Shown piece by piece: positions 1 to 50,952 of a stretch of 50,952 bases of DNA. Where the stretch lies: contig CAADYN010000127.1 in the NCBI GenBank assembly GCA_900753285.1, positions 1-50,952 on the forward strand, written 5' to 3'. The notes below the pieces were generated by a model that made no database searches, was not told the DNA's origin, and was given only the letters and a program-made list of their open reading frames with translations. The DNA is from Clostridia bacterium (GTDB taxonomy: Bacteria; Bacillota; Clostridia; Oscillospirales; CAG-272). The position numbers and the translations under genes are program-made. Numbering within the stretch: position 1 is the first letter of the stretch; the number at the start of each line of letters is the position of its first letter.

Positions 1-827
1 AGAGCAAGCAGAAATTTATCAGCCAGATAATGACGAGCAAAAGCCCTGTCCGTTCTGCCGAAGATGTGGACGAGGTTGCCCTGTCCTTTGCGGAGGTTAA
101 AATGCTTGCCACAGGTGATGCCCGTTTTAAGGAAAAGATGGATTTGGATATACAGGTTTCCAAGCTCCGAGTGTTAAAGCAGAGTTATCTTTCCGAGCAT
201 TACGACCTTGAGGACAGAGTGCTGAAATACTATCCCCAGACCATTAAGGAGTATGAGGAACGCATTGCAGGCTATGAAAATGATGTAGCTCTTGCCGAAC
301 AGCACAAGCCGCAGGGCGAGGATAAGTTCTGCCCGATGACCCTAAAAGGTATGACCTACACCGAAAAGGCAGACGCAGGCGAGATGCTCCTTGCAATCTG
401 CAAGGATTATCCGATGTCCGCAGCTACCGAAATCGGCAGCTATCGAGGTTTCCGAATAGAGATTTATTATGATACCGTCAACGCCCATTATTGTATGAAC
501 CTTTGTGGAAAGGCAAAGCATAAGGTAGATTTAGGTGCTGATGCCCTCGGAAATCTGACCCGAATTGAAAACGAGCTGTCAAAGCTCCCCGCCAGACTGG
601 AAGCTGCCAAGACCAAAAAGGCGGAAACTATCGCACAGCTTGAAACCGCAAAGGAGGAAATCAAGAAGCCCTTTGCCTTTGAAGATGAGCTGAAAGAAAA
701 AACAGAACGGCTGAACGCTCTTAACATTGAGCTGAATCTGAATGAAAAAGATACTTCCGTTATGGATACCGAGCCAGAGCAGGCAGAAGAACAGCCCGAA
801 AGAAAATGTGCAAGTCGGGAGAGATAA
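1..827 (+). CDS. C-terminal part of a large ICE-encoded protein (probably a helicase/DNA methylase-type protein); the 5' end is off-window
   Basis: The frame is open from base 3 with no upstream stop. The coiled-coil-rich C-terminus (FAEVKMLATGDARFKEKMDLD...) resembles, from memory, the tails of SNF2/N6-methylase giant proteins of conjugative elements. Confidence 0.5.
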   Translation, partial: SKQKFISQIMTSKSPVRSAEDVDEVALSFAEVKMLATGDARFKEKMDLDIQVSKLRVLKQSYLSEHYDLEDRVLKYYPQTIKEYEERIAGYENDVALAEQHKPQGEDKFCPMTLKGMTYTEKADAGEMLLAICKDYPMSAATEIGSYRGFRIEIYYDTVNAHYCMNLCGKAKHKVDLGADALGNLTRIENELSKLPARLEAAKTKKAETIAQLETAKEEIKKPFAFEDELKEKTERLNALNIELNLNEKDTSVMDTEPEQAEEQPERKCASRER

Positions 828-905
828 TGCGGTTTGCATATTTGTATTGCTGATTTCTGGGAAGTATAATAGGTGTAGATTTATAGAATATCGGAGGTGA
901 AAGGT

Positions 906-1235
906 GTGCTTGATAATTTCAGATTTGAAACCTTTGTTGATGTGCATAGCAACATCTTTGCTGAATATCTAAGCTCCGTTATCGCAAAGCTGCCCAAAGA
1001 AAATCCAGAATACCGTTCCACAGAGGAAAGGATAGAGGAACTCTACAAGGAGTATCCCAAAGTGATGGCAGTTTTGGATACGGAAAAGCCGAGTGATTTA
1101 TCCGAGCAGGAGTGTAAGGCTTTGATAGAAGTTTTGGAGCTTCGGAACAGGCTCAGCGATATGCAGCAGGAAGCAATCTATTTCAGAGGGTGCTATGACA
1201 GCGTTGGGTATCTCAAAAAGGCAGGAATTTTATAA
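906..1235 (+). CDS. Small hypothetical ICE protein
   Basis: ORF 897-1235. GGAGG at 893-897 makes the in-frame GTG at 906 the likely start. It is followed by hairpin 1245-1276. No motif recognised. Confidence 0.55.
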   Translation: MLDNFRFETFVDVHSNIFAEYLSSVIAKLPKENPEYRSTEERIEELYKEYPKVMAVLDTEKPSDLSEQECKALIEVLELRNRLSDMQQEAIYFRGCYDSVGYLKKAGIL

Positions 1236-1244
1236 CCGAGAACG

Positions 1245-1276
1245 GCGGCATTGGCGTGGAGCTGATGCCGCTTTTA
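1245..1276 (+). terminator. Rho-independent terminator-like hairpin
   Basis: GCGGCAT (1245-1251) pairs with ATGCCGC (1265-1271), followed by TTTTA. Confidence 0.5.
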
Positions 1277-1347
1277 CATAGCCGCAGAGGTGGAAAAATT
1301 CATAAAAATGTGGTATGATTTTTAAATCAGTAAGGAGGTGACAGTTT

Positions 1348-1935
1348 GTGAGTGTTATCTTTGGAATAAAAGAAAATAACCGTATAATTATTGCAGGCGA
1401 TAAGCGAGGGTCAAGTATTGACGGGAAAACTTTGTCAGATGATTTAGACAAAGTCCTTATGATAAATGACCATTTAGCTTTTTCAAGTGCAGGTAACGCA
1501 GCTATTGAAAAGGCTATTTCAATAGATTTGAACAAGGCGACAAATAAAGATTGCCTAACTACCGATGATTTACTTGATATTATAAAAGCATTTTATAAGC
1601 GAGTAGCCGATACAAATTGTGATGCTATATTAGCCTTGCCGTTCTATTTTCTCATAGCAGGTAAAGGGCGTGACGGTAATGCAAGCCTAATATCGGGAGG
1701 TAATATCAAGGGTCGTTTAGATGCAAAAGATGTTCCAATGGCTCTTTTTCCACCTGCCGATGCAAAAATGCAGGAGTGCTGCGATTGCTTTGCAAAAAAT
1801 TATAAGTTGCATAATTCAGAGTTTGTAGAAAAAACAATTAAGGAAATTGCGAATATTAGTAATTTGGTAAGCCCTACGGGTAACAAATGGATTTATAATA
1901 TCGCAACAGAAAAAGGGATGCTTTTTTCATTCTAA
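1348..1935 (+). CDS. HslV / 20S proteasome beta-subunit-like Ntn hydrolase (orphan cargo gene)
   Basis: GTG start 8 nt after TAAGGAGGTG. The N-terminus SVIFGIKENNRIIIAGDKRGSS...DKVLMINDHLAFSSAGNAA parallels HslV TTIVSVRRNGHVVIAGDGQ...AGFAGGTADA and PrcB TTIVALKYPGGVVMAGDRR (both recalled from memory). Ser1, Asp17 and Lys34 of the Met-less protein sit at the Thr1/Asp17/Lys33 positions. Confidence 0.6.
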   Translation: MSVIFGIKENNRIIIAGDKRGSSIDGKTLSDDLDKVLMINDHLAFSSAGNAAIEKAISIDLNKATNKDCLTTDDLLDIIKAFYKRVADTNCDAILALPFYFLIAGKGRDGNASLISGGNIKGRLDAKDVPMALFPPADAKMQECCDCFAKNYKLHNSEFVEKTIKEIANISNLVSPTGNKWIYNIATEKGMLFSF

Positions 1936-1954
1936 AAGAACTATATTTTACATA

Positions 1955-1995
1955 GCCGAGAGGTTTTCATTTAACGAAATCCCCTCGGCTTTTTC
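1955..1995 (+). terminator. Rho-independent terminator
   Basis: GCCGAGAGG (1955-1963) pairs with CCCCTCGGC (1981-1989), followed by TTTTT. Confidence 0.7.
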
Positions 1996-2019
1996 TATTT
2001 CTGGAGGTGATTTTATCCA

Positions 2020-3006
2020 TTGAGAACTAACCGACCCTACGTGCAGATTGACCCAGATGTGCTTGAACGGGTACGCCAGATTGACCTGTTATCCTATCTG
2101 CGTGAGTTTGAGCCGAGCAATCTCGTTAAGGTCAAAGGCACAAGCAATGTGTACTGTACAGCAGAACACGACAGCTTAAAGATTTCCAACGGCAAATGGT
2201 ATTGGTGGTCGAGAGGTTTCGGCGGCTATTCTGCCCTCGATTATCTTATCAAGGTCAAGGAATATGACTTTGTGGAAGCCGTGGAAATTCTCACAGGGCA
2301 GACAATGGCGGACTGGAAACCGCCTGCTCCAAAGAAAAATGAACCGAAAGTCCTACTCTTGCCGCTAAAGAATAAGGATTGTAACCGAGTGATACAGTAT
2401 CTTTTCGGGCGTGGTATTGACTATCAGCTCATACAGGAGTGTATCTCAGACGGCACGCTTTATGAGAGTGCCGATTATCACAATGCTGTTTTTATCGGCA
2501 AAGATGAAAGCGGAACACCGAAATATGCTGCCCTGCGAGGCACTCTCGGCAGCACTTTCAAGCAGGACGCATCGGGCAGCGACAAGCAGTATTCGTTCCG
2601 ACTTCTGGCAAAGAAGCCTGCGGATACCGTGCATTTATTTGAAGCCGCCATTGATTTACTGTCCTACGCCACCTATCTAAAGTGTGAGGGAAAGGACTAT
2701 AAATCGGAAAATCTGCTTTCTTTATCGGGCGTGTATCAGCCAAAGAAAGAGATGAAGGACAGCAAAATCCCCATAGCTCTCACAACTTTTTTGAGTGCCA
2801 ATCCACAAATTAAGACCATAGTTCTGCATCTGGATAATGATAAGGTAGGCAGGCTTTGTACCGCTACTTTGAAGGAACTGTTGCAGAAAGACTACAAAAT
2901 CGTTGATGATCCTCCGCCTGTCGGCAAGGACTTCAACGATTTTTTGTTGTCCTATCTGAAAATTGCAAGACCAAAGCTTAAGCGTGAAAGGAGTGATGTC
3001 CGTTGA
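2020..3006 (+). CDS. DUF3991/Toprim domain protein (TraC-like primase-related ICE protein)
   Basis: TTG start after GGAGGTGA. Zinc-binding-like N-terminus, then a Toprim-like segment (VHLFEAAIDLLSY ... IVLHLDNDKVGR). This is a typical ICE neighbour of the relaxase module. Confidence 0.7.
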   Translation: MRTNRPYVQIDPDVLERVRQIDLLSYLREFEPSNLVKVKGTSNVYCTAEHDSLKISNGKWYWWSRGFGGYSALDYLIKVKEYDFVEAVEILTGQTMADWKPPAPKKNEPKVLLLPLKNKDCNRVIQYLFGRGIDYQLIQECISDGTLYESADYHNAVFIGKDESGTPKYAALRGTLGSTFKQDASGSDKQYSFRLLAKKPADTVHLFEAAIDLLSYATYLKCEGKDYKSENLLSLSGVYQPKKEMKDSKIPIALTTFLSANPQIKTIVLHLDNDKVGRLCTATLKELLQKDYKIVDDPPPVGKDFNDFLLSYLKIARPKLKRERSDVR

Positions 3007-3020
3007 TTGTGTAGCAGTTT

Positions 3021-3374
3021 TTGCCCAGAAAGACACCGAAACCAAATCAAAATTTAATGCTGAAAGCGAGGAATGAACTATTGAAAAAGTATGATGTAAC
3101 CCTTACTGCCCATTACCGAAAGACCGTTTCCGTCTATGCGGAAAGCCCCGAACAGGCAAAGGAAAAGACAAAAATTATCCTGTTCGATACCGACCTTATC
3201 AACTTTACCGATGATGGTTTTGTCTGCGGCGAAGCCGATATTACCGAGCAGAGCGAGGACGGTCTTGACGGTGCGGGCGAGAATACACTACAGGAAAATA
3301 CGGATTGTTCGGACTGTCCGTACTTCTGCCCCGTGTGCGGTGAGTGTATGTATGAGGAGGACTGCGAAGAATGA
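3021..3374 (+). CDS. DpnD/PcfM-like small protein with a Cys-rich acidic tail
   Basis: YDVTLTAHYRKTVSVYAESPEQAKEK fits the PcfM-type beta-alpha-beta pattern (from memory). C-terminal CSDCPYFCPVCGEC. The start is uncertain (TTG 3021 or ATG 3057). Confidence 0.45.
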   Translation: MPRKTPKPNQNLMLKARNELLKKYDVTLTAHYRKTVSVYAESPEQAKEKTKIILFDTDLINFTDDGFVCGEADITEQSEDGLDGAGENTLQENTDCSDCPYFCPVCGECMYEEDCEE

Positions 3375-3384
3375 GATGTCTTAC

Positions 3385-3435
3385 CAAGCACTGAATTTGG
3401 TTAGCCAAATTCGCTTGTTAGGGGTCAGCCCCTAA
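3385..3435 (+). promoter_or_regulatory. Candidate oriT: two adjacent inverted repeats upstream of mobC and the relaxase
   Basis: IR1 is 3385-3417 (GAATTTGG/CCAAATTC core, extended by CAAGC/GCTTG). IR2 is 3418-3435 (TTAGGGG-TCAG-CCCCTAA). The position matches where oriT usually lies. Confidence 0.3.
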
Positions 3436-3465
3436 TACCCCGTGAGAACAGAAAGGAGTTTAAAA

Positions 3466-3618
3466 ATGAGTGAGTTCTTATTTTTCATTATTGGCACAAT
3501 GCTCGGCGGTCTGTTCGGTGTTGCGTGTATGTGTTGCTTGCAGATAAGCAGACTTTCCGAGAGAAAGGAAGTGGACAATGCGAAAAAGAAATGTGCAGAT
3601 ACTTTTCCGTCTGACTGA
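3466..3618 (+). CDS. Small membrane protein (DUF3789-like), 50 aa, not in the ORF track
   Basis: ATG 3466 lies 8 nt after AAAGGAG. MSEFLFFIIGTMLGGLFGVACMCCLQISRL... has one TM helix and overlaps the mobC start by 41 nt. It resembles small proteins seen before mobC in related ICEs (from memory). Confidence 0.45.
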   Translation: MSEFLFFIIGTMLGGLFGVACMCCLQISRLSERKEVDNAKKKCADTFPSD

Positions 3619-3907
3619 GGAGGAAGCCGAACACCTTAATGAGCTTGTGCGGAAATCGGGTCGCTCAAAAGAAGCCTTTTTAAGAGAAATGGTAAGGGGC
3701 TATCAGCTCTGCGAAAAGCCCGACCCAGAGTTCTATAAAATGATGCGTGAGCTGTCCGCCATTGGCAACCGTATCAATCAGCTTGCGGTTAAGGCAAACG
3801 CCCTCGGCTTTGTGGATACCCCGATGCTCCGTGAGGAAGCAAGGAAATGGCACGAGTTTCAGATTGACATTCGCAAAAGGTATCTGCTTCCACGCAGGTC
3901 ATCGTAA
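3578..3907 (+). CDS. mobC: MobC-family relaxosome accessory protein (RHH)
   Basis: The segments FRLTEEEAEHLNELVRKSG and GNRINQLAVKAN are typical of MobC. The stop overlaps the relaxase ATG. Confidence 0.8.
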   Translation: MRKRNVQILFRLTEEEAEHLNELVRKSGRSKEAFLREMVRGYQLCEKPDPEFYKMMRELSAIGNRINQLAVKANALGFVDTPMLREEARKWHEFQIDIRKRYLLPRRSS

Positions 3908-5313
3908 TGGCGGTCTGCGAGATATGGAATGTGCGTGGCAGGCTCGACCATCCAATCGACTATGCCGAAAATCCCGAAAAGACCGCCAACCCCAAATACA
4001 CCGAAGACGACCTGCAGGCGATGGTCGATGTAATGGAGTACGCTACTAATAAGGATAAGACCGAGCAGCGTTTCTTTGTCACAGGTGTAAATTGTGACCC
4101 GACCACCGCCAGAGATGAAATGATGATTACCAAAGCGGGATGGAGCGACACGAGTGAGATTGTCTGCTATCACGGCTTCCAGAGCTTCAAGCACGGTGAG
4201 GTTACGCCAGAGCAGGCTCACGAGGTCGGCGTTAAACTTGCCGAGCGAATGTGGGGCGACAGATTTCAAGTCATCGTTGCCACTCACCTAAATACCGATT
4301 GCCTGCATAATCACTTTGTCGTGAACTCTGTTTCTTTTGCGGACGGTATGCACTACCACGACAACAAAGCAAATCTGCGGCTGCTCCGTCAGCGTTCCGA
4401 TGAGCTTTGCCGTGAGTATGCTCTGTCTGTCATCGAACACCCAAGCGGTAAGAAAAAGCCCTACGCCCTTTACCAAGCCGAAAAGCAGGGGCGACCCACG
4501 AGGGATAATGTTGCCAGACAGGCGGTGGATGAAGCTATCAGCAAATCATTTACGCTGAAAGACTTTGACCGCCAGTTGGCAGAAATGGGCTATCGCATAA
4601 ACTTTGACCCCAACCGCAAGTATTGGACGATTATAGGCAAGGGCTGGCAAAGACCCAAGCGGCTTTATAAGCTCGGAGAGGAATACACCAATGACAGGAT
4701 TATGGAGCGTATCAGCGAAAATTCCTATGCTGTCAAATTCCAGAGCTTCTCAGAGCCACAGGTCAAGGTCTATCGGGTCAAAGGCTCATTGAAGAATGCC
4801 AGGAAAATCGGCGGCTTGCGTGGGCTGTATCTCCATTACTGCTACAAGCTCGGTATCCTGCCAAAAGGCAGAAAACAAAATTATGCACGGCTTCATTATC
4901 TCTTAAAGGACGACCTTATGAAGATGGAAGCCATCACACAGGAAACAAGGCTGCTTTGCCGCAATCACATTGATACGGCGGAGCAGCTTTGTTCATATAA
5001 AGGCTCTCTGGAAACGGAGATGTCTGCCCTGCTTCAGAAGCGAAAGGAGCTTTACTCCAAATCCCGCAGGACAAGCGGCGAAGAAAAGGAAGCGGTCAAG
5101 GCAGAGCTTTCCGATATTTCGGGGCGGCTGAAAATTATCCGAAAGGAGGTCAGACTGTGCGAGGGCATCGCCGCCCGTAGTGATACCCTCAAGGAAAAAT
5201 TGCAGACGATACGGGCAGACGAACACGAACAGCAAAGAAAGGAGCTGATGAAGAATGAACACAGGCGGCGAAGCGGCAGAACAAATCGTCCGAATGAGCT
5301 TGGAGGGCTTTGA
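3907..5313 (+). CDS. Relaxase/mobilisation nuclease (MobA/VirD2 family)
   Basis: Histidine triad HLNTDCLHNHFVVNSV, an N-terminal relaxase fold and a C-terminal coiled coil. Confidence 0.9.
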   Translation: MAVCEIWNVRGRLDHPIDYAENPEKTANPKYTEDDLQAMVDVMEYATNKDKTEQRFFVTGVNCDPTTARDEMMITKAGWSDTSEIVCYHGFQSFKHGEVTPEQAHEVGVKLAERMWGDRFQVIVATHLNTDCLHNHFVVNSVSFADGMHYHDNKANLRLLRQRSDELCREYALSVIEHPSGKKKPYALYQAEKQGRPTRDNVARQAVDEAISKSFTLKDFDRQLAEMGYRINFDPNRKYWTIIGKGWQRPKRLYKLGEEYTNDRIMERISENSYAVKFQSFSEPQVKVYRVKGSLKNARKIGGLRGLYLHYCYKLGILPKGRKQNYARLHYLLKDDLMKMEAITQETRLLCRNHIDTAEQLCSYKGSLETEMSALLQKRKELYSKSRRTSGEEKEAVKAELSDISGRLKIIRKEVRLCEGIAARSDTLKEKLQTIRADEHEQQRKELMKNEHRRRSGRTNRPNELGGL

Positions 5314-6067
5314 GGTCGCTGCCAAAATTACAGGTGCAGGTGCGAAGAACATCGCTATCCTGTTGTATTCCATTCTCAAAGAAGAAAAGAAAACCAAAGG
5401 CAAAGCAAGGCTGACGAGTATGCTCCGTTCTGGTAAGGAGCTGAAAGTCTTTACCGTCAAAAACGGCGACTTAAAGAAGTTCACGCAGGAAGCGAAAAAA
5501 TACGGTGTGCTTTACTGTGTCCTCACGGACAGGAAAAACAAAGACCCCAATGCGGAGGTCGATGTCATCGCCCGTGCCGAGGACGCATCGAAAATCAGTC
5601 GTATCGTGGAACGCTTTAATCTTGCTTCGGTGGATACCGCTTCTATTGTGACGGAAGCCGAGAAATCCAAAGATGCAAAGGACGGTCAGCCAGAGCCAGA
5701 TATTGGTGTGCAGGAAAAGGCGGAGAAAGACAAGCTGCTTGACGAGCTTATGGGCAAGCCTGTCCAGAAGGAGGAAAACGCCCCAAACCCCTCGGTGGCA
5801 AAGACAGAAAAATCCCCTCAGTCCGAGCCTACCTTAGAGCAGCCAAAGAAGTCCGCAGAGGGGGCTACTATGACTAAGGAGAAACCTTCTGTCAGAGAGG
5901 AACTGCGGAAAATCAAGGAGAGCCGCAAGGAGCAGGAAGCAGAGATTGGCACTTCCGACCTGGACAAAAGCGGTGCTTCCGACAGGGCGAAAAGTGCTAA
6001 CAGGAAAACGGAGCATAAACAGCCCACAAGAAAGAAAAAGAAACCAAAATCCAAAGAAACGAGGTAA
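5255..6067 (+). CDS. PcfB-family (DUF3801) conjugation protein with a lysine-rich disordered tail
   Basis: EQIVRMSLEGFEVAAKITGAGAKNIA...GVLYCVL is the PcfB signature (from memory). AAGGAG lies upstream. It overlaps the relaxase 3' end. Confidence 0.7.
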   Translation: MNTGGEAAEQIVRMSLEGFEVAAKITGAGAKNIAILLYSILKEEKKTKGKARLTSMLRSGKELKVFTVKNGDLKKFTQEAKKYGVLYCVLTDRKNKDPNAEVDVIARAEDASKISRIVERFNLASVDTASIVTEAEKSKDAKDGQPEPDIGVQEKAEKDKLLDELMGKPVQKEENAPNPSVAKTEKSPQSEPTLEQPKKSAEGATMTKEKPSVREELRKIKESRKEQEAEIGTSDLDKSGASDRAKSANRKTEHKQPTRKKKKPKSKETR

Positions 6068-6073
6068 ACAGCT

Positions 6074-6937
6074 ATGAGTATTTACGATGTATTCAGCGGC
6101 GGCAACAGACCTTTTGATAAAGAGGAATGGGCTGCCGCAAAGCAGGCACAGCGGAAAGAAGCCTATGAGCTGATTGACAATACCTGCTCTGAAATGGTGG
6201 CAAGCGGCGACAGCTTCCGTCAGTATCTTGATGTGCAGGGTCGCTTTGACCGTTACTCCGTGGCTAACGCTATTCTGGTATCAGCACAGATGCCCGAAGC
6301 AACGCAGCTTAAAGAGTACAGCAAATGGAAAGCGAACCGTGTCTATGTGAACAAGGACGCACAGAAAATCATTATCCTTGAGCCGAGCAAGGAATACACC
6401 CGTGAGGACGGGACAAAGGGCGTCTCTTACAATGCCAAAGTGGTTTATGATATTTCCGAAACCTCGGCAAAGGACAGGCAGCAGGAACAGGAGCCGAAAT
6501 CCATGCGTGAGCTTGTGTCGGCTCTGATTGATGCAAGCCCTGTACCCTGTGTTCCTGTCGGTGAGCTTGAACTGCCTGCCTATTATGACAGCTCTCAGCA
6601 GACCATTTTTGTCAAGAAGGGGCTTTCCGAGGAAGTGCTGTTCGTGAGTATGGCAAAAGAAGTGTCGGCGGCGGTCTATGACTTTAAGCACAACGAGAGC
6701 CGTGATGCTTCCGATTTCAAATCCTTCTGCGTTGCCTATATGGTAAGCTCCCGTTATGGCGTGGATACCAGAGGTTTTGACTTTTCCAGACTTCCCAGAG
6801 AGTATGCGGAAATGGATACACAGGCATTCAAAGGAGAGCTTGGCACGATGCGTGATGTTCTGGGCGAAATCCAGAGCGATATGTATAAGAGTATGGAGAA
6901 GAACAAGCCTGCAAAGAACAAAGAGCAGGAACGCTAA
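6074..6937 (+). CDS. ArdC-N-like ssDNA-binding domain protein
   Basis: YSVANAILVSAQMPEATQLKEYSKWKANRVYVNKDAQKIIILEP resembles the ArdC_N/DUF1738 block (NxxLL..Q..T...W...G..V.KGEK). Confidence 0.45.
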   Translation: MSIYDVFSGGNRPFDKEEWAAAKQAQRKEAYELIDNTCSEMVASGDSFRQYLDVQGRFDRYSVANAILVSAQMPEATQLKEYSKWKANRVYVNKDAQKIIILEPSKEYTREDGTKGVSYNAKVVYDISETSAKDRQQEQEPKSMRELVSALIDASPVPCVPVGELELPAYYDSSQQTIFVKKGLSEEVLFVSMAKEVSAAVYDFKHNESRDASDFKSFCVAYMVSSRYGVDTRGFDFSRLPREYAEMDTQAFKGELGTMRDVLGEIQSDMYKSMEKNKPAKNKEQER

Positions 6938-6952
6938 TCGGAGGTGCAGACT

Positions 6953-7150
6953 ATGAGAGAGAAACGATACCATATCGCACTTGATAAGTACGATAAGAAT
7001 ATCGTCATCAACGCCTTAAACACCCTGCGTACAAGGCAGTTACAGGAGGAACGCCCCACCGAGCCTGTTGACGAGCTGATAAGCAAGGTGGCACACGCTC
7101 CGACAAAAAAGGTTAAGGTCGTGCATTGCAGGTGCAATGAGGAACGATGA
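6953..7150 (+). CDS. Small hypothetical ICE protein
   Basis: ATG 6953 lies 9 nt after GGAGG. Its end overlaps the T4CP start. Confidence 0.5.
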   Translation: MREKRYHIALDKYDKNIVINALNTLRTRQLQEERPTEPVDELISKVAHAPTKKVKVVHCRCNEER

Positions 7151-8927
7151 CCAGAAAACGAGCCTAATCCTTTCTGTCTGCGGCATACTTCCTGTCGTAT
7201 GGCTTGCCCTGCTGACAGCACCCTATGTCAGCGGTGGTCTTGTAGAGATTATCCGAGGTCTGCCTGTGGCGATGGGCAATCCGTTTGAAATAATGGTATG
7301 TGAGGACAGCGTAAAGACTGTCCTCATTTTTTTACTTGCCTACGCTATGGGCATCGGCGTTTATTTCTCTACACGCAGGAATTACCGCAGGCGTGAGGAA
7401 CACGGCTCTGCGAAATGGGGCAACGCAGGTGCTTTGAATAAGAAGTACCGAGATAAAGACCCGTCAGCTAATAAGCTTTTGACCCAGAATGTCCGTATCG
7501 GGTTGGACGGGAAAAAGCACCGCAGGAATCTGAATATTTTAGTCTGCGGCGGTTCTGGTGCGGGAAAAACGAGGTTTTTCTGCAAGCCAAATGCTATGCA
7601 GTGCAACACATCTTTTGTAATACTCGACCCAAAGGGCGAAATCGTCCGTGACATCGGCGGTCTGTTGGAAAACAAAGGCTATGAGGTGCGTGTGCTTGAC
7701 CTTATCAATATGCACCGCAGCCATTGTTACAATCCCTTTGTCTATCTGCGGAACGATAACGATGTTCAGAGGTTGGTAACAAACTTGTTTAAGGCGACCA
7801 CGCCGAAAGGCTCACAGTCGCAAGACCCGTTCTGGGATACGGCGGCGAGTATGCTGCTTCTGGCTCTGGTGTTCTATCTGAAATATGAAGCACCGCCAGA
7901 CGAACAGAATTTCCCGATGGTTATGGAGCTGCTCCGTGCAGGCGAAGTCCGAGAGGACGATGACAGCTATGTAAGCCCTCTAGACGAGCTGTTTGACCGT
8001 CTGGAAATGGTAAACCCAGAGCATATCGCCCTAAAGTATTACAGGGATTACCACAGTGGTAGTGCAAAGACCTTAAAGAGTATCCAGATAACCCTTGCCG
8101 CAAGGCTTGAAAAATTCAATCTGGAGAGCCTTGCAGGGCTTACTGCCACCGATGAGCTTAACCTGCCAAGTCTGGGCGAAAAGAAGGTCGCTCTGTTCGC
8201 TCTGATACCAGACAACGACACGAGTTTTAACTTCCTTGTCAGTATCCTTTATACCCAACTCTTTCAGCAGCTTTTTTATCTAGCAGACCACAAGTACGGC
8301 GGAAGCCTGCCTGTGCATTGCCATTTCATAATGGACGAATTTGCGAATGTTTCATTGCCCGACGACTTTGATAAAATCCTGTCTGTTATGCGTTCCAGAG
8401 GGGTATCGGTATCCATTATCCTGCAAAATCTGGCACAGCTCAAAGCCCTTTTTGAAAAGCAATGGGAAAGCATTGTCGGCAACTGCGATGAGTTTCTGTA
8501 TCTGGGCGGCAACGAGCAAAGCACCCACAAATATGTGTCAGAGCTTTTGGGCAAGGAAACCATTGATACCAACACCTACGGGAAAAGCTCTGGGCGGAGT
8601 GGTAACTATTCAACAAATTATCAGATTTCGGGGCGTGAGCTGATGACCCCAGACGAAGTGCGTATGCTTGATAACCGTTACGCACTTCTTTTTGTGCGTG
8701 GAGAACGCCCCGTTATGGACTTCAAGTATGACATTTTGAAGCACCCGAATGTGAAGCTGACGGCTGACGGAGGGCAACCGCCGTATATCCACGGAGAGCC
8801 TACGCAGGCTGTCGCAACCCTTGTGTTTGACAGTGATATTCCAGATAACGCCGTGAGCGTGAAAGCTGTCAGCACTTCCTATGAGCTTCTGTCCGATGAG
8901 GACTTGGAAGAAATATTCAATTTATAA
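7137..8927 (+). CDS. virD4: Type IV coupling protein (VirD4/TraG family)
   Basis: Two N-terminal TM helices, Walker A VCGGSGAGKT and Walker B-like HFIMDEFAN. Confidence 0.9.
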   Translation: MRNDDQKTSLILSVCGILPVVWLALLTAPYVSGGLVEIIRGLPVAMGNPFEIMVCEDSVKTVLIFLLAYAMGIGVYFSTRRNYRRREEHGSAKWGNAGALNKKYRDKDPSANKLLTQNVRIGLDGKKHRRNLNILVCGGSGAGKTRFFCKPNAMQCNTSFVILDPKGEIVRDIGGLLENKGYEVRVLDLINMHRSHCYNPFVYLRNDNDVQRLVTNLFKATTPKGSQSQDPFWDTAASMLLLALVFYLKYEAPPDEQNFPMVMELLRAGEVREDDDSYVSPLDELFDRLEMVNPEHIALKYYRDYHSGSAKTLKSIQITLAARLEKFNLESLAGLTATDELNLPSLGEKKVALFALIPDNDTSFNFLVSILYTQLFQQLFYLADHKYGGSLPVHCHFIMDEFANVSLPDDFDKILSVMRSRGVSVSIILQNLAQLKALFEKQWESIVGNCDEFLYLGGNEQSTHKYVSELLGKETIDTNTYGKSSGRSGNYSTNYQISGRELMTPDEVRMLDNRYALLFVRGERPVMDFKYDILKHPNVKLTADGGQPPYIHGEPTQAVATLVFDSDIPDNAVSVKAVSTSYELLSDEDLEEIFNL

Positions 8928-8941
8928 GGAGGATTTACCCT

Positions 8942-9298
8942 ATGAAACTTTTTAAGAAGAACGAGAACAAGAAAACCACGAAGCTGCCGATGACTAAAAA
9001 GGTTAAGAAAGGCTTCCGCTATTACTGTATGGCTGTTATGGCAATGACCTTTGTGCTTGGTACTTCCGTAACCGCCTTTGCTGCCAATGACCCCATTCAG
9101 GTAGTCAACAATCTGTCCGATTTCATTTTCGGTCTGGTGAGGGCTGTTGGTATGATTATGCTCGGCTTTGGTATCGTGCAGATTGGTCTTTCCCTCAAAT
9201 CCCATGACCCGTCCCAGAGAGCTAACGGATTTTTGACCCTTGCAGGCGGCGTTGTCATTACCTTCGCAAAAGAAATCTTGACTCTTATCACAGGCTAA
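8942..9298 (+). CDS. Maff2-family small membrane protein (possible VirB2-like component)
   Basis: Signal/TM segment, then two hydrophobic helices (GMIMLGFGIVQIGLSL...GGVVITFAKEIL). Position is between the T4CP and VirB6-like genes. Confidence 0.7.
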   Translation: MKLFKKNENKKTTKLPMTKKVKKGFRYYCMAVMAMTFVLGTSVTAFAANDPIQVVNNLSDFIFGLVRAVGMIMLGFGIVQIGLSLKSHDPSQRANGFLTLAGGVVITFAKEILTLITG

Positions 9299-9318
9299 GA
9301 TAACAGACTGACACAAAA

Positions 9319-9365
9319 AGATAACGGGAGCAGATCCGCCGAGTGCGGAACTGCTCCCGTTATCT
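9319..9365 (+). promoter_or_regulatory. Long perfect hairpin after the Maff2 gene (attenuator or RNA-stability element)
   Basis: AGATAACGGGAGCAG (9319-9333) pairs with CTGCTCCCGTTATCT (9351-9365), with an inner TCCGC/GCGGA stem. No U-tract follows. Confidence 0.5.
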
Positions 9366-9388
9366 AATATCATCAAGGAGGTGGTCAA

Positions 9389-10225
9389 ATGTCTGATAAC
9401 TGGGTGGTACAGAATTTAGAGAACGCCCTAAACACTTGGAATGAGAAATTAGCCGAGATATGGCAGCTCATTACCCAATCCCCAGAGAACTTTAAGGGAG
9501 GCACGATATGGAATGTCATCGTGGATATTCACGGTGCGGTGCAGGCTATTGGACTTGCCCTGCTCGTGCTGTTCTTTGTTGTGGGTGTGATGCGTACCTG
9601 CGGAAATTTTGCAGAAGTCAAGCGACCAGAGCAGGCTTTGAAGCTGTTTATCCGCTTTGCCATTGCCAAAGGTGCAGTGACCTACGGATTAGAACTGATG
9701 ATGGCACTGTTTAAGATTGTGCAGGGTATGATTTCCACGATTATGAATGCCGCAGGATTTGGCTCGGCACAGCAGACGGTGTTGCCGCAGGAAATCGTGA
9801 CAGCCGTTGAAGATTGCGGATTTTTTGAGAGTATCCCGCTATGGGCGGTCACGCTGATAGGCGGACTGTTTATTACGGTGCTGTCATTCATAATGATTAT
9901 GTCGGTATATGGCAGGTTTTTCAAGCTGTATATCTATACTGCCATAGCACCCGTACCCCTTTCCGCTTTTGCGGGAGAGCCGAGCCAAAGCGTCGGCAAG
10001 AGCTTCATTAAGAGCTATGCCGCTGTATGCCTTGAAGGTGCGGTTATCGTGCTTGCCTGCATTATCTTTTCCCTATTTGCTTCTTCTCCGCCTGTGGTCA
10101 ATCCCGATGCGGCGGCGGTTACAATGGTATGGAGCTATATCGGGGAGCTTGTGTTCAATATGCTCGTCCTTGTCGGTGCGGTCAAAATGGCAGACCGTGT
10201 TGTAAGAGAAATGATGGGCTTGTAA
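9389..10225 (+). CDS. VirB6/TrbL-like polytopic T4SS membrane protein
   Basis: At least five predicted TM helices. Position is immediately upstream of PrgI and VirB4. Confidence 0.7.
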   Translation: MSDNWVVQNLENALNTWNEKLAEIWQLITQSPENFKGGTIWNVIVDIHGAVQAIGLALLVLFFVVGVMRTCGNFAEVKRPEQALKLFIRFAIAKGAVTYGLELMMALFKIVQGMISTIMNAAGFGSAQQTVLPQEIVTAVEDCGFFESIPLWAVTLIGGLFITVLSFIMIMSVYGRFFKLYIYTAIAPVPLSAFAGEPSQSVGKSFIKSYAAVCLEGAVIVLACIIFSLFASSPPVVNPDAAAVTMVWSYIGELVFNMLVLVGAVKMADRVVREMMGL

Positions 10226-10239
10226 GGGAGGTGCTATGA

Positions 10240-10692
10240 TTGGAAGTAAAGATAAATAAGGAAATCCGTAATTATACGGAGAGTATGTTTTTTGGACTGT
10301 CACTCAGACAGTTCATTTTTTCTGTCCTTGCCTGCGGCGTGGCGATGGGTTTGTATTTTCTTCTCCGTCCACGGTTTGGAACGGAAACCCTCAGTTGGGT
10401 TTGTATCTTAGGTGCGTTCCCCTTTGCGGCAATGGGATTTATCAAATACAACGGTATGACCGCAGAGCAGTTTGTCTGGGCGTGGATTAAATCGGAATTT
10501 CTGATGCCGAAAAAGCTGATGTTCCTGCCAGATAATCTTTATTATGAAACGGTGAAGCCAACCATTGAAGCCTATGAAAAAGGGTTGACGACAGTACGGA
10601 AAAAGCAGAAAGGCAGGACACCAAAACCAAAGAAATCGAAAAAGAAAAAAGCGAAATGCAGCAAGGAGGTAAACAATGCTGAGAACTCTTAA
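10240..10692 (+). CDS. PrgI-family (VirB3-like) T4SS membrane protein
   Basis: TTG start 8 nt after GGGAGG. MFFGLSLRQFIF plus two TM helices and a lysine-rich tail. The 3' end overlaps the VirB4 start. Confidence 0.7.
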   Translation: MEVKINKEIRNYTESMFFGLSLRQFIFSVLACGVAMGLYFLLRPRFGTETLSWVCILGAFPFAAMGFIKYNGMTAEQFVWAWIKSEFLMPKKLMFLPDNLYYETVKPTIEAYEKGLTTVRKKQKGRTPKPKKSKKKKAKCSKEVNNAENS

Positions 10693-13009
10693 AAATCTGT
10701 TCAAGCAGGACAGGGAAAAGTTTGTTGTGCCGAAGTCGGTACAAAATGTTATCCCGATTAAGACAATCTGGGAGGACGGCATATTTCTTGTAGGCAGGAA
10801 CAAGTACGCAAAGACCTTTAAGTTTGAGGATATAAACTATGCCGTGGCAAGCCGTGAGGATAAGGAAGCAATGTTCCTTGAATACTCGGAGCTTCTTAAT
10901 TCCCTTGACAGCGGTGCGACCACGAAAATCACTATCAACAACCGTCGCTTGAACAAAGCTGATTTTGAACAGACCATTTTAATCCCAATGGCTGATGACG
11001 GTCTGGATAAGTACCGCAAGGAATACAACAAAATGCTTTTGGATAAGGCGACAGGGGCTAATTCCATCGTACAGGATAAGTATGTAACCGTATCTGTCTG
11101 CAAGAAGAATATCGAGGAAGCCCGAAACTACTTTGCCCGTGTGGGTGCTGACCTTATCGCCCACTTTAACCGTCTGGGGTCGAAGTGTGTGGAACTGGAC
11201 GCAGGCGACAAGCTGCGTATCTTCCACGACTTCTACCGTACAGGAGAAGAAACAGCGTTCCACTTCGATATTACCCAGACGATGCGGAAAGGTCACGATT
11301 TCAAGGATTTTATCTGCCCTGATACCTTTGAATTTGAGAGCGACTGCTTCAGAATGGGGGACAGATATGGGCGTGTGATTTTTCTCAGAGAGTATGCGGC
11401 ATATATCAAGGACAGTATGGTGGCGGAGCTTTGTGAGTTGAACAGGAATATGATGCTGTCCGTTGACATTATCCCCGTTCCCACAGATGAAGCCGTGCAG
11501 GAGGTGGAAAACCGTCTGCTTGGTGTGGAAACTAACATTACGAATTGGCAGAGGAAGCAGAACCAGAACAACAATTTTTCAGCCGTTATCCCCTATGATT
11601 TGGAACAGCAGCGAAAGGAAAGTAAGGAATTTCTGGACGATTTGACAACCCGTGACCAGAGAATGATGTTTGCCGTGCTGACGATGGTGCATACGGCTGA
11701 CACCAAAGAGCAGCTCGACAATGATACAGAAGCTCTCTTGACTACCGCAAGAAAGCACTTGTGCCAGTTTGCGGTGCTGAAATATCAACAGATGGACGGA
11801 TTAAATACAGCTCTGCCATTTGGTGTACGGAAGATAGATGCCCTGCGTACCCTCACAACAGAGAGCCTTGCAGTGTTTATACCGTTCCGTGTGCAGGAAA
11901 TTTACCACGAAAACGGTGTGTATTACGGTCAGAATGTCATCAGCAAAAATATGATTATTGCCAACCGCAGGCAGCTCCTTAACGGCAATTCCTTTATTCT
12001 CGGTGTGTCAGGTGCAGGAAAATCTTTTACCGCAAAGGAAGAAATGACGAATATCATTCTGACCGACCCTAATGCCGATATAATCATCATTGACCCAGAG
12101 CGTGAATATTCCCCGCTTGTTAAAGCAATGCAGGGAGAGGTTATTCATTTCTCTGCGACAAGTGAAAATCACATCAATGCTATGGATATGAACTCCGATT
12201 ATGGTGACGGTGCAAACCCTGTCATTCTGAAATCGGAGTTTATTTTATCCCTTTGCGAACAGCTCATCGGCGGCACGAACTTGGGAGCAAAGCAGAAATC
12301 CATTATTGACCGATGTACGGCAAGCGTGTACCGCTACTATCAGCAGGGCAACTATATGGGAACGCCGCCAACCTTGCAGGACTTCCGTGAGGAACTTCTT
12401 AAACAGAACGAACCAGAAGCACAGGAAATCGCCCTTGCTATCGAATTATTTACAGATGGCTCTCTCAACACCTTTGCCAAGCATACCAATGTGGATACCC
12501 ACAGCCGCCTTATCTGCTATGACATTCTGGATTTGGGTAAGCAGTTACAGCCTATCGGTATGCTTGTGGTGCTTGACAGTATCTTAAACCGTATCACGCA
12601 GAACAGAGCCAAAGGCAGAAATACCTTTATTTTCATTGATGAAATCTATTTGCTCTTTCAGCACGAATACTCTGCAAACTTCCTCTTTACCCTCTGGAAG
12701 CGTGTGCGTAAATACGGTGCGTACTGTACGGGTATTACGCAGAATGTAGACGACCTTTTGCAGAGCCATACGGCAAGGACGATGCTTGCTAACAGCGAAT
12801 TTATCATTATGCTTAACCAAGCATCTACGGACAGACTTGAGCTTGCCAAGCTCCTTAATATCTCCGACCTTCAGATGAGTTATATCACGAATGTCGGTGC
12901 AGGACAGGGATTACTCAAAGTTGGCAGCTCCCTTGTGCCGTTTGTAAACAAGTTCCCACGCAATACCGAGCTTTACAAGTTGATGACGACCAAGTTCGGT
13001 GAGGTCTAA
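10676..13009 (+). CDS. virB4: VirB4-family conjugal transfer ATPase
   Basis: Walker A GVSGAGKSF, Walker B TFIFIDEIY, length 777 aa. Confidence 0.9.
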   Translation: MLRTLKNLFKQDREKFVVPKSVQNVIPIKTIWEDGIFLVGRNKYAKTFKFEDINYAVASREDKEAMFLEYSELLNSLDSGATTKITINNRRLNKADFEQTILIPMADDGLDKYRKEYNKMLLDKATGANSIVQDKYVTVSVCKKNIEEARNYFARVGADLIAHFNRLGSKCVELDAGDKLRIFHDFYRTGEETAFHFDITQTMRKGHDFKDFICPDTFEFESDCFRMGDRYGRVIFLREYAAYIKDSMVAELCELNRNMMLSVDIIPVPTDEAVQEVENRLLGVETNITNWQRKQNQNNNFSAVIPYDLEQQRKESKEFLDDLTTRDQRMMFAVLTMVHTADTKEQLDNDTEALLTTARKHLCQFAVLKYQQMDGLNTALPFGVRKIDALRTLTTESLAVFIPFRVQEIYHENGVYYGQNVISKNMIIANRRQLLNGNSFILGVSGAGKSFTAKEEMTNIILTDPNADIIIIDPEREYSPLVKAMQGEVIHFSATSENHINAMDMNSDYGDGANPVILKSEFILSLCEQLIGGTNLGAKQKSIIDRCTASVYRYYQQGNYMGTPPTLQDFREELLKQNEPEAQEIALAIELFTDGSLNTFAKHTNVDTHSRLICYDILDLGKQLQPIGMLVVLDSILNRITQNRAKGRNTFIFIDEIYLLFQHEYSANFLFTLWKRVRKYGAYCTGITQNVDDLLQSHTARTMLANSEFIIMLNQASTDRLELAKLLNISDLQMSYITNVGAGQGLLKVGSSLVPFVNKFPRNTELYKLMTTKFGEV

Positions 13010-13024
13010 GAAAGGAGGTCTTTT

Positions 13025-13429
13025 ATGGCTGATATTAAATTCCGTGATACGGCTCACCGTGATTTCTTTCTGGAAAATATGATGAAATGCAGAGTGAACG
13101 ACTGTTATCACAGGGCATTTTTCTATGTGATGGGTATCGCTTCGGAAACGAGGGCGAACATCAACCAGATGTTCAATTTCAAGGAGGACTGCATCGAGCC
13201 AGAGGGTATGCACGGCGGCTGGCAGACAAGCGGAACAGTCAAGGTCTGCCATCTTGCTTTTAACCTTTGGAACGGGTATGCAGAGGAAGGGCGGGAACGG
13301 TATTTCACGCCAGAGGAGTTGTTTTGCTGTGAGTTTGCTCCCTACTTTATGGAGGGTATCAAGGTCAGATACCCCGAATATTGCAGGGAGCTTCCTGCTC
13401 CCAGAAAACAGACGGAAATTTCAAGATAA
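13025..13429 (+). CDS. Conserved hypothetical ICE protein
   Basis: Good RBS (AAAGGAGG) and compact spacing after virB4. No catalytic motif recognised. Confidence 0.55.
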   Translation: MADIKFRDTAHRDFFLENMMKCRVNDCYHRAFFYVMGIASETRANINQMFNFKEDCIEPEGMHGGWQTSGTVKVCHLAFNLWNGYAEEGRERYFTPEELFCCEFAPYFMEGIKVRYPEYCRELPAPRKQTEISR

Positions 13430-13443
13430 GAAAGGAAAAGCCT

Positions 13444-14217
13444 ATGAAGAATTATAAATCTATTATCTGTGTTGTAGCCGCCGTGTGCCTGTTAGGTACG
13501 GCGGCTTTTTGCGGCTTCCGCATTTATCATTACTATGCAGAGGTGGACGAGCAGACGGAAGCCTTTGAGGAGATTGCCGAGATGGTAGAGCAGGCTCCCA
13601 CGGATGAAACCGTGCCAGACGATGCCCCTGTCAGCGAGGGGGAAGATGTGCTTGCCAAGTATCAGGAATTGTATTTACAGAATGAGGATATGGTCGGTTG
13701 GATTTCCATTGCCGGCACGACAATCAATTATCCTGTGATGCAGAGTGGGAACAATCCGAATTTTTATCTGAAGCACAATTTTGAAAAAGAGTACAGCGAT
13801 TTAGGAACGCCTTATGTGCAGGAGAATTGCGATATTGCTGAAAGTGACAATCTGGTTATCTACGGTCATCACATTAAGGGCGGCAAGATGTTTGGAGCGT
13901 TGGAGGATTACAAGTCCAAGAGCTTTTATGAGGAACACAAGAATATTCAGTTTGATACCCTCACAGAGCAGGCAGAGTATGAAATCGTCGCTGTGTTTAA
14001 GACTGTGGCGTACAGTTCTGAGGGATTCCGATACTACGACTTTGTTGATGCGGAGAATGAGGAAGATTTTAATTCCTATGTCGGGAAGTGCAAGGAGCTT
14101 GCTTTGTATGATACAGGTGTGACCGCTGAATACGGCGACAGGCTCATTACCCTTTCCACCTGCGAATACTCCGCACGGAACGGCAGGCTCGTTGTAGTGG
14201 CAAAAATGGTCGGCTGA
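13444..14217 (+). CDS. srtB: Class B sortase
   Basis: N-terminal TM anchor, TINYPVMQ, VIYGHH (His) and TLSTCEY (catalytic Cys). The internal ATG 13444 was chosen because an RBS precedes it. Confidence 0.8.
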   Translation: MKNYKSIICVVAAVCLLGTAAFCGFRIYHYYAEVDEQTEAFEEIAEMVEQAPTDETVPDDAPVSEGEDVLAKYQELYLQNEDMVGWISIAGTTINYPVMQSGNNPNFYLKHNFEKEYSDLGTPYVQENCDIAESDNLVIYGHHIKGGKMFGALEDYKSKSFYEEHKNIQFDTLTEQAEYEIVAVFKTVAYSSEGFRYYDFVDAENEEDFNSYVGKCKELALYDTGVTAEYGDRLITLSTCEYSARNGRLVVVAKMVG

Positions 14218-14252
14218 TTTGAACGCAAATTCTCTGGGAAAGGAGGTTTTCT

Positions 14253-16028
14253 ATGGCTGATATAAAAACCAGAGATGCGGTCAAAGGCACAATAAAGACC
14301 ATAGATAAAGCCGCCATAGCCAGTGAGCGTATGAAGTCTGCCTATGTGGAGATAAAGGAAAGGGCAGAACAGGGATACTACGCTGACGAAAACTCTGCCA
14401 CAGAATATGCTGCGGATAGGATTTCTTATGCGGCAGACCGTGTAAAGGACGAAGGTATCCACCAGTTCAATAAGCAGGGGCAAAAGGCAGTTAAGACAAC
14501 GCAGGAGAATATCGGTAAGGCAAAAGATAAAATAAGCGATTTCAAGCAAAGTCGGGCTGTCAAAGCCGCAGAACAGAAAGCAATACAGAATATGTCAGAA
14601 CAACACGGCTTGCAGATCCGTCACGGGGTTGCAAGCCGTTCCACTGCATCCGATGTTTCCCAGACAGCAAAATCGCAGTTGATAAAGACCCGACAGCAGG
14701 GGCGAAAAATGATTAAGACCACAGCCCGAAATGCAGAAAAAGCGGTGAAATCAACTGCTAAGGGAACGGTCAAGACTACCGAAAAGGGAATTAAAACCGC
14801 ACAGGCAACTTCTAAGGCGGCAATCAAAACGACGGAAACCTCGGTAAAAACGGCACAGGCAGTGGCAAAGGCGTCTGCGAAAACTGCTCAAAAGGCAGCA
14901 CAGGCGGCAAAAGCCACCGCAAAGGCAACCGCTGAAGCAACAAAATCTACGGTCAGAGCCACCATAGCTGCGGTCAAGGCGATTATTGCAGGAACAAAAG
15001 CTCTGATTTCCGCTTTAATTGCAGGTGGTTGGATTGCAGTTGTGATTATTCTCATTGTTGTCCTGCTCGGCTGTGCTGTTTCCCTGTTTGGTGGCGGAAG
15101 CGGGAGCAACGCCTATACGCCTGTCAGTGCGGAGGTGGAAGCCTACACGCCGCTGATACAGAAGTATGCGAAGCAGTACGGCATCCCCGAATTTGTGGAG
15201 CTTATCAAGGCGGTGATGATGCAGGAAAGCGGCGGGCGTGGGCTTGACCCCATGCAGGCGGCGGAGGGTAGCTTTAACACAAGGTATCCCCACGAGCCGA
15301 ACGGGATACAAGACCCAGAATATTCGATTGAGTGCGGTGTACAGGAATTAAAGGCTGCCCTTATCTCTGCCGAGGTAGAAAACCCGATTGATATGGAGCA
15401 TATCAAACTTGCCTTGCAGGGTTACAATTTCGGCAACGGCTATATCTCGTGGGCTAAGACCAACTATGGCGGCTATTCCTATGCCAATGCGGTAGAGTTC
15501 TCCACCATGCAGGCGGCACGGTTAGGTTGGGACAGCTATGGCGACACGCAATATCCCGCCCATGTGCTGCTGTATTATCCATACGGGAGGGCGTTCACAA
15601 GCGGCGGTAACCAGGCGATTGTGGAGGTCGCTTTGACACAGCTCGGAAATGAGGGCGGTCAGCCTTATTGGAGTTGGTATGGCTTTGATGGGCGTGTGGA
15701 ATGGTGTGCCTGCTTCGTATCGTGGTGTGCCGACCAGTGTGGTTATATCGAAAGCGGGATTATCCAGAAATTCGCAGGCTGCGTGGACGGCTCAAATTGG
15801 TTTAAGGGTAACGGACAATGGAAAGACCGAAGCTATGAGCCGTCGACAGGCGATATTATCTTTTTTGATTGGGAAGGCGACGGAGAAACCGACCATGTAG
15901 GCATTGTGGAGAAATGCGAAAACGGTGTCGTTTACACCGTGGAGGGTAACTCTGGCGACGCTTGCAGGCAAAAGCAATATACGGTTGGAAGCAGCTCCAT
16001 CTATGGCTACGGCGTTCCTGCCTATTAA
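14253..16028 (+). CDS. T4SS-associated cell-wall hydrolase: lysozyme/SLT-like domain plus CHAP/NlpC-P60 domain
   Basis: Low-complexity Lys/Ala-rich N-terminus, a TM helix, MMQESGGRGLDPMQAAE (glycosidase Glu), EWCACFVSWC (CHAP Cys) and DHVGIVE (His). Confidence 0.85.
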   Translation: MADIKTRDAVKGTIKTIDKAAIASERMKSAYVEIKERAEQGYYADENSATEYAADRISYAADRVKDEGIHQFNKQGQKAVKTTQENIGKAKDKISDFKQSRAVKAAEQKAIQNMSEQHGLQIRHGVASRSTASDVSQTAKSQLIKTRQQGRKMIKTTARNAEKAVKSTAKGTVKTTEKGIKTAQATSKAAIKTTETSVKTAQAVAKASAKTAQKAAQAAKATAKATAEATKSTVRATIAAVKAIIAGTKALISALIAGGWIAVVIILIVVLLGCAVSLFGGGSGSNAYTPVSAEVEAYTPLIQKYAKQYGIPEFVELIKAVMMQESGGRGLDPMQAAEGSFNTRYPHEPNGIQDPEYSIECGVQELKAALISAEVENPIDMEHIKLALQGYNFGNGYISWAKTNYGGYSYANAVEFSTMQAARLGWDSYGDTQYPAHVLLYYPYGRAFTSGGNQAIVEVALTQLGNEGGQPYWSWYGFDGRVEWCACFVSWCADQCGYIESGIIQKFAGCVDGSNWFKGNGQWKDRSYEPSTGDIIFFDWEGDGETDHVGIVEKCENGVVYTVEGNSGDACRQKQYTVGSSSIYGYGVPAY

Positions 16029-16054
16029 GAATGGGCAAAAGAAAAACCAGAGGT

Positions 16055-16414
16055 TTATTCCTCTGGCTCTTTTGCCTTACATAGTCCGATAACAGTTGCT
16101 TCTATAACGGACAGTTCTTTATCGTCTAAATTGTCGAGCTGTGCGTCTAAGCGTCTGCGGACGGAACTTTTCTTGACCTCATTATCTGGGAATATGTACT
16201 CGTCAACCGACACATCGAACATCGTAATAAGTTGGATAAATAGCTCGATACTTGGATACTGCCCCTCGTTTTCGATAGACTGAATATGTCTGGGAGCATA
16301 GCCGATTATTCCAGATAGTTGCTCCCTTGTCATCCCTCTGGCTTCACGGGCTTTTTTGATAGCCTGTCCTATCGGAGTAAAATCGAAGTCAAAATTATTG
16401 TTCCTTTCGTCCAT
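16055..16414 (-). CDS. XRE-family helix-turn-helix transcriptional regulator
   Basis: IKKAREARGMTREQLSGIIGYAPRHIQSIENEGQYPSIE is a canonical HTH_3 segment. Confidence 0.85.
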   Translation of the reverse strand: MDERNNNFDFDFTPIGQAIKKAREARGMTREQLSGIIGYAPRHIQSIENEGQYPSIELFIQLITMFDVSVDEYIFPDNEVKKSSVRRRLDAQLDNLDDKELSVIEATVIGLCKAKEPEE

Positions 16415-16488
16415 TAGCTCACCACCTATTCTCTGAAAATTTTACTCTTATATTTTACAGAGATGCGGCTTCCAGTTAAACGATGTGA

Positions 16489-16534
16489 AATCTCTTGGTA
16501 TAGGAAGTTTAATCTCTTGTAACAAGAGATTAAA
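16489..16534. promoter_or_regulatory. Candidate operator: three copies of AATCTCTTG (one direct, plus a perfect 12/12 palindrome)
   Basis: AATCTCTTG at 16489-16497. TTTAATCTCTTG-TAA-CAAGAGATTAAA at 16508-16534. Located in the divergent XRE/AraC intergenic region. Confidence 0.4.
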
Positions 16535-16662
16535 GCACGCTTGACATACTTGAAACTAATTTTTTATTCGGATAAACTATAGATAAGTTTACAAAAGCGG
16601 ACATGAAAAGCGAGGAAAATATGCTCGTATTCTTGTATGCTTATATATGAGGAGGTAAGTAA

Positions 16663-17529
16663 ATGGAATGGTTGAAAAGACTTGGAGCAGCCATTGATTA
16701 CATAGAGGAAAACTTAGACAAGGAAATATCCTATGATGAAGCAGCTCATATAGCTTGTTGTTCAACATATTATTTTCAACGGATTTTTTCTTATGTATCA
16801 GGAGTGTCACTATCAGAGTACATACGCCGCCGTAAAATGACACAGGCTGCATTTGAGTTACAAAGAACAGATAATAAGGTTATTGATGTTGCTCACAAAT
16901 ACGGGTATTCATCTCCAACATCCTTTAACCGTGCTTTTCAAAGCGTACACGGGATAGCACCTATAGCGGCAAAAAGTATGGGATGTACCTTGTGTGCATA
17001 TCCATCAATCCAATTTTCTATAATAGTTTTGGGAGGCAGTGCAATGGCATATCACATTGAAGAAAAGAAAAGTATTCGCATTATAGGAATTAGAATACCT
17101 CTTGTTGAAGATGCAGAGGAAAATATGCGGAATGTTCCTGCGTTCTGGAAAAAGGCAGTATTGGATGGCAGTATCTCCAAATTAGCAGAGCTATCAAACA
17201 AAAATCCAGACGGCATTTTAGGAGTCAGCGTTTATAATAATCCAGAGGATATATATTATTATATCGCTGTTTCGAGCAACATTCCCGTGCCAGAGGGAAT
17301 GGTAGAATACATGATACCAGAGGGTATGTGGGTTGTTTTTGAAAACGACGGAGTATTTAAGGAAGATGTGCAGAGTGTTTTTCGCAGATTTTTGACAGAA
17401 TTTCTACCGTTTTCTGGTTATGAATATGCAGGACTTCCAGATGTTGAAATATATCCAGTCTGCAAAGGACAGCCATCCAAAGGACATTCCGAGGTGTGGA
17501 TTGCAATCAAAAAAGCAAAGGAGATTTAA
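16663..17529 (+). CDS. AraC-family regulator with a GyrI-like effector-binding domain
   Basis: N-terminal double HTH (YYFQRIFSYVSGVSLSEYIRRRKM...GYSSPTSFNRAFQ) and a C-terminal GyrI-like beta-rich half. Confidence 0.8.
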   Translation: MEWLKRLGAAIDYIEENLDKEISYDEAAHIACCSTYYFQRIFSYVSGVSLSEYIRRRKMTQAAFELQRTDNKVIDVAHKYGYSSPTSFNRAFQSVHGIAPIAAKSMGCTLCAYPSIQFSIIVLGGSAMAYHIEEKKSIRIIGIRIPLVEDAEENMRNVPAFWKKAVLDGSISKLAELSNKNPDGILGVSVYNNPEDIYYYIAVSSNIPVPEGMVEYMIPEGMWVVFENDGVFKEDVQSVFRRFLTEFLPFSGYEYAGLPDVEIYPVCKGQPSKGHSEVWIAIKKAKEI

Positions 17530-17531
17530 GT

Positions 17532-18581
17532 ATGTATCATTTAAGATTAAAAGGCGACCATTATCAGATGGGCGTAAAAAGAGGAAACATATTTCAAAAA
17601 GCTCATATTTCCTTTCCACTCCAGTTGGATAATTTTCAATTGGAACACGGGAAACAAAGCGAAGAAATTTTAAGAAAGTTTTTCCCAGAGATATGTGAGG
17701 AAGTAAGAGGCGTAAGTGACGCCATTGGCACAGATTATCTACACTTCATTTCTTGGATGTTGTGTATGGGCTGCTGTATGTATAACTTGGAGAACAACAT
17801 CCCCGTTGAGGTTAGGGGCTGTACTGCTTTTGCATATTCAAGCAATGGCAGAACAATATACGGTAGAAATAATGACTTACCACCTTATCTGCGTGAAGGA
17901 AGCAAAAGTGAAATCTATGCACCGAAAAATGGAAACAGGTTCAATATCACTACTTCCTCTTTCATTAACGGCGAAGAAGGAGTGAATGAACACGGATTTG
18001 CTGTAGCAATGACTTTTGTAATGACCGACCTTGAAAAGATAAAAGCAGGTTTCAATTCTTGCTTTATTGTAAGATATTTGCTTGAAAAGGCAGATAATAC
18101 CGAACAGGCGGTTTCCCTTCTTATGGGCTTGCCAGTATCTTCTAACTGCAATATTTTACTTGCAGATAAAAAAGGCAATATGGTAGTGGTTGAATGTACG
18201 CCAATTCTCAAAAAAGTTCGGGCGGCAGAAATTTTTGAAAATGGCAGTATTGTTTGTACTGTTAATAGTTTTACATCTGATGAGATGAAACCATATGACG
18301 ATGCAAAAGGAAATGATTATGACTCGCACAGGCGTTACAGGACAGTATTAGACAGCTTTTCTTCGGAACGCATAAAAGATGAATACATTGAAACTACCGA
18401 ACATCTCTTAAAAGGTGATTATGGGTTTATGTGCCAATATGATGATGAGCCAGATTTTGAAACAGTTTGGAGTTCAATATTTGATTTAGACAGCTTAGTA
18501 ATCTATCGTGCAGAGGGTGACCCCAGAAAAAAGAAATTTGTTACAGATAATCGGTTACATGACCTTATAAGGCGAGGATAA
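17532..18581 (+). CDS. Peptidase C45-type Ntn hydrolase/acyltransferase
   Basis: MYHLRLKGDHYQMG start, and an internal VRGCTAFAY motif (Gly-Cys autoprocessing/nucleophile site) typical of the C45 acyl-CoA:6-APA acyltransferase family. Confidence 0.65.
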   Translation: MYHLRLKGDHYQMGVKRGNIFQKAHISFPLQLDNFQLEHGKQSEEILRKFFPEICEEVRGVSDAIGTDYLHFISWMLCMGCCMYNLENNIPVEVRGCTAFAYSSNGRTIYGRNNDLPPYLREGSKSEIYAPKNGNRFNITTSSFINGEEGVNEHGFAVAMTFVMTDLEKIKAGFNSCFIVRYLLEKADNTEQAVSLLMGLPVSSNCNILLADKKGNMVVVECTPILKKVRAAEIFENGSIVCTVNSFTSDEMKPYDDAKGNDYDSHRRYRTVLDSFSSERIKDEYIETTEHLLKGDYGFMCQYDDEPDFETVWSSIFDLDSLVIYRAEGDPRKKKFVTDNRLHDLIRRG

Positions 18582-18582
18582 T

Positions 18583-18777
18583 ATGCTGAGTATAAATTCC
18601 CAATGGATTTTATGTCCTCTTTGTGGGAACAAAACCCGAAACAAAATCAGAGAAGACACAGTTTTGAAAAACTATCCTCTTTACTGCCCGAAATGTAGAC
18701 AGGAAACTTTAATTGAAGTCGAGAATTTACAAGTAACCGTCATCAAAGAGCCAGACGCACAGACGCAGAGCCGATGA
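18583..18777 (+). CDS. Cysteine-rich KTR-domain protein (copy A)
   Basis: CPLCGNKTR...YCPKCRQET is a zinc-ribbon with the KTR signature. The start lies 2 nt after the C45 stop. Confidence 0.75.
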   Translation: MLSINSQWILCPLCGNKTRNKIREDTVLKNYPLYCPKCRQETLIEVENLQVTVIKEPDAQTQSR

Positions 18778-18782
18778 ACTTG
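18734..18782 (+). repeat. 49 nt direct repeat, copy A (partner at 26254-26302)
   Basis: TAACCGTCATCAAAGAGCCAGACGCA[C/T]AGACGCAGAGCCGATGAACTTG, 48/49 identical by hand alignment. Confidence 0.9.
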
Positions 18783-18809
18783 AGAAAGCTTTCACAGTTC
18801 ATCGGCTCT
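18767..18809. terminator. Hairpin terminator between KTR-A and the convergent MATE gene
   Basis: AGAGCCGATGAACT (18767-18780) pairs with AGTTCATCGGCTCT (18796-18809), a 14 bp stem. Confidence 0.7.
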
Positions 18810-18831
18810 GTTACTACTTTTATGCTTGATT

Positions 18832-20223
18832 TTATTGCCTGTCACAGGGGATAGAAGCTGTTATCTTCATTTTCTGTTCGGCAACAGCTAAACTTCTATG
18901 CAAAGGGATTGCCATAAATACTGTAATAAGTGCAGAGAGAACATCGGCAATCGGCTGTGCATATAAAATACCGTTTAATCCCCATATAAATGGAAAAATT
19001 AAGATAACGGGAATGAAGCAGATACCTTGTCGGCAAGCTCCAAGAATAAACCCTTCTTTTCCTTTTCCAAGAGCAAGGAATAAAGAGGAATATACCGTGT
19101 AGTATCCAAACAGCATAAATGTAATACCGTTTACTCTTAAAGAGGAAGCTCCAATGTGAATCATTTCTGTGTTTCCAGTTGTAAACTGTGAAACAATGGT
19201 CGTAGAAAACAGACTGAATAATAAACCTACGATCACACAAAAAATAGTTGACCATAAGATGGAAATTTTGATTGCAGTACGCAGACGATCAAATTTTTTC
19301 GCCCCATAACTGTAACCTGCAATCGGTTGAAAACCTTTGATAAAACCAAATACTGTTAAGCTGCCCATAGATATAAGACGGGTAACAACGCCCATTCCCG
19401 CTATGGCTGAATCGCCGTAATTACCAGCGGCATTGTTTATTAGAGAGATAGAAATACTTGTTAATAATTGAAATACAAGTGTCGGAACGCCAATTTTGAA
19501 AATTTCAGATAGAATTTCTTTAGAAAAGGTACAGTCCTTTATTCTAAACTGAAAAGCACTTTTTTGTCTGAAAATATAAAACAGATACACAAGAGTAGAT
19601 ACTACCTGAGAAATTGCTGTGGCAATAGCAGCTCCTGCAACACCAAAATTAAAAGTGTATATAAATAATGGATCTAACCCGATATTGAGGACTGCACCTA
19701 ACAACAAGGCACACATTGTAGTTTTTGCTGCTCCTTCACTTGTCACGATATTGTTCATTGTGACATTAAAAACATTGAAAATGCAAGAAACAATGTAAAT
19801 ACCGGCATAGGTAGCCGCATAAGGAAGGACACTTTCTGTTGCACCTAAAAGTCTTAGAATGGGGTTCAAAAAGAGGATTGATAAAACAATCATAATTGCA
19901 CCGACAACAAGACTGCTATATAGTGCAGTGCTTGCCACTTTGTTTGCCTGATCCTTATTTCTTTGTCCTAACAGTCGAGAAATGTAGGATGCTGCCCCAT
20001 TGCCAAAAAGTAATCCTAAGCCGACGACTACTTGACCGAGAGGATACACAACCGAGATGGCAGCCATTTGACTTTCGCCTAAGCCACCTACAAAATAGGC
20101 ATCAACAAGATTGTACAAGGCGTTGATGAGCATACCAATCATTGTTGGAATACCCATAGCTAAAAGGGCTTTTGGAATTGGAGCATTGCCCAATAACTCC
20201 AATTTTCTGTTTTGATTGTCCAT
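18832..20223 (-). CDS. MATE-family efflux transporter
   Basis: 12-TM profile with LGNAPIPKALLAMGIPTMIGMLINALYNLVDAYFVG near the N-terminus. ATG 20223 was chosen because GAAAGGAGAAAG precedes it. Confidence 0.85.
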   Translation of the reverse strand: MDNQNRKLELLGNAPIPKALLAMGIPTMIGMLINALYNLVDAYFVGGLGESQMAAISVVYPLGQVVVGLGLLFGNGAASYISRLLGQRNKDQANKVASTALYSSLVVGAIMIVLSILFLNPILRLLGATESVLPYAATYAGIYIVSCIFNVFNVTMNNIVTSEGAAKTTMCALLLGAVLNIGLDPLFIYTFNFGVAGAAIATAISQVVSTLVYLFYIFRQKSAFQFRIKDCTFSKEILSEIFKIGVPTLVFQLLTSISISLINNAAGNYGDSAIAGMGVVTRLISMGSLTVFGFIKGFQPIAGYSYGAKKFDRLRTAIKISILWSTIFCVIVGLLFSLFSTTIVSQFTTGNTEMIHIGASSLRVNGITFMLFGYYTVYSSLFLALGKGKEGFILGACRQGICFIPVILIFPFIWGLNGILYAQPIADVLSALITVFMAIPLHRSLAVAEQKMKITASIPCDRQ

Positions 20224-20268
20224 AGTGTTCTTTCTCCTTTCACTTGACAAATAGAATAAAATATACTA

Positions 20269-20322
20269 CTATAAATTATAGCAGTTGAAACGCAAGTGGT
20301 ATTCTACTATAATTTATAGTAG
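20269..20322. promoter_or_regulatory. Two related palindromes (candidate PadR operators) in the divergent MATE/PadR promoter region
   Basis: CTATAAATTATAG at 20269-20281 and the perfect 19-mer CTACTATAATTTATAGTAG at 20304-20322. Confidence 0.5.
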
Positions 20323-20351
20323 TTGTCAAGAGAGTAAAGGAGGAAATTGAT

Positions 20352-20882
20352 ATGGCGACCATTGACTTAATTGTTTTGGGAATGTTAAAGAAAGAACCTC
20401 TGAGTGCGTATGACCTTCAAAAGTTGGTAGAGTACCGCAATATTTCAAAATGGGTAAAAATTAGTACCCCGTCTATTTATAAAAAGGTTATCCAGTTGGA
20501 GGAAAAAGGATATATTTCAAGTCATATAGAAAAAGAGGGTAAAATGCCAGAAAAATCAGTGTATTCTTTAACTGAAAAAGGGAAACAGCAGTTTGAAAAA
20601 TTGATGCTTGAAATATCCTGTAAGCCGATAAACATTTTTTTGGATTTTAATGCTGTCATTGTAAATCTGGACAGTATGTCCAGAGAAAGACAGCAAGAAT
20701 GTCTGGATAATATTGAGAGCAGTATGGAGGTATTGAAAAAATATCTGGAAGAAAATATTGCTTTGAAAAAGAGTAAAGAAGATATTCCTGTTACGGGTAT
20801 GGCAGTTTTACGGCAACAATACACATTGGCAGAGGCAATAGAGGAGTGGATTGCTTCATTAAAAAAAGAAATCAATTCGTAA
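20352..20882 (+). CDS. PadR-family transcriptional regulator
   Basis: LIVLGMLKKEPLSAYDLQKLV...SIYKKVIQLEEKGYI is a winged-HTH PadR N-terminus. Confidence 0.85.
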   Translation: MATIDLIVLGMLKKEPLSAYDLQKLVEYRNISKWVKISTPSIYKKVIQLEEKGYISSHIEKEGKMPEKSVYSLTEKGKQQFEKLMLEISCKPINIFLDFNAVIVNLDSMSRERQQECLDNIESSMEVLKKYLEENIALKKSKEDIPVTGMAVLRQQYTLAEAIEEWIASLKKEINS

Positions 20883-20927
20883 AAGTGCATGGTAGGAACA
20901 AAAGAAATGCTGTTATTTTTTAGTTTG

Positions 20928-20946
20928 GATTGTAATGAGATTGTAA
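20928..20946 (+). promoter_or_regulatory. Direct repeat GATTGTAA-N3-GATTGTAA (candidate response-regulator box) just upstream of a -10 TATACT (20958-20963)
   Basis: The 11 nt periodicity is typical of OmpR-family sites. No good -35 is present, which fits an activator-dependent promoter. Confidence 0.4.
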
Positions 20947-21002
20947 GAAGTGGTTGCTATACTGAATTTACAAAATAAAAACAGAAATTTGGAGGTTTTA
21001 AT

Positions 21003-21689
21003 ATGGCAATACTTGAAACAAAAGATTTACGAAAGATATACGGAAGCGGAGAAAACGAAGTCCATGCTTTGGATGGGGTATCCATTTCCGTAGAGGAAGG
21101 CGAATTTGTTGCTGTTATCGGTACATCGGGCAGCGGTAAATCTACACTACTCAACATGATTGGTGGGTTAGACCGTCCTACTTCTGGTAGTGTTACTATC
21201 CGAGGAAAAGAACTGTTGAAAATGAAAGACGAGGAACTGACGATTTTTAGGCGTCGAAACATTGGCTTTGTTTTTCAGAATTATAATCTGCTTCCTGTTC
21301 TTAATGTGTATGAGAACATTGTGTACCCTATTGAGATCGATGGTGGCAAGACCGATACAAGATTTGTAAAAGAGATTATCCATACTCTTGGCTTGGAACA
21401 AAAGCTTAAGAATATGCCGAATAATCTTTCAGGTGGTCAGCAGCAGAGGGTTGCGATTGCCCGTGCCCTTGCGACAAAGCCTGCCATTATCCTTGCCGAT
21501 GAGCCGACTGGAAATTTGGACTCAAAAACAAGTATGGATGTTATTTTGCTGATGCAGTCGATTAGCCGTCAGTTCCACCAAACCACCATTATGATCACGC
21601 ACAATGAGGAAATCGCTCAAATGGCAGACCGCACAATCCGCATTGAGGATGGCAAGGTTGTTTCGGGAGGTGTCAGATATGCACGCTAA
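21003..21689 (+). CDS. ABC transporter ATP-binding protein (MacB/BceA-like)
   Basis: Walker A GTSGSGKST, signature LSGGQQQRVAIARA and Walker B ILADEPTGNLD. Confidence 0.9.
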   Translation: MAILETKDLRKIYGSGENEVHALDGVSISVEEGEFVAVIGTSGSGKSTLLNMIGGLDRPTSGSVTIRGKELLKMKDEELTIFRRRNIGFVFQNYNLLPVLNVYENIVYPIEIDGGKTDTRFVKEIIHTLGLEQKLKNMPNNLSGGQQQRVAIARALATKPAIILADEPTGNLDSKTSMDVILLMQSISRQFHQTTIMITHNEEIAQMADRTIRIEDGKVVSGGVRYAR

Positions 21690-24240
21690 CCGAAATAAAA
21701 AAGCAGTTAAGCGAGTAGAAAAGGGAATGATGAAAGCAAACCGTATTCGTAACCTGTTTGCGGTGTTTGCGATCGTTCTCACTACATTTATGATTACTAC
21801 CGTGTTTAGTTTGGGCATTAACTATATGGAAAATATGAAGTTAATGCAGGTGCGTACCGCAGGCACGACCGCTAATGCTTCCCTTGCGATGCCGACAGAA
21901 AAGCAGGAACAGCAGATTAAGAATTTGGAATATGTTAAAACCGTCGGTACGCAGTATATGGTCGGCTCGGTTGCCGAGAAGAACGATGAGGGGCGTGATC
22001 TTTCTATCGCACTTTCGTATTACGACACTACTGAATGGGATAAACACTATAAAGAAACAATCAAAGATATAGAAGGGAAATATCCCTCAAATGAAAATGA
22101 AATTATGCTGTCAAAGGATGCTCTTTCACAGCTTGGAATGAAAGAGCCGAAGCTGAATATGGAAATCCCTCTGTCCTATTATGATAAAAACGGTCAGCAG
22201 GAAAAAAATTTCACTTTAAGCGGATGGTTTCATTCCTATACAGGCACGGGAATGGGCTTTGTTTCCGAAGCGTATTGCAAAAATGCAGGCTATACAATGG
22301 CAGAGGACGGCGTTCTTTCTTTGTCGTTGAATAAAATGCCTGATGATTTTTATCGTATTCAAAAAGATGTGGAGCTTAACGAAAATCAATCTTTCGGCGG
22401 TGCGGTTTCCATGAAATCATCAAGCGGTTCAGTGATTGCAATGGTAATCCTATTGGTATTCTTTATTATTGGCAGCGGGTATCTCCTTATTTACAATGTT
22501 TTGTATATATCCATTTCAAATGATACCCGTTTTTACGGTTTGATGAAAACGCTTGGAACAACGCAAAAACAGATTAAATCACTGGTAAAAAATCAGGCAG
22601 TTAAGTTTGCTTGCATTGGTATCCCGATTGGTATTTTGTTAGCCACCGCTGTTTCCTTTGGAATTGTTCCATTTGTGTTGAACGAGGGTTTTGAACAGGG
22701 CAAGTCGATGATGGATGCCGAAGTGTTTTTCCATCCATCTATCTATATTTTGTCCGTAATCTTTTCAGCAGTAACCGTTTGGATTGCCTGCAATGCTCCT
22801 GCAAAAGCGGCTGCAAAAATTTCGCCAATAGAAGCATTGAAGTTTCAGAATTTTGCACCGAAGAAAACAAAAAGCAGAAATTCCACCAATGGTGGCAAGC
22901 TGCATGTGATGGCATTTCATAATGTATTCCGTGACAAAAAGCGTGCTGCCCTTGTGTTTATGTCCTTGTTTATGGGAATTACTATGATTTTAGGCGTAAA
23001 TGGGGTTATAAGCAGTATGTCGGCTGAGAACTTTATTAAGGAATATATGGACTATAACTTTGAATACACTGATATTCAGTTTGAGCAGTATGAACAGCTC
23101 AATAAAGAAGTACCGCAGTTTGACGAACACTTTGTAGAACATATCAAGCAGCTTGACGGTATTAAAAATATAGATGTTCAAAAAACAGTCTGGGCAGGTA
23201 TTGACTTTAATGAAAACGATTTAGAAGGCTTTATGAAAATCAAATATGAGGACAGCAAATATAAAGCAAAGGGGCAGTCCTATGAACAGACGATAGAAAC
23301 ACTGAAAGGGTACGCTGAATCTGGTGACTATGGCTGCTATATTACAACGCTTCCAGACGACAGGGTACTGGAAGAATACAATGCAGAGCATCCTGATACG
23401 CCTATTGACATGGAAGCATTTAAGCGTGGCGAAACAGCGATTGCAGGAAAAGATACCGAATATAACGCTCCTAATACCGCTTTAGTGGGTGAAACATTGA
23501 CACTAACTGCCGACAGTACAGACGGCAAGGCAACTGATTTCAAAATTGGCGGAGCTTTTTACTATGACGATTATGATAATACTCTTTCAGAAGGTATTGG
23601 CAGACGCAAAGAAATAAATATGGTGCCAGATGTTATCTTTGTCAGCGAAGCGGGTATGGAACGCCTGACAAAAGAACCAATAATTTCCGCAATCGGCGTT
23701 GACATTAAGAATTTCAACGATTTAGAGCGAATTGACAGCGAATTACAGGCGATCAACAGTACCTTGACCACATCGGAGTGGCAGCTGAAATTTTCCGTGA
23801 ATCAGAAAGAACTATATAACCAGATGAACTACTCTTTGAGCTTGCTGGGAAACGGTGCTGCAATTCTGCTCATTGTCATCGGCTTGATTAACTTTGTAAA
23901 TGTTATGTTGACGGGTGTGGTGGCAAGGAAAAATGAATTTGCCATTATGGAAAGTATCGGAACAACGAAAAAGCAGATCAGGAAGATATTGACCTTAGAA
24001 GGCGGTATTTATGCTCTGATTTCTACTCTGCTGATTATGACTTTTGGTAATGCGTTCCTAATGTTGGTGGCAGATGCAGTTCCGCATATGGCAAACTATG
24101 CAGTATTTAAATACCCTGTTGCACTTGTCATCGGTTTGATCGCAGCAATCTTTGTAATTTGCTTAAGCGTTCCTGCCATTGTTTACAAGGCAACTTCTGA
24201 TGAAACGGTCATTGAAAGACTGCACAATTTTGATAGTTAA
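21679..24240 (+). CDS. FtsX-family ABC permease (BceB-like, two FtsX modules, about 853 aa)
   Basis: The ATG overlaps the ATPase stop. TM clusters lie around 21.75, 22.45-22.8 and 23.85-24.2 kb, with large loops between them. Confidence 0.8.
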   Translation: MHANRNKKAVKRVEKGMMKANRIRNLFAVFAIVLTTFMITTVFSLGINYMENMKLMQVRTAGTTANASLAMPTEKQEQQIKNLEYVKTVGTQYMVGSVAEKNDEGRDLSIALSYYDTTEWDKHYKETIKDIEGKYPSNENEIMLSKDALSQLGMKEPKLNMEIPLSYYDKNGQQEKNFTLSGWFHSYTGTGMGFVSEAYCKNAGYTMAEDGVLSLSLNKMPDDFYRIQKDVELNENQSFGGAVSMKSSSGSVIAMVILLVFFIIGSGYLLIYNVLYISISNDTRFYGLMKTLGTTQKQIKSLVKNQAVKFACIGIPIGILLATAVSFGIVPFVLNEGFEQGKSMMDAEVFFHPSIYILSVIFSAVTVWIACNAPAKAAAKISPIEALKFQNFAPKKTKSRNSTNGGKLHVMAFHNVFRDKKRAALVFMSLFMGITMILGVNGVISSMSAENFIKEYMDYNFEYTDIQFEQYEQLNKEVPQFDEHFVEHIKQLDGIKNIDVQKTVWAGIDFNENDLEGFMKIKYEDSKYKAKGQSYEQTIETLKGYAESGDYGCYITTLPDDRVLEEYNAEHPDTPIDMEAFKRGETAIAGKDTEYNAPNTALVGETLTLTADSTDGKATDFKIGGAFYYDDYDNTLSEGIGRRKEINMVPDVIFVSEAGMERLTKEPIISAIGVDIKNFNDLERIDSELQAINSTLTTSEWQLKFSVNQKELYNQMNYSLSLLGNGAAILLIVIGLINFVNVMLTGVVARKNEFAIMESIGTTKKQIRKILTLEGGIYALISTLLIMTFGNAFLMLVADAVPHMANYAVFKYPVALVIGLIAAIFVICLSVPAIVYKATSDETVIERLHNFDS

Positions 24241-24322
24241 ATGAGGTTGTGGGACGGACGCAGCATTGCTGCGTCTGTTCCTGCAATTTTGTATATTGAG
24301 AAAGGTGGTGCGTTTTGCGGCT

Positions 24323-24988
24323 ATGGCAAATATTTTTCTACTTGAAGATGACAGAATTCTGAGCAAGGGTATTTCTATCGCCCTAAAAAAAGACGAGCAT
24401 ATGGTCACAGCAGTCTATGGGTATTTGGAAGCATTGAAGCAATACCAAAAACAAAAGTATGATTTGTTTCTGCTTGATATTAACCTGCCTGACGGCAATG
24501 GTTTGGAATTTTGTGAAAAAATTCGTGAAACATCGGAAACACCCGTATTATTTCTAACTGCTAATGATACGGAAGAAGATATGTTGGAAGGGTTTGGCGT
24601 GGGTTGTGATGATTATATATCAAAGCCTTTTTCTATCGAAGTTTTACGGAAAAAAGTATTGGCAGTTCTAAAACGAAGTGGCGTAGGAAAATTTCGTATG
24701 AAATACAGAGATTTAGAGTTAGATAAAGAAAAGTGTCTTGTTTTGATGAAGGGACAGGAAATACATTTGACCTCAACAGAATACAAATTGCTCCTTTATC
24801 TAATGGAAAACAGGGGAAGGGTTGTTACAAAGGCAATGCTTTTGGAACAGCTTTGGGATATAGATGGAAATTTTGTTGATGATAATACCGTGCGTGTGAA
24901 TATTAAGCGGCTAAGGCAGAAAATGAATGATGAAAAGCAGGAATACATTGTAACAGTTTTTGGCATGGGCTACTCTTTTGGAGAATGA
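24323..24988 (+). CDS. OmpR/PhoB-family response regulator
   Basis: Receiver domain (LLEDD...DLFLLDINLPDGNG) and a winged-helix C-terminus (LTSTEYKLLLYLMEN...VRVNIKRLRQK). Confidence 0.9.
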   Translation: MANIFLLEDDRILSKGISIALKKDEHMVTAVYGYLEALKQYQKQKYDLFLLDINLPDGNGLEFCEKIRETSETPVLFLTANDTEEDMLEGFGVGCDDYISKPFSIEVLRKKVLAVLKRSGVGKFRMKYRDLELDKEKCLVLMKGQEIHLTSTEYKLLLYLMENRGRVVTKAMLLEQLWDIDGNFVDDNTVRVNIKRLRQKMNDEKQEYIVTVFGMGYSFGE

Positions 24989-26007
24989 CGATGAAGCATT
25001 TTGTGATTTATAGAAAACTGATTTTAATTATAGGTACTGCTACGGCGGTGGTATCTGTTGGTGTGTTCTTTTTTATGGAGGACATCCTTTTCCGTACGCT
25101 TTTTATCTCTTTTGCATTTGCATTTTTTTGGGGTCTGTTGTTCCTGCTGGACTTTCTGCACAACCGCTATAATGATAATCTGTTAGAGGAGATTACGCTG
25201 CTCATTGAAGCATTGGTAGAACAGCAGGAACGGACGGTCTTTTCAGAAGCTGAGGATACCCTGACCGCACGGCTGCAGCATCAACTTCTAAAACTCCGCA
25301 ATATTTTAAAGGCACAGAATCAAATGCTGACACAGGAGAAAGAACAGATTAAAACTTTAATCTCCGATATTTCGCATCAAATTAAAACGCCCGTAGCAGC
25401 GGCAAACACCTTTGCACAGTTATTAGGTGATACAGGGTTATCCGATGAGGAGAGAAGGGAATATATTGCCACCTTGCAGATGTCCCTTGAAAAGCTGACT
25501 TTTTTGACAAACAGTTTGATTAAAATGTCCCGTTTGGAAAGTGGCATTATCCGATTAAAACCTGAACAAAGCAGTTTAAATGATATTGTTATGCAAGCGG
25601 TAAAAACGGTTTATGCCAAAGCAAGGGATAAAAATATTACGATTACCTTTGATTGTGGGCAGACCTTTGAAGCCCTGCTTGATTTTAACTGGACGGCAGA
25701 AGCTGTTACCAATGTACTTGACAATGCTGTGAAATATACACCAAGCGGAGGAGTTGTGGACTTGAAAATCACCGAATATCCATCGTATTTGCGATTGGAT
25801 GTATCCGATAACGGAATTGGCATTCCTGAAGAAGAACAGGCAAAAATCTTCGGCAGATTTTACCGTGGAAAGCAGTCAGCAGGAGTTGACGGTGTAGGGA
25901 TCGGTTTATATCTTACCCGTGATATTGTGAATAAGCAGAACGGGTATATCAAGGTGGCATCCGATGAAAAAGGTACGATATTTTCTTTATTCTTGAAAAA
26001 AGTTTAG
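24985..26007 (+). CDS. Sensor histidine kinase, intramembrane-sensing type
   Basis: Two N-terminal TM helices with almost no extracytoplasmic loop, H-box SDISHQIKTP, N box LDNAVKYT and G boxes DNGIGI / GIGLYL. Confidence 0.9.
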   Translation: MTMKHFVIYRKLILIIGTATAVVSVGVFFFMEDILFRTLFISFAFAFFWGLLFLLDFLHNRYNDNLLEEITLLIEALVEQQERTVFSEAEDTLTARLQHQLLKLRNILKAQNQMLTQEKEQIKTLISDISHQIKTPVAAANTFAQLLGDTGLSDEERREYIATLQMSLEKLTFLTNSLIKMSRLESGIIRLKPEQSSLNDIVMQAVKTVYAKARDKNITITFDCGQTFEALLDFNWTAEAVTNVLDNAVKYTPSGGVVDLKITEYPSYLRLDVSDNGIGIPEEEQAKIFGRFYRGKQSAGVDGVGIGLYLTRDIVNKQNGYIKVASDEKGTIFSLFLKKV

Positions 26008-26111
26008 AGAATAATAGTAATTCCAGATAAGTGTACGATATGAATTTGTCAAGATAGTAAATATAAAATAGAAAGATTAAATAAAACATGATAAATGGAG
26101 ATGGATAATTT

Positions 26112-26282
26112 ATGATTTCAGAATGGATAATTTGCCCGATTTGTGGCAACAAAACCCGTGATAGAGTTAGAGAAGATACTGTTTTAAAGAATTATCCTCT
26201 TTACTGTCCGAAATGTAAGAAAGAAACTTTAATAAATGCAAAGAAATTACATATAACCGTCATCAAAGAGCCAGACGCATAG
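26112..26282 (+). CDS. Cysteine-rich KTR-domain protein (copy B, 56 aa, not in the ORF track)
   Basis: MISEWIICPICGNKTRDRVREDTVLKNYPLYCPKCKKETL...VIKEPDA. It ends at a TAG created by the single C/T difference within the 49 nt repeat. Confidence 0.75.
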   Translation: MISEWIICPICGNKTRDRVREDTVLKNYPLYCPKCKKETLINAKKLHITVIKEPDA

Positions 26283-26302
26283 ACGCAGAGCCGATGAACT
26301 TG
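26254..26302 (+). repeat. 49 nt direct repeat, copy B (partner at 18734-18782)
   Basis: See copy A. It is followed by its own hairpin and a T7 run (to about 26335). Confidence 0.9.
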
Positions 26303-26726
26303 TGAGATAACCTCATAAGTCATCGGCTCTTTTTTTACATGAATATAGAATTTGACAAGTCCGCCAAATAAAAAAAACGGTGTTTTGGTGGGCAATTTTG
26401 TCATGCTCAGATGGCTATTTTATCCCTCCAGACCTGTTTCAAGTTTGGAGGGATTTCTTATGTGTTGGTCTGATAACACTGTGCTGCTGATTTTAAGCAG
26501 CAGTTATTTACATACCGTTCGATAGAGATGAGAATAATCTGTTAAAAAAATTCTTATCTCCATTTGGGGAAATTATGTTCCAAAAGTAGATGTTAAATAT
26601 CTATATAATAGAATTGTTATTTCTTATAACCGTAAGGGTTTGACAGCCTTTGCGGTTTTTCTTTTGTCGTTTTTTGTTGAATTAAGTCGTAAGCCTGTTT
26701 GTGGCGTAGGGTGTCGTTCACCGCCG

Positions 26727-26758
26727 ATCAATCTGAAATTTCAAAAATTCAGATTGAT
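26727..26758 (+). promoter_or_regulatory. 11 bp-arm inverted repeat directly abutting the sigma-gene RBS
   Basis: ATCAATCTGAA (26727-26737) pairs with TTCAGATTGAT (26748-26758). GGAGG is at 26760-26764. Confidence 0.45.
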
Positions 26759-26772
26759 TGGAGGAACAAAGA

Positions 26773-27249
26773 ATGAATGAAAAACATCCTAACCGAAAAA
26801 AGGACAAGCATAACCCTTATACGCTGATGATTGTAGAGGGCAGATATTACCTCTCTTTTAAAGATGGGCGGGGTGTTATGCAAAATATTGAAATAGAGAA
26901 AGTGCTGTATGACCTGTTTAACCGTTTTGAGCTTGAGGATATTTCCTATCTTAATCGGGTGAGCAGGCACATTGAACACTCCGAGTTGACAGAAAACTCC
27001 TTGAATGACCGAGTTTTTTATAAGGAAGAAAGTCTTGAGGAAACCGTTTCAAGGTGCATCGAATACGAACTGCTACATAAGGCAATATCAAAACTGCCCG
27101 AAACACAAAGACGCAGGCTGCTGTTGTACTTTTTCGGAGAGTTGTCCTATGAGCAGATTGCCAAGTTGGAGGGATGCACCAAAATGGCGGTTAAAGGAAG
27201 CGTTGACATTGCACTAAAGAAGTTAAAAAAACTTTTTGAAAAATTTTAA
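26773..27249 (+). CDS. Small sigma-70-family/ECF-like factor (mainly region 4)
   Basis: LPETQRRRLLLYFFGELSYEQIAKLEGCTKMAVKGSVDIALKKLKK is a sigma region-4 HTH. ATG follows GGAGG. Confidence 0.7.
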   Translation: MNEKHPNRKKDKHNPYTLMIVEGRYYLSFKDGRGVMQNIEIEKVLYDLFNRFELEDISYLNRVSRHIEHSELTENSLNDRVFYKEESLEETVSRCIEYELLHKAISKLPETQRRRLLLYFFGELSYEQIAKLEGCTKMAVKGSVDIALKKLKKLFEKF

Positions 27250-27280
27250 TTTTAGCCTATACGAAACCGCTTTTAAGTGA

Positions 27281-27322
27281 GCAAACAGGTGAGAGGGATT
27301 AAATTCCTTCCACCTGTTTTGC
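27281..27322 (+). terminator. Rho-independent terminator after the sigma gene
   Basis: GCAAACAGGTG (27281-27291) pairs with CACCTGTTTTGC (27311-27322), followed by TTTG. Confidence 0.7.
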
Positions 27323-27700
27323 TTTGTGTGGCGAAAACGGGAGTGATCCTTGACAACCGAATATCCATTCGCCAAATACTTCCTCTTTGTGATTGTGATG
27401 AGCATAAGCGTGTGCAGCGGTACGCCAAGACCTGTTAAGAAGCAGCGAGCGATGAAAGGGGGTGATCTCATTCATTACCGACTGAAAATATCGGATTGCT
27501 TCCGATTTCGCCATAACCCACAAAGAGAATAATGGTACTCCCGTCCAGTCACAGTCCGAGCGTGATAAAACCGTCGCAGGCAATGAGGGCGGCTCTGGCA
27601 GACCGTCAGAGGGGTGGAACTCCCGTGGTGTCAGTTCGCTACTGACCGTTTGGCGACTTCCCATAGCATTTCGGGGTGTCGAGGACAAATTGAAATGCTC
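27323..27700 (+). other. GC-rich ORF-free segment with many complementary blocks: candidate structured RNA of unknown class (strand not established)
   Basis: Hand counts give 62% and 60% GC for lines 27541 and 27601, against 28-37% for neighbouring cargo lines. No protein-like ORF is present. See the findings for the helix list. Confidence 0.3.
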
Positions 27701-27839
27701 CTATCATAAAGCCAGATAAAAGGTAGTCATAGGAACAGAGATTTTGTTTATACTCTCCCGACCTTAAATACTTCCTTTTGTTTGGCTGCCTACATAGGCA
27801 GAACATACCTGCCTAAATAAATCTGGGAGGTCAAACATA

Positions 27840-28205
27840 ATGGAAAGAAAAATCAAGCGTGGAGATATTTACTACGCAAATCTAAATCCTGTTATCGGCT
27901 CGGAGCAAGGCGGAACAAGACCTGTACTTATCATTTCAAACGATGTCGGCAATAAGCATAGCCCTACGGTCATTGTCGCACCCATCACAAGCCGAATACA
28001 CACTAAAGCAAAATTGCCGACACACACTTTAATCAATGATTTTGAAGGTTTGGATAAGAACTCAATTATCCTGTTTGAACAAATCCGCACCATAGACAAA
28101 CAACGCCTGCGTAAATATGTTGGTATGCTATCCACAGTCATAATGGCAAGAGCCGATAAAGCTCTTGCCATTAGTATTTCTTTGAGGGAGGTCAATAATG
28201 AATGA
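27840..28205 (+). CDS. mazF: MazF/PemK (EndoA-like) endoribonuclease toxin
   Basis: IKRGDIYYANLNPVIGSEQGGTRPVLIISNDVGNKHSPTVIVAPITS...KLPTHT...IILFEQIRTIDKQRL closely parallels B. subtilis EndoA/NdoA (from memory). GGGAGG RBS upstream. Confidence 0.9.
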   Translation: MERKIKRGDIYYANLNPVIGSEQGGTRPVLIISNDVGNKHSPTVIVAPITSRIHTKAKLPTHTLINDFEGLDKNSIILFEQIRTIDKQRLRKYVGMLSTVIMARADKALAISISLREVNNE

Positions 28206-28335
28206 AATTAAGGTAGATAAAAATGTAGCGGCTCTGAAACTCATTGAGATACTTCTTGAAAAAGGAATGATAAATCAAGCCACATATACAAATATCGTGA
28301 AACACGCAAATTCGCACATTTCACAGGCGGCTTGA
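28198..28335 (+). CDS. 45 aa ORF overlapping the mazF stop. It could be an atypical downstream antitoxin, or a recombinase accessory factor (RDF or TnpW-like).
   Basis: ATG 28198 lies 6 nt after GGGAGG (28186-28191), with an 8 nt overlap with mazF. Sequence MNEIKVDKNVAALKLIEILLEKGMINQATYTNIVKH is SHOCT-like and helical. It is not in the ORF track. Confidence 0.5.
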   Translation: MNEIKVDKNVAALKLIEILLEKGMINQATYTNIVKHANSHISQAA

Positions 28336-28380
28336 TAATCAGTACAATATATTCAGAAAAATGAATTGGAGGTATGCTTA

Positions 28381-30198
28381 ATGAACACAGCAGTAAATGA
28401 ATATAATTACAGATTTAAGCTCACAGATTATTCTCTGTTTGACAGAAACAGAGCCAGAAAAGTTGCTATTTATGGTCGTGTTTCAACAGAACACGAAGCA
28501 CAGTTATCTGCATTGGAAAATCAGTTACAATGGTATGATGACCAAGTAAAATATCATCCGAACTGGACGGTCTGTGAACGATATATTGATGAAGGTATCA
28601 CGGGAACACAGGCAAAAAAACGCCCTGCCTTTTTGAAAATGATTGAAGATGCCAAGCAAGGTAAATTTGATTTAATTGTTACCAGAGAGGTATGCCGTTT
28701 TGCACGAAATGTTGTGGATACCCTTGTTGTTACAAGAGAGTTAAAAGGCATAGGCGTTGAGGTGTTTTTTATCGACGATAATATTTGGACAATGGACGGA
28801 GATGGAGAACTGCGGCTATCTCTTATGGCAACATTGGCACAGGAAGAAAGTCGCAAGACTTCCGAGCGTGTAAAAGCAGGTCAGAAAATCAGCCGTGATA
28901 ATGGTGTTCTCTATGGAAACGGTAATATTTTAGGTTATGACCGTGTTGGAGATACCTATGTTATCAATGAGGAACAGGCAGAAACGGTCAGAATGATATA
29001 TGATTTGTATCTGCAAGGTTATGGCTCGATGAAAATCGCAAAGATTTTGACGGAGCGAAAAAGGAAAACAGCTTCTGGACTTATAAAGTGGAGCGTTTCA
29101 AATATTATGAGAGCGATTAAAAATGCCACTTACAAAGGAACAAAGTGTTACAACAAATCCAGAAGCAATAACTTTTTAGAGCAGAAGCGAATAAACAATC
29201 TTGATATGTCCACTTATGAATATGTTGAGGGTGATTTCCCTTCTATTATTTCTCAAGAGATATGGAATAAAGCACAGGCGATAAGGGAAAGTAGAGTAAA
29301 ACCTGTATGTGTATCGGCAGGGAAAAACACACATAGTAAGCGTGATTCACGAGATATATGGGTCAATAAGCTACGTTGTTCCTGCGGCTCATCATACCGT
29401 AAAAATAAATGGCATACGAAATTGGACGGAAAAACCTCTTACGGTTATCAATGCTACAATCAGCTTAACAACGGAATTAAACGGAAAAGAGCTGAAATCG
29501 GTTTAGATACTGAGGGATATTGTGACAGCAGAATGATAACCGATTGGAAACTCGATTTTATGGCAAAAGCTTTGTTAGAGCATCTCTGGACGGAGAGAAA
29601 AGAGTCTGTACTGATTGCGTTAGACCTTATTAAGTATTATTATAAGGAAGAAAAATCTAACGAAACTCAATCCGATACGGTAACGATACAGGCGAAATTG
29701 GATAAGGCAAATAGCAGACTGACTAACTTGATTGCTATGAGAGCTGATGGAGAGATTTCCAAGGACGAGTATCAAGCAATGAGAAGTCCTGTCGATGAAG
29801 AAATCAAGAAACTTCAAAAAGCACTTGATGAAATTCCACAGGAAAAAAGCAATCCGAAAGGATTGGATATAGAGGGTATCCGTTCCACTCTGAACAGCTT
29901 TATTGATTTTAGTGGTAGCACTATCAGCCACGATGTTGTCAATCAGTTTGTATATCTGATAACACCGACATCGGATACTACATTTGATTGGTATGTTAAT
30001 CTGAATGGGACAGCAGATGTGAAAGCAACCTTTACAGCGGAAGGCAGAAAGAAAAACTGCATTATCAAATTGGAGGAAATCGAAAAGATTTCCTCGGTAC
30101 ATAGGGAAAAGAATGAGGACAATGCTCATTTCATTAAAAACCCCCATATTTTTACCTATCTGCACAGGCTGCCCTCAGATAAGCTCGCGGCAAGCTGA
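28381..30198 (+). CDS. Large serine recombinase (ICE integrase)
   Basis: VAIYGRVSTEHEAQLSALENQ (catalytic Ser), VTREVCRFARN, a recombinase domain, a Cys-rich zinc ribbon (CSCGSSYRKNKW...YQCYNQ) and a coiled-coil C-terminus. ATG follows GGAGG. Confidence 0.9.
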   Translation: MNTAVNEYNYRFKLTDYSLFDRNRARKVAIYGRVSTEHEAQLSALENQLQWYDDQVKYHPNWTVCERYIDEGITGTQAKKRPAFLKMIEDAKQGKFDLIVTREVCRFARNVVDTLVVTRELKGIGVEVFFIDDNIWTMDGDGELRLSLMATLAQEESRKTSERVKAGQKISRDNGVLYGNGNILGYDRVGDTYVINEEQAETVRMIYDLYLQGYGSMKIAKILTERKRKTASGLIKWSVSNIMRAIKNATYKGTKCYNKSRSNNFLEQKRINNLDMSTYEYVEGDFPSIISQEIWNKAQAIRESRVKPVCVSAGKNTHSKRDSRDIWVNKLRCSCGSSYRKNKWHTKLDGKTSYGYQCYNQLNNGIKRKRAEIGLDTEGYCDSRMITDWKLDFMAKALLEHLWTERKESVLIALDLIKYYYKEEKSNETQSDTVTIQAKLDKANSRLTNLIAMRADGEISKDEYQAMRSPVDEEIKKLQKALDEIPQEKSNPKGLDIEGIRSTLNSFIDFSGSTISHDVVNQFVYLITPTSDTTFDWYVNLNGTADVKATFTAEGRKKNCIIKLEEIEKISSVHREKNEDNAHFIKNPHIFTYLHRLPSDKLAAS

Positions 30199-30218
30199 TT
30201 CTTAAATAAACAAAAAAT

Positions 30219-30256
30219 CACGACCTCACGGAAGAAATTCTATGGGGTCGTTTTTT
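30219..30256 (+). terminator. Terminator-like hairpin with a T6 run
   Basis: ACGACC (30220-30225) pairs with GGTCGT (30246-30251), followed by TTTTT. Confidence 0.5.
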
Positions 30257-30340
30257 GCGCTGCATTTCAGTCACATTGCATAAATTACGTTCACCATATC
30301 CGCCGAATCCGACAAAGTTTTCTTGAATTTCGTTTTCTTC

Positions 30341-30369
30341 TTGAACAAAAGCGGAATTTATGCTATCCT
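30341..30369 (+). promoter_or_regulatory. Sigma-70-type promoter for the ABC exporter operon
   Basis: TTGAAC (30341-30346), 17 nt spacer, then TGcTATCCT (-10 at 30364-30369). Confidence 0.5.
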
Positions 30370-30402
30370 ATAAGCATCAAAATCTAAACGCAGGTGACTA
30401 CA

Positions 30403-32172
30403 ATGAAGCTTCACAAAAAGATACTGTTCCTGCTGAGTAACGCATGGAAAAGCGCAAAGGGGTACGTTCTCGTTTCAGGCGCGGCGAATATTTTTCGGGC
30501 TGTTCTGTCATTCGGCAGCATAGTCGGTATCGGACTTGTCGTTGACGCGCTCGTTTCAGGACAAAGCTCATCGCAAATCCTTACGCTCATCATCATTTTT
30601 ACCTCCGTCAATTTGGCAATTTCGGTAGTAAAAGAGCTGCTGACCCTCGCGACGGACTACATGGGACGAAAGGCGACGAACACCGCGCAGTATATGTACG
30701 CACAGGATTCGGTCAACGTGAACTACCACTACGCACAGGACGGAACTATTCTCGACTTGAAGAGAAAATCAATGGTGGCTCTGCCCGCGTTTTACATCGA
30801 CCATTTGGGGGATATGGTGAGATATATCGTCCAGTTTTTCGGCGTCATCACCATCGTATCGCATTTCAGTCCGCTGTTCTTGCTCATCCTTGCCGCAACC
30901 TCAGCCGCGTCCGTTTATTTTATCTTCCAGACGAAAAAGGACGAGCTCGCGTTCCAAAACGAAAAGGTGCAGGACGACCGCAAGCTCGATTACCTCTATC
31001 TCGTCATGACGGACTACAGCTACGCGAAGGAAGTCAGGATAAACCGCGCGGAAGACTACGCCGTGAACAAGTACGACGGAATCATGCAGGGACAGTTCAA
31101 GAGACTGAAAAACCTGCTCTACCGAAGAATGAAGATAAACATCGGCAGTACGGTCATAGCAGTCGCGCAGACGGTTCTCATGTATCTTTATTTCTCGTAT
31201 ATGGCGTTTTCCGGTCGCATTTCCATCTCCGAATACACGGTACTTTTGGGAAGCACTACTCTGTTTGTCTCCCTGATTTTAGGCTTTTTCGAGAAAATCG
31301 CGCTCTTCGGCAGAACTCTAAAGGTTCTCGACTGCTATTTTGAATACCGCGACACACTCACCGCCGGAAGCAATATTCACGCGAGCAACGCACTGCCACA
31401 CAAGGATATAGACTTCTCGCACCCGATAATACGGTTTGAAAATGTCTCCTTTGCATATCCGAAAACCGAAAAAACGGTGCTGAAAAACATAAACTTAGAG
31501 CTTAGACCGAGCGAAAGAGTGGGGCTTGTCGGACTGAACGGCTCAGGAAAAACCACACTTGTAAAGCTGCTCACCCGTCTGTACGACCCCACCGAGGGAA
31601 GAATCACGCTGAACGGAGTGGACATCAGGGAAATTCCGTATGAGCAGTACGCCGCGAAAATCGGTATCGTTTTGCAGGATTACTACCTGTTCGCGTATTC
31701 CGTGAAGGAGAACGTCGTTTTGGACGCGCCTTTTGATGAAGAAAAGCTATCATTGTGCCTGAAAAAGAGCGGAAGCGACAAGAAAATCGAAAGCCTGCCG
31801 AACGGGATAGATACTTCCATCTCAAAAACGCTCGACAACGACGGAATCGAATTCTCGGGCGGCGAAGGGCAGAAGTTAGCCTTAGCGAGGGCGATATACA
31901 AGGATGCTCCGATTCTTGTTTTGGATGAGCCGACAAGTGCGCTTGACCCGATAGCGGAATACGAGCTGTTCTCGCGGCTTGACGAGCTTTCGGAAAACAA
32001 ACTCGCGCTGTTCATTTCTCACAGGCTGTCGAGCACAAAATTCTGCGACAGGATAATCGTGCTCTCCGACGGAAAAATCACCGAAACAGGCTGTCACGAC
32101 GATTTGATGCGTAGGCAGGGTGAGTATTATGAGCTGTTTAATTCACAGGCGAAATACTACAAGGAGGGCTGA
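30403..32172 (+). CDS. ABC exporter, fused TMD-NBD half transporter (subunit 1 of a heterodimer)
   Basis: Six TM helices, then Walker A GLNGSGKTT, signature FSGGEGQKLALARA and Walker B ILVLDEPTSALD. Confidence 0.9.
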   Translation: MKLHKKILFLLSNAWKSAKGYVLVSGAANIFRAVLSFGSIVGIGLVVDALVSGQSSSQILTLIIIFTSVNLAISVVKELLTLATDYMGRKATNTAQYMYAQDSVNVNYHYAQDGTILDLKRKSMVALPAFYIDHLGDMVRYIVQFFGVITIVSHFSPLFLLILAATSAASVYFIFQTKKDELAFQNEKVQDDRKLDYLYLVMTDYSYAKEVRINRAEDYAVNKYDGIMQGQFKRLKNLLYRRMKINIGSTVIAVAQTVLMYLYFSYMAFSGRISISEYTVLLGSTTLFVSLILGFFEKIALFGRTLKVLDCYFEYRDTLTAGSNIHASNALPHKDIDFSHPIIRFENVSFAYPKTEKTVLKNINLELRPSERVGLVGLNGSGKTTLVKLLTRLYDPTEGRITLNGVDIREIPYEQYAAKIGIVLQDYYLFAYSVKENVVLDAPFDEEKLSLCLKKSGSDKKIESLPNGIDTSISKTLDNDGIEFSGGEGQKLALARAIYKDAPILVLDEPTSALDPIAEYELFSRLDELSENKLALFISHRLSSTKFCDRIIVLSDGKITETGCHDDLMRRQGEYYELFNSQAKYYKEG

Positions 32173-32175
32173 GAA

Positions 32176-34038
32176 GTGGGAAAGATAAACGACAAACTGA
32201 AAGATACTCTGAATAAATCGGAATTTTGCGATAAAAGGCTAAAATATAGGGGCTTTTGTCGCAAAATAACCTTAAATCAGAGGCTTCTTAGAACTCCGCT
32301 GGAAATCGTGAAAATCATCGCGGAATACGAGCCGACGTACTTTGCCTTCTCCGTTCCGCAGATTATAGTGAGCGCATTCCTGACCCTTGCGGCTGTCTAT
32401 TTTCCGAAGCTGATAATCGAGCGGCTCATGGGCGGGCAGTCTTATTCCGCGTCGCTTTCCGTAATACTCGGCTATGCAACAGTGCTTCTCCTGCTGAAGG
32501 TCGGCGAGGTCGTACTGAGGAACAAAAGCAGTCTCCGCGCGGCGATGTTTTCTTCAAAGATAAGAAAAAAAGTCGGTCAAAACTCTATGCACACCGAACT
32601 TAGCGCGATTGAAGACCCGACGACACGCGACATCATTCGTTTAGCCGGACGCGCCGCAGACCTCACAAGCACGATGGGAACGGTCGAGGGAATCATCTCC
32701 GACGTGATAGCGATTCTCGGACTGGCATGGATTGTAGTTCGCCTTGACTTTTTGTTCATCCTTTTGGTGCTCCTGACCCTCACCGCGAAAGCTGTATTTG
32801 TAAGGATAGAATACCACTTCGCACAAAAAAGCAGAACTCTCGAGGCGGAGAACAACCGAAACGGGGATTATCTTAACTACATCTCCTATTTTAGCGAAGG
32901 TGCCGAGAAGGAAATACGCCTGAACAACCTGCAAAACCGATTCATGCAGAAGGTGGCGAAATACAGAAACACCATGCTCGGCATCGAATACAAGGAGTAC
33001 AAAAGGTCCGCGCTTTCGGGTATTTTAATGGCAGTGCTCGTCGGCGTGCAGACCTTCCTACTCATCTGGATTCTCTCGAAGAGATACCTGGACGGCGTAA
33101 TTTCGATAGCGGACTTCACGATGTATTTTTCAGCCGTGACAATGCTCTCCGCGCAGCTCTCCTCCGTCAGCGACAAAATAGGACGGTACAACAGGCAGGC
33201 GCTTGACATTGCCGAATACAACAAGCTGCTGACGGCGGTGAAGGAAAACTACTCCGAAGAAAGTTCTGACGAGAGCGTTCCCGCGTCCGAAGAAACTGAA
33301 ATCGTGTTCCATGACGTCTCTTTCGCCTACCCCAACACGGACAAAACGGTGCTTGAGCATATAAGCATCACCATATCGGACAGAGAAAAGCTCGTGATAG
33401 TGGGAGAGAACGGCTCGGGAAAAAGCACATTTATAAAGCTCCTGTGCAAATTCTATCGCCCGACTGCGGGAAAAATTACGCTGAACGGAGTGGACATATG
33501 GGATATACCGAACGACAGCTATTTTCAGACGATATCCGCGGTATTTCAGGACTTCAAGAATTTCTCGTTCACTGTCAGAGAAAACATCACGATGAGCGAG
33601 AGCGGAGACGACAAGGCTGTTGACAAAGCAGTGGAGACGACCGGACTCACGGAATGCGTAGAAAAGCTGCCGAACGGACTTGACACATACCTCACGCGCC
33701 AGTTTGACACGGACGGAACGGAGCTTTCGGGAGGACAGGCACAAAAGCTGGCAATAGCGCGCGCCATGTACAAAGGCTCTCCCATTCTGGTGCTCGACGA
33801 ACCTACGGCAAACCTTGACCCGAAAGCCGAGAGCGAGATTTACATGGATCTTTTCAGCGCGGCGAAGGACAAGACCACGATATTTATCTCTCACCGTCTC
33901 GCGGCGTCCTCTGTTGCTGACAAAATCGCGGTTTTCTGTGAGGGAAAAATCATAGAATACGGCACGCACGACTCTCTCATGGCACAAAACGGCAGATATT
34001 CCGAAATGTACCGCAAGCAAAGCCGAGAATATATCTAA
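32176..34038 (+). CDS. ABC exporter, fused TMD-NBD half transporter (subunit 2)
   Basis: GTG start after AGGAGGG. GENGSGKST, LSGGQAQKLAIARA and ILVLDEPTANLD. Confidence 0.9.
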   Translation: MGKINDKLKDTLNKSEFCDKRLKYRGFCRKITLNQRLLRTPLEIVKIIAEYEPTYFAFSVPQIIVSAFLTLAAVYFPKLIIERLMGGQSYSASLSVILGYATVLLLLKVGEVVLRNKSSLRAAMFSSKIRKKVGQNSMHTELSAIEDPTTRDIIRLAGRAADLTSTMGTVEGIISDVIAILGLAWIVVRLDFLFILLVLLTLTAKAVFVRIEYHFAQKSRTLEAENNRNGDYLNYISYFSEGAEKEIRLNNLQNRFMQKVAKYRNTMLGIEYKEYKRSALSGILMAVLVGVQTFLLIWILSKRYLDGVISIADFTMYFSAVTMLSAQLSSVSDKIGRYNRQALDIAEYNKLLTAVKENYSEESSDESVPASEETEIVFHDVSFAYPNTDKTVLEHISITISDREKLVIVGENGSGKSTFIKLLCKFYRPTAGKITLNGVDIWDIPNDSYFQTISAVFQDFKNFSFTVRENITMSESGDDKAVDKAVETTGLTECVEKLPNGLDTYLTRQFDTDGTELSGGQAQKLAIARAMYKGSPILVLDEPTANLDPKAESEIYMDLFSAAKDKTTIFISHRLAASSVADKIAVFCEGKIIEYGTHDSLMAQNGRYSEMYRKQSREYI

Positions 34039-34041
34039 AAC

Positions 34042-34090
34042 AAATCCGCACCTTGAAGAAATCAGACAACGGTTTCACAGGTGCGGATTT
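34042..34090. terminator. Bidirectional terminator
   Basis: AAATCCGCACC (34042-34052) pairs with GGTGCGGATTT (34080-34090), flanked by A and T runs. Confidence 0.7.
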
Positions 34091-34091
34091 T

Positions 34092-34694
34092 TCATATTCT
34101 CTCGAAGCAGGATTTACTACAGTTGTACAAATACCCACGATAGTCGAAGGTGGTATAGTCGGCTTTGGTTTTCGCGTTATAACAGTTTCCGAAGATGAGC
34201 AGATACTCTTCCCCGCCGAGCGCAAAAGCCTTGACCTCACGCATCCATTTGGCGATAAAGGCGAGCTTTTTCCATTCCGCAGTGTCGCGCTCGTCGCATG
34301 TGGAGTAGCTTATGACGACTTTCAGGGGACATTTGACGTGGATGAGCTTCATAATCTCGTCAGTCCAGTCCTTTCGCGAGTTCTCGTGCTCTACCGCCGC
34401 CATTAAATCCCACAAATGCGCGCTCAGATTCAAACCATGCGCTTCCTCTTCCATCTCGTGATACCGCGTAACCCAGCCGACCGTGTCAATGCGGAAATAC
34501 TCGTGCTGTGCCGTCATGCCGTTTTCACTGATGATTTTATGCACAATATACTTGTTGACAAGCTCCGTGTACGCCATTTCGTTGTTTCGGTATAGGTCAA
34601 GATACGTCGCCTTCCCCCACTCCATCGGAAATGACGGGAGCATATCCTCTGTCACGAGCGTCTCTTCCCTCGCTTCACTCCTTTTTTCATTCAC
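34092..34694 (-). CDS. Hypothetical protein, possibly with a PD-(D/E)xK-like fold
   Basis: 200 aa ORF with host-like codon usage. YFRIDTVGW ... AAVEHENS ... DEIMKL is spaced like a nuclease D...E.E/K core. This is weak, motif-only evidence. Confidence 0.5.
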   Translation of the reverse strand: MNEKRSEAREETLVTEDMLPSFPMEWGKATYLDLYRNNEMAYTELVNKYIVHKIISENGMTAQHEYFRIDTVGWVTRYHEMEEEAHGLNLSAHLWDLMAAVEHENSRKDWTDEIMKLIHVKCPLKVVISYSTCDERDTAEWKKLAFIAKWMREVKAFALGGEEYLLIFGNCYNAKTKADYTTFDYRGYLYNCSKSCFERI

Positions 34695-34759
34695 TTACAG
34701 TATAGCACATCCCGCCGCCGCATAAAAGCTACTCCGCCGTATTTTTATGAAAAATTGCA

Positions 34760-34788
34760 TTGACATCACCAAACTCCTGCGGTAAAAT
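34760..34788 (+). promoter_or_regulatory. Sigma-70-type promoter
   Basis: TTGACA (34760-34765), 17 nt spacer, TAAAAT (34783-34788). Confidence 0.6.
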
Positions 34789-34817
34789 ATAGTTATCGTG
34801 TGCGAGGTGGTGAAAAT

Positions 34818-35663
34818 ATGCGTCCGATGAAGCCTGACAAAGATATCTGCGTCAAAAAAATCCATATTCCGGCGAAAAAGCGGAGTATTCCTGCATTAAT
34901 TCTCTCACCCAAAGGCAATACTCAGCCGAAAACCGGAGTTCTGTGGCTCCACGGCGGCGGCTACATCCTCGGAATGAAGGAAATGGTGTATGCTTCCCGC
35001 GCGGTTGATTTGGTGAAATATTTCGGCGCAGTGGTAGTATCTCCGGGGTACAGATTAGCTCCGTTCTTCCCATATCCCGCCGCGCTTGACGACTGCTATG
35101 ACGCACTTTTGTACATGAAAAGCCATGCCGCGGAGCTTGGTATTCGTGAAAATCAGCTCATGGTAGGCGGTGAGAGTGCGGGCGGCGGACTTTGCGCATC
35201 CGTCTGCATAAAGGCTCGCGACACAGGAGAGGGGAACATTGCGTTTCAGATGCCGCTCTACCCTATGATTGACGACCGCGACACCGAAAGCTCCCGCGAC
35301 AATCACAGCAAAATCTGGAACACAAGACGAAATCACTTCGCATGGCGGTGCTATCTTCGCGGGCAGGACAGAACCGACCTCTCACCATACGCGTCCCCTG
35401 CAAGACTTACGGACTATCACGGATTGCCGCCTGCATACACATTTGTCGGAGACGGAGAACCGTTTCACAGCGAAACCGTCGAATATTTTAACAAGCTGAG
35501 GTTATGCGGGATTCCTGCTACAGTGGATGTGTATCACTCTGATATGCACGCGTTCGACATGATGAAGCCGGAGGAAAAGCTTAGCAAAGAAGCCGTGCAA
35601 AGATTCAACGAGCAGTTTGAATACGCACGTCAGCACTACTTCGCGCCGCAGAAACAGAAATAA
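34818..35663 (+). CDS. Alpha/beta hydrolase (HSL-family esterase/lipase)
   Basis: Oxyanion HGGGY and nucleophile elbow GESAGG, with C-terminal D and H present. Confidence 0.85.
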   Translation: MRPMKPDKDICVKKIHIPAKKRSIPALILSPKGNTQPKTGVLWLHGGGYILGMKEMVYASRAVDLVKYFGAVVVSPGYRLAPFFPYPAALDDCYDALLYMKSHAAELGIRENQLMVGGESAGGGLCASVCIKARDTGEGNIAFQMPLYPMIDDRDTESSRDNHSKIWNTRRNHFAWRCYLRGQDRTDLSPYASPARLTDYHGLPPAYTFVGDGEPFHSETVEYFNKLRLCGIPATVDVYHSDMHAFDMMKPEEKLSKEAVQRFNEQFEYARQHYFAPQKQK

Positions 35664-35673
35664 TGAGGATATT

Positions 35674-36153
35674 ATGTTCAGAGAATTAAGAAGAAAGATG
35701 AGAGAAATCAGCACGGAGGCGGCAAAACAGCTCCTCAAGATAGAGCGCCGCGGAATTTTGGCAGTGAACGGCGAGGACGGATATCCGTATGCGATTCCGC
35801 TCAACTACTACAACGAAGAGCAGAACAAAATCTACTTCCACGGAGCGAGAGCCGGATATAAGTACGACATGATAAAAGCCTCGGACAAGGTCTGCTTCAC
35901 AGTCGTGGGAAAAGAGCAGATTAAAAATCCCGATGAACAGTGGGCGCCGTATCTCCGGAGCGCAGTCGTGTTCGGAAGATGCCGCTTCATGGAAAACACG
36001 CCCGAGACGATGGAGATACTGAAAGCCCTCGCCATGAAGTACTTTCCAACGGAAGATATTGCAGATAAAGAAATCGCCGCTTCGGGAAAAGCCGTGCAGA
36101 TGTATGAGATAGTAATCGAGCACATCAGCGGAAAAGAAGTGCAGGAAAAGTAA
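35674..36153 (+). CDS. Pyridoxamine 5'-phosphate oxidase-family FMN-binding protein (NimA-like split barrel)
   Basis: GILAVNGEDGYPYAIPLNYYNEEQNKIYFHGARAGYK is typical of the PNPOx-like/Nim family. Confidence 0.75.
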   Translation: MFRELRRKMREISTEAAKQLLKIERRGILAVNGEDGYPYAIPLNYYNEEQNKIYFHGARAGYKYDMIKASDKVCFTVVGKEQIKNPDEQWAPYLRSAVVFGRCRFMENTPETMEILKALAMKYFPTEDIADKEIAASGKAVQMYEIVIEHISGKEVQEK

Positions 36154-36154
36154 T

Positions 36155-36973
36155 TTGCAGAACGATAATATTTACGCAAGCTGGAACCCGTGGCACGGAT
36201 GCACAAAAATCAGCCCCGGATGCAAATACTGCTATGTATACAGGCAGGACGCAATGTACGGGACTGAAAAAGCGTCATATCTCTGCCGAAAAAACGCGGA
36301 TTTTGACCTCCCGATACGCAAAAAGCGCGACGGAAAATGGAAAATACCGTCCGGCAGGATAGTTTTCACCTGCTTCACCTCGGATTTTCTCTTGAGCGAC
36401 GCCGACCCGTGGAGAGAGGACTGCTGGGACATGATTCGGCAGAGGTCTGACTGCTGCTTCTATTTTTTCACAAAGCGAATCGACCGACTTGAAAAATGCC
36501 TTCCGTCCGACTGGGGCAGCGGGTACGAGAACGTCATAATCGGCTGTACCGTCGAGAATCAGGAGATGGCGGACTACAGGCTTCCGATTTTCCTCTCGAT
36601 CCCCATTTGCCACAGAGCTATTGTAGTCGCGCCCATGCTGACCCCGCTCGACATTCGCACATACCTGAATCCCGATAAAGTGGAAGAAGTGAACGCAAGC
36701 GGAGAATCGGGACAGGACGCGCGAATGTGCAATTACGAATGGATTCTCTCCCTCAGACAGCAGTGCGTGGACAGCGATATCCCGTTTCAGTTCCACCAGA
36801 CGGGCGCGAATTTCATAAAGGACGGAAAAACCTACCGTATTCCTCGGAGACAGCAGATAGCACAGGCAAGAAAAGCGGGTATTGACTACAAAATCGCAGA
36901 GCGTGACATTCCCGCAAGCGCACTCAGCCAAATTCAGACGGAGCAGGACGAAGAACAGCTTACATTAATATAA
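36155..36973 (+). CDS. DUF5131 / phage Gp37-Gp68-family protein
   Basis: SWNPWHGCTKISPGCKYCY is the family N-terminal signature. TTG start 2 nt after the upstream stop. Confidence 0.7.
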   Translation: MQNDNIYASWNPWHGCTKISPGCKYCYVYRQDAMYGTEKASYLCRKNADFDLPIRKKRDGKWKIPSGRIVFTCFTSDFLLSDADPWREDCWDMIRQRSDCCFYFFTKRIDRLEKCLPSDWGSGYENVIIGCTVENQEMADYRLPIFLSIPICHRAIVVAPMLTPLDIRTYLNPDKVEEVNASGESGQDARMCNYEWILSLRQQCVDSDIPFQFHQTGANFIKDGKTYRIPRRQQIAQARKAGIDYKIAERDIPASALSQIQTEQDEEQLTLI

Positions 36974-37054
36974 AAAGCAGGAATTCATTCCACCACCAAA
37001 TGTTAGAGTACAGAACTAACAAACTGATGGCGGTCATGAATCCCTGCTCTTTTT

Positions 37055-37663
37055 TCAACATACTTCCGCTGTGAGAGTACAAACTCTTTTCCGCGTGAGC
37101 ACGTCCTTTGCGTAGGATTCATCGTACAGCCAGTCCTTCATTTCCTCGCGGTCGACAAATACGGGCATTCTGTCGTGAATCTTCGACGGCGCTCCAATCG
37201 CAGGTGTCGTCAGGATAACGTACCGTCTTTCGTCTTCAAACACCCTCTCAAACGCCGCCATGAGTATCGCTCCGCGCTCGTCAAAATAACGCCATCTCTG
37301 CTTTCCCGACCATTCGTAGTAGCCCGACGCCAGAACAAGCGCACGTCCCGTTTCAAACGACTGCCTGAACATGGGTTTATACATAGCAGTCTCCGCACGG
37401 GCGTTGATTATCAGCCGTTTTGCGCTTTTCACCTGCGTTCCGGCAAAGTTCTGCTGTGCATCATCAGTTGAAGAAGGTGCGGGAAATCCCCATATTGCCC
37501 GATGTGCTCTCACCGCCGCGTATGAGCCGTAGATTATCGGTATCTCATCCCCCGGGAACACCTCTCCGCGACGGAAATACTTCTCCGCACTTCCCTTTTT
37601 CTCTCTTTCAATTATTCCGAGCAGCTCGTCGTCGTCCAGCCAAGCCTGATATCTTCCGCACAC
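37055..37663 (-). CDS. SOS-response-associated peptidase (SRAP/YedK family, abasic-site crosslinking)
   Basis: MCGRY N-terminus (Cys2 nucleophile) and about 200 aa length. Confidence 0.85.
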   Translation of the reverse strand: MCGRYQAWLDDDELLGIIEREKKGSAEKYFRRGEVFPGDEIPIIYGSYAAVRAHRAIWGFPAPSSTDDAQQNFAGTQVKSAKRLIINARAETAMYKPMFRQSFETGRALVLASGYYEWSGKQRWRYFDERGAILMAAFERVFEDERRYVILTTPAIGAPSKIHDRMPVFVDREEMKDWLYDESYAKDVLTRKRVCTLTAEVC

Positions 37664-37788
37664 AGTATTTCATCTCCTGTCGTTATTTGTTGCAATATAT
37701 AAATTTTTGTTCTTGTTGCCCCGCGTACATTTGTTTCTTTTATTATGCCATATATTTATCTGATTGTCAAGTGCTTCGGCGAAAACGA

Positions 37789-37817
37789 TTGACAAATGTA
37801 TTTGACGGTAGTATAAT
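37789..37817 (+). promoter_or_regulatory. Sigma-70-type promoter of trkAH
   Basis: TTGACA (37789-37794), 17 nt spacer, TATAAT (37812-37817). Confidence 0.65.
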
Positions 37818-37854
37818 AGTTTCGATAATAAAATTAACAGGATATTGTATTTAA

Positions 37855-39213
37855 ATGAAGATAATCGTTTGCGGATGCGGTAAGATTGGCTCCGCTATAA
37901 TCGAAAAACTGTCAGAAGAAGGTCACGATGTTATTGTTATCGACAAAGAGCAAGCTGTCGTCACCGAAATCGCGAATATCCATGATGTTATGGGAGTTGT
38001 GGGAAACTGCGCCGACTGTGAAACGCTTGAAGACGCGGGAGTTGCCGAAGCGGAGCTGTTTATAGCAGTTACCGGCTCGGATGAGATGAATATGCTCTCG
38101 TGCTTCCTCGCTAAGAGAATGGGAGCCGGCGCAACTATCGCAAGAATACGCACTCCCGAATACAACGACGCTTCCCTTGACTTCATGAAACGTGAGCTTG
38201 GCTTATCCATGGCGATAAATCCCGAGCTTATGGCGGCACGAGAGCTGTTTGACCTATTAAAGCTCCCATCGGCGGCAAAGGTTGAGGCATTCGCGCGCAG
38301 AGCATTTGAAGTGGTTGAATTAAAGCTGAGAGAAAACTCGCCTCTTGACGGATATGCGCTCCGTGAGATTGCCGAAAAATTCAAGACACGCGTGCTCGTC
38401 TGCATGGTTCAGCGCGATAAGGAGTTTTACATTCCCGACGGTAACTTTGTGCTGAAATCGAATGACAAAATCGGTATCGTCGCCTCACACAGCGAAATCA
38501 CAAACTTCCTCGCCCGCACGGGTCTCATGCAGAAAAGCGCAAAACGCGTCATGATACTCGGCGGAAGCAGAACGGCATTCTATCTCGCGAAGATGCTTGA
38601 AGGAAGCGGAAACACCGTAAAAATCATCGAAAACAATCCCGAAAAGGCGGAAGAGCTTGCACAGCTTCTCCCCGACGCTACGATAATCAAAGGAGACGGC
38701 GCGGAACAGGAGTTGCTGCTTGAGGAAGGCCTTCGCTCAATGGACGCTTTTGCCGCACTCACCGGACTTGACGAGCAGAACATCCTCATTTCAATCTATG
38801 CCCAGTCTCAAAGCGTACCGAAGGTAATATCAAAGGTGAACCGACCGGAGCTGTCTTCCCTCGCCGAAAAGCTTGGAGTTGACTCCGTGATCTCTCCGAA
38901 AAACGTCATTGCGGATGTGCTTGTCCAGTATGCGCGCGCACTCGAAAACTCTCGCGGAAGCAACGTTGAGACGATGTACAACCTCATGGACGGCGCGGCG
39001 GAGGCACTGGAATTCAGCGTAAACTCCGCGTCAGTCGTAACAAACGTCCCTCTGAGAGACCTCACGCTCAAGCCGAACATAATCATCGCCGGAATCATAC
39101 GCTCACGCAGGACTATAGTTCCGGGTGGTAACGATATGATTCTCTCTGGCGACCGCGTAATAGTCATAGCCGCCGGAAAGAAGCTCCACGACCTGACCGA
39201 CATCGCGCTGTGA
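37855..39213 (+). CDS. trkA: Trk potassium uptake regulatory subunit TrkA (tandem RCK domains)
   Basis: MKIIVCGCGKIGSAI Rossmann motif and a second ILGGSRTAFYLAK motif, 452 aa. Confidence 0.9.
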   Translation: MKIIVCGCGKIGSAIIEKLSEEGHDVIVIDKEQAVVTEIANIHDVMGVVGNCADCETLEDAGVAEAELFIAVTGSDEMNMLSCFLAKRMGAGATIARIRTPEYNDASLDFMKRELGLSMAINPELMAARELFDLLKLPSAAKVEAFARRAFEVVELKLRENSPLDGYALREIAEKFKTRVLVCMVQRDKEFYIPDGNFVLKSNDKIGIVASHSEITNFLARTGLMQKSAKRVMILGGSRTAFYLAKMLEGSGNTVKIIENNPEKAEELAQLLPDATIIKGDGAEQELLLEEGLRSMDAFAALTGLDEQNILISIYAQSQSVPKVISKVNRPELSSLAEKLGVDSVISPKNVIADVLVQYARALENSRGSNVETMYNLMDGAAEALEFSVNSASVVTNVPLRDLTLKPNIIIAGIIRSRRTIVPGGNDMILSGDRVIVIAAGKKLHDLTDIAL

Positions 39214-39234
39214 GCAGGATAACGGGGTTTAGCT

Positions 39235-40680
39235 ATGAATCGTAAAATGATTTTTTATACAATCGGACAGCTCGTGCTCCTCGAAAGCGTCCTGCTTCTG
39301 CTCCCATGTGTGACGGCTCTCGTCTATGCGGAATATGCCTGTGCGCTGTCGTACTTTGCGGTTGCGGCAGGTGCTGCTGTCGTTGGTTTTGCTTTGACCT
39401 TTCTGCTGCGCAAAGCCGACAGAACAATATACGCGCGCGAGGGTCTTGTCACTGTAGCTCTCGCATGGGTGGTGCTGTCTGCCATAGGCGCGCTTCCGTT
39501 TGTGCTGTCGGGTGATATTCCCTCATATGTCGACGCGTTTTTCGAAATAGTCAGCGGATTCACCACAACGGGCGCGTCAATTCTTACAAATATCGAAGTT
39601 CTCACGCACGGCTCACTCTTCTGGCGCAGCTTCTCTCACTGGATTGGCGGCCTGGGAGTGCTCGTTCTCATGATGGCGATAATGCCGAACGGTGAGGGTC
39701 GCTCAATACATATAATCCGCGCGGAGATGCCCGGTCCTAAGGTCGACAAAATCGTGCCGAAGGTTCGCGAAACCGCAAAGATACTGTACCTCATCTATGT
39801 TGTGCTGACAATTATCGAGGTGATTTTCCTGCTGTTCGGCGGAATGACTTTGTTTGAGGCTTTGCTTCATGCTTTCGGAACTGCCGGAACGGGCGGATTC
39901 GGCATAAAGGGAGACAGTCTCGCGTCATATTCCACGTACATCAAGTGGGTAGTGGCGATATTCATGCTCATCTTCGGCGTGAACTTCAACGTCTACTACT
40001 TCATTCTGATAAAAAAGTTCTCTCAGGCACTGAAAAGCGAGGAGCTTCATGTGTTCCTCGGAATCGTTTTAGTCTCATCCGGCATAATCACCGCGAACAT
40101 ATGGAAAACCTCCGCCTCTGTGGGAAGTGCTGTCACCGACGCCGTGTTCCAAGTCTCGTCGATAATCACGACAACGGGATTTTCTTCGGTTGACTTTGAC
40201 CTCTGGCCGCAGCTGTCGAAAACCGTGTTGTTCCTGCTCATGTTCATCGGAGGATGCGCAGGCTCTACGGCAGGCGGACTAAAGGTTTCTCGTGTGATTA
40301 TCATGTACAAGTCAGCCAGACGCGAGCTGAGGCGAATACTGCACCCGCGCTCCGTGTCTTCCCTGAAATTCGAGGGCAAAACAGTCGACAGCGAAGCCGA
40401 GCATGGTGTTTTGTCGTATTTTGCCATGTATTTCATCGTGTTCGCACTGCTTTTGTTCCTGCTCTGCCTTGAACCGCTCGATTTTGAGACGAATGTCACG
40501 GCAGTCACGGCTTGCTACAACAACATCGGACCGGGATTTGCCGGAGTAGGTCCTATGGCGTCCTTCGCGGGATATTCGGACTTCTCGAAGCTGGTTCTCT
40601 CCGCGGCGATGCTTCTCGGCAGGCTGGAGCTTTATCCGCTTCTTCTGACGTTCGCTCCCTCCACGTGGGCAAAAAAATAA
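39235..40680 (+). CDS. trkH: TrkH-family potassium transporter
   Basis: Polytopic protein with repeated selectivity-filter-like SGFTTTGAS / GTAGTGGF / TTTGFSS / GGCAGSTAGG segments. Confidence 0.9.
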   Translation: MNRKMIFYTIGQLVLLESVLLLLPCVTALVYAEYACALSYFAVAAGAAVVGFALTFLLRKADRTIYAREGLVTVALAWVVLSAIGALPFVLSGDIPSYVDAFFEIVSGFTTTGASILTNIEVLTHGSLFWRSFSHWIGGLGVLVLMMAIMPNGEGRSIHIIRAEMPGPKVDKIVPKVRETAKILYLIYVVLTIIEVIFLLFGGMTLFEALLHAFGTAGTGGFGIKGDSLASYSTYIKWVVAIFMLIFGVNFNVYYFILIKKFSQALKSEELHVFLGIVLVSSGIITANIWKTSASVGSAVTDAVFQVSSIITTTGFSSVDFDLWPQLSKTVLFLLMFIGGCAGSTAGGLKVSRVIIMYKSARRELRRILHPRSVSSLKFEGKTVDSEAEHGVLSYFAMYFIVFALLLFLLCLEPLDFETNVTAVTACYNNIGPGFAGVGPMASFAGYSDFSKLVLSAAMLLGRLELYPLLLTFAPSTWAKK

Positions 40681-40793
40681 GATTTTTAAGCAAGTGATGC
40701 CGAAAAGTGTCGCTTGTTTTTTTTGTTACATATTGTATTCCGCCGTTTTTTGCGATATAATACCATTGATTTTGTAAAAAGAAGGTCATGCCC

Positions 40794-42089
40794 ATGAAAA
40801 ATTCACGAAAAATGACGGAAGTCGAGAAAAAATCGTGGCTCGTCGTTTTATTCTGCATTCTCGCGTATACCTCCGTCTATGTCGGCAGAAAAAATCTATC
40901 CGTGTGCCTGCCCGCCATGACAGAGGACGGAGTTATCTCCCCTGCTCTCGGCGGCACTGTCGGAACCTGCTTCCTCATATTCTACGCCTGCGGTCAGCTC
41001 ATAAACGGCTGTCTCGGAGACAAATTTCATCCGAAAGCTATGATATGCACCGGACTTATGGTTGCGGGAATTATGAATATCCTCATGGGGCTGAGTTCCG
41101 TCGGCATACTTTTCTGCGTGTTCTGGGCGGTGTGCGGATTCGCCTGCTCAATGCTGTGGTCGCCGATAGTCCGCGCGGTCTCACTTTGGACTACGCATGA
41201 GATAAGCCTTGCCGCCGGAGTACATCTCACAACCGCTATCCCGCTCGGAACCGTCGTCTGCTACATGATATGTGCGCTGTGCATGAAGGTGTCCACATGG
41301 AGATGCGCGTTCATCGTGTGCGGTATAATACTCTGCGCCGCCTCTGCCGTGGTATTCCTCTGCTTCACATCCCTGAAAGAATACGCGAAAGTACCCGAGA
41401 AAACAACGGTAAACAAATCCGAGAAGCTGCCTTTTCTTAAAGTATTCAGCATTGGCATACTCTTCACCGCGCTTGCAATCGTGTTCAACGGCATTCTCAA
41501 GGACGGACTTGACTTGTGGATTCCGACCGTGCTCAACGACAGGTTCATCCCCGATGTATCCGCGGTGTCCCTCATATGCTCCCTCCTGCCGATAATCAAC
41601 ATAAGCGGTGCGTACGGTGCGCGGTTCGTCTTCAGAAAATTTAAGCTCGATGAGCTGAGCTGCTGCGGGGTTATGTTTGCGCTCTCCGCCCTCTGCCTTG
41701 TCATAGTTACGGCTTTCATCTCGTTCACTCCGGCAAAATCCGCGGGAGAAGAAGTGGGAGCTTTAGGCATAGTCACCGCCGTGTTCATCACTATTCTTTT
41801 CGCCGTGTCGAGCGCCGCAATGTTCGGAGCTAACACAATGCTGCTCACGTTCATCCCGCTGCACTACGGAAAGGTCGGTCTTGCTTCATCCGTTTCCGGA
41901 ATGCTCGACTGCTTCTCCTACGCTGCCGCCGCTGTCTCAAACATAGCCGTCGGTGCGGTATCGGAGGGTGCGGGATGGGTCAAGGTATTCATGCTCTTCG
42001 TCGGATGCGCTCTCGTGGGACTTCTCATCTCCCTCGCAGGTCACGGAAAGATGAAAAAGACAACCGACGCGCTTGACTCTGCCGATTAA
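40794..42089 (+). CDS. MFS transporter (organophosphate/sugar-phosphate antiporter-like)
   Basis: 12 TM helices. Early motif AYTSVYVGRKNLSV resembles the GlpT/UhpC family. The start may be 40788 or 40794. Confidence 0.75.
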   Translation: MKNSRKMTEVEKKSWLVVLFCILAYTSVYVGRKNLSVCLPAMTEDGVISPALGGTVGTCFLIFYACGQLINGCLGDKFHPKAMICTGLMVAGIMNILMGLSSVGILFCVFWAVCGFACSMLWSPIVRAVSLWTTHEISLAAGVHLTTAIPLGTVVCYMICALCMKVSTWRCAFIVCGIILCAASAVVFLCFTSLKEYAKVPEKTTVNKSEKLPFLKVFSIGILFTALAIVFNGILKDGLDLWIPTVLNDRFIPDVSAVSLICSLLPIINISGAYGARFVFRKFKLDELSCCGVMFALSALCLVIVTAFISFTPAKSAGEEVGALGIVTAVFITILFAVSSAAMFGANTMLLTFIPLHYGKVGLASSVSGMLDCFSYAAAAVSNIAVGAVSEGAGWVKVFMLFVGCALVGLLISLAGHGKMKKTTDALDSAD

Positions 42090-42185
42090 AAATTAGTTTC
42101 ATTTTCACACTTTTCGCTCTTGATTAACATCATATGAATCATGTATAATGTGAAGTGACAACACAAACACAGGAGTACATATCAC

Positions 42186-44843
42186 ATGAAGAAAAGATAT
42201 TGCCTTATATCCCACACCCACTGGGACAGAGAATGGTATCTCCCGTTTGAAAACTTCCGTATGCGTCTGGTAGACCTCATCGACAATCTGCTCGACATAC
42301 TGAAGGAAGACAAGGAATACCGTTTCCACCTCGACGCGCAGACCATAGTTCTTGACGACTATCTTGCCATCCGTCCGTCTAAAAAACGCGAGCTTGAAGA
42401 CCACATTCGTCACGGCAGAATCCTCGTTGGACCGTGGTACGTGCAGAATGACTTCCACCTCACCGACGGAGAAGCAACAGTGCGCAACCTCATGATAGGC
42501 ACTGAAATGGCGGGCGAATTCGGCGCTTCCATGCCCATAGGATACGCCGCCGACCAGTTCGGACTTATCTCACAGCTCCCGCAGATACTGTACAAAGCCG
42601 GACTTCGCGACTGTGTATTCGGAAGAGGCTTTGACCGCGGAACTACCGAATTCTTCTGGGAGACAGAGGACGGCTCAAAGGTTCTCTGCGAACACATGAG
42701 ATTCTGGTACAACAACGCGCAGAGACTTTCTCCCGATCCCGAGGGCGCGCTGAATCTCGTCAGAAACTGCGGAAGAAACTGCACTGCCGCAAACTGCGCT
42801 ACGGGAAACTACCTCCTCATGAACGGCGTTGACCACCTTGAAGCACAGGAAGACCTCGCCGAGATAATGGACAAGGTTAGACCCATGCTCGACGAGGATG
42901 AAGAGATATTCCAGGACACTCTCCCCGAATTCATGCAGAGACTGCGCCGCGAAGTCGAGGAAAACGGCATCGAGCTGAAAACCTTCCGCGGTGAATTCAG
43001 AGACAACGGCGCGGCTAACGTACTGACCGGCACTCTCTCCTCACGCACTTACTTAAAGCAGGCTAACGCACGTTCGCAGGTGGAGCTTGAAAGAGAGCTT
43101 GAACCCCTCTGCACACTTCTGAGTGCCGCAGGAATAAAGGATTACCCCCACGACTACCTCCACTACCTCTGGAAGCTGCTCATCGAAAATCATCCTCACG
43201 ACTCCATCTGCGGCTGTTCCGTTGATGCGGTACACGAGCACATGATGGATCGCTTCGACCGCATTCACGAAAACACCACCGACCTCTTCTCACGCGCCAT
43301 GGACGAGCTAAGCTCCCATCTCGAGCCGCTCAAAATCGACGGTGAGTACAGAGTAATCCTTCTCAACGCCACAGACAGAGCATCGGACGCACCCGTTCGC
43401 GCTGTAGTCGACGTGATGAAGGAAGAGGACCGCGGCGGCATCGAGCTGTACGACGAAAACGGCAATGCTGTTCCCTTCGTATACGAAAAGTGCGAGCCTG
43501 ACGTCGGCAGAAGAATACTCAGCCCGATTAACCTCCCCGGTGAGAGCAGAGTTGCGAGATACACAATTGTAGTTGACGCGGGCGTTATCGAGGTATATTC
43601 CTACCGCACTCTCAGCGTTAAGGTATCGGACAAATCCGCTGTTGAAGCCGGAATCTCGGACTGCGCGGCTGACGTTATGGAAAACGAAAATCTCCGCGTA
43701 AAGATAAACTCCGACGGAACGGCTGATATTACGGACAAGAGAAGCGGCAGAGAATACAAGAATCTGCTTGCGTTTGAGGACACTGCCGACCGCGGAACAC
43801 TCTACAACTACGTCCACGGAGATCCGACAGGAGATATTACCACCTACGGCACGAAAGCGGAGATAACAGCTGTCGAGAACAACGAGCTGATACAAAAACG
43901 CACGGTAAAGCTCACCATAAAAGCAGACCGCGAGGAAGCATCGGGCGAGATTGGCATTATTATGACGCTCACACTCGCAAAAGGCGCGGAAATGCTTGAC
44001 GTTCAGCTTGAGATAGACAACGCGCTCGAAAACCACAGACTCCGCGCACTCGTTCCCACGGGAATCAAAGCTGACTCAAACTTCGCGTCACAGCCATACG
44101 ATGTGCTTGAAAGAAGCAAGGTCAGCATATACCCATACGACAGCGACCATCCGTCAAGTGATTTCGTAGCAGTCGAGGGAGACGGTCACGGTATCGCGCT
44201 GTTCCATGAGGGACTTTACGAATACGAGCAGATGACCGACGAAAACGACACTCTCGCGCTGACCGTTCTTCGTTCTGTCGGTAGAATTACAGGCGACTGG
44301 GAAGAGAGAAACACCATGACGCAGCTTTGGGTAACTCCCGGCGGACAGTGCATCGGAAAGAACACCGCGCATTTCGCCGTTATGCCATACGCGGGAGACC
44401 ATGTCAAAGCTGAGCTTGCGGCAAAGGCAATGCAGTTTCTCGCTCCCGTTTACTCCGCATCAAGAAGCCGCGATCCAAACAAATTCATCGGAGGAAGACC
44501 GTTCGTACAGGGACCCGGAATGCCCGACCTCTTCTACCGCCCCGTCAAGAACGCGTCAAAGAAGCTGCCTCAGAGCGCGTCCATAATAAAGCTTGAATCA
44601 GCGGAAAACGCAGTCGTCGTCACCGCAGTCAAGGAATCGGTATCGGGCGGAATCGTAGTCAGAGCGTACAACTCCACCTCAAGCGAGCGCAAGTTCTCCC
44701 TCGAATGCCCACTGTTCGGCATAAAGAAAGCACAGTCCGTGTCTCTTCTTGAAAACGAGGTTTACGAGGAGCTTACCGTTGACTCCGGCAGAGTAGAGTA
44801 TATCGCAAAGCCCAAGGAAATCGTAACTGTTCACATAAGATAA
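42186..44843 (+). CDS. Glycoside hydrolase family 38 (alpha-mannosidase / mannosylglycerate hydrolase-like)
   Basis: ISHTHWDREWYLPFE N-terminal metal site, HPHDSICGCS, 885 aa. Confidence 0.85.
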   Translation: MKKRYCLISHTHWDREWYLPFENFRMRLVDLIDNLLDILKEDKEYRFHLDAQTIVLDDYLAIRPSKKRELEDHIRHGRILVGPWYVQNDFHLTDGEATVRNLMIGTEMAGEFGASMPIGYAADQFGLISQLPQILYKAGLRDCVFGRGFDRGTTEFFWETEDGSKVLCEHMRFWYNNAQRLSPDPEGALNLVRNCGRNCTAANCATGNYLLMNGVDHLEAQEDLAEIMDKVRPMLDEDEEIFQDTLPEFMQRLRREVEENGIELKTFRGEFRDNGAANVLTGTLSSRTYLKQANARSQVELERELEPLCTLLSAAGIKDYPHDYLHYLWKLLIENHPHDSICGCSVDAVHEHMMDRFDRIHENTTDLFSRAMDELSSHLEPLKIDGEYRVILLNATDRASDAPVRAVVDVMKEEDRGGIELYDENGNAVPFVYEKCEPDVGRRILSPINLPGESRVARYTIVVDAGVIEVYSYRTLSVKVSDKSAVEAGISDCAADVMENENLRVKINSDGTADITDKRSGREYKNLLAFEDTADRGTLYNYVHGDPTGDITTYGTKAEITAVENNELIQKRTVKLTIKADREEASGEIGIIMTLTLAKGAEMLDVQLEIDNALENHRLRALVPTGIKADSNFASQPYDVLERSKVSIYPYDSDHPSSDFVAVEGDGHGIALFHEGLYEYEQMTDENDTLALTVLRSVGRITGDWEERNTMTQLWVTPGGQCIGKNTAHFAVMPYAGDHVKAELAAKAMQFLAPVYSASRSRDPNKFIGGRPFVQGPGMPDLFYRPVKNASKKLPQSASIIKLESAENAVVVTAVKESVSGGIVVRAYNSTSSERKFSLECPLFGIKKAQSVSLLENEVYEELTVDSGRVEYIAKPKEIVTVHIR

Positions 44844-44851
44844 CATAACAA

Positions 44852-44896
44852 AAACCGCTGATCTTCACACTCAGTTTAAGTGAGGGTCAGCGGTTT
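44852..44896. terminator. Bidirectional terminator between the GH38 gene and pyrD
   Basis: AAACCGCTGA (44852-44861) pairs with TCAGCGGTTT (44887-44896). Confidence 0.75.
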
Positions 44897-44909
44897 ATTT
44901 ATATCATTT

Positions 44910-45830
44910 TCAGTGAGCCGCGCCGATTATTTCGCTAAGGGATTTAATTCCGTATTTGTCCATAGTCTCGGGCAGCGCGTCTATTATCTTCGGGCAGGTA
45001 TAAGGGTCGGTGAGATTTGCCGCTCCCACTTCGACAGCCGACGCTCCCGCAAGCATCATCTGGATAACGTGCTCGGGTGTGGAAATTCCGCCTATTCCGA
45101 CAACGGGGATTTTTACGGCGTCGTACACCTGATATACCATGCGCAGTGCTATCGGGAATGCCGCAGTTCCGCAGTATCCGCCCATTTTGTTCGCAAGCAC
45201 AGGCTTCTTTTTCTTTAAGTCTATCACCATGCCGTAAAGGGTATTGATGAGCGATATTCCGTCAGCTCCACCGGCTTCACAGGCTTTTGCGACCTCGGCT
45301 ACATCGGTAACGTTCGGCGTCAGCTTCATTATAAGCGGCTTTTTCGTCACTCCGCGGAGCATCTTCACAAGGCTCTCCGACAGCGCAGCCGACGTACCTA
45401 TGCAAGAGCCGCCTTCGCTCACGTTTGGACAGCTTATGTTCACCTCGTACCAGCCTATAACATCGCGCGCCGCACAGCTTTCAAGAACCTCTATTATGTC
45501 TCTGTATTCCTCGGGCGTGAATCCGCAGACGTTGGCGAGAACCTTTTTGTGATAGCTCTCCTTCAGTCTCGGAAGCTCCTTTTCGGCGACAGCGTGTACT
45601 CCGGGATTCTGCAAGCCGATTGAGATGAGCATTCCGGAGTCGCATTCCGCAATTCTGGGAGTGTTGTTGCCGAATCGCGGCTCAAACGTAGTTCCCTTGA
45701 ATGAGAACGCGCCGAGACGGTTTATATCGTAAAACTCCTCAAACTCCTTGCCGTAGCCGAAGGAACCGCTCGCGGCTATAACGGGATTGTCAAGCTCTAT
45801 TCCGCAAAGTTTTGTTTTGATATCTGCCAT
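44910..45830 (-). CDS. pyrD: Dihydroorotate dehydrogenase 1B, catalytic subunit
   Basis: NPVIAASGSFGYGKEF, NISCPNV (catalytic Cys) and GGISTPEH. Confidence 0.9.
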   Translation of the reverse strand: MADIKTKLCGIELDNPVIAASGSFGYGKEFEEFYDINRLGAFSFKGTTFEPRFGNNTPRIAECDSGMLISIGLQNPGVHAVAEKELPRLKESYHKKVLANVCGFTPEEYRDIIEVLESCAARDVIGWYEVNISCPNVSEGGSCIGTSAALSESLVKMLRGVTKKPLIMKLTPNVTDVAEVAKACEAGGADGISLINTLYGMVIDLKKKKPVLANKMGGYCGTAAFPIALRMVYQVYDAVKIPVVGIGGISTPEHVIQMMLAGASAVEVGAANLTDPYTCPKIIDALPETMDKYGIKSLSEIIGAAH

Positions 45831-45838
45831 ATACTACC

Positions 45839-46594
45839 TCACTTCCACAGTATCTCTTTCTTTTCGAGCACCGGACCGTCCTTGCAGATACGCTTGTATC
45901 CCGTGACGGTTTTGCACGAACATCCCATGCACGCGCCGAATCCGCAGCCCATCCTTTCTTCAAAGCTGAATTCTCCCTCCACTCCGTCAAGCACAGGTGA
46001 ATTGTAGACAGCCTTCAGCATCGGCTCGGGTCCGCAGGTGTAGAAGTAAGAGAATTTCTTTCCCTCATCCGAGAGAGCTGCAATGGCGTCGGTGACAAAT
46101 CCCTTCACTCCAACAGAGCCGTCGACAGTCGCAACCTTGACTTCCGCTCCGAGAGCAGCAAATTCATTCGGATAGAACACTTCCTCCGCCTTGTTAAAGC
46201 CGAGAACTACCGTCGGGTGCCTGCCTTCTTCCGCGAGCTTTCTGCACAGCATATAGAGAGGGGGAACTCCTACGCCGCCTCCGATGAGAAGGGGAGTTTC
46301 GCCGCTTTTTGTGAGGTCATAGCCGTTTCCGAGTCCGGTCAGCACGTCAAGCTCCTCGCACTGCGTCATTTTCGACATAAGCTCCGTACCTTTTCCGACG
46401 ACCTTGTAGATTAAAGTGAGTACGCAGCCTACGCAGTCACAAACAGAAATAGGTCTGCGGAGATATAAGCCGTCGAGCTTTATATTAACGAACTGTCCGG
46501 GACGGATTCCGCAGGTGTCTCCCGTAAGAGTCATGCGGTACACGTCTTTTGCAAGCTGCTGATTCGTGAGTATTTTGAAGATTTCCTGTTTCAT
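45839..46594 (-). CDS. pyrK: Dihydroorotate dehydrogenase 1B, electron-transfer subunit
   Basis: FAD/NAD-binding fold (RRPISV, GGGVGVPPL) and a C-terminal 2Fe-2S motif CGFGACMGCSC. Confidence 0.9.
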   Translation of the reverse strand: MKQEIFKILTNQQLAKDVYRMTLTGDTCGIRPGQFVNIKLDGLYLRRPISVCDCVGCVLTLIYKVVGKGTELMSKMTQCEELDVLTGLGNGYDLTKSGETPLLIGGGVGVPPLYMLCRKLAEEGRHPTVVLGFNKAEEVFYPNEFAALGAEVKVATVDGSVGVKGFVTDAIAALSDEGKKFSYFYTCGPEPMLKAVYNSPVLDGVEGEFSFEERMGCGFGACMGCSCKTVTGYKRICKDGPVLEKKEILWK

Positions 46595-46650
46595 AGCTCT
46601 CCTCCTTGGTTTTACCTTAATTATCGCCGTTTTTGCCCTGTTTTATGCCT

Positions 46651-46839
46651 AATAAAAATCCCGACCTGTGCAATGCGCAAAACATCACGTCAGTCGGGAA
46701 GATATATTTTCTTATTCCTGTGAGACAAAAACAGCATCAAAATTATCCTTTTCATTTAAGGCAACACGACCACCAGAACCCAGCGGCGTTACCTTTCTTT
46801 CTTTGTCTCCATTATACCATGCAGCGGAGCTTTAGTCAA
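46651..46839 (-). promoter_or_regulatory. pyrK promoter plus about 210 nt leader with a terminator-like hairpin
   Basis: On the minus strand: TTGACT (46839-46834), 17 nt spacer, TGgTATAAT (-10 at 46816-46811). CCCGAC (46698-46693) pairs with GTCGGG (46665-46660), followed by ATTTTTAT. Confidence 0.5.
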
Positions 46840-46893
46840 GGATGAAAAGGAAGCAAGATTTTGTGAACTTTCTTTGATTTTTAGTGCAAATCA

Positions 46894-47526
46894 CTATTCC
46901 GTATAGAACCTGTCTTCAACTGCAGCGCAAAGATAGTGGTACACCGGCAGATGAAGCTCCTGTACGCGGTAAGTCTCGTGCTCTCCCACACGAATGCACA
47001 CGTCGGCAAGGGAAGACAGCGCGGATTCTCTCTCACCCGTCAGCGCTATTACCTTAATTCCCATTATCCGTGCGAGCTTTGCAGCGTTCACTACGTTCTT
47101 TGAGTTACCCGAGGTTGATATCGCAATGAGCGCGTCCCCGTCTTTTCCGAGTGCGTAAAGCTCCTGCGCGTACATCATATCCGGCTCCACGTCGTTCACG
47201 AAAGCGGTCAGCAGTGCGGATTGTGAATGCAGCGACACGGCGGGAAGTCCGCATTGCAGTCCGTCAGCGAGCTTCTCCCACTCGTCGGGGTATAATTCTT
47301 TCAGCTTTTCGCGGTCTCTCTCCGGAATGGGACGCTTTTTTAGAAATCCCTTCGACAGCTCTCCTACGATGTGGTCCGAGTCCGCCGCGCTTCCGCCGTT
47401 TCCGCATATCATGAGCTTATTTCCACTGTCAAAAGTCTCGACAAGTATCTCCATCGCACGCTCAATGTCTCCAGAGCAATTTTTCAGTGCGGGATAGCGT
47501 CCTACAAGCTCGTTCAGTGTTTCCAT
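46894..47526 (-). CDS. SIS-domain sugar-phosphate isomerase (GmhA-like)
   Basis: LMICGNGGSAADSDHIVGEL and ISTSGNSKNV. Confidence 0.8.
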   Translation of the reverse strand: METLNELVGRYPALKNCSGDIERAMEILVETFDSGNKLMICGNGGSAADSDHIVGELSKGFLKKRPIPERDREKLKELYPDEWEKLADGLQCGLPAVSLHSQSALLTAFVNDVEPDMMYAQELYALGKDGDALIAISTSGNSKNVVNAAKLARIMGIKVIALTGERESALSSLADVCIRVGEHETYRVQELHLPVYHYLCAAVEDRFYTE

Positions 47527-48479
47527 CAGTTTTCTCCCCCTTCCATTGCCAAAGTCAAAGCCGCTATGTCTCCTATCTCATTCCCGAGAAGCGCAGGAAC
47601 TACCCTCACCGCACTGTACGACAAAGGCAGGCATTCGCGGCGCATTACGTCGTCCATGTACGGCTCAATCAAGTCGGACGAACGCTGATAAATACTGCCT
47701 ATCACTATCATCTCGGGGTTCAGCATATCTACAATGAACGACAGCCCCATTCCGAGCATTCCCGCACAGGTTTTGTACACCTCGGTCGCAGTCTCGTCTC
47801 CCGCATACGCCGCGTCAGCTACAGTTTTCGCAGTGACGGCTTCAAGCTCATCGTAGGATTTACAGTACGCACACGTCTTTCCCTGCTGTAATTTTTCTAT
47901 AGCCGCGGTTTTTGCGAGCATTGCTATACCTCCGCCGCTTGCGAATCCTTCAAATGAGCCTTCCTTGCCGTAGCCTACGGGACCGTGCGCAGACAATCTC
48001 ATGTGTCCGACTTCTCCGGCGTTTCCGTTAGCACCGTTGTATATTTTTCCGTTTATTATAATTCCCGCGCCCATTCCCGTACCGAAAGTTAGGAACACCA
48101 TGTTCTTCGTGCCTTTTCCCGCACCGAACTTCCACTCGGCAAGAGCGCAGGCATTTGCGTCGTTGCAGAGATACGCGGGTACACCGAGCCTGTCCGTCAC
48201 CATGCGCGTTATCTCAATGTTGTCCCATCCGGGCAGGTTCGGCGGAGACTGGATTATTCCCTTCACCGGGTCAAGAGGTCCTCCGCAGCTTATTCCGACA
48301 GCCTTTATCGGGATAGCGGAGCGGCATTTCATCTCCTCCGCCGTATCAAGGATTTTTCCTACAGTTTCATGCACGTCTGTCGTCGGGAATCTCACCTTGT
48401 CTATGACCTTTCCCGTGCTGTCTCCGAGGACAACCGCGCATTTTGTCCCGCCTATATCAATTCCAATGTAGTTGTTCAT
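47526..48479 (-). CDS. ROK-family sugar kinase
   Basis: MNNYIGIDIGGTK start (ATG 48479 after GAGAGG) and DANACALAE. There is an ATGA overlap with the SIS gene. Confidence 0.85.
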   Translation of the reverse strand: MNNYIGIDIGGTKCAVVLGDSTGKVIDKVRFPTTDVHETVGKILDTAEEMKCRSAIPIKAVGISCGGPLDPVKGIIQSPPNLPGWDNIEITRMVTDRLGVPAYLCNDANACALAEWKFGAGKGTKNMVFLTFGTGMGAGIIINGKIYNGANGNAGEVGHMRLSAHGPVGYGKEGSFEGFASGGGIAMLAKTAAIEKLQQGKTCAYCKSYDELEAVTAKTVADAAYAGDETATEVYKTCAGMLGMGLSFIVDMLNPEMIVIGSIYQRSSDLIEPYMDDVMRRECLPLSYSAVRVVPALLGNEIGDIAALTLAMEGGEN

Positions 48480-48490
48480 TTTCGACCTCT

Positions 48491-48570
48491 CTAAAGATAC
48501 TCTGAATAACAACCTTGAATCAGAGGCTTCCTAAGGATACTCTGAATAACAACCTAAAATCAGAGGCTTC
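48491..48570. repeat. Tandem 40 nt repeat, 2 copies (37/40 identical), in the 5' leader of the ROK-SIS operon
   Basis: The two units are CTAAAGATACTCTGAATAACAACCTTGAATCAGAGGCTTC and CTAAGGATACTCTGAATAACAACCTAAAATCAGAGGCTTC. Each carries a CTCTGA/TCAGAG 6 bp stem. Confidence 0.9.
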
Positions 48571-48600
48571 CTAGTATTGCAGCTTCAGTTATCACAAGAT

Positions 48601-48629
48601 ACAATACACTACCGAGGAGCAAAAGTCAA
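48601..48629 (-). promoter_or_regulatory. Candidate promoter of the ROK-SIS operon
   Basis: On the minus strand: TTGACT (48629-48624), 17 nt spacer, TATTGT (48606-48601). Confidence 0.4.
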
Positions 48630-48687
48630 TACCAAACACAAAAAACGCCCCTCATCCGCATAAAATATCGGACAAGCAGGCGTATTC

Positions 48688-49737
48688 TTATTCTGTTTCA
48701 ATCACTAAATCGCATTTTTCGCGGATGTCGAAGGCTTCAAAGTACCTGTTCTCGAGCGGAATCCATTCGTTAAAGAACCTTTCCGCCATGTCTCCGTTGC
48801 GTTTTATGATTCTCTCGCGCTGAATTTCAGGGGATGAGCAGACGAAAACCGACGCGTCATAGTATCCCGCAAGAGACGGATGCATACTGTAAGCTCCCTC
48901 GACTATCGACAGCTTCTTCGCGGGAATTGTCTCACCCGAAAGCACGGTAAATGTCTTACAGTCGAATTTTCTGTAGTTCACGTCAAGTCCTTTGCTGAGC
49001 GGAAGCAGAACCTCGTCAAGGAATCTCTCCCTGTCAACGTTTCCGCCGGCTTCCGCGTATCTTTCGGGAGTGCGCTGCTCTTCTCTCAGGAAGAAGTCGT
49101 CCATATGGAACACGTTGCAGTCGTAAACCTCGGCGAGAAGTGAAGAAAACGTCGTCTTTCCGCCCGCACTCGTTCCGTCAACTGCAACAATAACGCGGTC
49201 TTTTTCCGCCATGAGCCGGTCTATCAGCCGAAACGCGGGGATAAACTTTGCGTATTCCGTTTTCAGAAGCCTGTACGCGGGGGAATACAATTCGCGGTAC
49301 TTCTCGGAATGGTGGCACGCAGGATATCCGCTCTCCCTCATGCGGCTGACATAGCTCTCGCTCTCAATATAGTCAAGTCCTATCTTGCCGAGCTTTATCA
49401 TGTCCATGAGCACGGACAGCTTTTCGTCCATCTCGACCGATGTGTCAGCCTTATCTTCGACCACAGCCGAGAGAGAAAACAGCTTCGCAAGGGTAAGGGG
49501 CGAGAGTCCGTCATTTATCTGACCGAGATACACGCGCGAGTATTTGCCGAGGCTTTCAATGTCGTCCACAGTTGCAGATGAGCTTTCACGGCTTATGTAG
49601 TCCGCGGCGGCAGATGAGTCTCCCACAAGATGACCGCATCCGCACACGCTTTGGTACACCGCCTTATAAAAGTCCTGAATCTCGGATGAGGGGTATTTTT
49701 TATACAGAAAGAGCAATATATCCTTCGTTTTTTCCAT
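48688..49737 (-). CDS. P-loop nucleoside/nucleotide kinase-like protein (uridine kinase/PRK superfamily C-terminal half) with an uncharacterised N-terminal domain
   Basis: Walker A VDGTSAGGKTT and a downstream FHMDDFF. No N-terminal 170 aa domain was recognised. Confidence 0.6.
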   Translation of the reverse strand: MEKTKDILLFLYKKYPSSEIQDFYKAVYQSVCGCGHLVGDSSAAADYISRESSSATVDDIESLGKYSRVYLGQINDGLSPLTLAKLFSLSAVVEDKADTSVEMDEKLSVLMDMIKLGKIGLDYIESESYVSRMRESGYPACHHSEKYRELYSPAYRLLKTEYAKFIPAFRLIDRLMAEKDRVIVAVDGTSAGGKTTFSSLLAEVYDCNVFHMDDFFLREEQRTPERYAEAGGNVDRERFLDEVLLPLSKGLDVNYRKFDCKTFTVLSGETIPAKKLSIVEGAYSMHPSLAGYYDASVFVCSSPEIQRERIIKRNGDMAERFFNEWIPLENRYFEAFDIREKCDLVIETE

Positions 49738-49761
49738 ATTTATGCCTTATAAAACGAGTAT

Positions 49762-50307
49762 TTATTCAAGAACGAGCTTTGCCTTCTCCGCAACCATGAC
49801 AAGCACGGGGATGAGCACTATCTGGAGAATAATGCCGGGAATGGCAGTTGTAACAGCTCCGCTGAGGAAAAGTGCGAATGAGAATTCCGTATGCTGAATG
49901 CCTGCCATAACGAACTTGACCGCACCCCAGATAAGTCTTCCTGCTATCATAGCGGTAAGGAGTGAGAGGTAAATGCTAGCCACATTCTTCGGGAATGTGC
50001 GGTAGAGAAGTCCGGAGACAGCGCCGTAAACCGCAAGCTCAAACGCCATAGCTATAGCGACATATACCGGAGGCATACCGAACATGAGCATTCTGAGAAG
50101 CGGGGAAACAAATCCAACGACCGCCCCGTACTGCCATCCGCAGAGGAATCCGCAGAGAAGCGCCGGAATGTGCATGGGGCAGAGCATTGAGCCGATCTGC
50201 GGAATCTGTCCGGTCAGAAACGGGAGCACTATCGCGAGAGCCAGACAAAGCGCGGAATACGTGAGTTTTCTTATAAATAAGCTTGATCTTGTTTTTGCTG
50301 CGTTCAT
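49762..50307 (-). CDS. ECF-transporter substrate-binding (S) component, specificity unknown
   Basis: 181 aa with about six TM helices, the size and topology of ECF S components. No linked A or T genes are in the window. Confidence 0.6.
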   Translation of the reverse strand: MNAAKTRSSLFIRKLTYSALCLALAIVLPFLTGQIPQIGSMLCPMHIPALLCGFLCGWQYGAVVGFVSPLLRMLMFGMPPVYVAIAMAFELAVYGAVSGLLYRTFPKNVASIYLSLLTAMIAGRLIWGAVKFVMAGIQHTEFSFALFLSGAVTTAIPGIILQIVLIPVLVMVAEKAKLVLE

Positions 50308-50445
50308 TTTTACACCTCAGTTAAAAGAAAAAAGATATCGCTTTCCTCCGCGGAAAAACAGACACCTTCATGATATCATTTCAAGAAAATATTGCAAATA
50401 AACGGCAGCTTCTGCTAACCTTTGCCGACTTCAGCCGACTTTATT

Positions 50446-50474
50446 ATAATACCACATCGCATTAATTTTGTCAA
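50446..50474 (-). promoter_or_regulatory. Sigma-70-type promoter of the ECF-S/kinase operon
   Basis: On the minus strand: TTGACA (50474-50469), 17 nt spacer, TATTAT (50451-50446). Confidence 0.55.
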
Positions 50475-50520
50475 GAATGAATTTTTACATCTCGGTTTTT
50501 TCGGAGAAAAGTGATATTTC

Positions 50521-50549
50521 TTGACATTGCGCGGCACAAGTGCTATAAT
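50521..50549 (+). promoter_or_regulatory. Sigma-70-type promoter of pduL
   Basis: TTGACA (50521-50526), 17 nt spacer, TGcTATAAT (-10 at 50544-50549). Confidence 0.65.
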
Positions 50550-50586
50550 ATTCAAGGAAGAAAAATAATTTCGGAGGTACATAAAA

Positions 50587-50952
50587 ATGTCCAAGGTTAT
50601 AGTTGAAACAAGCGCGCGCCACGTTCATCTCACCGAAGAACACATCAAGATTCTTTTCGGCGAAGGCGCAACTCTCACAAAGAAGAAGGATCTTTCCCAG
50701 CCCGGTCAGTTTGCGTGCGAAGAAAGAGTTACCGTTGTCGGTCCTAAGAAGTCCATTCCCGGCGTATCAATTCTCGGTCCCGCAAGAAGCGCTACTCAGG
50801 TTGAAGTTTCTCTTACAGACGCTCGTACTCTCGGCGTAACAGCTCCCGTTCGTGAATCCGGCGACATCGCAGGCTCAGCTCCATGTAAGCTCGTTGGCCC
50901 CTGCGGCGAAGTTGAAATCAGTGAAGGCGTTATCGCAGCTAAGCGTCACATC
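50587..50952 (+). CDS. pduL: Phosphate propanoyltransferase PduL (phosphotransacylase); the 3' end is off-window
   Basis: ATG 50587 follows GGAGG. SARHVHLTEEHIKILFG...DLSQPGQFACEE...ILGPARSATQVEVSLTDARTLG...RESGD...AAKRHI matches the duplicated PduL motif. The frame is open to the window end (not in the ORF track). Confidence 0.85.
   Translation, partial: MSKVIVETSARHVHLTEEHIKILFGEGATLTKKKDLSQPGQFACEERVTVVGPKKSIPGVSILGPARSATQVEVSLTDARTLGVTAPVRESGDIAGSAPCKLVGPCGEVEISEGVIAAKRHI

Follow-up and report, generated by a model that had tools for sequence, protein, structure and literature searches.

A proteasome-like N-terminal-serine hydrolase gene occupies a fixed cargo slot in an ICE family of Clostridia

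Results

A single-gene cassette between two ICE backbone genes

The window analysed here is a 50,952-nt stretch of a Clostridia bacterium contig (CAADYN010000127.1), part of which belongs to an ICE. In this part, a short segment bracketed by two direct repeats lies between a DUF6664 gene and a DUF3991/Toprim gene (Table 1), in agreement with the original prediction of an insertion between conserved backbone genes. The backbone of this ICE family also contains a NikA-like protein, a relaxase, T4CP, VirB4, and a large serine recombinase. Both repeat copies were found at exactly the positions first proposed for them. They share an exact match of 13 nt and 18 of 19 nt overall, the left copy carrying one additional C. 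Within the 51-kb window, the exact 12-mer of the repeat is confined to these two junctions. The interior of the cassette (1291–1945) has a GC content of 35.0%, compared with 45.9% in the left flank and 48.5% in the right flank, a drop of ~11–13 points. The segment is thus as AT-rich as had been claimed, although the low GC count reported for the line starting at position 1801 (16/60) became 15/60 on recounting, a trivial difference. As also predicted, the cassette holds one plausible gene, which encodes the proteasome-like protein that we call PSL. A transposase or recombinase inside the cassette was rejected, PSL being the sole credible ORF, and a structured RNA in the region was likewise rejected, as Rfam returned only a sub-threshold dinG match at 747–858 (E 0.31).

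Table 1. Features of the cargo slot and its surroundings, in window coordinates.
Feature	Position	Strand	Evidence
DUF6664 gene, left backbone flank	897..1235	+	Pfam PF20369, E 1.5e-57; directly upstream of the slot in 69/69 related loci
hp1, 12-bp stem-loop followed by TTTT, terminator-like insulator after DUF6664	1244..1272	+	−25.3 kcal/mol, z −3.2; terminator scan match
Left repeat TTTTACATAGCCGCAGAGG, hp1 U-tract plus orphaned copy of the hp2 5′ arm	1272..1290	+	Sequence comparison with related loci
Resident slot promoter: −35 TGGAAA, 17-nt spacer, extended −10 TGgTATGAT	1291..1319	+	Promoter scan 9/12 with TG
RBS AAGGAGG, 9 nt before the GTG start	1332..1338	+	Direct sequence reading
PSL gene, 195-aa proteasome-like N-terminal-serine hydrolase, no propeptide	1348..1935	+	Pfam, homologue alignment, AlphaFold2, Foldseek
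Ser2 codon, predicted nucleophile (Ser1 after Met removal)	1351..1353	+	MSVI invariant in 24 homologues; aligns with beta2 Thr1 and HslV Thr
Asp18 codon (proteasome Asp17)	1399..1401	+	Invariant; aligned
Arg20 codon (proteasome Arg19)	1405..1407	+	Invariant; aligned
Lys35 codon (proteasome Lys33)	1450..1452	+	Invariant; aligned
Gly49 codon (oxyanion-hole Gly47)	1492..1494	+	Invariant; aligned
Right repeat TTTTACATAGCCGAGAGG, last 10 nt forming the hp2 5′ arm	1946..1963	+	Sequence; related loci
hp2 stem-loop (1954–1990) and T-rich tail TTTTTCTATTT	1954..2001	+	−17.6 kcal/mol, z −3.3; inverted repeat
DUF3991/Toprim_2 gene, right backbone flank	2020..3006	+	Pfam
Probable oriT	3393..3440		Paired hairpins, unlike the junction hairpins

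Empty and occupied states of the slot in related ICEs

Relatives of the DUF3991/Toprim gene numbered 248 in species-representative genomes, and we compared 69 related loci, of which 8 were empty and 61 were occupied at the same point. In the empty loci, hp1, one copy of TTTTACATAGCCGAGAGG, and the remainder of hp2 form an uninterrupted sequence, so that the two hairpins stand side by side around a single repeat. This configuration supports the original prediction of an insertion that duplicated a terminator flank. Across the loci, the interval between the DUF6664 and Toprim genes spans 110 to 3476 bp in 44 distinct lengths, and the cargo of the 61 occupied loci falls into 54 protein clusters, every one on the + strand. 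The cassette in the window is one of many that fill a fixed cargo slot in this family of Clostridia ICEs. The slot has the properties of a cargo hotspot: a constant site between backbone genes, a state without cargo, and numerous alternative occupants.

The two hairpins, both of which fold significantly better than shuffled sequence, define the edges of this slot. At the left edge, hp1 is kept in empty and occupied sites alike, and a near-full copy of the left repeat is present in 16 of the 61 occupied relatives, while the remainder keep only TTTTACATAG. At the right edge, ACATAGCCGAGAGG (≤1 edit) was found in 59 of the 61. The right repeat had been read as part of a terminator and the left one as free of any; the former holds, but the latter does not, as the TTTT of the left copy is the U-tract of hp1. 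Together with its tail, hp2 serves the cargo gene as a terminator and leads directly into the RBS of the Toprim gene. The register and motifs of the promoter downstream of the left repeat are common to 12 different cargo cassettes, whose alignment diverges only past the −10 element. The variable unit starts past this resident promoter, rather than at the repeat. The frame of the slot reads DUF6664, hp1, repeat, sigma-A-type promoter, variable DNA, repeat, remainder of hp2, and Toprim gene, and in an empty slot the two repeat copies are reduced to one. In the window, the cargo is a single gene with its own RBS, insulated on both sides by terminator-like hairpins.

Two other origins of the junctions were considered. 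An integron-type cassette was rejected, since more than two repeat copies were never found, even around cargo of 3–5 genes, and no integrase lies beside the slot; the one recombinase detected in the ICE portion of the window, the large serine recombinase, lies 26 kb from the slot. A relaxase- or oriT-type origin was not supported, the motif being present only at the two junctions in the window.

The occupants of the slot are diverse. Those of defence type include TIR+SIR2, AbiTii, HEPN_AbiU2, Schlafen AlbA_2, a CAP12/Pycsar TIR protein (PADLOC PDC-S35, E 1e-111), and PD-T4-6-like kinases, with HD-CE/HATPase_c_3 and Trypsin_2 (PDC-S45) as further occupants. Clear defence-type domains were present in a minority of the cargo. 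Metabolic-looking cargo was also found (PhzF, GNAT, OmdA, and GCAxxG), and 12 of 20 single-gene occupants had no PADLOC match.

Fold and active site of PSL

PSL matched Pfam PF00227 above the cut-off (24.5 versus 22.4 bits, E 2.4e-5) over its N-terminal 49 residues, and a profile of its family matched proteasome subunits in the PDB, both alpha (archaeal, E 8.5e-7) and beta (6e-4). The AlphaFold2 model (pLDDT 95.3, pTM 0.91) shows the full S1–S11/H1–H4 core with neither an insertion nor an extra domain, in an order of secondary structure that fits the alpha-beta-beta-alpha sandwich, and ends at S11 without an H5 helix, which in Anbu is long and C-terminal. A Foldseek search of the PDB with this model gave 845 matches at E ≤ 0.001, the best 50 of which were all 20S proteasome subunits (probability 1.0, TM 0.66–0.78); those chains that could be assigned among the best 50 are 20S beta subunits. 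These matches support the proteasome/HslV-like Ntn fold that had been proposed.

The residues Ser2, Asp18, Arg20, Lys35, and Gly49 do not vary among 24 sequences that reach down to 32% identity. In alignments, they match Thr1, Asp17, Arg19, Lys33, and Gly47 of beta2 and the equivalent residues of HslV, which confirms the Ser1/Asp17/Lys triad first read by eye. All homologues, including remote ones, begin with MS or MT, and a propeptide is absent. These findings make it near-certain that PSL has the proteasome beta-type Ntn-hydrolase fold together with its catalytic inventory.

We then compared PSL with the established families. The suggested likeness to HslV and actinobacterial PrcB held for the active-site alignment but not for family membership. 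The first 52 residues of PSL can be aligned with E. coli HslV, Asp and Lys included; membership of HslV (ClpQ) was nevertheless rejected, with no NCBIfam HslV match at E ≤ 1 and an hhalign probability of 26% against E. coli HslV. Membership of the 20S beta family (PrcB) was rejected on scores of 12 bits against 191.9 for TIGR03690 and 20.9 bits against 224 for TIGR03634, and the absence of a propeptide and of an alpha gene nearby also rules it out. Over the NCBIfam 20S beta and alpha models, scores were 12–21 bits against cut-offs of 192–287. A self-compartmentalising protease of the Anbu or BPH type had been suggested as one possibility; neither BPH nor Anbu, the latter also marked by a conserved operon, appeared among the best 60 sequence or best 50 structure matches in the PDB. 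None of the defence models in PADLOC-DB v2.0.0 matched PSL at E ≤ 10, and PHROGs gave only marginal matches, at 0.009 to an unnamed family and at 0.04 to the 'peptidase HslV family'. The exact protein is named 'MULTISPECIES: proteasome subunit [Bacillota]' at NCBI, and CBL08611.1 is one accession listed for it. We take this accession to be a deposit of about 2010, in which case the protein was already in nr when the 2021 survey of proteasome homologues ran.

Distribution and genomic context of the PSL family

The exact PSL protein was found in 47,295 blocks of a public assembly collection, and most of those examined were gut metagenomes. The family is small, with 325 representatives among 1.84 billion, 49 of them at E < 1e-30. 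It stays within mobile elements and islands, where no metabolic neighbour is conserved, and the PSL-bearing ICE moves between many host genera. Sequenced phages and plasmids gave no PSL by tblastn, and IMG/VR held only 3 contigs with PSL, two of which hold the ICE itself. No ATPase or alpha partner was detected within 6 kb in 20 loci, so that the earlier observation of a missing partner extends to this range. The flanking repeat of the slot was not found around PSL homologues elsewhere, which have their own promoters instead, indicating that the repeat belongs to the ICE slot and not to the gene.

One monophyletic PSL clade, sister to the clade of the window's own PSL, lies inside complete type 1 BREX operons, separated from brxC and pglX by 10–18 nt. 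Three lineages carry it, with PSL copies only 51–55% identical, and one of these is on a Tn7-like element. Other homologues follow a prophage endolysin, lie between two ParB-methylase genes adjoining the terminase of a phage-like element, stand beside TIR, DUF4238, and AAA_15-21 genes, or neighbour an nSTAND NTPase where an integrated element ends.

Discussion

A proteasome homologue of this kind was already known in two respects, namely the NCBI name 'proteasome subunit' and the cataloguing of uncharacterised Firmicute proteasome homologues in 2021. What is new here is the context, a small family carried on mobile elements with one clade placed between brxC and pglX. Our literature search found no link between a proteasome homologue and BREX or defence islands.

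The conserved residues suggest how PSL may work. Methionine aminopeptidase would strip the initiator Met and expose Ser1, because Ser at position 2 makes a good substrate. The hydroxyl of Ser1 would attack a peptide or amide bond, with its own alpha-amine and Lys35 serving as a proton shuttle, while Asp18 would position the lysine and Gly49 would supply the oxyanion hole. That the alpha-amine is free is inferred from the Met-Ser start and from the precedent of BPH, in which removal of the start Met and exposure of residue 1 were shown by mass spectrometry (PMC5777263). PSL would act without a dedicated AAA+ unfoldase, and would then either form a chamber open only to peptides and unfolded chains or be a sequence-specific enzyme of the connectase kind. 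Since Ser1 performs less well than Thr1 as the proteasome nucleophile and BPH was inert on standard substrates (PMC5777263), general proteolysis by PSL should not be assumed.

As to its role, we see an even chance that PSL is a protein of conflict systems, likeliest a factor that defends the host or the element against phages or rival mobile DNA, with proteolysis as the putative effector chemistry. The defence-type co-occupants of the slot, the BREX-embedded clade, the prophage and defence-gene neighbours, and the small size of the family speak for a defence role. PSL has no recognisable sensor domain and matched none of the PADLOC models; these points speak against it, as do the 12 of 20 single-gene occupants with no PADLOC match, the metabolic look of some cargo, and the fact that the BREX clade is a sister clade and not the window's own. 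The context thus strengthens the earlier suggestion of a defence or anti-defence function, while the role itself is still a matter of interpretation. We hold a broader proposal more tentatively, as possible and rather less than probable: the PSL family may be a new bacterial immune class, the first proteasome-family protease in defence, acting stand-alone on ICEs and prophages and as a subunit of a BREX variant, with slot cargo exchanged by an undescribed site-specific mechanism at an ACATAG core between the hairpins.

Other readings of the locus and of the protein were weighed against these proposals. We give hardly any credence to the idea that there was no insertion and that the repeat is a common terminator motif occurring twice, a reading already refuted by the empty-site configuration. 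The motif does overlap two terminator-like hairpins, and shuffling the 1.6-kb region 2000 times produced a 13-mer direct repeat by chance in 37 cases (~2%). What decides for a real insertion is the same motif at the same junctions in dozens of related elements: 8 ICEs have exactly one copy, and 61 carry unrelated DNA at the same nucleotide positions. The drop in GC content and the confinement of the exact 12-mer to two places in the window also argue against chance recurrence. It is very improbable, too, that PSL represents a divergent orthologue of HslV or of 20S beta, served by an unfoldase (HslU/CodX or another AAA+) from the host chromosome. This would fit with the N-terminal alignment to E. 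coli HslV and with CodW, an HslV with an N-terminal Ser that requires CodX (PMC5777263). However, the HslV and 20S models failed to recognise PSL, the 2021 survey found no AAA+ partner co-occurring with any new proteasome homologue (PMC8665760), and dependence on a host-specific partner is unlikely for an ICE that moves among many host genera.

The remaining two readings accept a stand-alone mobile hydrolase and differ in its purpose; we regard both as unlikely, and about equally so. PSL could be an anti-defence or establishment factor, with the slot in the leading region of the ICE and an early product that degrades a defence protein or signal of the recipient. The slot lies ~1.4 kb upstream of the probable oriT, which directly precedes the NikA-like and relaxase genes, and the genes from a giant SNF2/methylase through DUF6664, the slot, and Toprim all point at it, as the anti-defence genes, methylases, and SSBs of leading regions are reported to do (PMC11541004). 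The homologue between two ParB-methylase genes next to a phage-like terminase would suit this role, and a mobile lone copy of a BREX-operon component could serve as a decoy; carriage by phage-like elements and proximity to the probable oriT would be no less fitting for a gene of anti-defence or establishment. The co-occupants of the slot, however, are typical defence or abortive-infection effectors and not known anti-defence families. Moreover, the slot promoter is an ordinary double-strand sigma-A type, with no Frpo-like single-strand promoter identified. Alternatively, PSL could be an accessory peptidase or amidase outside immunity, engaged in peptide turnover, clearance of unfolded proteins, or connectase-like ligation, its mobile carriage being incidental. 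ATP-independent clearance has been proposed for unfoldase-free proteasome homologues, and connectase is a specific ligase (PMC8665760). The PhzF, GNAT, and OmdA cargo would agree with such a role, as would the apparent tolerance of PSL, whose exact sequence is as abundant as a low-cost gene should be. Against it, PSL recurs independently beside or inside defence loci, with BREX in three diverged lineages, and the restriction of the family to mobile elements and islands comes with no conserved metabolic neighbour.

On the preferred reading of PSL as a conflict-system protein, its relatives in BREX operons and prophages make PSL a candidate bacterial immunity protein of a new kind, open to experimental test. 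To our knowledge, the mechanism of BREX restriction has not been worked out, so that an additional protease conserved in one of its variants could offer a clue. The mobile context of the family, that is, insulated and self-expressed cargo on ICEs and prophages with one clade conserved in BREX operons, makes the question of what partner-less proteasome homologues do directly testable through PSL. The presence of the exact protein in tens of thousands of public assemblies suggests that its activity is widespread in human gut Clostridia. The slot itself, with more than 50 alternative cargo families, offers a catalogue from which candidate conflict genes can be drawn. With its resident promoter, split terminator, and nucleotide-exact boundaries, it might also be used as a natural site for plug-in expression.

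Comparison with known systems

Among known proteasome homologues, those close to PSL by description include the FC1–FC5 'group II' families of Fuchs, Alva & Lupas 2021 (PMC8665760; reference sequences WP_075525441.1, WP_000217171.1, WP_098409529.1, WP_076223917.1, and WP_106036939.1). PSL fits them by phylum, length, lack of a propeptide, and likeness to alpha and beta subunits both, a pattern described for group II: these families are Firmicute-only proteins of ~200 aa without a propeptide, have a Thr1/Ser1-Asp17-Lys33-Gly47 core, and are reported with neither an AAA+ partner nor an informative operon. That survey described more than 20 bacterial proteasome homologue families, with no function, partner, or informative context for any (PMC8665760); unlike FC1–FC5 as reported there, PSL has a consistent context on mobile elements, in the ICE slot, and in BREX operons.

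BPH (PMC5777263) resembles PSL in being stand-alone, with neither an unfoldase nor a propeptide, and its non-betaproteobacterial subfamilies have Ser for the Thr nucleophile, as PSL does. BPH differs in belonging to the HslV-derived group I, whereas PSL is only weakly similar to HslV and has its best structural matches among 20S beta subunits, and in being chromosomal and constitutively expressed, whereas PSL is mobile-element cargo. The pore loop of BPH is long and acidic, and the protein assembles into double heptameric rings. HslV and CodW share with PSL the Ntn fold and a Met-Thr or Met-Ser start, with an N-terminal Ser in CodW, but PSL has no adjacent hslU. Connectase is likewise a partner-less proteasome homologue and proves that the fold can carry out a sequence-specific, non-degradative reaction; unlike PSL, it comes from archaea, is missing helices H1/H2, and carries a lid of two helices between S3 and S4.

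With regard to genomic context, extra genes between brxC and pglX are known in some type 1 BREX loci, and the PSL clade fills this junction, tightly packed in the operon, where it may be either a BREX component or an independent passenger. Hotspot 5 of the SXT ICE is another variable cargo hotspot of a mobile element that holds defence genes. The hotspots of P2 and P4 (PMC9122126) resemble the ICE slot in their fixed place between backbone genes, their low-GC cargo, and their many mutually exclusive cargo sets, part of which are defence systems. In contrast to them, the ICE slot has nucleotide-exact boundaries with a duplicated 14–18 nt motif from a split terminator hairpin and a resident promoter that drives whatever cargo is present, and it belongs to another ICE family, with hosts among gut Clostridia.

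A cargo slot with a promoter and a split terminator

Two direct-repeat copies had been predicted to flank the gene of PSL, the proteasome-like protein of the window, and both were found at exactly the predicted positions. They match at 18/19 nt, including an identical run of 13 nt, with one additional C in the left copy. The DNA between them has a GC content of 35.0%, lower than the 45.9% and 48.5% of the flanking DNA, in agreement with the AT-rich segment of the original prediction, whose hand count for line 1801 (16/60) was corrected to 15/60. Because ~2% of shuffles of a region of the same size contain a 13-mer direct repeat, the repeat by itself only suggests an insertion, and it was the comparison with related elements that settled the question.

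Features of the window (forward-strand coordinates) and settings of PSL homologues in compared contig loci (L numbers)
Feature	Location	Description
DUF6664 protein gene	897-1235	left flank of slot
Left repeat copy	1272-1290	TTTTACATAGCCGCAGAGG
PSL ORF	1348-1935	GTG start, AAGGAGG 9 nt upstream; 195 aa, N-terminus MSVIFG
Right repeat copy	1946-1963	TTTTACATAGCCGAGAGG
DUF3991/Toprim_2 protein gene	2020-3006	right flank of slot
Large serine recombinase gene	28366-30198	610 aa; ICE end
Gene cluster	L101	DUF4238, Hypoth_Ymh, TIR, SH3, PSL, AAA_15/21
ParAB/RepA_N element	L102-105	AAA_15/21 gene pair upstream
ParB-methylase setting	L114	PSL homologue between two ParB-methylase genes, adjoining HNH and terminase genes
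Prophage setting	L144:2722-8588	82%-identical PSL directly after prophage tail and GH25-LysM endolysin module
Recombinase setting	L158:2793-10022, ~20 similar contigs	54%-identical PSL between intact and disrupted large serine recombinase genes
Resolvase setting	L106	PSL homologue adjoining small resolvase
BREX-embedded loci	L118:10001-10585, L119, L120:7001-7582, L121, L122, L126-L130

We compared 80 loci with close relatives of the DUF3991/Toprim_2 protein (hereafter Toprim), taken from species-representative genomes; both backbone genes were present in 69, separated by 110 to 3476 bp. This slot was empty in eight loci, which read hp1 (GGCGGCAT...ATGCCGC), TTTTACATAGCCGAGAGG, the loop and 3′ arm of hp2, TTTTT, and the Toprim ribosome-binding site, hp1 and hp2 being terminator-like hairpins at the left and right ends of the slot. 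The other 61 held unrelated DNA of 44 different lengths at the same insertion point, with cargo of 54 protein clusters, every one on the backbone strand. The right junction was near-invariant (ACATAGCCGAGAGG with at most one edit in 59/61 loci, then hp2). At the left, hp1 followed by TTTTACATAG was always retained, while the other 8 nt of the repeat were complete in 16 loci and had degenerated in all others, as expected since this half no longer pairs with anything. The empty-site sequence and the junctions thus bear out the proposed insertion into a terminator flank, with 14-18 nt duplicated; the uninterrupted site with a single repeat copy, suggested as a check in related ICEs, was seen in all eight empty loci. 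The additional C of the left copy was common to elements with four different cargos, and therefore tracks the backbone lineage rather than the cargo. Since recombination between the repeat copies would restore the empty state exactly, the loci without cargo may represent either the ancestral or a secondary state. Multi-gene cargo showed no internal repeat copies, neither the slot nor its immediate surroundings contained a recombinase, and the probable oriT had no slot-like motif.

The left repeat had been placed outside the terminator, which proved incorrect: hp1, a strong terminator-like hairpin, has its U-tract in the TTTT of this copy. Both hp1 and hp2 fold significantly better than shuffled sequence. 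Promoter scanning and alignment further located a promoter directly after the left copy (-35 T(G/A)GAAA, 17 nt, TGnTATAAT), in the same register across twelve different cassettes, with similarity stopping just past the -10 box. Given the hp1 U-tract and this conserved promoter, the slot forms a frame that brings its own promoter and a split terminator, and the exchangeable unit starts just past the -10 box and ends at the right repeat. At 1947-1979, TTTACA in the right repeat is followed 17 nt on by TTTAAC in the hp2 loop; judged by sequence, this weak -35/-10-like pair could start Toprim transcripts inside hp2, which would bypass the terminator. The Toprim gene otherwise relies on read-through, because only ~30 nt separate hp2 from its start.

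The surrounding element

The element is an ICE of gut Clostridia. Upstream of DUF6664 the window contains the C-terminal end of a giant SNF2/methylase/helicase protein, whose length in related loci is 2587 aa; downstream of Toprim follow NikA-like, relaxase, DUF3801, T4CP, VirB4-like ATPase and lysozyme/CHAP genes, then an efflux and ABC cargo region, the large serine recombinase, and ordinary chromosomal genes. The two genes flanking the slot are conserved backbone genes of this ICE family. An identical PSL in the same gene order was found in Roseburia intestinalis (FP929049), Coprococcus aceti, and many metagenome assemblies.

The second cargo region (18832-26007) carries a minus-strand MatE efflux gene and an 878-aa FtsX-type ABC permease. 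Beyond ~30.4 kb the gene content looks chromosomal (ABC transporters, TrkA, GH38 mannosidase), with GC climbing from 43% to 50%. Two adjoining perfect hairpins at 3393-3445 (GAATTTGG/CCAAATTC and TTAGGGG/CCCCTAA), unrelated in sequence to the slot repeat, lie upstream of the NikA-like (3578) and relaxase (3907) genes, with a 58-aa ORF (3442-3618) in between, and are probably the oriT. A sub-threshold Rfam dinG RNA match at 747-858 (24.3 bits, gathering score 46.9, E 0.31), covering the helicase gene end and the DUF6664 promoter region, is probably due to chance.

Backbone variation was also observed. In L005, L009, L010 and L017 the giant gene is cut to a 515-517-aa helicase C-terminal fragment upstream of DUF6664, preceded by Mob_Pre and AAA_25 genes that may belong to an inserted mobilisable element, and L006 has an IS110-family transposase (2557-3720) between the giant gene and DUF6664. 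Many related ICEs, mostly from mouse-gut isolates, have an extra conserved 115-aa ORF between hp2 and Toprim (about 3643-3990; L029, L051, L056-L060, L062, L066, L068, L069, L071, L073, L074 and L076), a variation of the backbone adjoining the slot; in L059 and L074 the slot is otherwise empty.

Other cargo in the slot

The cargo of the slot is mixed, and part of it clearly belongs to defence. Among the defence-type occupants are TIR+SIR2 (ThsA-like), AbiTii, HEPN_AbiU2, HD-CE/HATPase_c_3 and PD-T4-6-like kinases, a CAP12/Pycsar-type TIR (PADLOC PDC-S35, E 1e-111), Schlafen AlbA_2 (PDC-S50), and Trypsin_2 (PDC-S45). Others are PhzF, GNAT, OmdA and GCAxxG proteins and many unannotated proteins. 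Tested individually, 12/20 single-gene occupants had no PADLOC match, and more than half of those tested from the slots of L021-L100 had no Pfam-defence or PADLOC annotation; examples are SEC-C proteins of 386-388 aa and others of 282-286, 237-240, 305 and 441-464 aa. In L004 (4421-6892), whose DUF6664 protein is identical to that of the window and whose upstream backbone differs (UvrD-like helicase and methyltransferase), the place of PSL in the slot is taken by an 823-aa HD-CE/iHD-CE/HATPase_c_3 protein, followed by a 379-aa unannotated protein.

Fold and active site of PSL

The predicted proteasome-like Ntn fold was confirmed. PSL scored above the Pfam Proteasome gathering threshold, and a 24-member family profile matched proteasome alpha and beta subunits in the PDB (E down to 8.5e-7). 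The AlphaFold2 model (pLDDT 95.3, pTM 0.91) has the canonical strand/helix order, and its best 50 Foldseek matches in the PDB were all 20S proteasome subunits (probability 1.0, TM 0.66-0.78); the chains that were identified among them are beta subunits.

Homologues down to 32% identity share invariant M1, S2, V3, I4, G6, D18, R20, D31, K35, G49, G105, P136, C144, V174, S175, G178 and W181. HMMER and hhalign aligned S2, D18, R20, K35 and G49 with beta2 Thr1, Asp17, Arg19, Lys33 and Gly47, and S2, D18 and K35 also with the equivalent HslV residues, so that the proposed Ser/Asp/Lys triad stands. Every relative starts with MS or MT, including remote proteins of ~200 aa; without a propeptide, exposure of the nucleophile needs only Met removal, as demonstrated by mass spectrometry for BPH (PMC5777263). 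Serine is an unusual nucleophile, yet it has precedents in non-betaproteobacterial BPH, one Anbu protein and CodW (PMC5777263). Three remote relatives of 315-337 aa (P0230, P0249 and P0262) have the MT/MS start, the Asp/Lys positions and a C-terminal extension of ~120-140 aa, and may match FC4 of Fuchs et al., a type whose C-terminal domains are phage-tail-like.

The likeness to HslV and PrcB held for the catalytic residues and failed for family membership. HslV was rejected (no equivalog match, hhalign probability 26%, no hslU), as was membership of the bacterial or archaeal 20S subunits (12-21 bits, cut-offs 192-287; no alpha gene, no propeptide). No hslU or alpha gene was found nearby, as originally noted.

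Genomic settings of the PSL family

The family is small: at E<=0.001 it counts 325 of 1.84 billion cluster representatives, with 49 below 1e-30. The assembly collection lists the exact PSL sequence in 47,295 blocks; the phage and plasmid collections did not contain it. The contigs of 17 other homologues (45-85% identical to PSL) revealed no conserved partner gene; despite this, their settings are consistent (table). The L158-type group also adjoins an nSTAND NTPase gene.

Most striking were complete type 1 BREX operons in three lineages, ordered BrxA, BrxB, BrxC, PSL-like, PglX, PglZ, BrxL, with gaps of 10-18 nt on each side of the PSL-like gene; in one lineage the operon is carried by a Tn7-like (TniB/TniQ) element. 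The embedded homologues are 51-55% identical among themselves (their BrxC proteins 67-68%) and 47-52% identical to the window PSL, as measured for the L118/L119 and L120-L122 types. Neighbour-joining placed them in a single clade apart from the ICE/prophage clade of the window. The single clade and these divergence figures argue for a long-standing BREX association, not repeated chance insertion. We found no mention of a PSL-like gene between brxC and pglX in the searched literature.

Possible role and relation to known families

In the mechanism that we propose, the initiator Met would be removed and Ser1 would carry out hydrolysis or transpeptidation independently of an unfoldase, with PSL acting in the conflict of its host or element with phages or rival mobile DNA. 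Whether this amounts to a defence role is, in our judgement, an even call. PSL matched no PADLOC model. A simple picture of a protease effector is at odds with the lack of a sensor domain in PSL, with the lower efficiency of Ser1 relative to Thr1 in proteasomes, and with the inertness of BPH in vitro (PMC5777263). PSL might instead help the element to establish itself or to counter host defence, a reading that we consider improbable; consistent with it, the slot adjoins the probable oriT, the genes here point towards that oriT as described for leading regions (PMC11541004), and PSL is carried on phage-like elements. We give similarly little weight to a peptidase with no part in conflict.

The finding is real, and the original prediction read it essentially correctly. 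What is added here is context: the cargo slot, which has nucleotide-exact boundaries and its own promoter, and a recurrent association, not remarked on before, of this proteasome-like family with mobile defence loci, BREX among them. The 54 alternative cargo clusters offer a ready list of candidate conflict genes.

At NCBI, the exact PSL sequence is named "MULTISPECIES: proteasome subunit [Bacillota]". Fuchs, Alva and Lupas (2021) described 22 new families of proteasome homologues, among them five Firmicute-only clusters without propeptides, AAA+ partners or informative context (PMC8665760). PSL agrees with the description of these five, down to the "group II" feature of a roughly equal similarity to alpha and beta subunits. 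PSL is a new variant in a catalogued, functionally blank protein class.

Follow-up and report, generated by a model that had tools for sequence, protein, structure and literature searches.

Several cis-acting structured leader RNAs, including HK022 put, Bacillus subtilis EAR and pLS20 conAn2, are proposed to modify the transcribing RNA polymerase and so let it pass the terminators of long operons, among them operons for conjugation (PMC11658703). The closest described system to the locus studied here is canT, the conjugation-associated antitermination RNA of Tn916 (Wirachman & Grossman, PLoS Genet 2024, PMC11658703). Conjugation depends on canT, and so does transcription past T1, T2, T3 and heterologous terminators; canT works as a processive antiterminator RNA, in cis and in one orientation only (PMC11658703). 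It was described as a 452-nt region whose structure its authors could not work out; fragments of at least 341 nt are active and fragments of 291 nt or less are inactive (PMC11658703). One inactivating change, canT(S3), replaces ATA with TGC (AUA with UGC in the RNA) at nt 283 after the orf8 stop codon (PMC11658703).

A second description concerns the pemK motif, RF02913 (Weinberg et al., NAR 2017, PMC5737381). Rfam has listed it since 2017 as a 'cis-regulatory' candidate without an assigned function, classed as 'Cis-reg' and named after the downstream gene. The main text of PMC5737381 does not mention pemK. The canT paper names neither Rfam nor pemK, and a link between the pemK motif and canT or antitermination is absent both from the canT paper (PMC11658703) and from full-text literature searches on 'pemK'.

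In this study, we analyzed the spacer between a sigma gene and a mazF gene in a Tn1549/Tn916-type ICE carried by the window, that is, the whole 50,952-nt stretch of DNA under analysis. Our data suggest that the RNA encoded in segment 27323-27700, which is homologous to Tn916 canT and built around the pemK motif, acts in cis as a processive antiterminator, and we give this reading a probability of about 0.7. The put, EAR and conAn2 RNAs differ from it in that they have no sequence or Rfam similarity to the window RNA. In addition, the window RNA is much larger than phage HK022 put, and conAn2 acts with a protein partner, whereas the window RNA has no known partner. The original prediction had offered a cis leader, an RNA antitoxin or an independent ncRNA as functions. 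The evidence favors a fourth option, an antiterminator, and a role related to mazF may still apply.

Gene context and composition of the spacer

In the window, the gene for a KTR protein is followed by sigma, the RNA, mazF, a small TnpW-like ORF and the serine recombinase, and the relaxase, coupling protein and type IV secretion genes lie on the same strand as the RNA (Table 1). Synteny of the sigma gene with the RNA is common to Tn916/Tn925, a Tn1549-like element and a Tn5397-like element, and a Sigma70_r4_2 domain was found in the ORF upstream of the RNA in 44 of 86 family representatives. Across the family, a sigma or HTH regulator lies upstream, and the genes downstream are xis-int, tndX, mazF, parA-like or ParB-like. 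Because these downstream genes vary, the RNA belongs to the regulatory module of the ICE and not to one gene.

Between the sigma gene and the RNA lies a terminator-like hairpin whose stem changes are compensatory in the clade alignment. The 75 nt upstream of the RNA fold at -27.5 kcal/mol (RNAfold), and a comparable hairpin with a T-run is located no more than 35 nt from helix A in 42 of 71 representatives. The stretch from this hairpin to helix A showed no identifiable promoter. The sequence TTGACA (27350-27355, within helix A) was considered as a -35 box and rejected, since the covarying helices B and C, which lie downstream of it, must be in the transcript; the -10 position is also a poor match.

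The original prediction called the segment strikingly GC-rich. Its counts are exact (37 and 36 of 60 nt in the lines starting at 27541 and 27601, 17 and 22 of 60 in those starting at 28381 and 27721), and the 50.8% GC of 27323-27700 does stand above the sigma gene (39.6%), mazF (40.7%) and the tail 27701-27839 (38.1%). However, the contrast is local only. The mean of the whole window is 46.2%, and the value of the segment is equaled or exceeded by 27% of all 378-nt stretches of the window and by 9% of those in the ICE part (1-30200). The original prediction saw only short or non-protein-like ORFs in the segment. The ORF list contains a mechanical minus-strand ORF of 129 aa (27299-27688), which would suit a decayed protein gene, but the longest stop-free stretch switches strand and frame among 17 homologues and therefore no reading frame is conserved in the island.

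Table 1. Features of the spacer and of the surrounding ICE, in window coordinates
Feature	Position	Strand	Basis or remark
Transfer genes (~14 kb)	2020-16028	+	strand of the serine recombinase
Sigma-70 region-4 protein, 163 aa	26758-27249	+	Pfam Sigma70_r4_2, E = 9.5e-11; counterpart of Tn916 orf7
Terminator-like strong hairpin with U-run, between sigma gene and RNA	27281-27326	+	terminator scan
Whole conserved structured RNA, 353 nt, canT-like, pemK motif at its center	27347-27699	+	RNAalifold (17 sequences), pair counts in 103 sequences
Helix A, 5' strand UCCUUGA; pairs with 27679-27685 (UCGAGGA) inside the near-invariant loop	27347-27353	+	would close the whole domain
Helix B, 5' strand; pairs with 27648-27656	27369-27377	+	8/9 pairs compensatory, ~92% of cells paired
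Helix C, 5' strand CUCUUUGUG; pairs with 27519-27527 CACAAAGAG	27383-27391	+	9/9 pairs compensatory, 92.3% of cells paired
Hairpin inside the helix-C domain	27490-27506	+	6/6 pairs compensatory, 92.1% of cells paired
RF02913 core: conserved junction AUAAUGGUACU (27529-27539), hairpins P1 (37-nt insert), P2 and P3	27529-27628	+	cmscan
AUA, counterpart of the three nucleotides mutated in canT(S3)	27529-27531	+	Tn916 mapping
Hairpin D, directly 3' of the pemK core	27630-27646	+	7/7 pairs compensatory, 92.4% of cells paired
3' pseudoknot domain: helix E 27659-27662/27673-27676, helix F 27665-27672/27692-27699, loop GGGGUGUCGAGGACAAAU 27673-27690	27659-27699	+	
Long 3'-tail hairpin, 27710-27727 with 27770-27787	27710-27787	+	RNAalifold, 19 clade sequences only
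UACAUA, between RNA and mazF ribosome-binding site	27791-27796	+	most widespread 6-mer in the 172 nt after the loop
MazF/PemK toxin gene	27840-28205	+	Pfam PemK_toxin, E = 8.4e-37
Terminator-like 13-bp hairpin with U-rich tail, inside the mazF 3' end	28141-28173	+	consensus scan only
Large serine recombinase, ICE right end	28366-30198	+	Pfam Resolvase and Recombinase

The pemK motif at the center of the island

The segment had been thought to match no known family, and a cmscan match to one was the first outcome named as counting against the original prediction. A cmscan search does give such a match and places the center of the island in RF02913, with 52.2 bits against a gathering threshold of 34.8 (E = 1.7e-8) and a match that covers model positions 1-61 of 61. 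No other Rfam family, including riboswitches, T-box, RNase P, tmRNA, group II intron and EAR, gave a gathering-level match in the whole window, and a permissive scan of 27200-27900 with E up to 10 returned pemK and sub-threshold noise only. In 17 of 18 related mazF loci scanned, RF02913 matches on the + strand; the exception, L003, ends inside the core.

The window RNA shares the defining traits of the Rfam motif. It carries the conserved 5' AUAAUGAUACU followed by three covarying hairpins, P1, P2 and P3, which show compensatory changes across 103 sequences (helices 10-14). Like the motif, it lies upstream of a pemK/mazF gene in Bacillota, with mazF starting 212 nt past the core, and the related loci come from Clostridia. 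The difference is one of extent. The Rfam model has 61 positions, whereas the window fold is about six times larger, with helices A, B and C, a 5' domain, hairpin D and a pseudoknot around the core.

Comparative support for the fold

The central claim of the original prediction, a large structured RNA at 27323-27700, is borne out: the RNA is real on the + strand, ICE-borne, read with its flanking genes and supported by covariation. Among 103 diverse relatives, 87.8% of cells are paired; the corresponding figures are 75.3% for shuffles and 38-48% for slid controls. Compensatory cells number 965 against 302 in shuffles, and the covariation score is 0.320 against 0.151, a value reached by 0 of 500 shuffles. 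BLAST against plasmids recovered the 100-nt core only; the full element was collected via MazF-anchored loci and a pattern scan, and alignments were made with L-INS-i and align_dna. Tn916-type sequences misaligned outside the core, were left out of the large alignment and were compared by anchored duplex searches.

Folding of the single sequence is within chance. The + strand reaches -113 kcal/mol (z = -1.40), an energy matched by 7 of 100 shuffles; z for the - strand is +0.31. The case for an RNA therefore rests on covariation, not on thermodynamics. A z-score of only -1.4, together with the 129-aa minus-strand ORF, is what a decayed protein gene or a functionless, chance GC-rich spacer might leave, but the hundreds of compensatory base-pair changes in 103 sequences, the stop-free stretches that switch strand and frame among homologues and the gathering-level Rfam match reduce the probability of such an origin to a negligible level. 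A decayed coding sequence or a lack of covariation, which had been named as grounds for abandoning the idea, is refuted by the covariation data.

The comparative fold also sorts the base pairing proposed earlier. All complementary blocks quoted in the original prediction are present where it placed them. The 9-bp long-range pair, our helix C, is real, and the local hairpins at 27490-27506, 27630-27646 and 27665-27699 are each supported by covariation. The two sets of alternative pairings gain no such support. The block TGGCGAAA (27329-27336) had been matched with 27368-27374 or 27506-27513, but 27369-27377 forms helix B instead, and CGGGAGT (27338-27344) had been matched with ACTCCCG at 27537-27543 or 27619-27625, copies that supply the 5' side of P1 and the 3' side of P3, respectively. 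The mutually exclusive partners that had been taken as the mark of a ribo-regulator are chance complementarity, and the comparative data give one nested fold and one pseudoknot.

Helix A is plausible but unproven. About 87% of its cells are paired, and its changes are almost all one-sided (C-G to U-G, U-A to U-G); its 3' strand is fixed by the search pattern. In the 3' pseudoknot domain, helix F has 88.8% of cells paired against 52% in shuffles and a covariation score of 0.767 against 0.189, with compensatory changes in 8 of 8 pairs. In 13 of 19 loci collected through MazF alone, the 18-nt loop GGGGUGUCGAGGACAAAU is identical; five loci carry a single-base difference and one carries two, and no other position varies. 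Exact matches to the loop occur in more than 200 public stretches. The structured tail of the RNA extends to about 27815, and its long hairpin has some compensatory pairs, for example 27718:27779 (AU/GC) and 27719:27778 (CG/AU).

The + strand is assigned because G-U cells far outnumber A-C cells (900 against 206), in agreement with the orientation of canT. By strand, 87.8% of cells pair on + and 77.9% on -. An ssoA-type origin has an RSB and a CS-6 (TAGCGT) in a long hairpin on the displaced strand. A single-stranded DNA element, for example a single-strand origin for synthesis of the complementary strand once the ICE has been transferred by conjugation or replicated by rolling circle, would likewise be locally GC-rich, strand-specific and helix-dense, and covariation, as stated in PMC5737381, cannot tell RNA from single-stranded DNA. 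Tn916 itself has rolling-circle replication and an sso, but sso916 is mapped apart from canT (PMC11658703, Fig 1 legend), and canT is active in one orientation in a chromosomal transcription reporter that lacks ICE replication functions (PMC11658703). In addition, fixed positions of the fold are G-U in most sequences, which is typical of RNA, and in a check for CS-6 the only similar sequence, TAGCGA in the loop of hairpin D on the minus strand, is not conserved in relatives. We hold a single-stranded DNA element to be very improbable.

Relationship to Tn916 canT

In Tn916/Tn925 on pCF10 (locus L001), the pemK motif lies at 4001-4101 between orf8 and xis, inside the interval that is canT. Since orf8 ends at 3718, nt 283 after its stop falls on L001 4001, where the sequence reads ATA. 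This is the first base of the Tn916 pemK match, and the S3 change thus hits model positions 1-3. A second mutant, canT(delta162), corresponds to L001 3947-4108 and has the whole pemK motif deleted. The window core is homologous to both the S3 nucleotides and the delta162 region: BLAST identity between the Tn916 and window cores is 81%, the S3 AUA is present, and the P1 insert is almost identical.

Read in frame on the minus strand, the S3 ATA is codon 65 (TAT, Tyr) of orf5, which has 83 codons, in agreement with PMC11658703. This orf5, which lies over canT, has no protein function, as shown experimentally (PMC11658703). Tn916 canT and the island carry the same minus-strand ORF trap, orf5 in one and the 129-aa ORF in the other.

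Similarity extends beyond the core. Tn916, a Tn1549-like element and a Vescimonas locus each have helices B and C and hairpin D, built from sequences that differ yet remain complementary, so that these helices are conserved by compensatory changes; hairpin D has counterparts in Tn916 and in Tn1549-like elements. The Tn916 counterpart of helix C is CGAUAAGAA with UUCUUAUCG at the same position. The anchored duplex search gave no clean helices B and C for the Tn5397-like locus. In both elements, the RNA lies in a Tn916-family regulatory module, past an orf7-like sigma gene and before the recombination genes, and its functional strand is the strand of the operon. The two are also alike in size, about 350-470 nt in the window and a 452-nt fragment in Tn916. 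The shared core, the helices B, C and D and the position make the window RNA a canT homologue, and its fold of about 350 nt fits the active Tn916 fragments of at least 341 nt. These comparisons show that the pemK motif and canT are one element.

There are also differences. The window has no orf8 homologue between the sigma gene and the RNA, and there the RNA is preceded by a terminator-like hairpin. Tn916 canT showed neither helix A nor the 3' pseudoknot with its near-invariant loop, and the two RNAs may therefore not work alike in every detail. Downstream, the window has UACAUA and an antitoxin-less mazF where Tn916 has xis-int; its recombinase is a large serine recombinase and its transfer genes are of the Tn1549 (MOBP) type. 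Finally, the activity of canT is experimental, whereas the window copy is known from sequence alone.

Proposed mechanism and implications

According to our model, transcription would enter from the sigma-gene side on the + strand. The transcript, of about 350 nt, would fold with its long-range helices A, B and C nested in one another. Its other parts would be a 5' domain, the pemK core of three hairpins, hairpin D and a 3' pseudoknot, which may present the near-invariant 18-nt loop. As proposed for canT, the nascent RNA would stay bound to its own polymerase and make it terminator-resistant. The modified polymerase could then read through mazF and the serine-recombinase gene and, after excision, cross the circular junction into the transfer operon of about 14 kb. 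The hairpin inside the mazF 3' end is a candidate for the first obstacle it would meet. We infer antitermination by the window copy, its binding to RNA polymerase and the choice of terminators that are overridden; the internal terminators listed for the ICE are consensus matches only, and the window does not reach the left end of the ICE, the expected place of a T1-like insulator terminator.

If this reading is right, the pemK motif gains a function through canT, and the comparative fold offers a testable secondary structure for canT-type RNAs, with a pseudoknot and an 18-nt loop in the mazF-linked subfamily. Processive antitermination would also reach beyond Tn916 to ICEs of gut Clostridia that are Tn1549-like or carry a serine recombinase. 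Such ICEs move resistance genes. An unexpected link to a toxin emerges as well: the exact MazF cut site is conserved shortly after the RNA, and the first gene is in most cases a mazF without an antitoxin.

The mazF gene and the UACAUA site

In type II mazEF modules, the mazE gene lies directly upstream of mazF and is co-oriented. No MazE-like ORF was found upstream of mazF in the window or in 12 related loci, and the description of this mazF as antitoxin-less holds. In 70 of 97 representatives, the first ORF after the RNA encodes a MazF homologue. Among more distant mazF loci, 18 of 20 have a MazE-like ORF and 0 of 20 have the RNA; of the mazF loci examined, none has both the RNA and a mazE gene. 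The tie of this RNA subfamily to mazF and its exclusion of MazE hint at a toxin-related role. A 45-aa ORF after mazF was considered as a reverse-order antitoxin and rejected as a general explanation, a similar ORF being present in only 4 of 67 relatives; the gene after mazF varies among relatives.

These features would suit a dedicated cis-regulatory leader of mazF, which might control translation or stability of the toxin mRNA, serve MazF autoregulation at UACAUA or stand in for the antitoxin, with no antitermination in this subfamily. The Rfam class 'Cis-reg' and the name of the motif point the same way, CUCCU at 27698-27702 is complementary to the mazF Shine-Dalgarno sequence and could pair with it, and the tail keeps an exact MazF site: in the 172 nt past the near-invariant loop, 84 of 104 representatives have UACAUA, where 6.2 would be expected. 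This hexamer is the strict cut site of Bacillota MazF (bioRxiv 10.64898/2026.08.06.743204). However, the core with helices B, C and D is also found upstream of xis-int, tndX, parA-like and ParB-like genes with no mazF, and in Tn916 this core is where a proven antiterminator was mutated. UACAUA is present in ParA-linked and ParB-linked members too, and 350 nt with a pseudoknot far exceed what a translational leader needs. We consider a leader that acts on mazF and does nothing else unlikely. A leader role for mazF and antitermination are not mutually exclusive. As a mazF-specific feature, UACAUA is not sustained, since TACAT occurs in 20 of 27 members without an adjacent mazF.

The arrangement also recalls type III RNA antitoxins (ToxI-like), in which a non-coding RNA lies beside an endoribonuclease toxin gene without a protein antitoxin. 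An RNA that neutralizes MazF directly, in a type III-like manner or as a decoy substrate, would account for a mazF with no protein antitoxin nearby, for the place of the RNA immediately upstream of it and for the MazF recognition site conserved in the transcript. Yet the arrays of short tandem repeats, processed by the toxin, that are the hallmark of type III systems are absent (Tandem Repeats Finder, 27200-27900, minimum score 30), and the toxin, MazF, belongs to a type II family. Its recognition site is part of the tail and not of the structured body, where TACAT is found at about chance level (19 observed, 16.9 expected), and some members of the RNA family have no neighboring toxin gene. 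Direct neutralization of MazF by this RNA is accordingly quite improbable, and an antiterminator remains the preferred reading.

Within the antiterminator reading, UACAUA might act as a built-in severing point, at which MazF, either the antitoxin-less copy from the same transcript or that of the host, would gate the antiterminator or inactivate the mazF mRNA. We regard this as doubtful. If true, a cut at UACAUA would detach the cis-acting antiterminator from the polymerase, or else disable the mazF message, and expression of the ICE transfer genes and production of the toxin would be self-limiting and responsive to host MazF activity. This would be an antiterminator RNA gated by a toxin endoribonuclease, and it would explain a mazF clade that needs no antitoxin. 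The site lies at the edge of two competing hairpins, 27786-27791/27796-27801 and 27795-27801/27809-27815.

Results

A cmscan search of the whole window returned a single match above the gathering score, the pemK RNA of Rfam (RF02913; 27529-27628, + strand), which scored 52.2 bits (cut-off 34.8) over the full 61-position model. Hairpin P1 of this core carries a 37-nt insert relative to the Rfam model. The original prediction had placed a large structured RNA of no known family in a 590-nt spacer between a sigma-like gene (26758-27249) and mazF (27840-28205), and had itself named a match of this kind as evidence against it; the family claim therefore falls, while the spacer is as described. Beyond pemK, a permissive cmscan of 27200-27900 gave only noise, and a distant BLAST search of plasmids with the spacer as query recovered only the ~100-nt core. 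The core is present in Tn925/Tn916 (pCF10), a vanB Tn1549-like element, a Tn5397-like element and a Vescimonas replicon. It is preceded by a sigma-70-family gene and an HTH gene at all four of these annotated loci and followed by xis-int, tndX or TnpW-type genes at three; a fifth locus, on an unannotated Subdoligranulum plasmid (L083), lies outside this gene-order comparison.

The hand-counted GC values of the prediction were exact on recount. Its GC-rich island holds locally, 27323-27700 having 50.8% GC where the genes on either side and the tail have 38-41%, but is no outlier window-wide, as the window mean is 46.2% and 27% of 378-nt windows (9% within the ICE part) are equally GC-rich. The predicted lack of protein-like ORFs agrees with the relatives, in which no reading frame is conserved, a 129-aa mechanical ORF over the minus strand of the island is absent as such, and the longest stop-free stretches switch strand and frame. 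All complementary blocks quoted in the prediction exist in the sequence. Folding of the island alone is unremarkable (z = -1.40 on the + strand and +0.31 on the - strand), and the structure would not have been established from a single sequence.

In a MazF-anchored collection with one genome per species, 17 loci align with the ~550-nt spacer, in whole or in part, at 76-97% identity, and two remoter ones (L023 and L028) piecewise at 67-74%. The 18-nt string GGGGYGTCGRGGACAAAT (27673-27690), used as a search pattern, brought in over 200 additional stretches, drawn from metagenomes and IMG/VR, and these were reduced to 104 representatives below 96% identity. The fold was obtained with RNAalifold from a 17-sequence alignment, and its pairs were then counted on a 103-sequence alignment. 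Paired cells reach 87.8%; shuffles give 75.3%, and slid partners 38-48%. Compensatory cells number 965 versus 302 in shuffles, and the covariation score is 0.320 versus 0.151, the observed value being reached by none of 500 shuffles. The ratio of G-U to A-C cells (900 vs 206) assigns the RNA to the + strand. Most or all pairs are compensatory in each of helices B and C, the 27490 hairpin, P1, P2 and hairpin D. Covariation in 103 sequences thus bears out a large structured RNA; the 9-bp long-range pair of the prediction is the covarying helix C, and each of its three local hairpins is also in the fold, as the 27490 hairpin, hairpin D and helix F respectively. Its alternative partners for 27329-36 and 27338-44 did not survive, because these pairings are not kept in relatives; the supposed partner segments are instead strands of helix B, P1 and P3.

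Helix F, which makes a pseudoknot by crossing A and E, is the best-supported helix (88.8% paired vs 52%; covariation score 0.767 vs 0.189). Its loop is the 18-mer, identical in 13 of the 19 loci gathered by MazF alone, with one change in five and two in one, at two positions only; the search pattern let only those two positions differ, so that the invariance in the pattern-derived set arises by construction. Helix A, with one-sided changes only and a 3' strand fixed by the search pattern, is plausible, if unproven. In the 103 sequences, hairpin 27408-25 keeps its two outer pairs alone and hairpin 27432-45 is weak. This covariation-supported ~350-nt architecture with its pseudoknot, a computational prediction, goes beyond the databases and papers searched.

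Features of the structured RNA and of the ICE that carries it (window coordinates)
Feature	Position	Strand	Description
Helix A	27347-53 with 27679-85	+	consensus fold
Helix B	27369-77 with 27648-56	+	consensus fold
Helix C	27383-91 with 27519-27	+	consensus fold
Hairpin	27490-27506	+	consensus fold
pemK P1	27541-46 with 27587-92, plus extensions	+	consensus fold
pemK P2	27595-99 with 27605-09	+	consensus fold
pemK P3	27611-14 with 27621-24	+	consensus fold
Hairpin D	27630-46	+	consensus fold
Helix E	27659-62 with 27673-76	+	consensus fold
Helix F	27665-72 with 27692-99	+	consensus fold
Transfer genes	2020-16028	+	primase-like, NikA-like, MOBP relaxase, VirD4-type coupling protein, PrgI, VirB4-like ATPase, sortase, lysozyme/CHAP protein
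Regulatory module		+	in order: KTR protein, sigma, structured RNA, mazF, 45-aa ORF
Large serine recombinase	28366-30198	+	right end of ICE
Candidate terminators on proposed transcription path after excision	28141-28173, 7300-7327, 10293-10315, 16047-16066	+	consensus matches only

In Tn916, the orf8-xis interval is canT, a 452-nt element needed both for conjugation and for reading through T1, T2, T3 and heterologous terminators; it works processively, in cis and only in one orientation, and the overlapping 'orf5' is dispensable as a protein (Wirachman & Grossman, PLoS Genet 2024, PMC11658703). The mutation canT(S3) changes ATA to TGC at nt 283 past the orf8 stop (PMC11658703). In L001, the Tn916/Tn925 locus on pCF10, orf8 ends at 3718, which puts nt 283 at 4001, where the bases are ATA; 4001 is also the first base of the Rfam pemK match (4001-4101). 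The S3 triplet is in-frame codon 65 (TAT, Tyr) of an 83-codon minus-strand ORF (L001 3944-4195), which agrees with the published rationale for making S3 and is an independent check of the mapping. The deletion canT(delta162), nt 229-390 past the orf8 stop (PMC11658703), corresponds to L001 3947-4108 and removes the entire pemK motif. From this computational mapping, we infer that the pemK motif is the core of Tn916 canT, which goes beyond the databases and papers searched. PMC11658703 mentions neither pemK, Rfam nor covariation, its authors state that they left the structure of canT unpursued, and among the papers listed by full-text searches for pemK and for canT, none links the two.

The likeness extends to the fold. 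Anchored duplex searches found helices B and C and hairpin D at equivalent positions in Tn916 with unrelated sequences: helix C pairs CGAUAAGAA with UUCUUAUCG, helix B (12 bp) pairs AGUAAUCGAAUA with UGUUCGAUUGCU, and hairpin D is AGCUUU...AAAGCU. All three were also found in the Tn1549-like element and at the Vescimonas locus; the Tn5397-like locus gave no clean resolution of the helices. In the Tn916 deletion series, 341-452-nt fragments are active and 232-291-nt fragments inactive (PMC11658703), and the ~350-nt supported fold fits the active sizes. The pseudoknot with the invariant loop, in contrast, was not found in Tn916, which makes the window RNA a subfamily with an additional 3' domain.

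Public annotations place protein genes over the core, namely a 115-aa 'TnpW family protein' in the Vescimonas locus (L002 4006-4353) and, in L001, the minus-strand 'hypothetical protein' (orf5, 3944-4195); both are probably mis-calls on non-coding RNA. The regulatory module of Tn916 has a second structured element, RF03532 (SQ2397, 'cis-regulator of HTH transcription factor'; L001 2552-2781, 229.8 bits), between orf9 and orf7; no counterpart reached threshold in the window.

The window holds most of an ICE, cargo genes included, on the + strand, with the left end beyond the window. Among the representatives, 44 of 86 have a sigma-70 region-4 domain in the nearest upstream ORF, and about a dozen more have another HTH there. 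A MazF homologue comes first downstream in 70 of 97, and in the others a ParA-like or ParB-like ORF, a serine recombinase or another ORF; these are rough proportions, from crude ORF calls on representatives that are still related. The RNA subfamily is closely tied to mazF. The RNA-linked mazF clade has no MazE-type ORF, and among 20 more distant mazF loci the RNA occurs in none and a canonical MazE-type ORF in 18. No gene is conserved downstream of mazF among relatives. The 45-aa ORF (28198-28335) overlaps the mazF stop (ATGA) and has a weak SHOCT_2 match (E = 0.005); as a general antitoxin it was rejected, a similar ORF following mazF in only 4 of 67 relatives. Two 13-bp terminator-like hairpins lie here, one inside the mazF 3' end on the sense strand (28141-28173, +) and one on the opposite strand inside the 45-aa ORF (28296-28325, -). 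Many MazF homologues 3' of the RNA (L028 3001-3531 and metagenomic relatives) have an extra ~60-aa C-terminal domain, zinc-ribbon-like with CxxC...CxxC spacing and outside Pfam coverage, which the window MazF does not have.

Discussion

Judged by homology, the window RNA is a member of a described Rfam family and of an experimentally characterised class of ICE antiterminators. Its homology, fold, strand and synteny are direct results of this analysis, and the best-supported reading of its activity, with a probability of roughly 0.7, is that of a canT-type processive antiterminator. Once the element is excised, transcription continuing past the recombinase gene would, as in Tn916, run on into the transfer genes.

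Two features fit this reading poorly. One is the close tie of the subfamily to mazF loci that have no MazE-type ORF, described above. The other is a strong terminator-like hairpin with a U-run (27281-27326) directly 5' of the RNA and 3' of the sigma gene. Of 71 family representatives, 42 have a similar hairpin and T-run no more than 35 nt from helix A, and no promoter could be placed between the 27281-27326 hairpin and helix A. Polymerase must then reach the RNA by read-through or from a promoter that has escaped recognition, which the ICE's own sigma factor may use. In a subset of relatives (e.g. L004, L005, L097 and L150), the loop of the upstream hairpin is GAGAGGACAAA, which resembles the invariant helix F loop GUCGAGGACAAAU; the two may represent a repeated recognition motif.

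The 3' tail holds a further conserved site. In the 172 nt past the invariant loop, TACATA (27791-27796) is the most widespread hexamer among the 104 representatives (84 vs 6.2 expected), outranking Shine-Dalgarno hexamers, and it lies either immediately past helix F or ~115-120 nt beyond. A 2026 preprint reports that MazF of B. subtilis and of L. monocytogenes cuts strictly at the 6-nt site U^ACAUA, which S. aureus MazF prefers (bioRxiv 10.64898/2026.08.06.743204). This putative conserved MazF site downstream of the RNA, a computational prediction, also goes beyond the databases and papers searched. It occurs as well in members with a ParA-like or ParB-like gene in place of mazF, suggesting that host MazF may read UACAUA too. 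The 14-kb transfer operon (2020-16028) has no sense-strand UACAUA, against ~3.9 expected from composition, and four on the antisense strand; this may reflect avoidance of MazF cleavage, the numbers being too small to be sure.

Also in the tail are a long hairpin, which pairs 27710-27727 with 27770-27787, and, around the UACAUA site, two hairpins that compete with each other; all have clade-level support only. Just past helix F, CUCCU (27698-27702) can base-pair with the Shine-Dalgarno region of mazF (27825-27829), ~125 nt away, with one-sided changes only in the clade, and could sequester the ribosome-binding site. From the conserved UACAUA and these tail features one might speculate that the site is a tether-cutting or autoregulation point, although we consider this improbable. 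Elsewhere in the fetched flanks, Rfam matches to a c-di-GMP-I riboswitch and uup RNA (L028 1414-1505; L016 198-245) are unrelated to the RNA.

What the first reader, a model, noticed from the sequence alone, without database searches (positions are those of the whole stretch)
27840..28335. MazF/EndoA-like toxin with no upstream antitoxin, and a tightly coupled 45-codon ORF overlapping its stop
Canonical mazEF/ndoAI-ndoA loci place the antitoxin directly upstream. Here every frame has a stop within about 45 nt upstream of the mazF ATG, for example the in-frame TAG at 27795. No RHH- or AbrB-like ORF exists anywhere in the 590 nt spacer.

Instead, a 45 aa ORF (28198-28335) begins 8 nt before the mazF stop, behind a strong GGGAGG, and runs up to the serine recombinase gene.

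Three readings are possible:
- It is a reverse-order protein antitoxin.
- The toxin is held in check by the upstream RNA region, in a type III-like arrangement.
- The small protein is a recombination directionality factor, and mazF acts as an addiction or abortive-infection module hard-wired to the integrase operon.

Any of these would be an atypical arrangement for a MazF toxin.
Basis: partly seen in the sequence, partly recalled or inferred. Interest (0 to 1): 0.7.

Follow-up and report, generated by a model that had tools for sequence, protein, structure and literature searches.

The report
Orphan MazF inside ICE recombination operon
An RNA-cutting MazF toxin with no partner antitoxin sits in a gut-Clostridia conjugative element between a conserved antiterminator-type leader RNA and the recombinase genes. 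The 45-codon gene after it travels with the recombinase, not with the toxin.

Summary
mazF (27840-28205) is intact, no antitoxin ORF lies upstream, and a conserved 45-aa ORF (28198-28335) overlaps its stop codon.

The 590-nt "spacer" is not empty. It is a large structured RNA (17 helices, strong covariation) containing the Rfam pemK motif (27529-27628). Its 5' domain (about 27345-27656) is homologous to canT, the processive RNA antiterminator shown experimentally between orf8 and xis of Tn916. Tn916 has no mazF, so this RNA is not a MazF-specific antitoxin.

Only the 3' leader part (27657-27839) is restricted to mazF-bearing loci. It holds an anti-SD, further helices and a conserved UACAU.

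The small ORF is under purifying selection (dN/dS about 0.2) and tracks the recombinase family:
- Homologues precede related serine recombinases in phage contigs that lack mazF.
- In sister elements with tyrosine integrases, the same slot after mazF holds an excisionase.

Best reading: an antitoxin-less MazF cassette sits in the recombination operon of a Tn916-type regulatory module. Its expression is gated by its leader and promoter. The small protein is a recombinase accessory. How the cell survives MazF remains untested.

The parts
26758..27249 (+). Sigma-70 region-4 protein. It is the Orf7-like regulator of the Tn916-type regulatory module.
   Evidence: PF08281/PF04545 and TIGR02937 hits. 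The same gene lies upstream of the leader in L007, L013, L021, L026, L098-L103 and in Tn916 on pCF10.
27283..27323 (+). Terminator-like hairpin with a T-run directly after the sigma gene.
   Evidence: Terminator scan. The hairpin is kept with compensatory changes in alignment A1.
27345..27656 (+). 5' domain of the structured leader RNA (helices 1-11). It is a homologue of the Tn916 canT processive antiterminator. Helix 1 (27369-27377 with 27648-27656) closes the domain.
   Evidence: RNAalifold and pair counts. The leader profile matches the Tn916 orf8-xis region with E=4e-23. canT was defined experimentally in PMC11658703.
27529..27628 (+). Rfam RF02913 'pemK RNA' motif (helices 7-10), the most conserved core of the leader.
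   Evidence: cmscan score of 52.2 bits against a gathering score of 34.8. The motif was found in 17 related mazF loci, and also in Tn916/pCF10 and in Vescimonas, which have no mazF.
27657..27839 (+). 3' leader domain found only in mazF-bearing loci:
- anti-SD CUUCCC, 27657-27662
- helices 13/14, 27669-27695
- long helix 15, 27710-27727 with 27770-27787
- UACAU, 27791-27795
- hairpin 17, 27795-27801 with 27809-27815
- SD GGGAGG, 27825-27830
   Evidence: Covariation in helices 13, 15 and 17. The domain is absent from Tn916 and L128 but present in L125 and L026, which carry mazF. UACAU is conserved at -49 to -53 in 19 of 20 loci, and is also present in L026 and L125.
27840..28205 (+). mazF/endoA-type endoribonuclease toxin gene, 121 aa, intact.
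   Evidence: PF02452 E=8.4e-37. Matches B. anthracis PemK, B. subtilis EndoA and S. aureus MazF structures at E about 1e-35 to 1e-37 in PDB, with conserved GSEQGGxRP and ITS blocks. dN/dS is 0.07-0.13.
28141..28183 (+). Perfect 13-bp hairpin plus T-run inside the 3' end of mazF. It is terminator-like.
   Evidence: Terminator scan. Kept in 8 of 13 ICE-type mazF genes, including at synonymous sites, and absent in L003, L017, L081, L021 and L026. Its function was not tested.
28198..28335 (+). 45-aa two-helix protein, weakly SHOCT-like. Its start overlaps the mazF stop. It is linked to the recombinase.
   Evidence: - 150 homologous protein clusters.
- dN/dS about 0.2 with dS up to 1.3.
- AlphaFold2 predicts a helical hairpin, pLDDT 84.
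- Homologues lie upstream of related recombinases without mazF.
28381..30198 (+). Large serine recombinase (605 aa from ATG 28381; SD GGAGG at 28368-28372).
   Evidence: PF00239 and PF07508 hits. Sequence read directly.

Best explanation
The locus is the regulatory and recombination end of an integrative conjugative element. Its gene order follows the Tn916 pattern: cysteine-rich KTR protein, Orf7-like sigma factor, structured leader RNA, recombination genes.

**Shown**
- The 5' two-thirds of the 'spacer' is a homologue of canT, the cis-acting processive antiterminator RNA of Tn916. Its conserved core is the Rfam pemK motif.
- mazF, together with about 180 nt of leader found only in mazF-bearing loci, lies between this RNA and the recombinase genes.
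- No MazE/PemI-type antitoxin is encoded next to mazF or anywhere in the window.
- The 45-aa ORF is a real gene. Its family co-varies with the serine-recombinase family and occurs with that family without mazF.

**Inferred**
- MazF is made only when the sigma-to-recombinase transcript is made, that is, in the minority of cells preparing to excise.
- MazF translation is damped by pairing of the conserved CUUCCC with its SD.
- MazF expression is probably self-tuned by cleavage at the conserved single-stranded UACAU, 45-49 nt upstream of the ATG.
- MazF then imposes transient growth arrest or mRNA remodelling coupled to excision and transfer, rather than forming a classical toxin-antitoxin pair.
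- The small protein acts with the recombinase as an accessory or directionality-type factor. It occupies the Xis slot.
For: **RNA**
- Rfam pemK hit.
- 107 pairs in 17 helices. 97.7% of cells are paired, against 43-48% when partners are slid. 43 pairs show double changes, against 8-11 in the slid controls. 0 of 500 shuffles reach the observed values.
- The leader core differs by only 9-17% between loci whose mazF synonymous sites differ by 39-74%.
- The same motif lies in Tn916 on pCF10, between the orf8-like gene and xis, with no mazF. The leader profile hits that region at E=4e-23.
- That Tn916 region is canT (PMC11658703).
- The only two Tyr codons of 'orf5' map to the first 9 nt of the motif. 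So the inactivating canT(S3) ATA-to-TGC change falls in its invariant stretch.

**No antitoxin**
-.
- As a control, 30 of 59 more distant MazF loci do have an EndoAI-type MazE directly upstream.

**MazF intact and selected**
-.

**Leader domain found only with mazF**
- It is absent in Tn916 and L128, and present in L026 and L125.
- UACAU is conserved even where the neighbouring hairpin sequence has changed.

**Small ORF**
- dN/dS about 0.2.
- Different small-ORF families accompany different recombinase families downstream of MazFs that are 71-86% identical.
- The slot holds Tn916-Xis (E=5e-17) in L014/L015 and an HTH_17 excisionase (E=2e-16) that overlaps the mazF stop in L026.
- Homologues (hhalign 96% and 93% probability) precede recombinases 55-69% identical in viral contigs. 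In L110-L123 neither mazF nor the leader is present. In L125 a Bro-N/ANT gene separates the two modules.
- In L086-L090 the 5' part of mazF and the leader are deleted, yet the small ORF and recombinase are intact.
Against: - Nothing here is experimental for this element. The transcription start, MazF toxicity and its cleavage specificity are inferred from about 60% identity to UACAU-specific MazFs.
- In every ICE with a type A or type B SHOCT-like ORF, that ORF overlaps the mazF stop codon. Translational coupling, and hence a second role towards MazF, cannot be excluded.
- The anti-SD/SD pairing shows no covariation, because both sides are constrained (helix 12).
- L021 lacks the UACAU segment, so that segment is dispensable there.
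- The small protein resembles no known RDF or any solved structure. From my own knowledge, TnpX/TndX-type clostridial recombinases need no RDF.
- No mechanism is shown that protects the host from leaky MazF.
Confidence: 0.6

Rival explanations
1. The 45-aa protein is a reverse-order protein antitoxin. It would be translationally coupled to MazF and would bind and neutralise it.
For: - The ATGAATGA overlap and strong SD.
- The same overlap for the type B SHOCT-like ORF (14 nt) in all contexts seen.
- The gene is under purifying selection.
- No other antitoxin candidate exists.
Against: - MazFs 71-86% identical are followed by unrelated small ORFs, an excisionase or a 92-nt gap.
- Homologues of the small ORF occur with related recombinases where no mazF exists.
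- It persists after mazF is deleted.
- It has no similarity to MazE.
- One MAG with identical mazF carries a nonsense codon at position 35 of the small ORF.
Confidence: 0.1
2. The upstream structured RNA is a type III-like RNA antitoxin, or a decoy, that binds MazF protein directly.
For: - A large, highly conserved RNA lies directly 5' of mazF on the same strand in every locus with enough upstream DNA.
- It contains a conserved MazF-type site, UACAU.
- The 3' domain is present only in mazF-bearing loci.
Against: - The conserved core is canT-homologous and occurs in Tn916 and Vescimonas without mazF.
- There is no tandem-repeat array as in ToxI.
- L013 carries a leader core 99% identical to the window next to a MazF that is only 76% identical. 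So the RNA core and the toxin do not co-evolve.
- A single-copy cis RNA cannot titrate many protein copies (inference).
Confidence: 0.08
3. MazF is neutralised in trans. The neutraliser would be a chromosomal MazE of the host, or an unrecognised antitoxin elsewhere on the element or beyond the window.
For: - This MazF is 55-67% identical to chromosomal EndoA-type MazFs, 30 of which have MazE. Cross-neutralisation is therefore conceivable.
- The left end of the element may lie outside the window.
Against: - No MazE-like ORF occurs in 51 kb.
- About 25 chromosomal mazF loci, mostly Lachnospiraceae and other Clostridia, themselves lack mazE. The likely host range therefore offers no dependable MazE.
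- A broad-host-range ICE depending on a host antitoxin would be fragile (inference).
Confidence: 0.15
4. MazF has been repurposed as a dedicated RNA-processing enzyme of the element. It would, for example, cut the long polycistronic transcript at the conserved UACAU to separate the antiterminator RNA from the coding part or to unmask the SD. It would have little general toxicity.
For: - UACAU is conserved at a fixed position, single-stranded, just 5' of a covarying hairpin. It is kept in the divergent L026 and L125.
- No UACAU occurs inside any of the 20 mazF coding sequences.
- The anti-SD lies upstream of the cut site and the SD downstream of it.
Against: - Catalytic and RNA-binding blocks are the same as in toxic MazFs.
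- UACAU is not depleted from the element's other genes, with 20 observed against 24 expected. Off-target cutting is therefore expected.
- L021 lacks the site.
Confidence: 0.15

Closest known systems
canT, the processive RNA antiterminator of Tn916 (Wirachman & Grossman 2024, PMC11658703)
   Same: - Same position and orientation: after the orf7/orf8-type regulators and before the recombination genes.
- About 300 nt of sequence homology (nhmmer E=4e-23).
- The same Rfam core motif.
- Helix 1 is kept through compensatory changes.
   Different: - Here the RNA is followed by an extra 3' domain of about 180 nt and by mazF, not directly by xis.
- The recombinase is a serine recombinase.
- The conjugation module is of another type (MobA/VirD2 relaxase).
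- Antitermination by this copy is untested.
Rfam RF02913 pemK RNA motif (from the 224-candidate-RNA study, PMC5737381)
   Same: The window scores 52.2 bits over all 61 model positions. It lies 5' of a pemK/mazF gene, as the family name implies.
   Different: - The Rfam model covers only helices 7-10 of a 17-helix conserved structure.
- Rfam labels it cis-regulatory with no mechanism.
- In the papers I could search, nothing links it to canT.
B. subtilis EndoA/MazF with EndoAI/MazE (ndoAI-ndoA), and S. aureus and B. anthracis MazF/PemK
   Same: About 60% identity over the whole toxin, with the conserved RNA-binding and catalytic blocks.
   Different: - There is no upstream RHH MazE with the GYxEMxxIN C-terminus. 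The control loci have one.
- The gene is embedded in a mobile-element recombination operon, not downstream of alr.
Type III toxin-antitoxin systems (ToxIN). This comparison rests on my own knowledge.
   Same: An endoribonuclease toxin gene is preceded on the same strand by a non-coding RNA.
   Different: - There is no tandem repeat array.
- The RNA core exists without the toxin in Tn916.
- ToxN is a different family from PF02452.
Xis/excisionase slot of Tn916-family elements, and small RDFs of large serine recombinases such as TP901-1 Orf7 and SPbeta SprB. The RDF examples rest on my own knowledge.
   Same: A small gene lies immediately 5' of the recombinase gene in the same operon. In L014, L015 and L026 the homologous slot after mazF holds a Tn916-Xis or HTH_17 protein.
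   Different: - The 45-aa protein is a two-helix hairpin with a sub-threshold SHOCT_2 match.
- It has no similarity to known excisionases or RDFs.
- Its function is untested.
ICE-linked growth arrest and stabilisation: Tn916 activation arrests growth (PMC9632896). mosAT of SXT is cited from my own knowledge.
   Same: A growth-inhibiting function is expressed together with excision or transfer genes of an ICE.
   Different: - mosAT is a two-protein TA pair.
- The Tn916 arrest does not involve MazF.
- Here the toxin has no protein partner.

Membership tests
MazF/PemK endoribonuclease toxin (PF02452) | Domain match above the curated threshold | tested here: met
   126.2 bits against a gathering score of 23.1, covering profile positions 1-108 of 109.
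MazF/PemK endoribonuclease toxin (PF02452) | Catalytic Arg and Thr (R25/T48 of B. subtilis MazF, numbering from my own knowledge) and the RNA-binding blocks | tested here: met
   The alignment to 4hke and 7bxy shows GSEQGGtRPVL and APITS aligned with GSEQGGVRPVL and AAITA.
MazF/PemK endoribonuclease toxin (PF02452) | Sequence-specific RNA cleavage and growth inhibition | not testable with these tools
   Requires expression and primer-extension assays.
Type II mazEF/pemIK toxin-antitoxin operon | Cognate protein antitoxin gene adjacent to the toxin, normally upstream | tested here: not met
   - No Pfam hit for any spacer ORF.
- The MazE profile finds nothing in the window.
- Stops close all three frames within 45 nt of the ATG.
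- The downstream ORF tracks the recombinase, not MazF.
Type III toxin-antitoxin (ToxIN-like) | Antitoxin is an array of tandem RNA repeats upstream of the toxin | tested here: not met
   TRF and the direct-repeat search find no array in 27200-27840.
Type III toxin-antitoxin (ToxIN-like) | The RNA is dedicated to the toxin and always co-occurs with it | tested here: not met
   The RNA core is present in Tn916/pCF10 and in the Vescimonas plasmid, both without mazF.
Rfam RF02913 pemK RNA | Covariance-model score at or above the gathering score | tested here: met
   52.2 bits against 34.8, full-length match to positions 1-61.
Rfam RF02913 pemK RNA | Structure supported by covariation in related sequences | tested here: met
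   Helices 7-9 show compensatory changes, for example UA11/CG5 and UA11/GU4/AU1.
canT-type processive antiterminator RNA of Tn916-family ICEs | Homology to the experimentally defined canT region | tested here: met
   nhmmer E=4e-23 over L127 3304-3600. Rfam motif at L127 3501-3601. canT is defined as the 452 nt between orf8 and xis.
canT-type processive antiterminator RNA of Tn916-family ICEs | Location downstream of the orf7-type promoter and regulators and upstream of the recombination genes, in the same orientation | tested here: met
   Sigma gene 26758-27249, RNA 27345-27656, recombinase 28381-30198, all on the + strand.
canT-type processive antiterminator RNA of Tn916-family ICEs | Makes RNA polymerase read through terminators in cis | not testable with these tools
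   Needs a terminator-lacZ reporter as in PMC11658703. A terminator-like hairpin at 28141-28183 is a candidate target.
Recombination directionality factor / recombinase accessory protein | Co-occurs with its recombinase family independently of neighbouring cargo | tested here: met
   - Homologues lie upstream of recombinases 55-69% identical in L110-L123 and L125.
- Retained after mazF deletion.
- Absent where the recombinase family differs.
Recombination directionality factor / recombinase accessory protein | Binds the recombinase and switches or assists excision versus integration | not testable with these tools
   - No co-folding tool was available.
- No fusion proteins appear among 122 representative clusters.
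SHOCT domain (PF09851 / PF20612) | Domain match above the curated threshold | tested here: inconclusive
   - Window ORF: SHOCT_2 at 17.4 bits, below the 24-bit threshold, E=0.005.
- Type B ORFs: E=1.6e-5, and NCBI names them SHOCT domain-containing.
- hhalign of type A against type B gives only 5% probability.

The most novel reading that the evidence does not exclude
The mazF cassette consists of the 3' leader domain (anti-SD, conserved single-stranded UACAU) plus mazF. It could be a self-processing toxin switch that needs no protein antitoxin.

Once some MazF is made, it would cut its own leader at UACAU. That cut separates the anti-SD, and the canT antiterminator RNA, from the downstream message. 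MazF level would thereby feed back on translation of mazF and the recombinase genes, and possibly on canT-dependent read-through into the transfer genes. Growth arrest would then be coupled to the excision and transfer decision of the element.
Probability: 0.2. Interest if true: 0.8.

Novelty: new member of a known kind. Interest (0 to 1): 0.5.

Why it matters
**1. pemK motif and canT.** The analysis ties a database RNA of unknown function (Rfam pemK, 2017) to canT of Tn916 (2024), an experimentally defined processive antiterminator. The canT authors state that they did not pursue structural analysis. The covariation-supported 17-helix model and the diverse homologues found here give that work a structural basis. 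They also show that canT-type RNAs extend well beyond classical Tn916, into gut Clostridia ICEs with serine recombinases and into phage-like contigs.

**2. MazF without MazE.** An intact, strongly selected EndoA-type MazF lacks any protein antitoxin in many mobile elements. It also lacks one in about 25 chromosomal loci, mostly Lachnospiraceae and other Clostridia. How such cells tolerate MazF is an open question that can be tested directly.

**3. A new recombinase-linked gene family.** The analysis defines a family of roughly 45-aa, stand-alone two-helix proteins (about 120 clusters at 50% identity) as a companion of one clade of large serine recombinases. This is a candidate accessory or directionality factor of practical interest for recombinase tools.

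Tried and rejected
- **Literature on the pemK motif.** The main text of the 2017 paper does not mention it, and no supplement is held.
- **Similarity of the small ORF to known proteins.**
  - NCBIfam, PADLOC and the isolated-phage collection gave nothing; PHROGs gave only a weak match to an unknown-function family (E=0.029).
  - Foldseek against PDB gave no hit with E<1.
  - PDB sequence hits to designer PPR proteins are an artefact of summing many weak repeat matches; each stretch has an i-Evalue above 100.
- **Rosetta-stone fusions** of the small ORF to a recombinase or MazF. None appear among 122 representative clusters.
- **Homology of type A and type B small ORFs.** Not supported by hhalign (5% probability), although both weakly match SHOCT.
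- **A real protein gene on the minus strand over the RNA**, like 'orf5' of Tn916. Open stretches vary from 51 to 118 aa between loci, and the Tn916 paper shows orf5 is not a functional ORF.
- **Depletion of UACAU from the element as self-protection.** Not seen: 20 observed against 24 expected.
- **TTGACA at 27350 as the leader promoter.** Rejected, because the covarying helix 1 starts at 27369 and so must lie within the transcript.
- **Co-folding MazF with the small protein.** Not possible with the single-chain tool.
Full report
**Observation.** The sequence is as described. mazF runs from 27840 to 28205 and encodes 121 aa. It matches PF02452 with E=8.4e-37. It aligns over its whole length with the solved structures of B. 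anthracis PemK, B. subtilis EndoA and S. aureus MazF at E of 1e-35 to 1e-37, with the GSEQGGxRP and ITS blocks conserved.

Stops close all three frames within 45 nt upstream of the ATG: TAG at 27795, TAA at 27814 and TAA at 27818. The 45-aa ORF starts at 28198 inside the overlap ATGAATGA, behind GAGGGAGG, and ends at 28335. The serine recombinase most likely starts at ATG 28381, behind GGAGG at 28368-28372.

No ORF in the 590-nt spacer, on either strand, has a Pfam hit. I built a profile from 28 EndoAI-type MazE proteins found directly upstream of more distant MazF relatives. It detects MazE in 30 of 59 such control loci but nothing significant anywhere in the window; the best hit had E=0.29. 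The only RHH protein on the element is the NikA/MobC protein next to the relaxase.

**Context.** Positions 1 to about 30200 of the window are an integrative conjugative element. It encodes a Toprim/DUF3991 primase, a MobA/VirD2 relaxase, a coupling protein, a VirB4-type ATPase, PrgI, a lysozyme/CHAP hydrolase, and cargo transporters with a two-component system. It ends with the module cysteine-rich KTR protein - sigma-70 region-4 protein - spacer - mazF - small ORF - recombinase.

**The spacer is a large structured RNA.** Rfam finds RF02913 (pemK RNA) at 27529-27628, at 52.2 bits against a gathering score of 34.8. Among 80 genomic loci with MazF relatives, those at 58-100% identity carry the same motif roughly 130-230 nt upstream of mazF whenever enough upstream DNA is present. 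That is 14 of 15 among L001-L020, plus L021 and L026. The exception, L014, has a deletion that fuses the sigma gene to the middle of the motif.

The whole interval from the sigma gene to mazF aligns across loci, with nhmmer E below 1e-170. RNAalifold on 16 leaders predicts 107 pairs in 17 helices. Counting pairs on that structure gives the following:
- 97.7% of cells are paired, against 43-48% when the partners are slid.
- 43 pairs have changes on both sides, against 8-11 in the slid controls.
- 0 of 500 shuffles reach the observed values.

Many pairs alternate G-C, G-U and A-U in a way that makes sense only for the + strand. A long-range helix (27369-27377 with 27648-27656) switches between G-C and A-U in half of the sequences. 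It encloses a domain whose core is the Rfam motif.

The leader core differs by only 9-17% between loci whose mazF genes differ at 39-74% of synonymous sites. It is therefore under much stronger constraint than silent sites. No reading frame is consistently open across it.

**The RNA core is canT.** A blastn search of plasmids matched the motif region in 28 Enterococcus plasmids, among others. In pCF10 the match lies in Tn916/Tn925, between the orf8-like HTH gene and xis, with no mazF. Rfam scores that copy at 55 bits, and the leader profile matches about 300 nt there at E=4e-23.

Wirachman and Grossman (PMC11658703) showed that exactly this 452-nt orf8-xis region is canT. It is an orientation-specific, cis-acting, processive RNA antiterminator required for transcription from Porf7 to pass the element's terminators after excision. 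They also showed that the overlapping 'orf5' is not a functional gene. The paper does not mention Rfam or pemK and states that structure was not pursued.

The only two tyrosine codons of orf5 correspond to ATA at positions 1-3 and 7-9 of the Rfam match. So the inactivating canT(S3) change (ATA to TGC, designed against a tyrosine) falls in the motif's invariant 5' stretch.

Alignments with Tn916, a Vescimonas plasmid and a phage-like contig keep helix 1 through fully compensatory changes:
- window: TCGCCAAAT / GTTTGGCGA
- Tn916: ATCGAAT / GTTCGAT
- Vescimonas: CAAAGGAC / GTCCTTTG

I therefore read 27345-27656 as a canT homologue. This is homology and position; antitermination by this copy is inferred.

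**A leader extension found only with mazF.** Tn916 and the Vescimonas copy lack everything 3' of helix 1 that the mazF loci share. The shared elements are:
- CUUCCC (27657-27662), complementary to the mazF SD
- the invariant GGGGUGUCGAGGACAAAU hairpins (helices 13/14)
- a covarying 17-bp helix 15
- UACAU at 27791-27795
- a covarying hairpin (helix 17)

UACAU is the site cut by B. subtilis and S. aureus MazF (my own knowledge). It occurs at -49 to -53 from the ATG in 19 of 20 ICE-type loci. It is retained in the divergent L026 and L125, where the neighbouring hairpin has a different sequence. It is absent from all 20 mazF coding sequences. L021 lacks this segment.

The inserted unit therefore looks like 'the 3' leader domain plus mazF'. 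That this domain damps or tunes MazF expression is an inference. The SD pairing cannot show covariation, because both sides are constrained.

**The small ORF belongs to the recombinase.** It is a real gene:
- It has 150 homologous clusters down to 69% identity.
- dN/dS is about 0.2 with dS up to 1.3.
- The core AALKLIEILLE.G.INQATY.NI and the tail HISQAA are invariant.
- AlphaFold2 predicts a two-helix hairpin with pLDDT 84.

Downstream of MazFs that are 71-86% identical, the small ORF differs according to the recombinase family:

| Loci | ORF after mazF | Recombinase |
|---|---|---|
| window, L001, L002, L017, L020 (type A) | the 45-aa family | 82-100% identical to the window's |
| L009-L011, L013, L018 (type B) | 52-aa protein that NCBI names SHOCT domain-containing | about 31% identical |
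| L004-L008, L019 (type C) | unrelated 48-49-aa ORF, 92 nt after mazF | about 26% identical |
| L014, L015 | Tn916-Xis (E=5e-17) | tyrosine integrase |
| L026 | HTH_17 excisionase (E=2e-16) whose ATG overlaps the mazF stop | tyrosine integrase |

In IMG/VR contigs, recombinases 55-56% identical to the window's are preceded by a clear homologue of the 45-aa ORF (hhalign 96% probability, E=1e-9). That homologue follows a dUTPase-like gene (judged from its sequence by eye, not tested), with no mazF and no leader. In L125 the leader plus mazF and the small ORF plus recombinase are separated by a Bro-N/ANT gene. In L086-L090 a deletion removed the leader and the 5' part of mazF but left the small ORF and recombinase intact.

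Two modules are thus separable: RNA plus mazF, and small ORF plus recombinase. What the small protein does is unknown. It matches no RDF, excisionase or solved fold, and it is never fused to another domain among 122 representative clusters.

**How it most likely works.**

Shown:
- an intact, selected MazF with no MazE/PemI-type antitoxin gene beside it or elsewhere in the window
- a canT-homologous RNA upstream
- a leader extension found only in mazF-bearing loci
- a recombinase-linked small gene downstream

Inferred:
- Transcription entering from the sigma-gene region passes the canT-like RNA, then mazF, the small ORF and the recombinase gene. MazF is therefore made together with the recombination functions in the few cells that activate the element.
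- Its translation is restrained by the structured 3' leader and probably tuned by self-cleavage at UACAU.
- The result is transient growth arrest or transcript remodelling coupled to excision and transfer.

Growth arrest on activation is documented for Tn916 itself, by other genes (PMC9632896). I put 0.6 on this composite reading. The identity claims are much firmer than the physiological ones.

**Rivals.**
- A reverse-order antitoxin (0.1) is kept alive only by the constant stop/start overlap.
- A type III-like RNA antitoxin (0.08) is contradicted by the presence of the RNA in Tn916 without mazF, by the absence of repeats and by the L013 mosaic.
- A trans-acting host MazE (0.15) is weakened because about 25 of the more distant chromosomal loci, mostly Lachnospiraceae and other Clostridia, lack mazE. 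In the two inspected, mazF lies directly after alr.
- A repurposed processing enzyme (0.15) fits the UACAU conservation but not the lack of UACAU depletion elsewhere in the element.

**Novelty and score.** The arrangement is atypical for MazF, but it is widespread and implicit in the Rfam pemK family. The same gene order is listed, without comment, for a C. difficile island (PMC6814731). The locus is therefore a new member of a known kind.

The added value is threefold:
- the link between the pemK motif and canT, with a covariation-backed structure
- the modular dissection that assigns the small ORF to the recombinase
- a clear statement of the open question of how an antitoxin-less MazF is tolerated

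Interest: 0.5.

Noticed in passing
L044 2749-4342; L039 2500-4351; also L022, L030, L036, L041, L045, L048, L054, L058, L074 and others: About 25 chromosomal EndoA-type mazF loci, mostly from Lachnospiraceae and other Clostridia, have no mazE and no pemK RNA. In the two inspected (Faecalimonas L044, Mediterraneibacter L039), mazF lies directly after alr, with a gap of 55-95 nt. Antitoxin-less MazF therefore seems common in this group.
   Followed up: partly
L127 (pCF10 / Tn916) 3501-3601: The Rfam pemK motif lies inside canT of Tn916. Both Tyr codons of the discredited 'orf5' map to the first 9 nt of the motif. So the published canT(S3) mutation hits the motif's invariant stretch. The canT paper does not mention Rfam or pemK.
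   Followed up: yes
window 28141-28183: A perfect 13-bp hairpin followed by a T-run lies inside the last 65 nt of mazF, just before the SD of the small ORF. It is kept in 8 of 13 ICE-type mazF genes, including at synonymous positions, and is absent in L003, L017, L081, L021 and L026. It could be an internal terminator that only canT-modified polymerase passes.
   Followed up: partly
window 28320-28348: The best sigma-70-like promoter match of the region (TTCACA, 17 nt, TACAAT; 10 of 12) lies at the end of the small ORF, just upstream of the recombinase SD. It is a possible separate recombinase promoter.
   Followed up: no
L001 637-771: A MAG with mazF and recombinase 100% identical to the window has a nonsense codon (AAA to TAA) at codon 35 of the small ORF.
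   Followed up: no
L013 2457-3900: Mosaic locus. The sigma gene (98% protein identity) and the leader core (99%) are nearly identical to the window, but mazF differs at 65% of synonymous sites. This points to a recombination breakpoint between the canT-like domain and mazF.
   Followed up: partly
L128 3503-3853 (Vescimonas plasmid NZ_AP023416.1): The gene annotated as 'transposon-encoded TnpW family protein' starts 3 nt into the pemK/canT motif and overlaps all of it. The 5' part of that ORF call may be spurious.
   Followed up: no
window 27374-27387, 27655-27662, 27766-27779: The leader holds three copies of an ACUUCC (anti-SD-like) motif. Two of them lie in a 14-nt direct repeat, AAATACTTCCTYTT.
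   Followed up: no
L110-L118, about 2757-2885: In these viral contigs the small-ORF homologue has lost its GTG start through a 1-nt insertion relative to L119. The rest stays open and 65% identical, so it may use another start codon or be decaying.
   Followed up: no
L127 2052-2281; L020 4201-4285; L026 2414-2505; L014 1198-1245: Other Rfam RNAs lie near these elements: SQ2397 (RF03532) next to the orf9-type HTH gene of Tn916, c-di-GMP-I riboswitches in L020 and L026, and a uup RNA in L014.
   Followed up: no
window 18583-18777 and 26112-26282: The element carries two copies of a cysteine-rich KTR zinc-ribbon gene. The second matches PF14205; the first was judged by sequence similarity only. 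One copy follows each cargo block, as the single copy follows tet(M) in Tn916.
   Followed up: no
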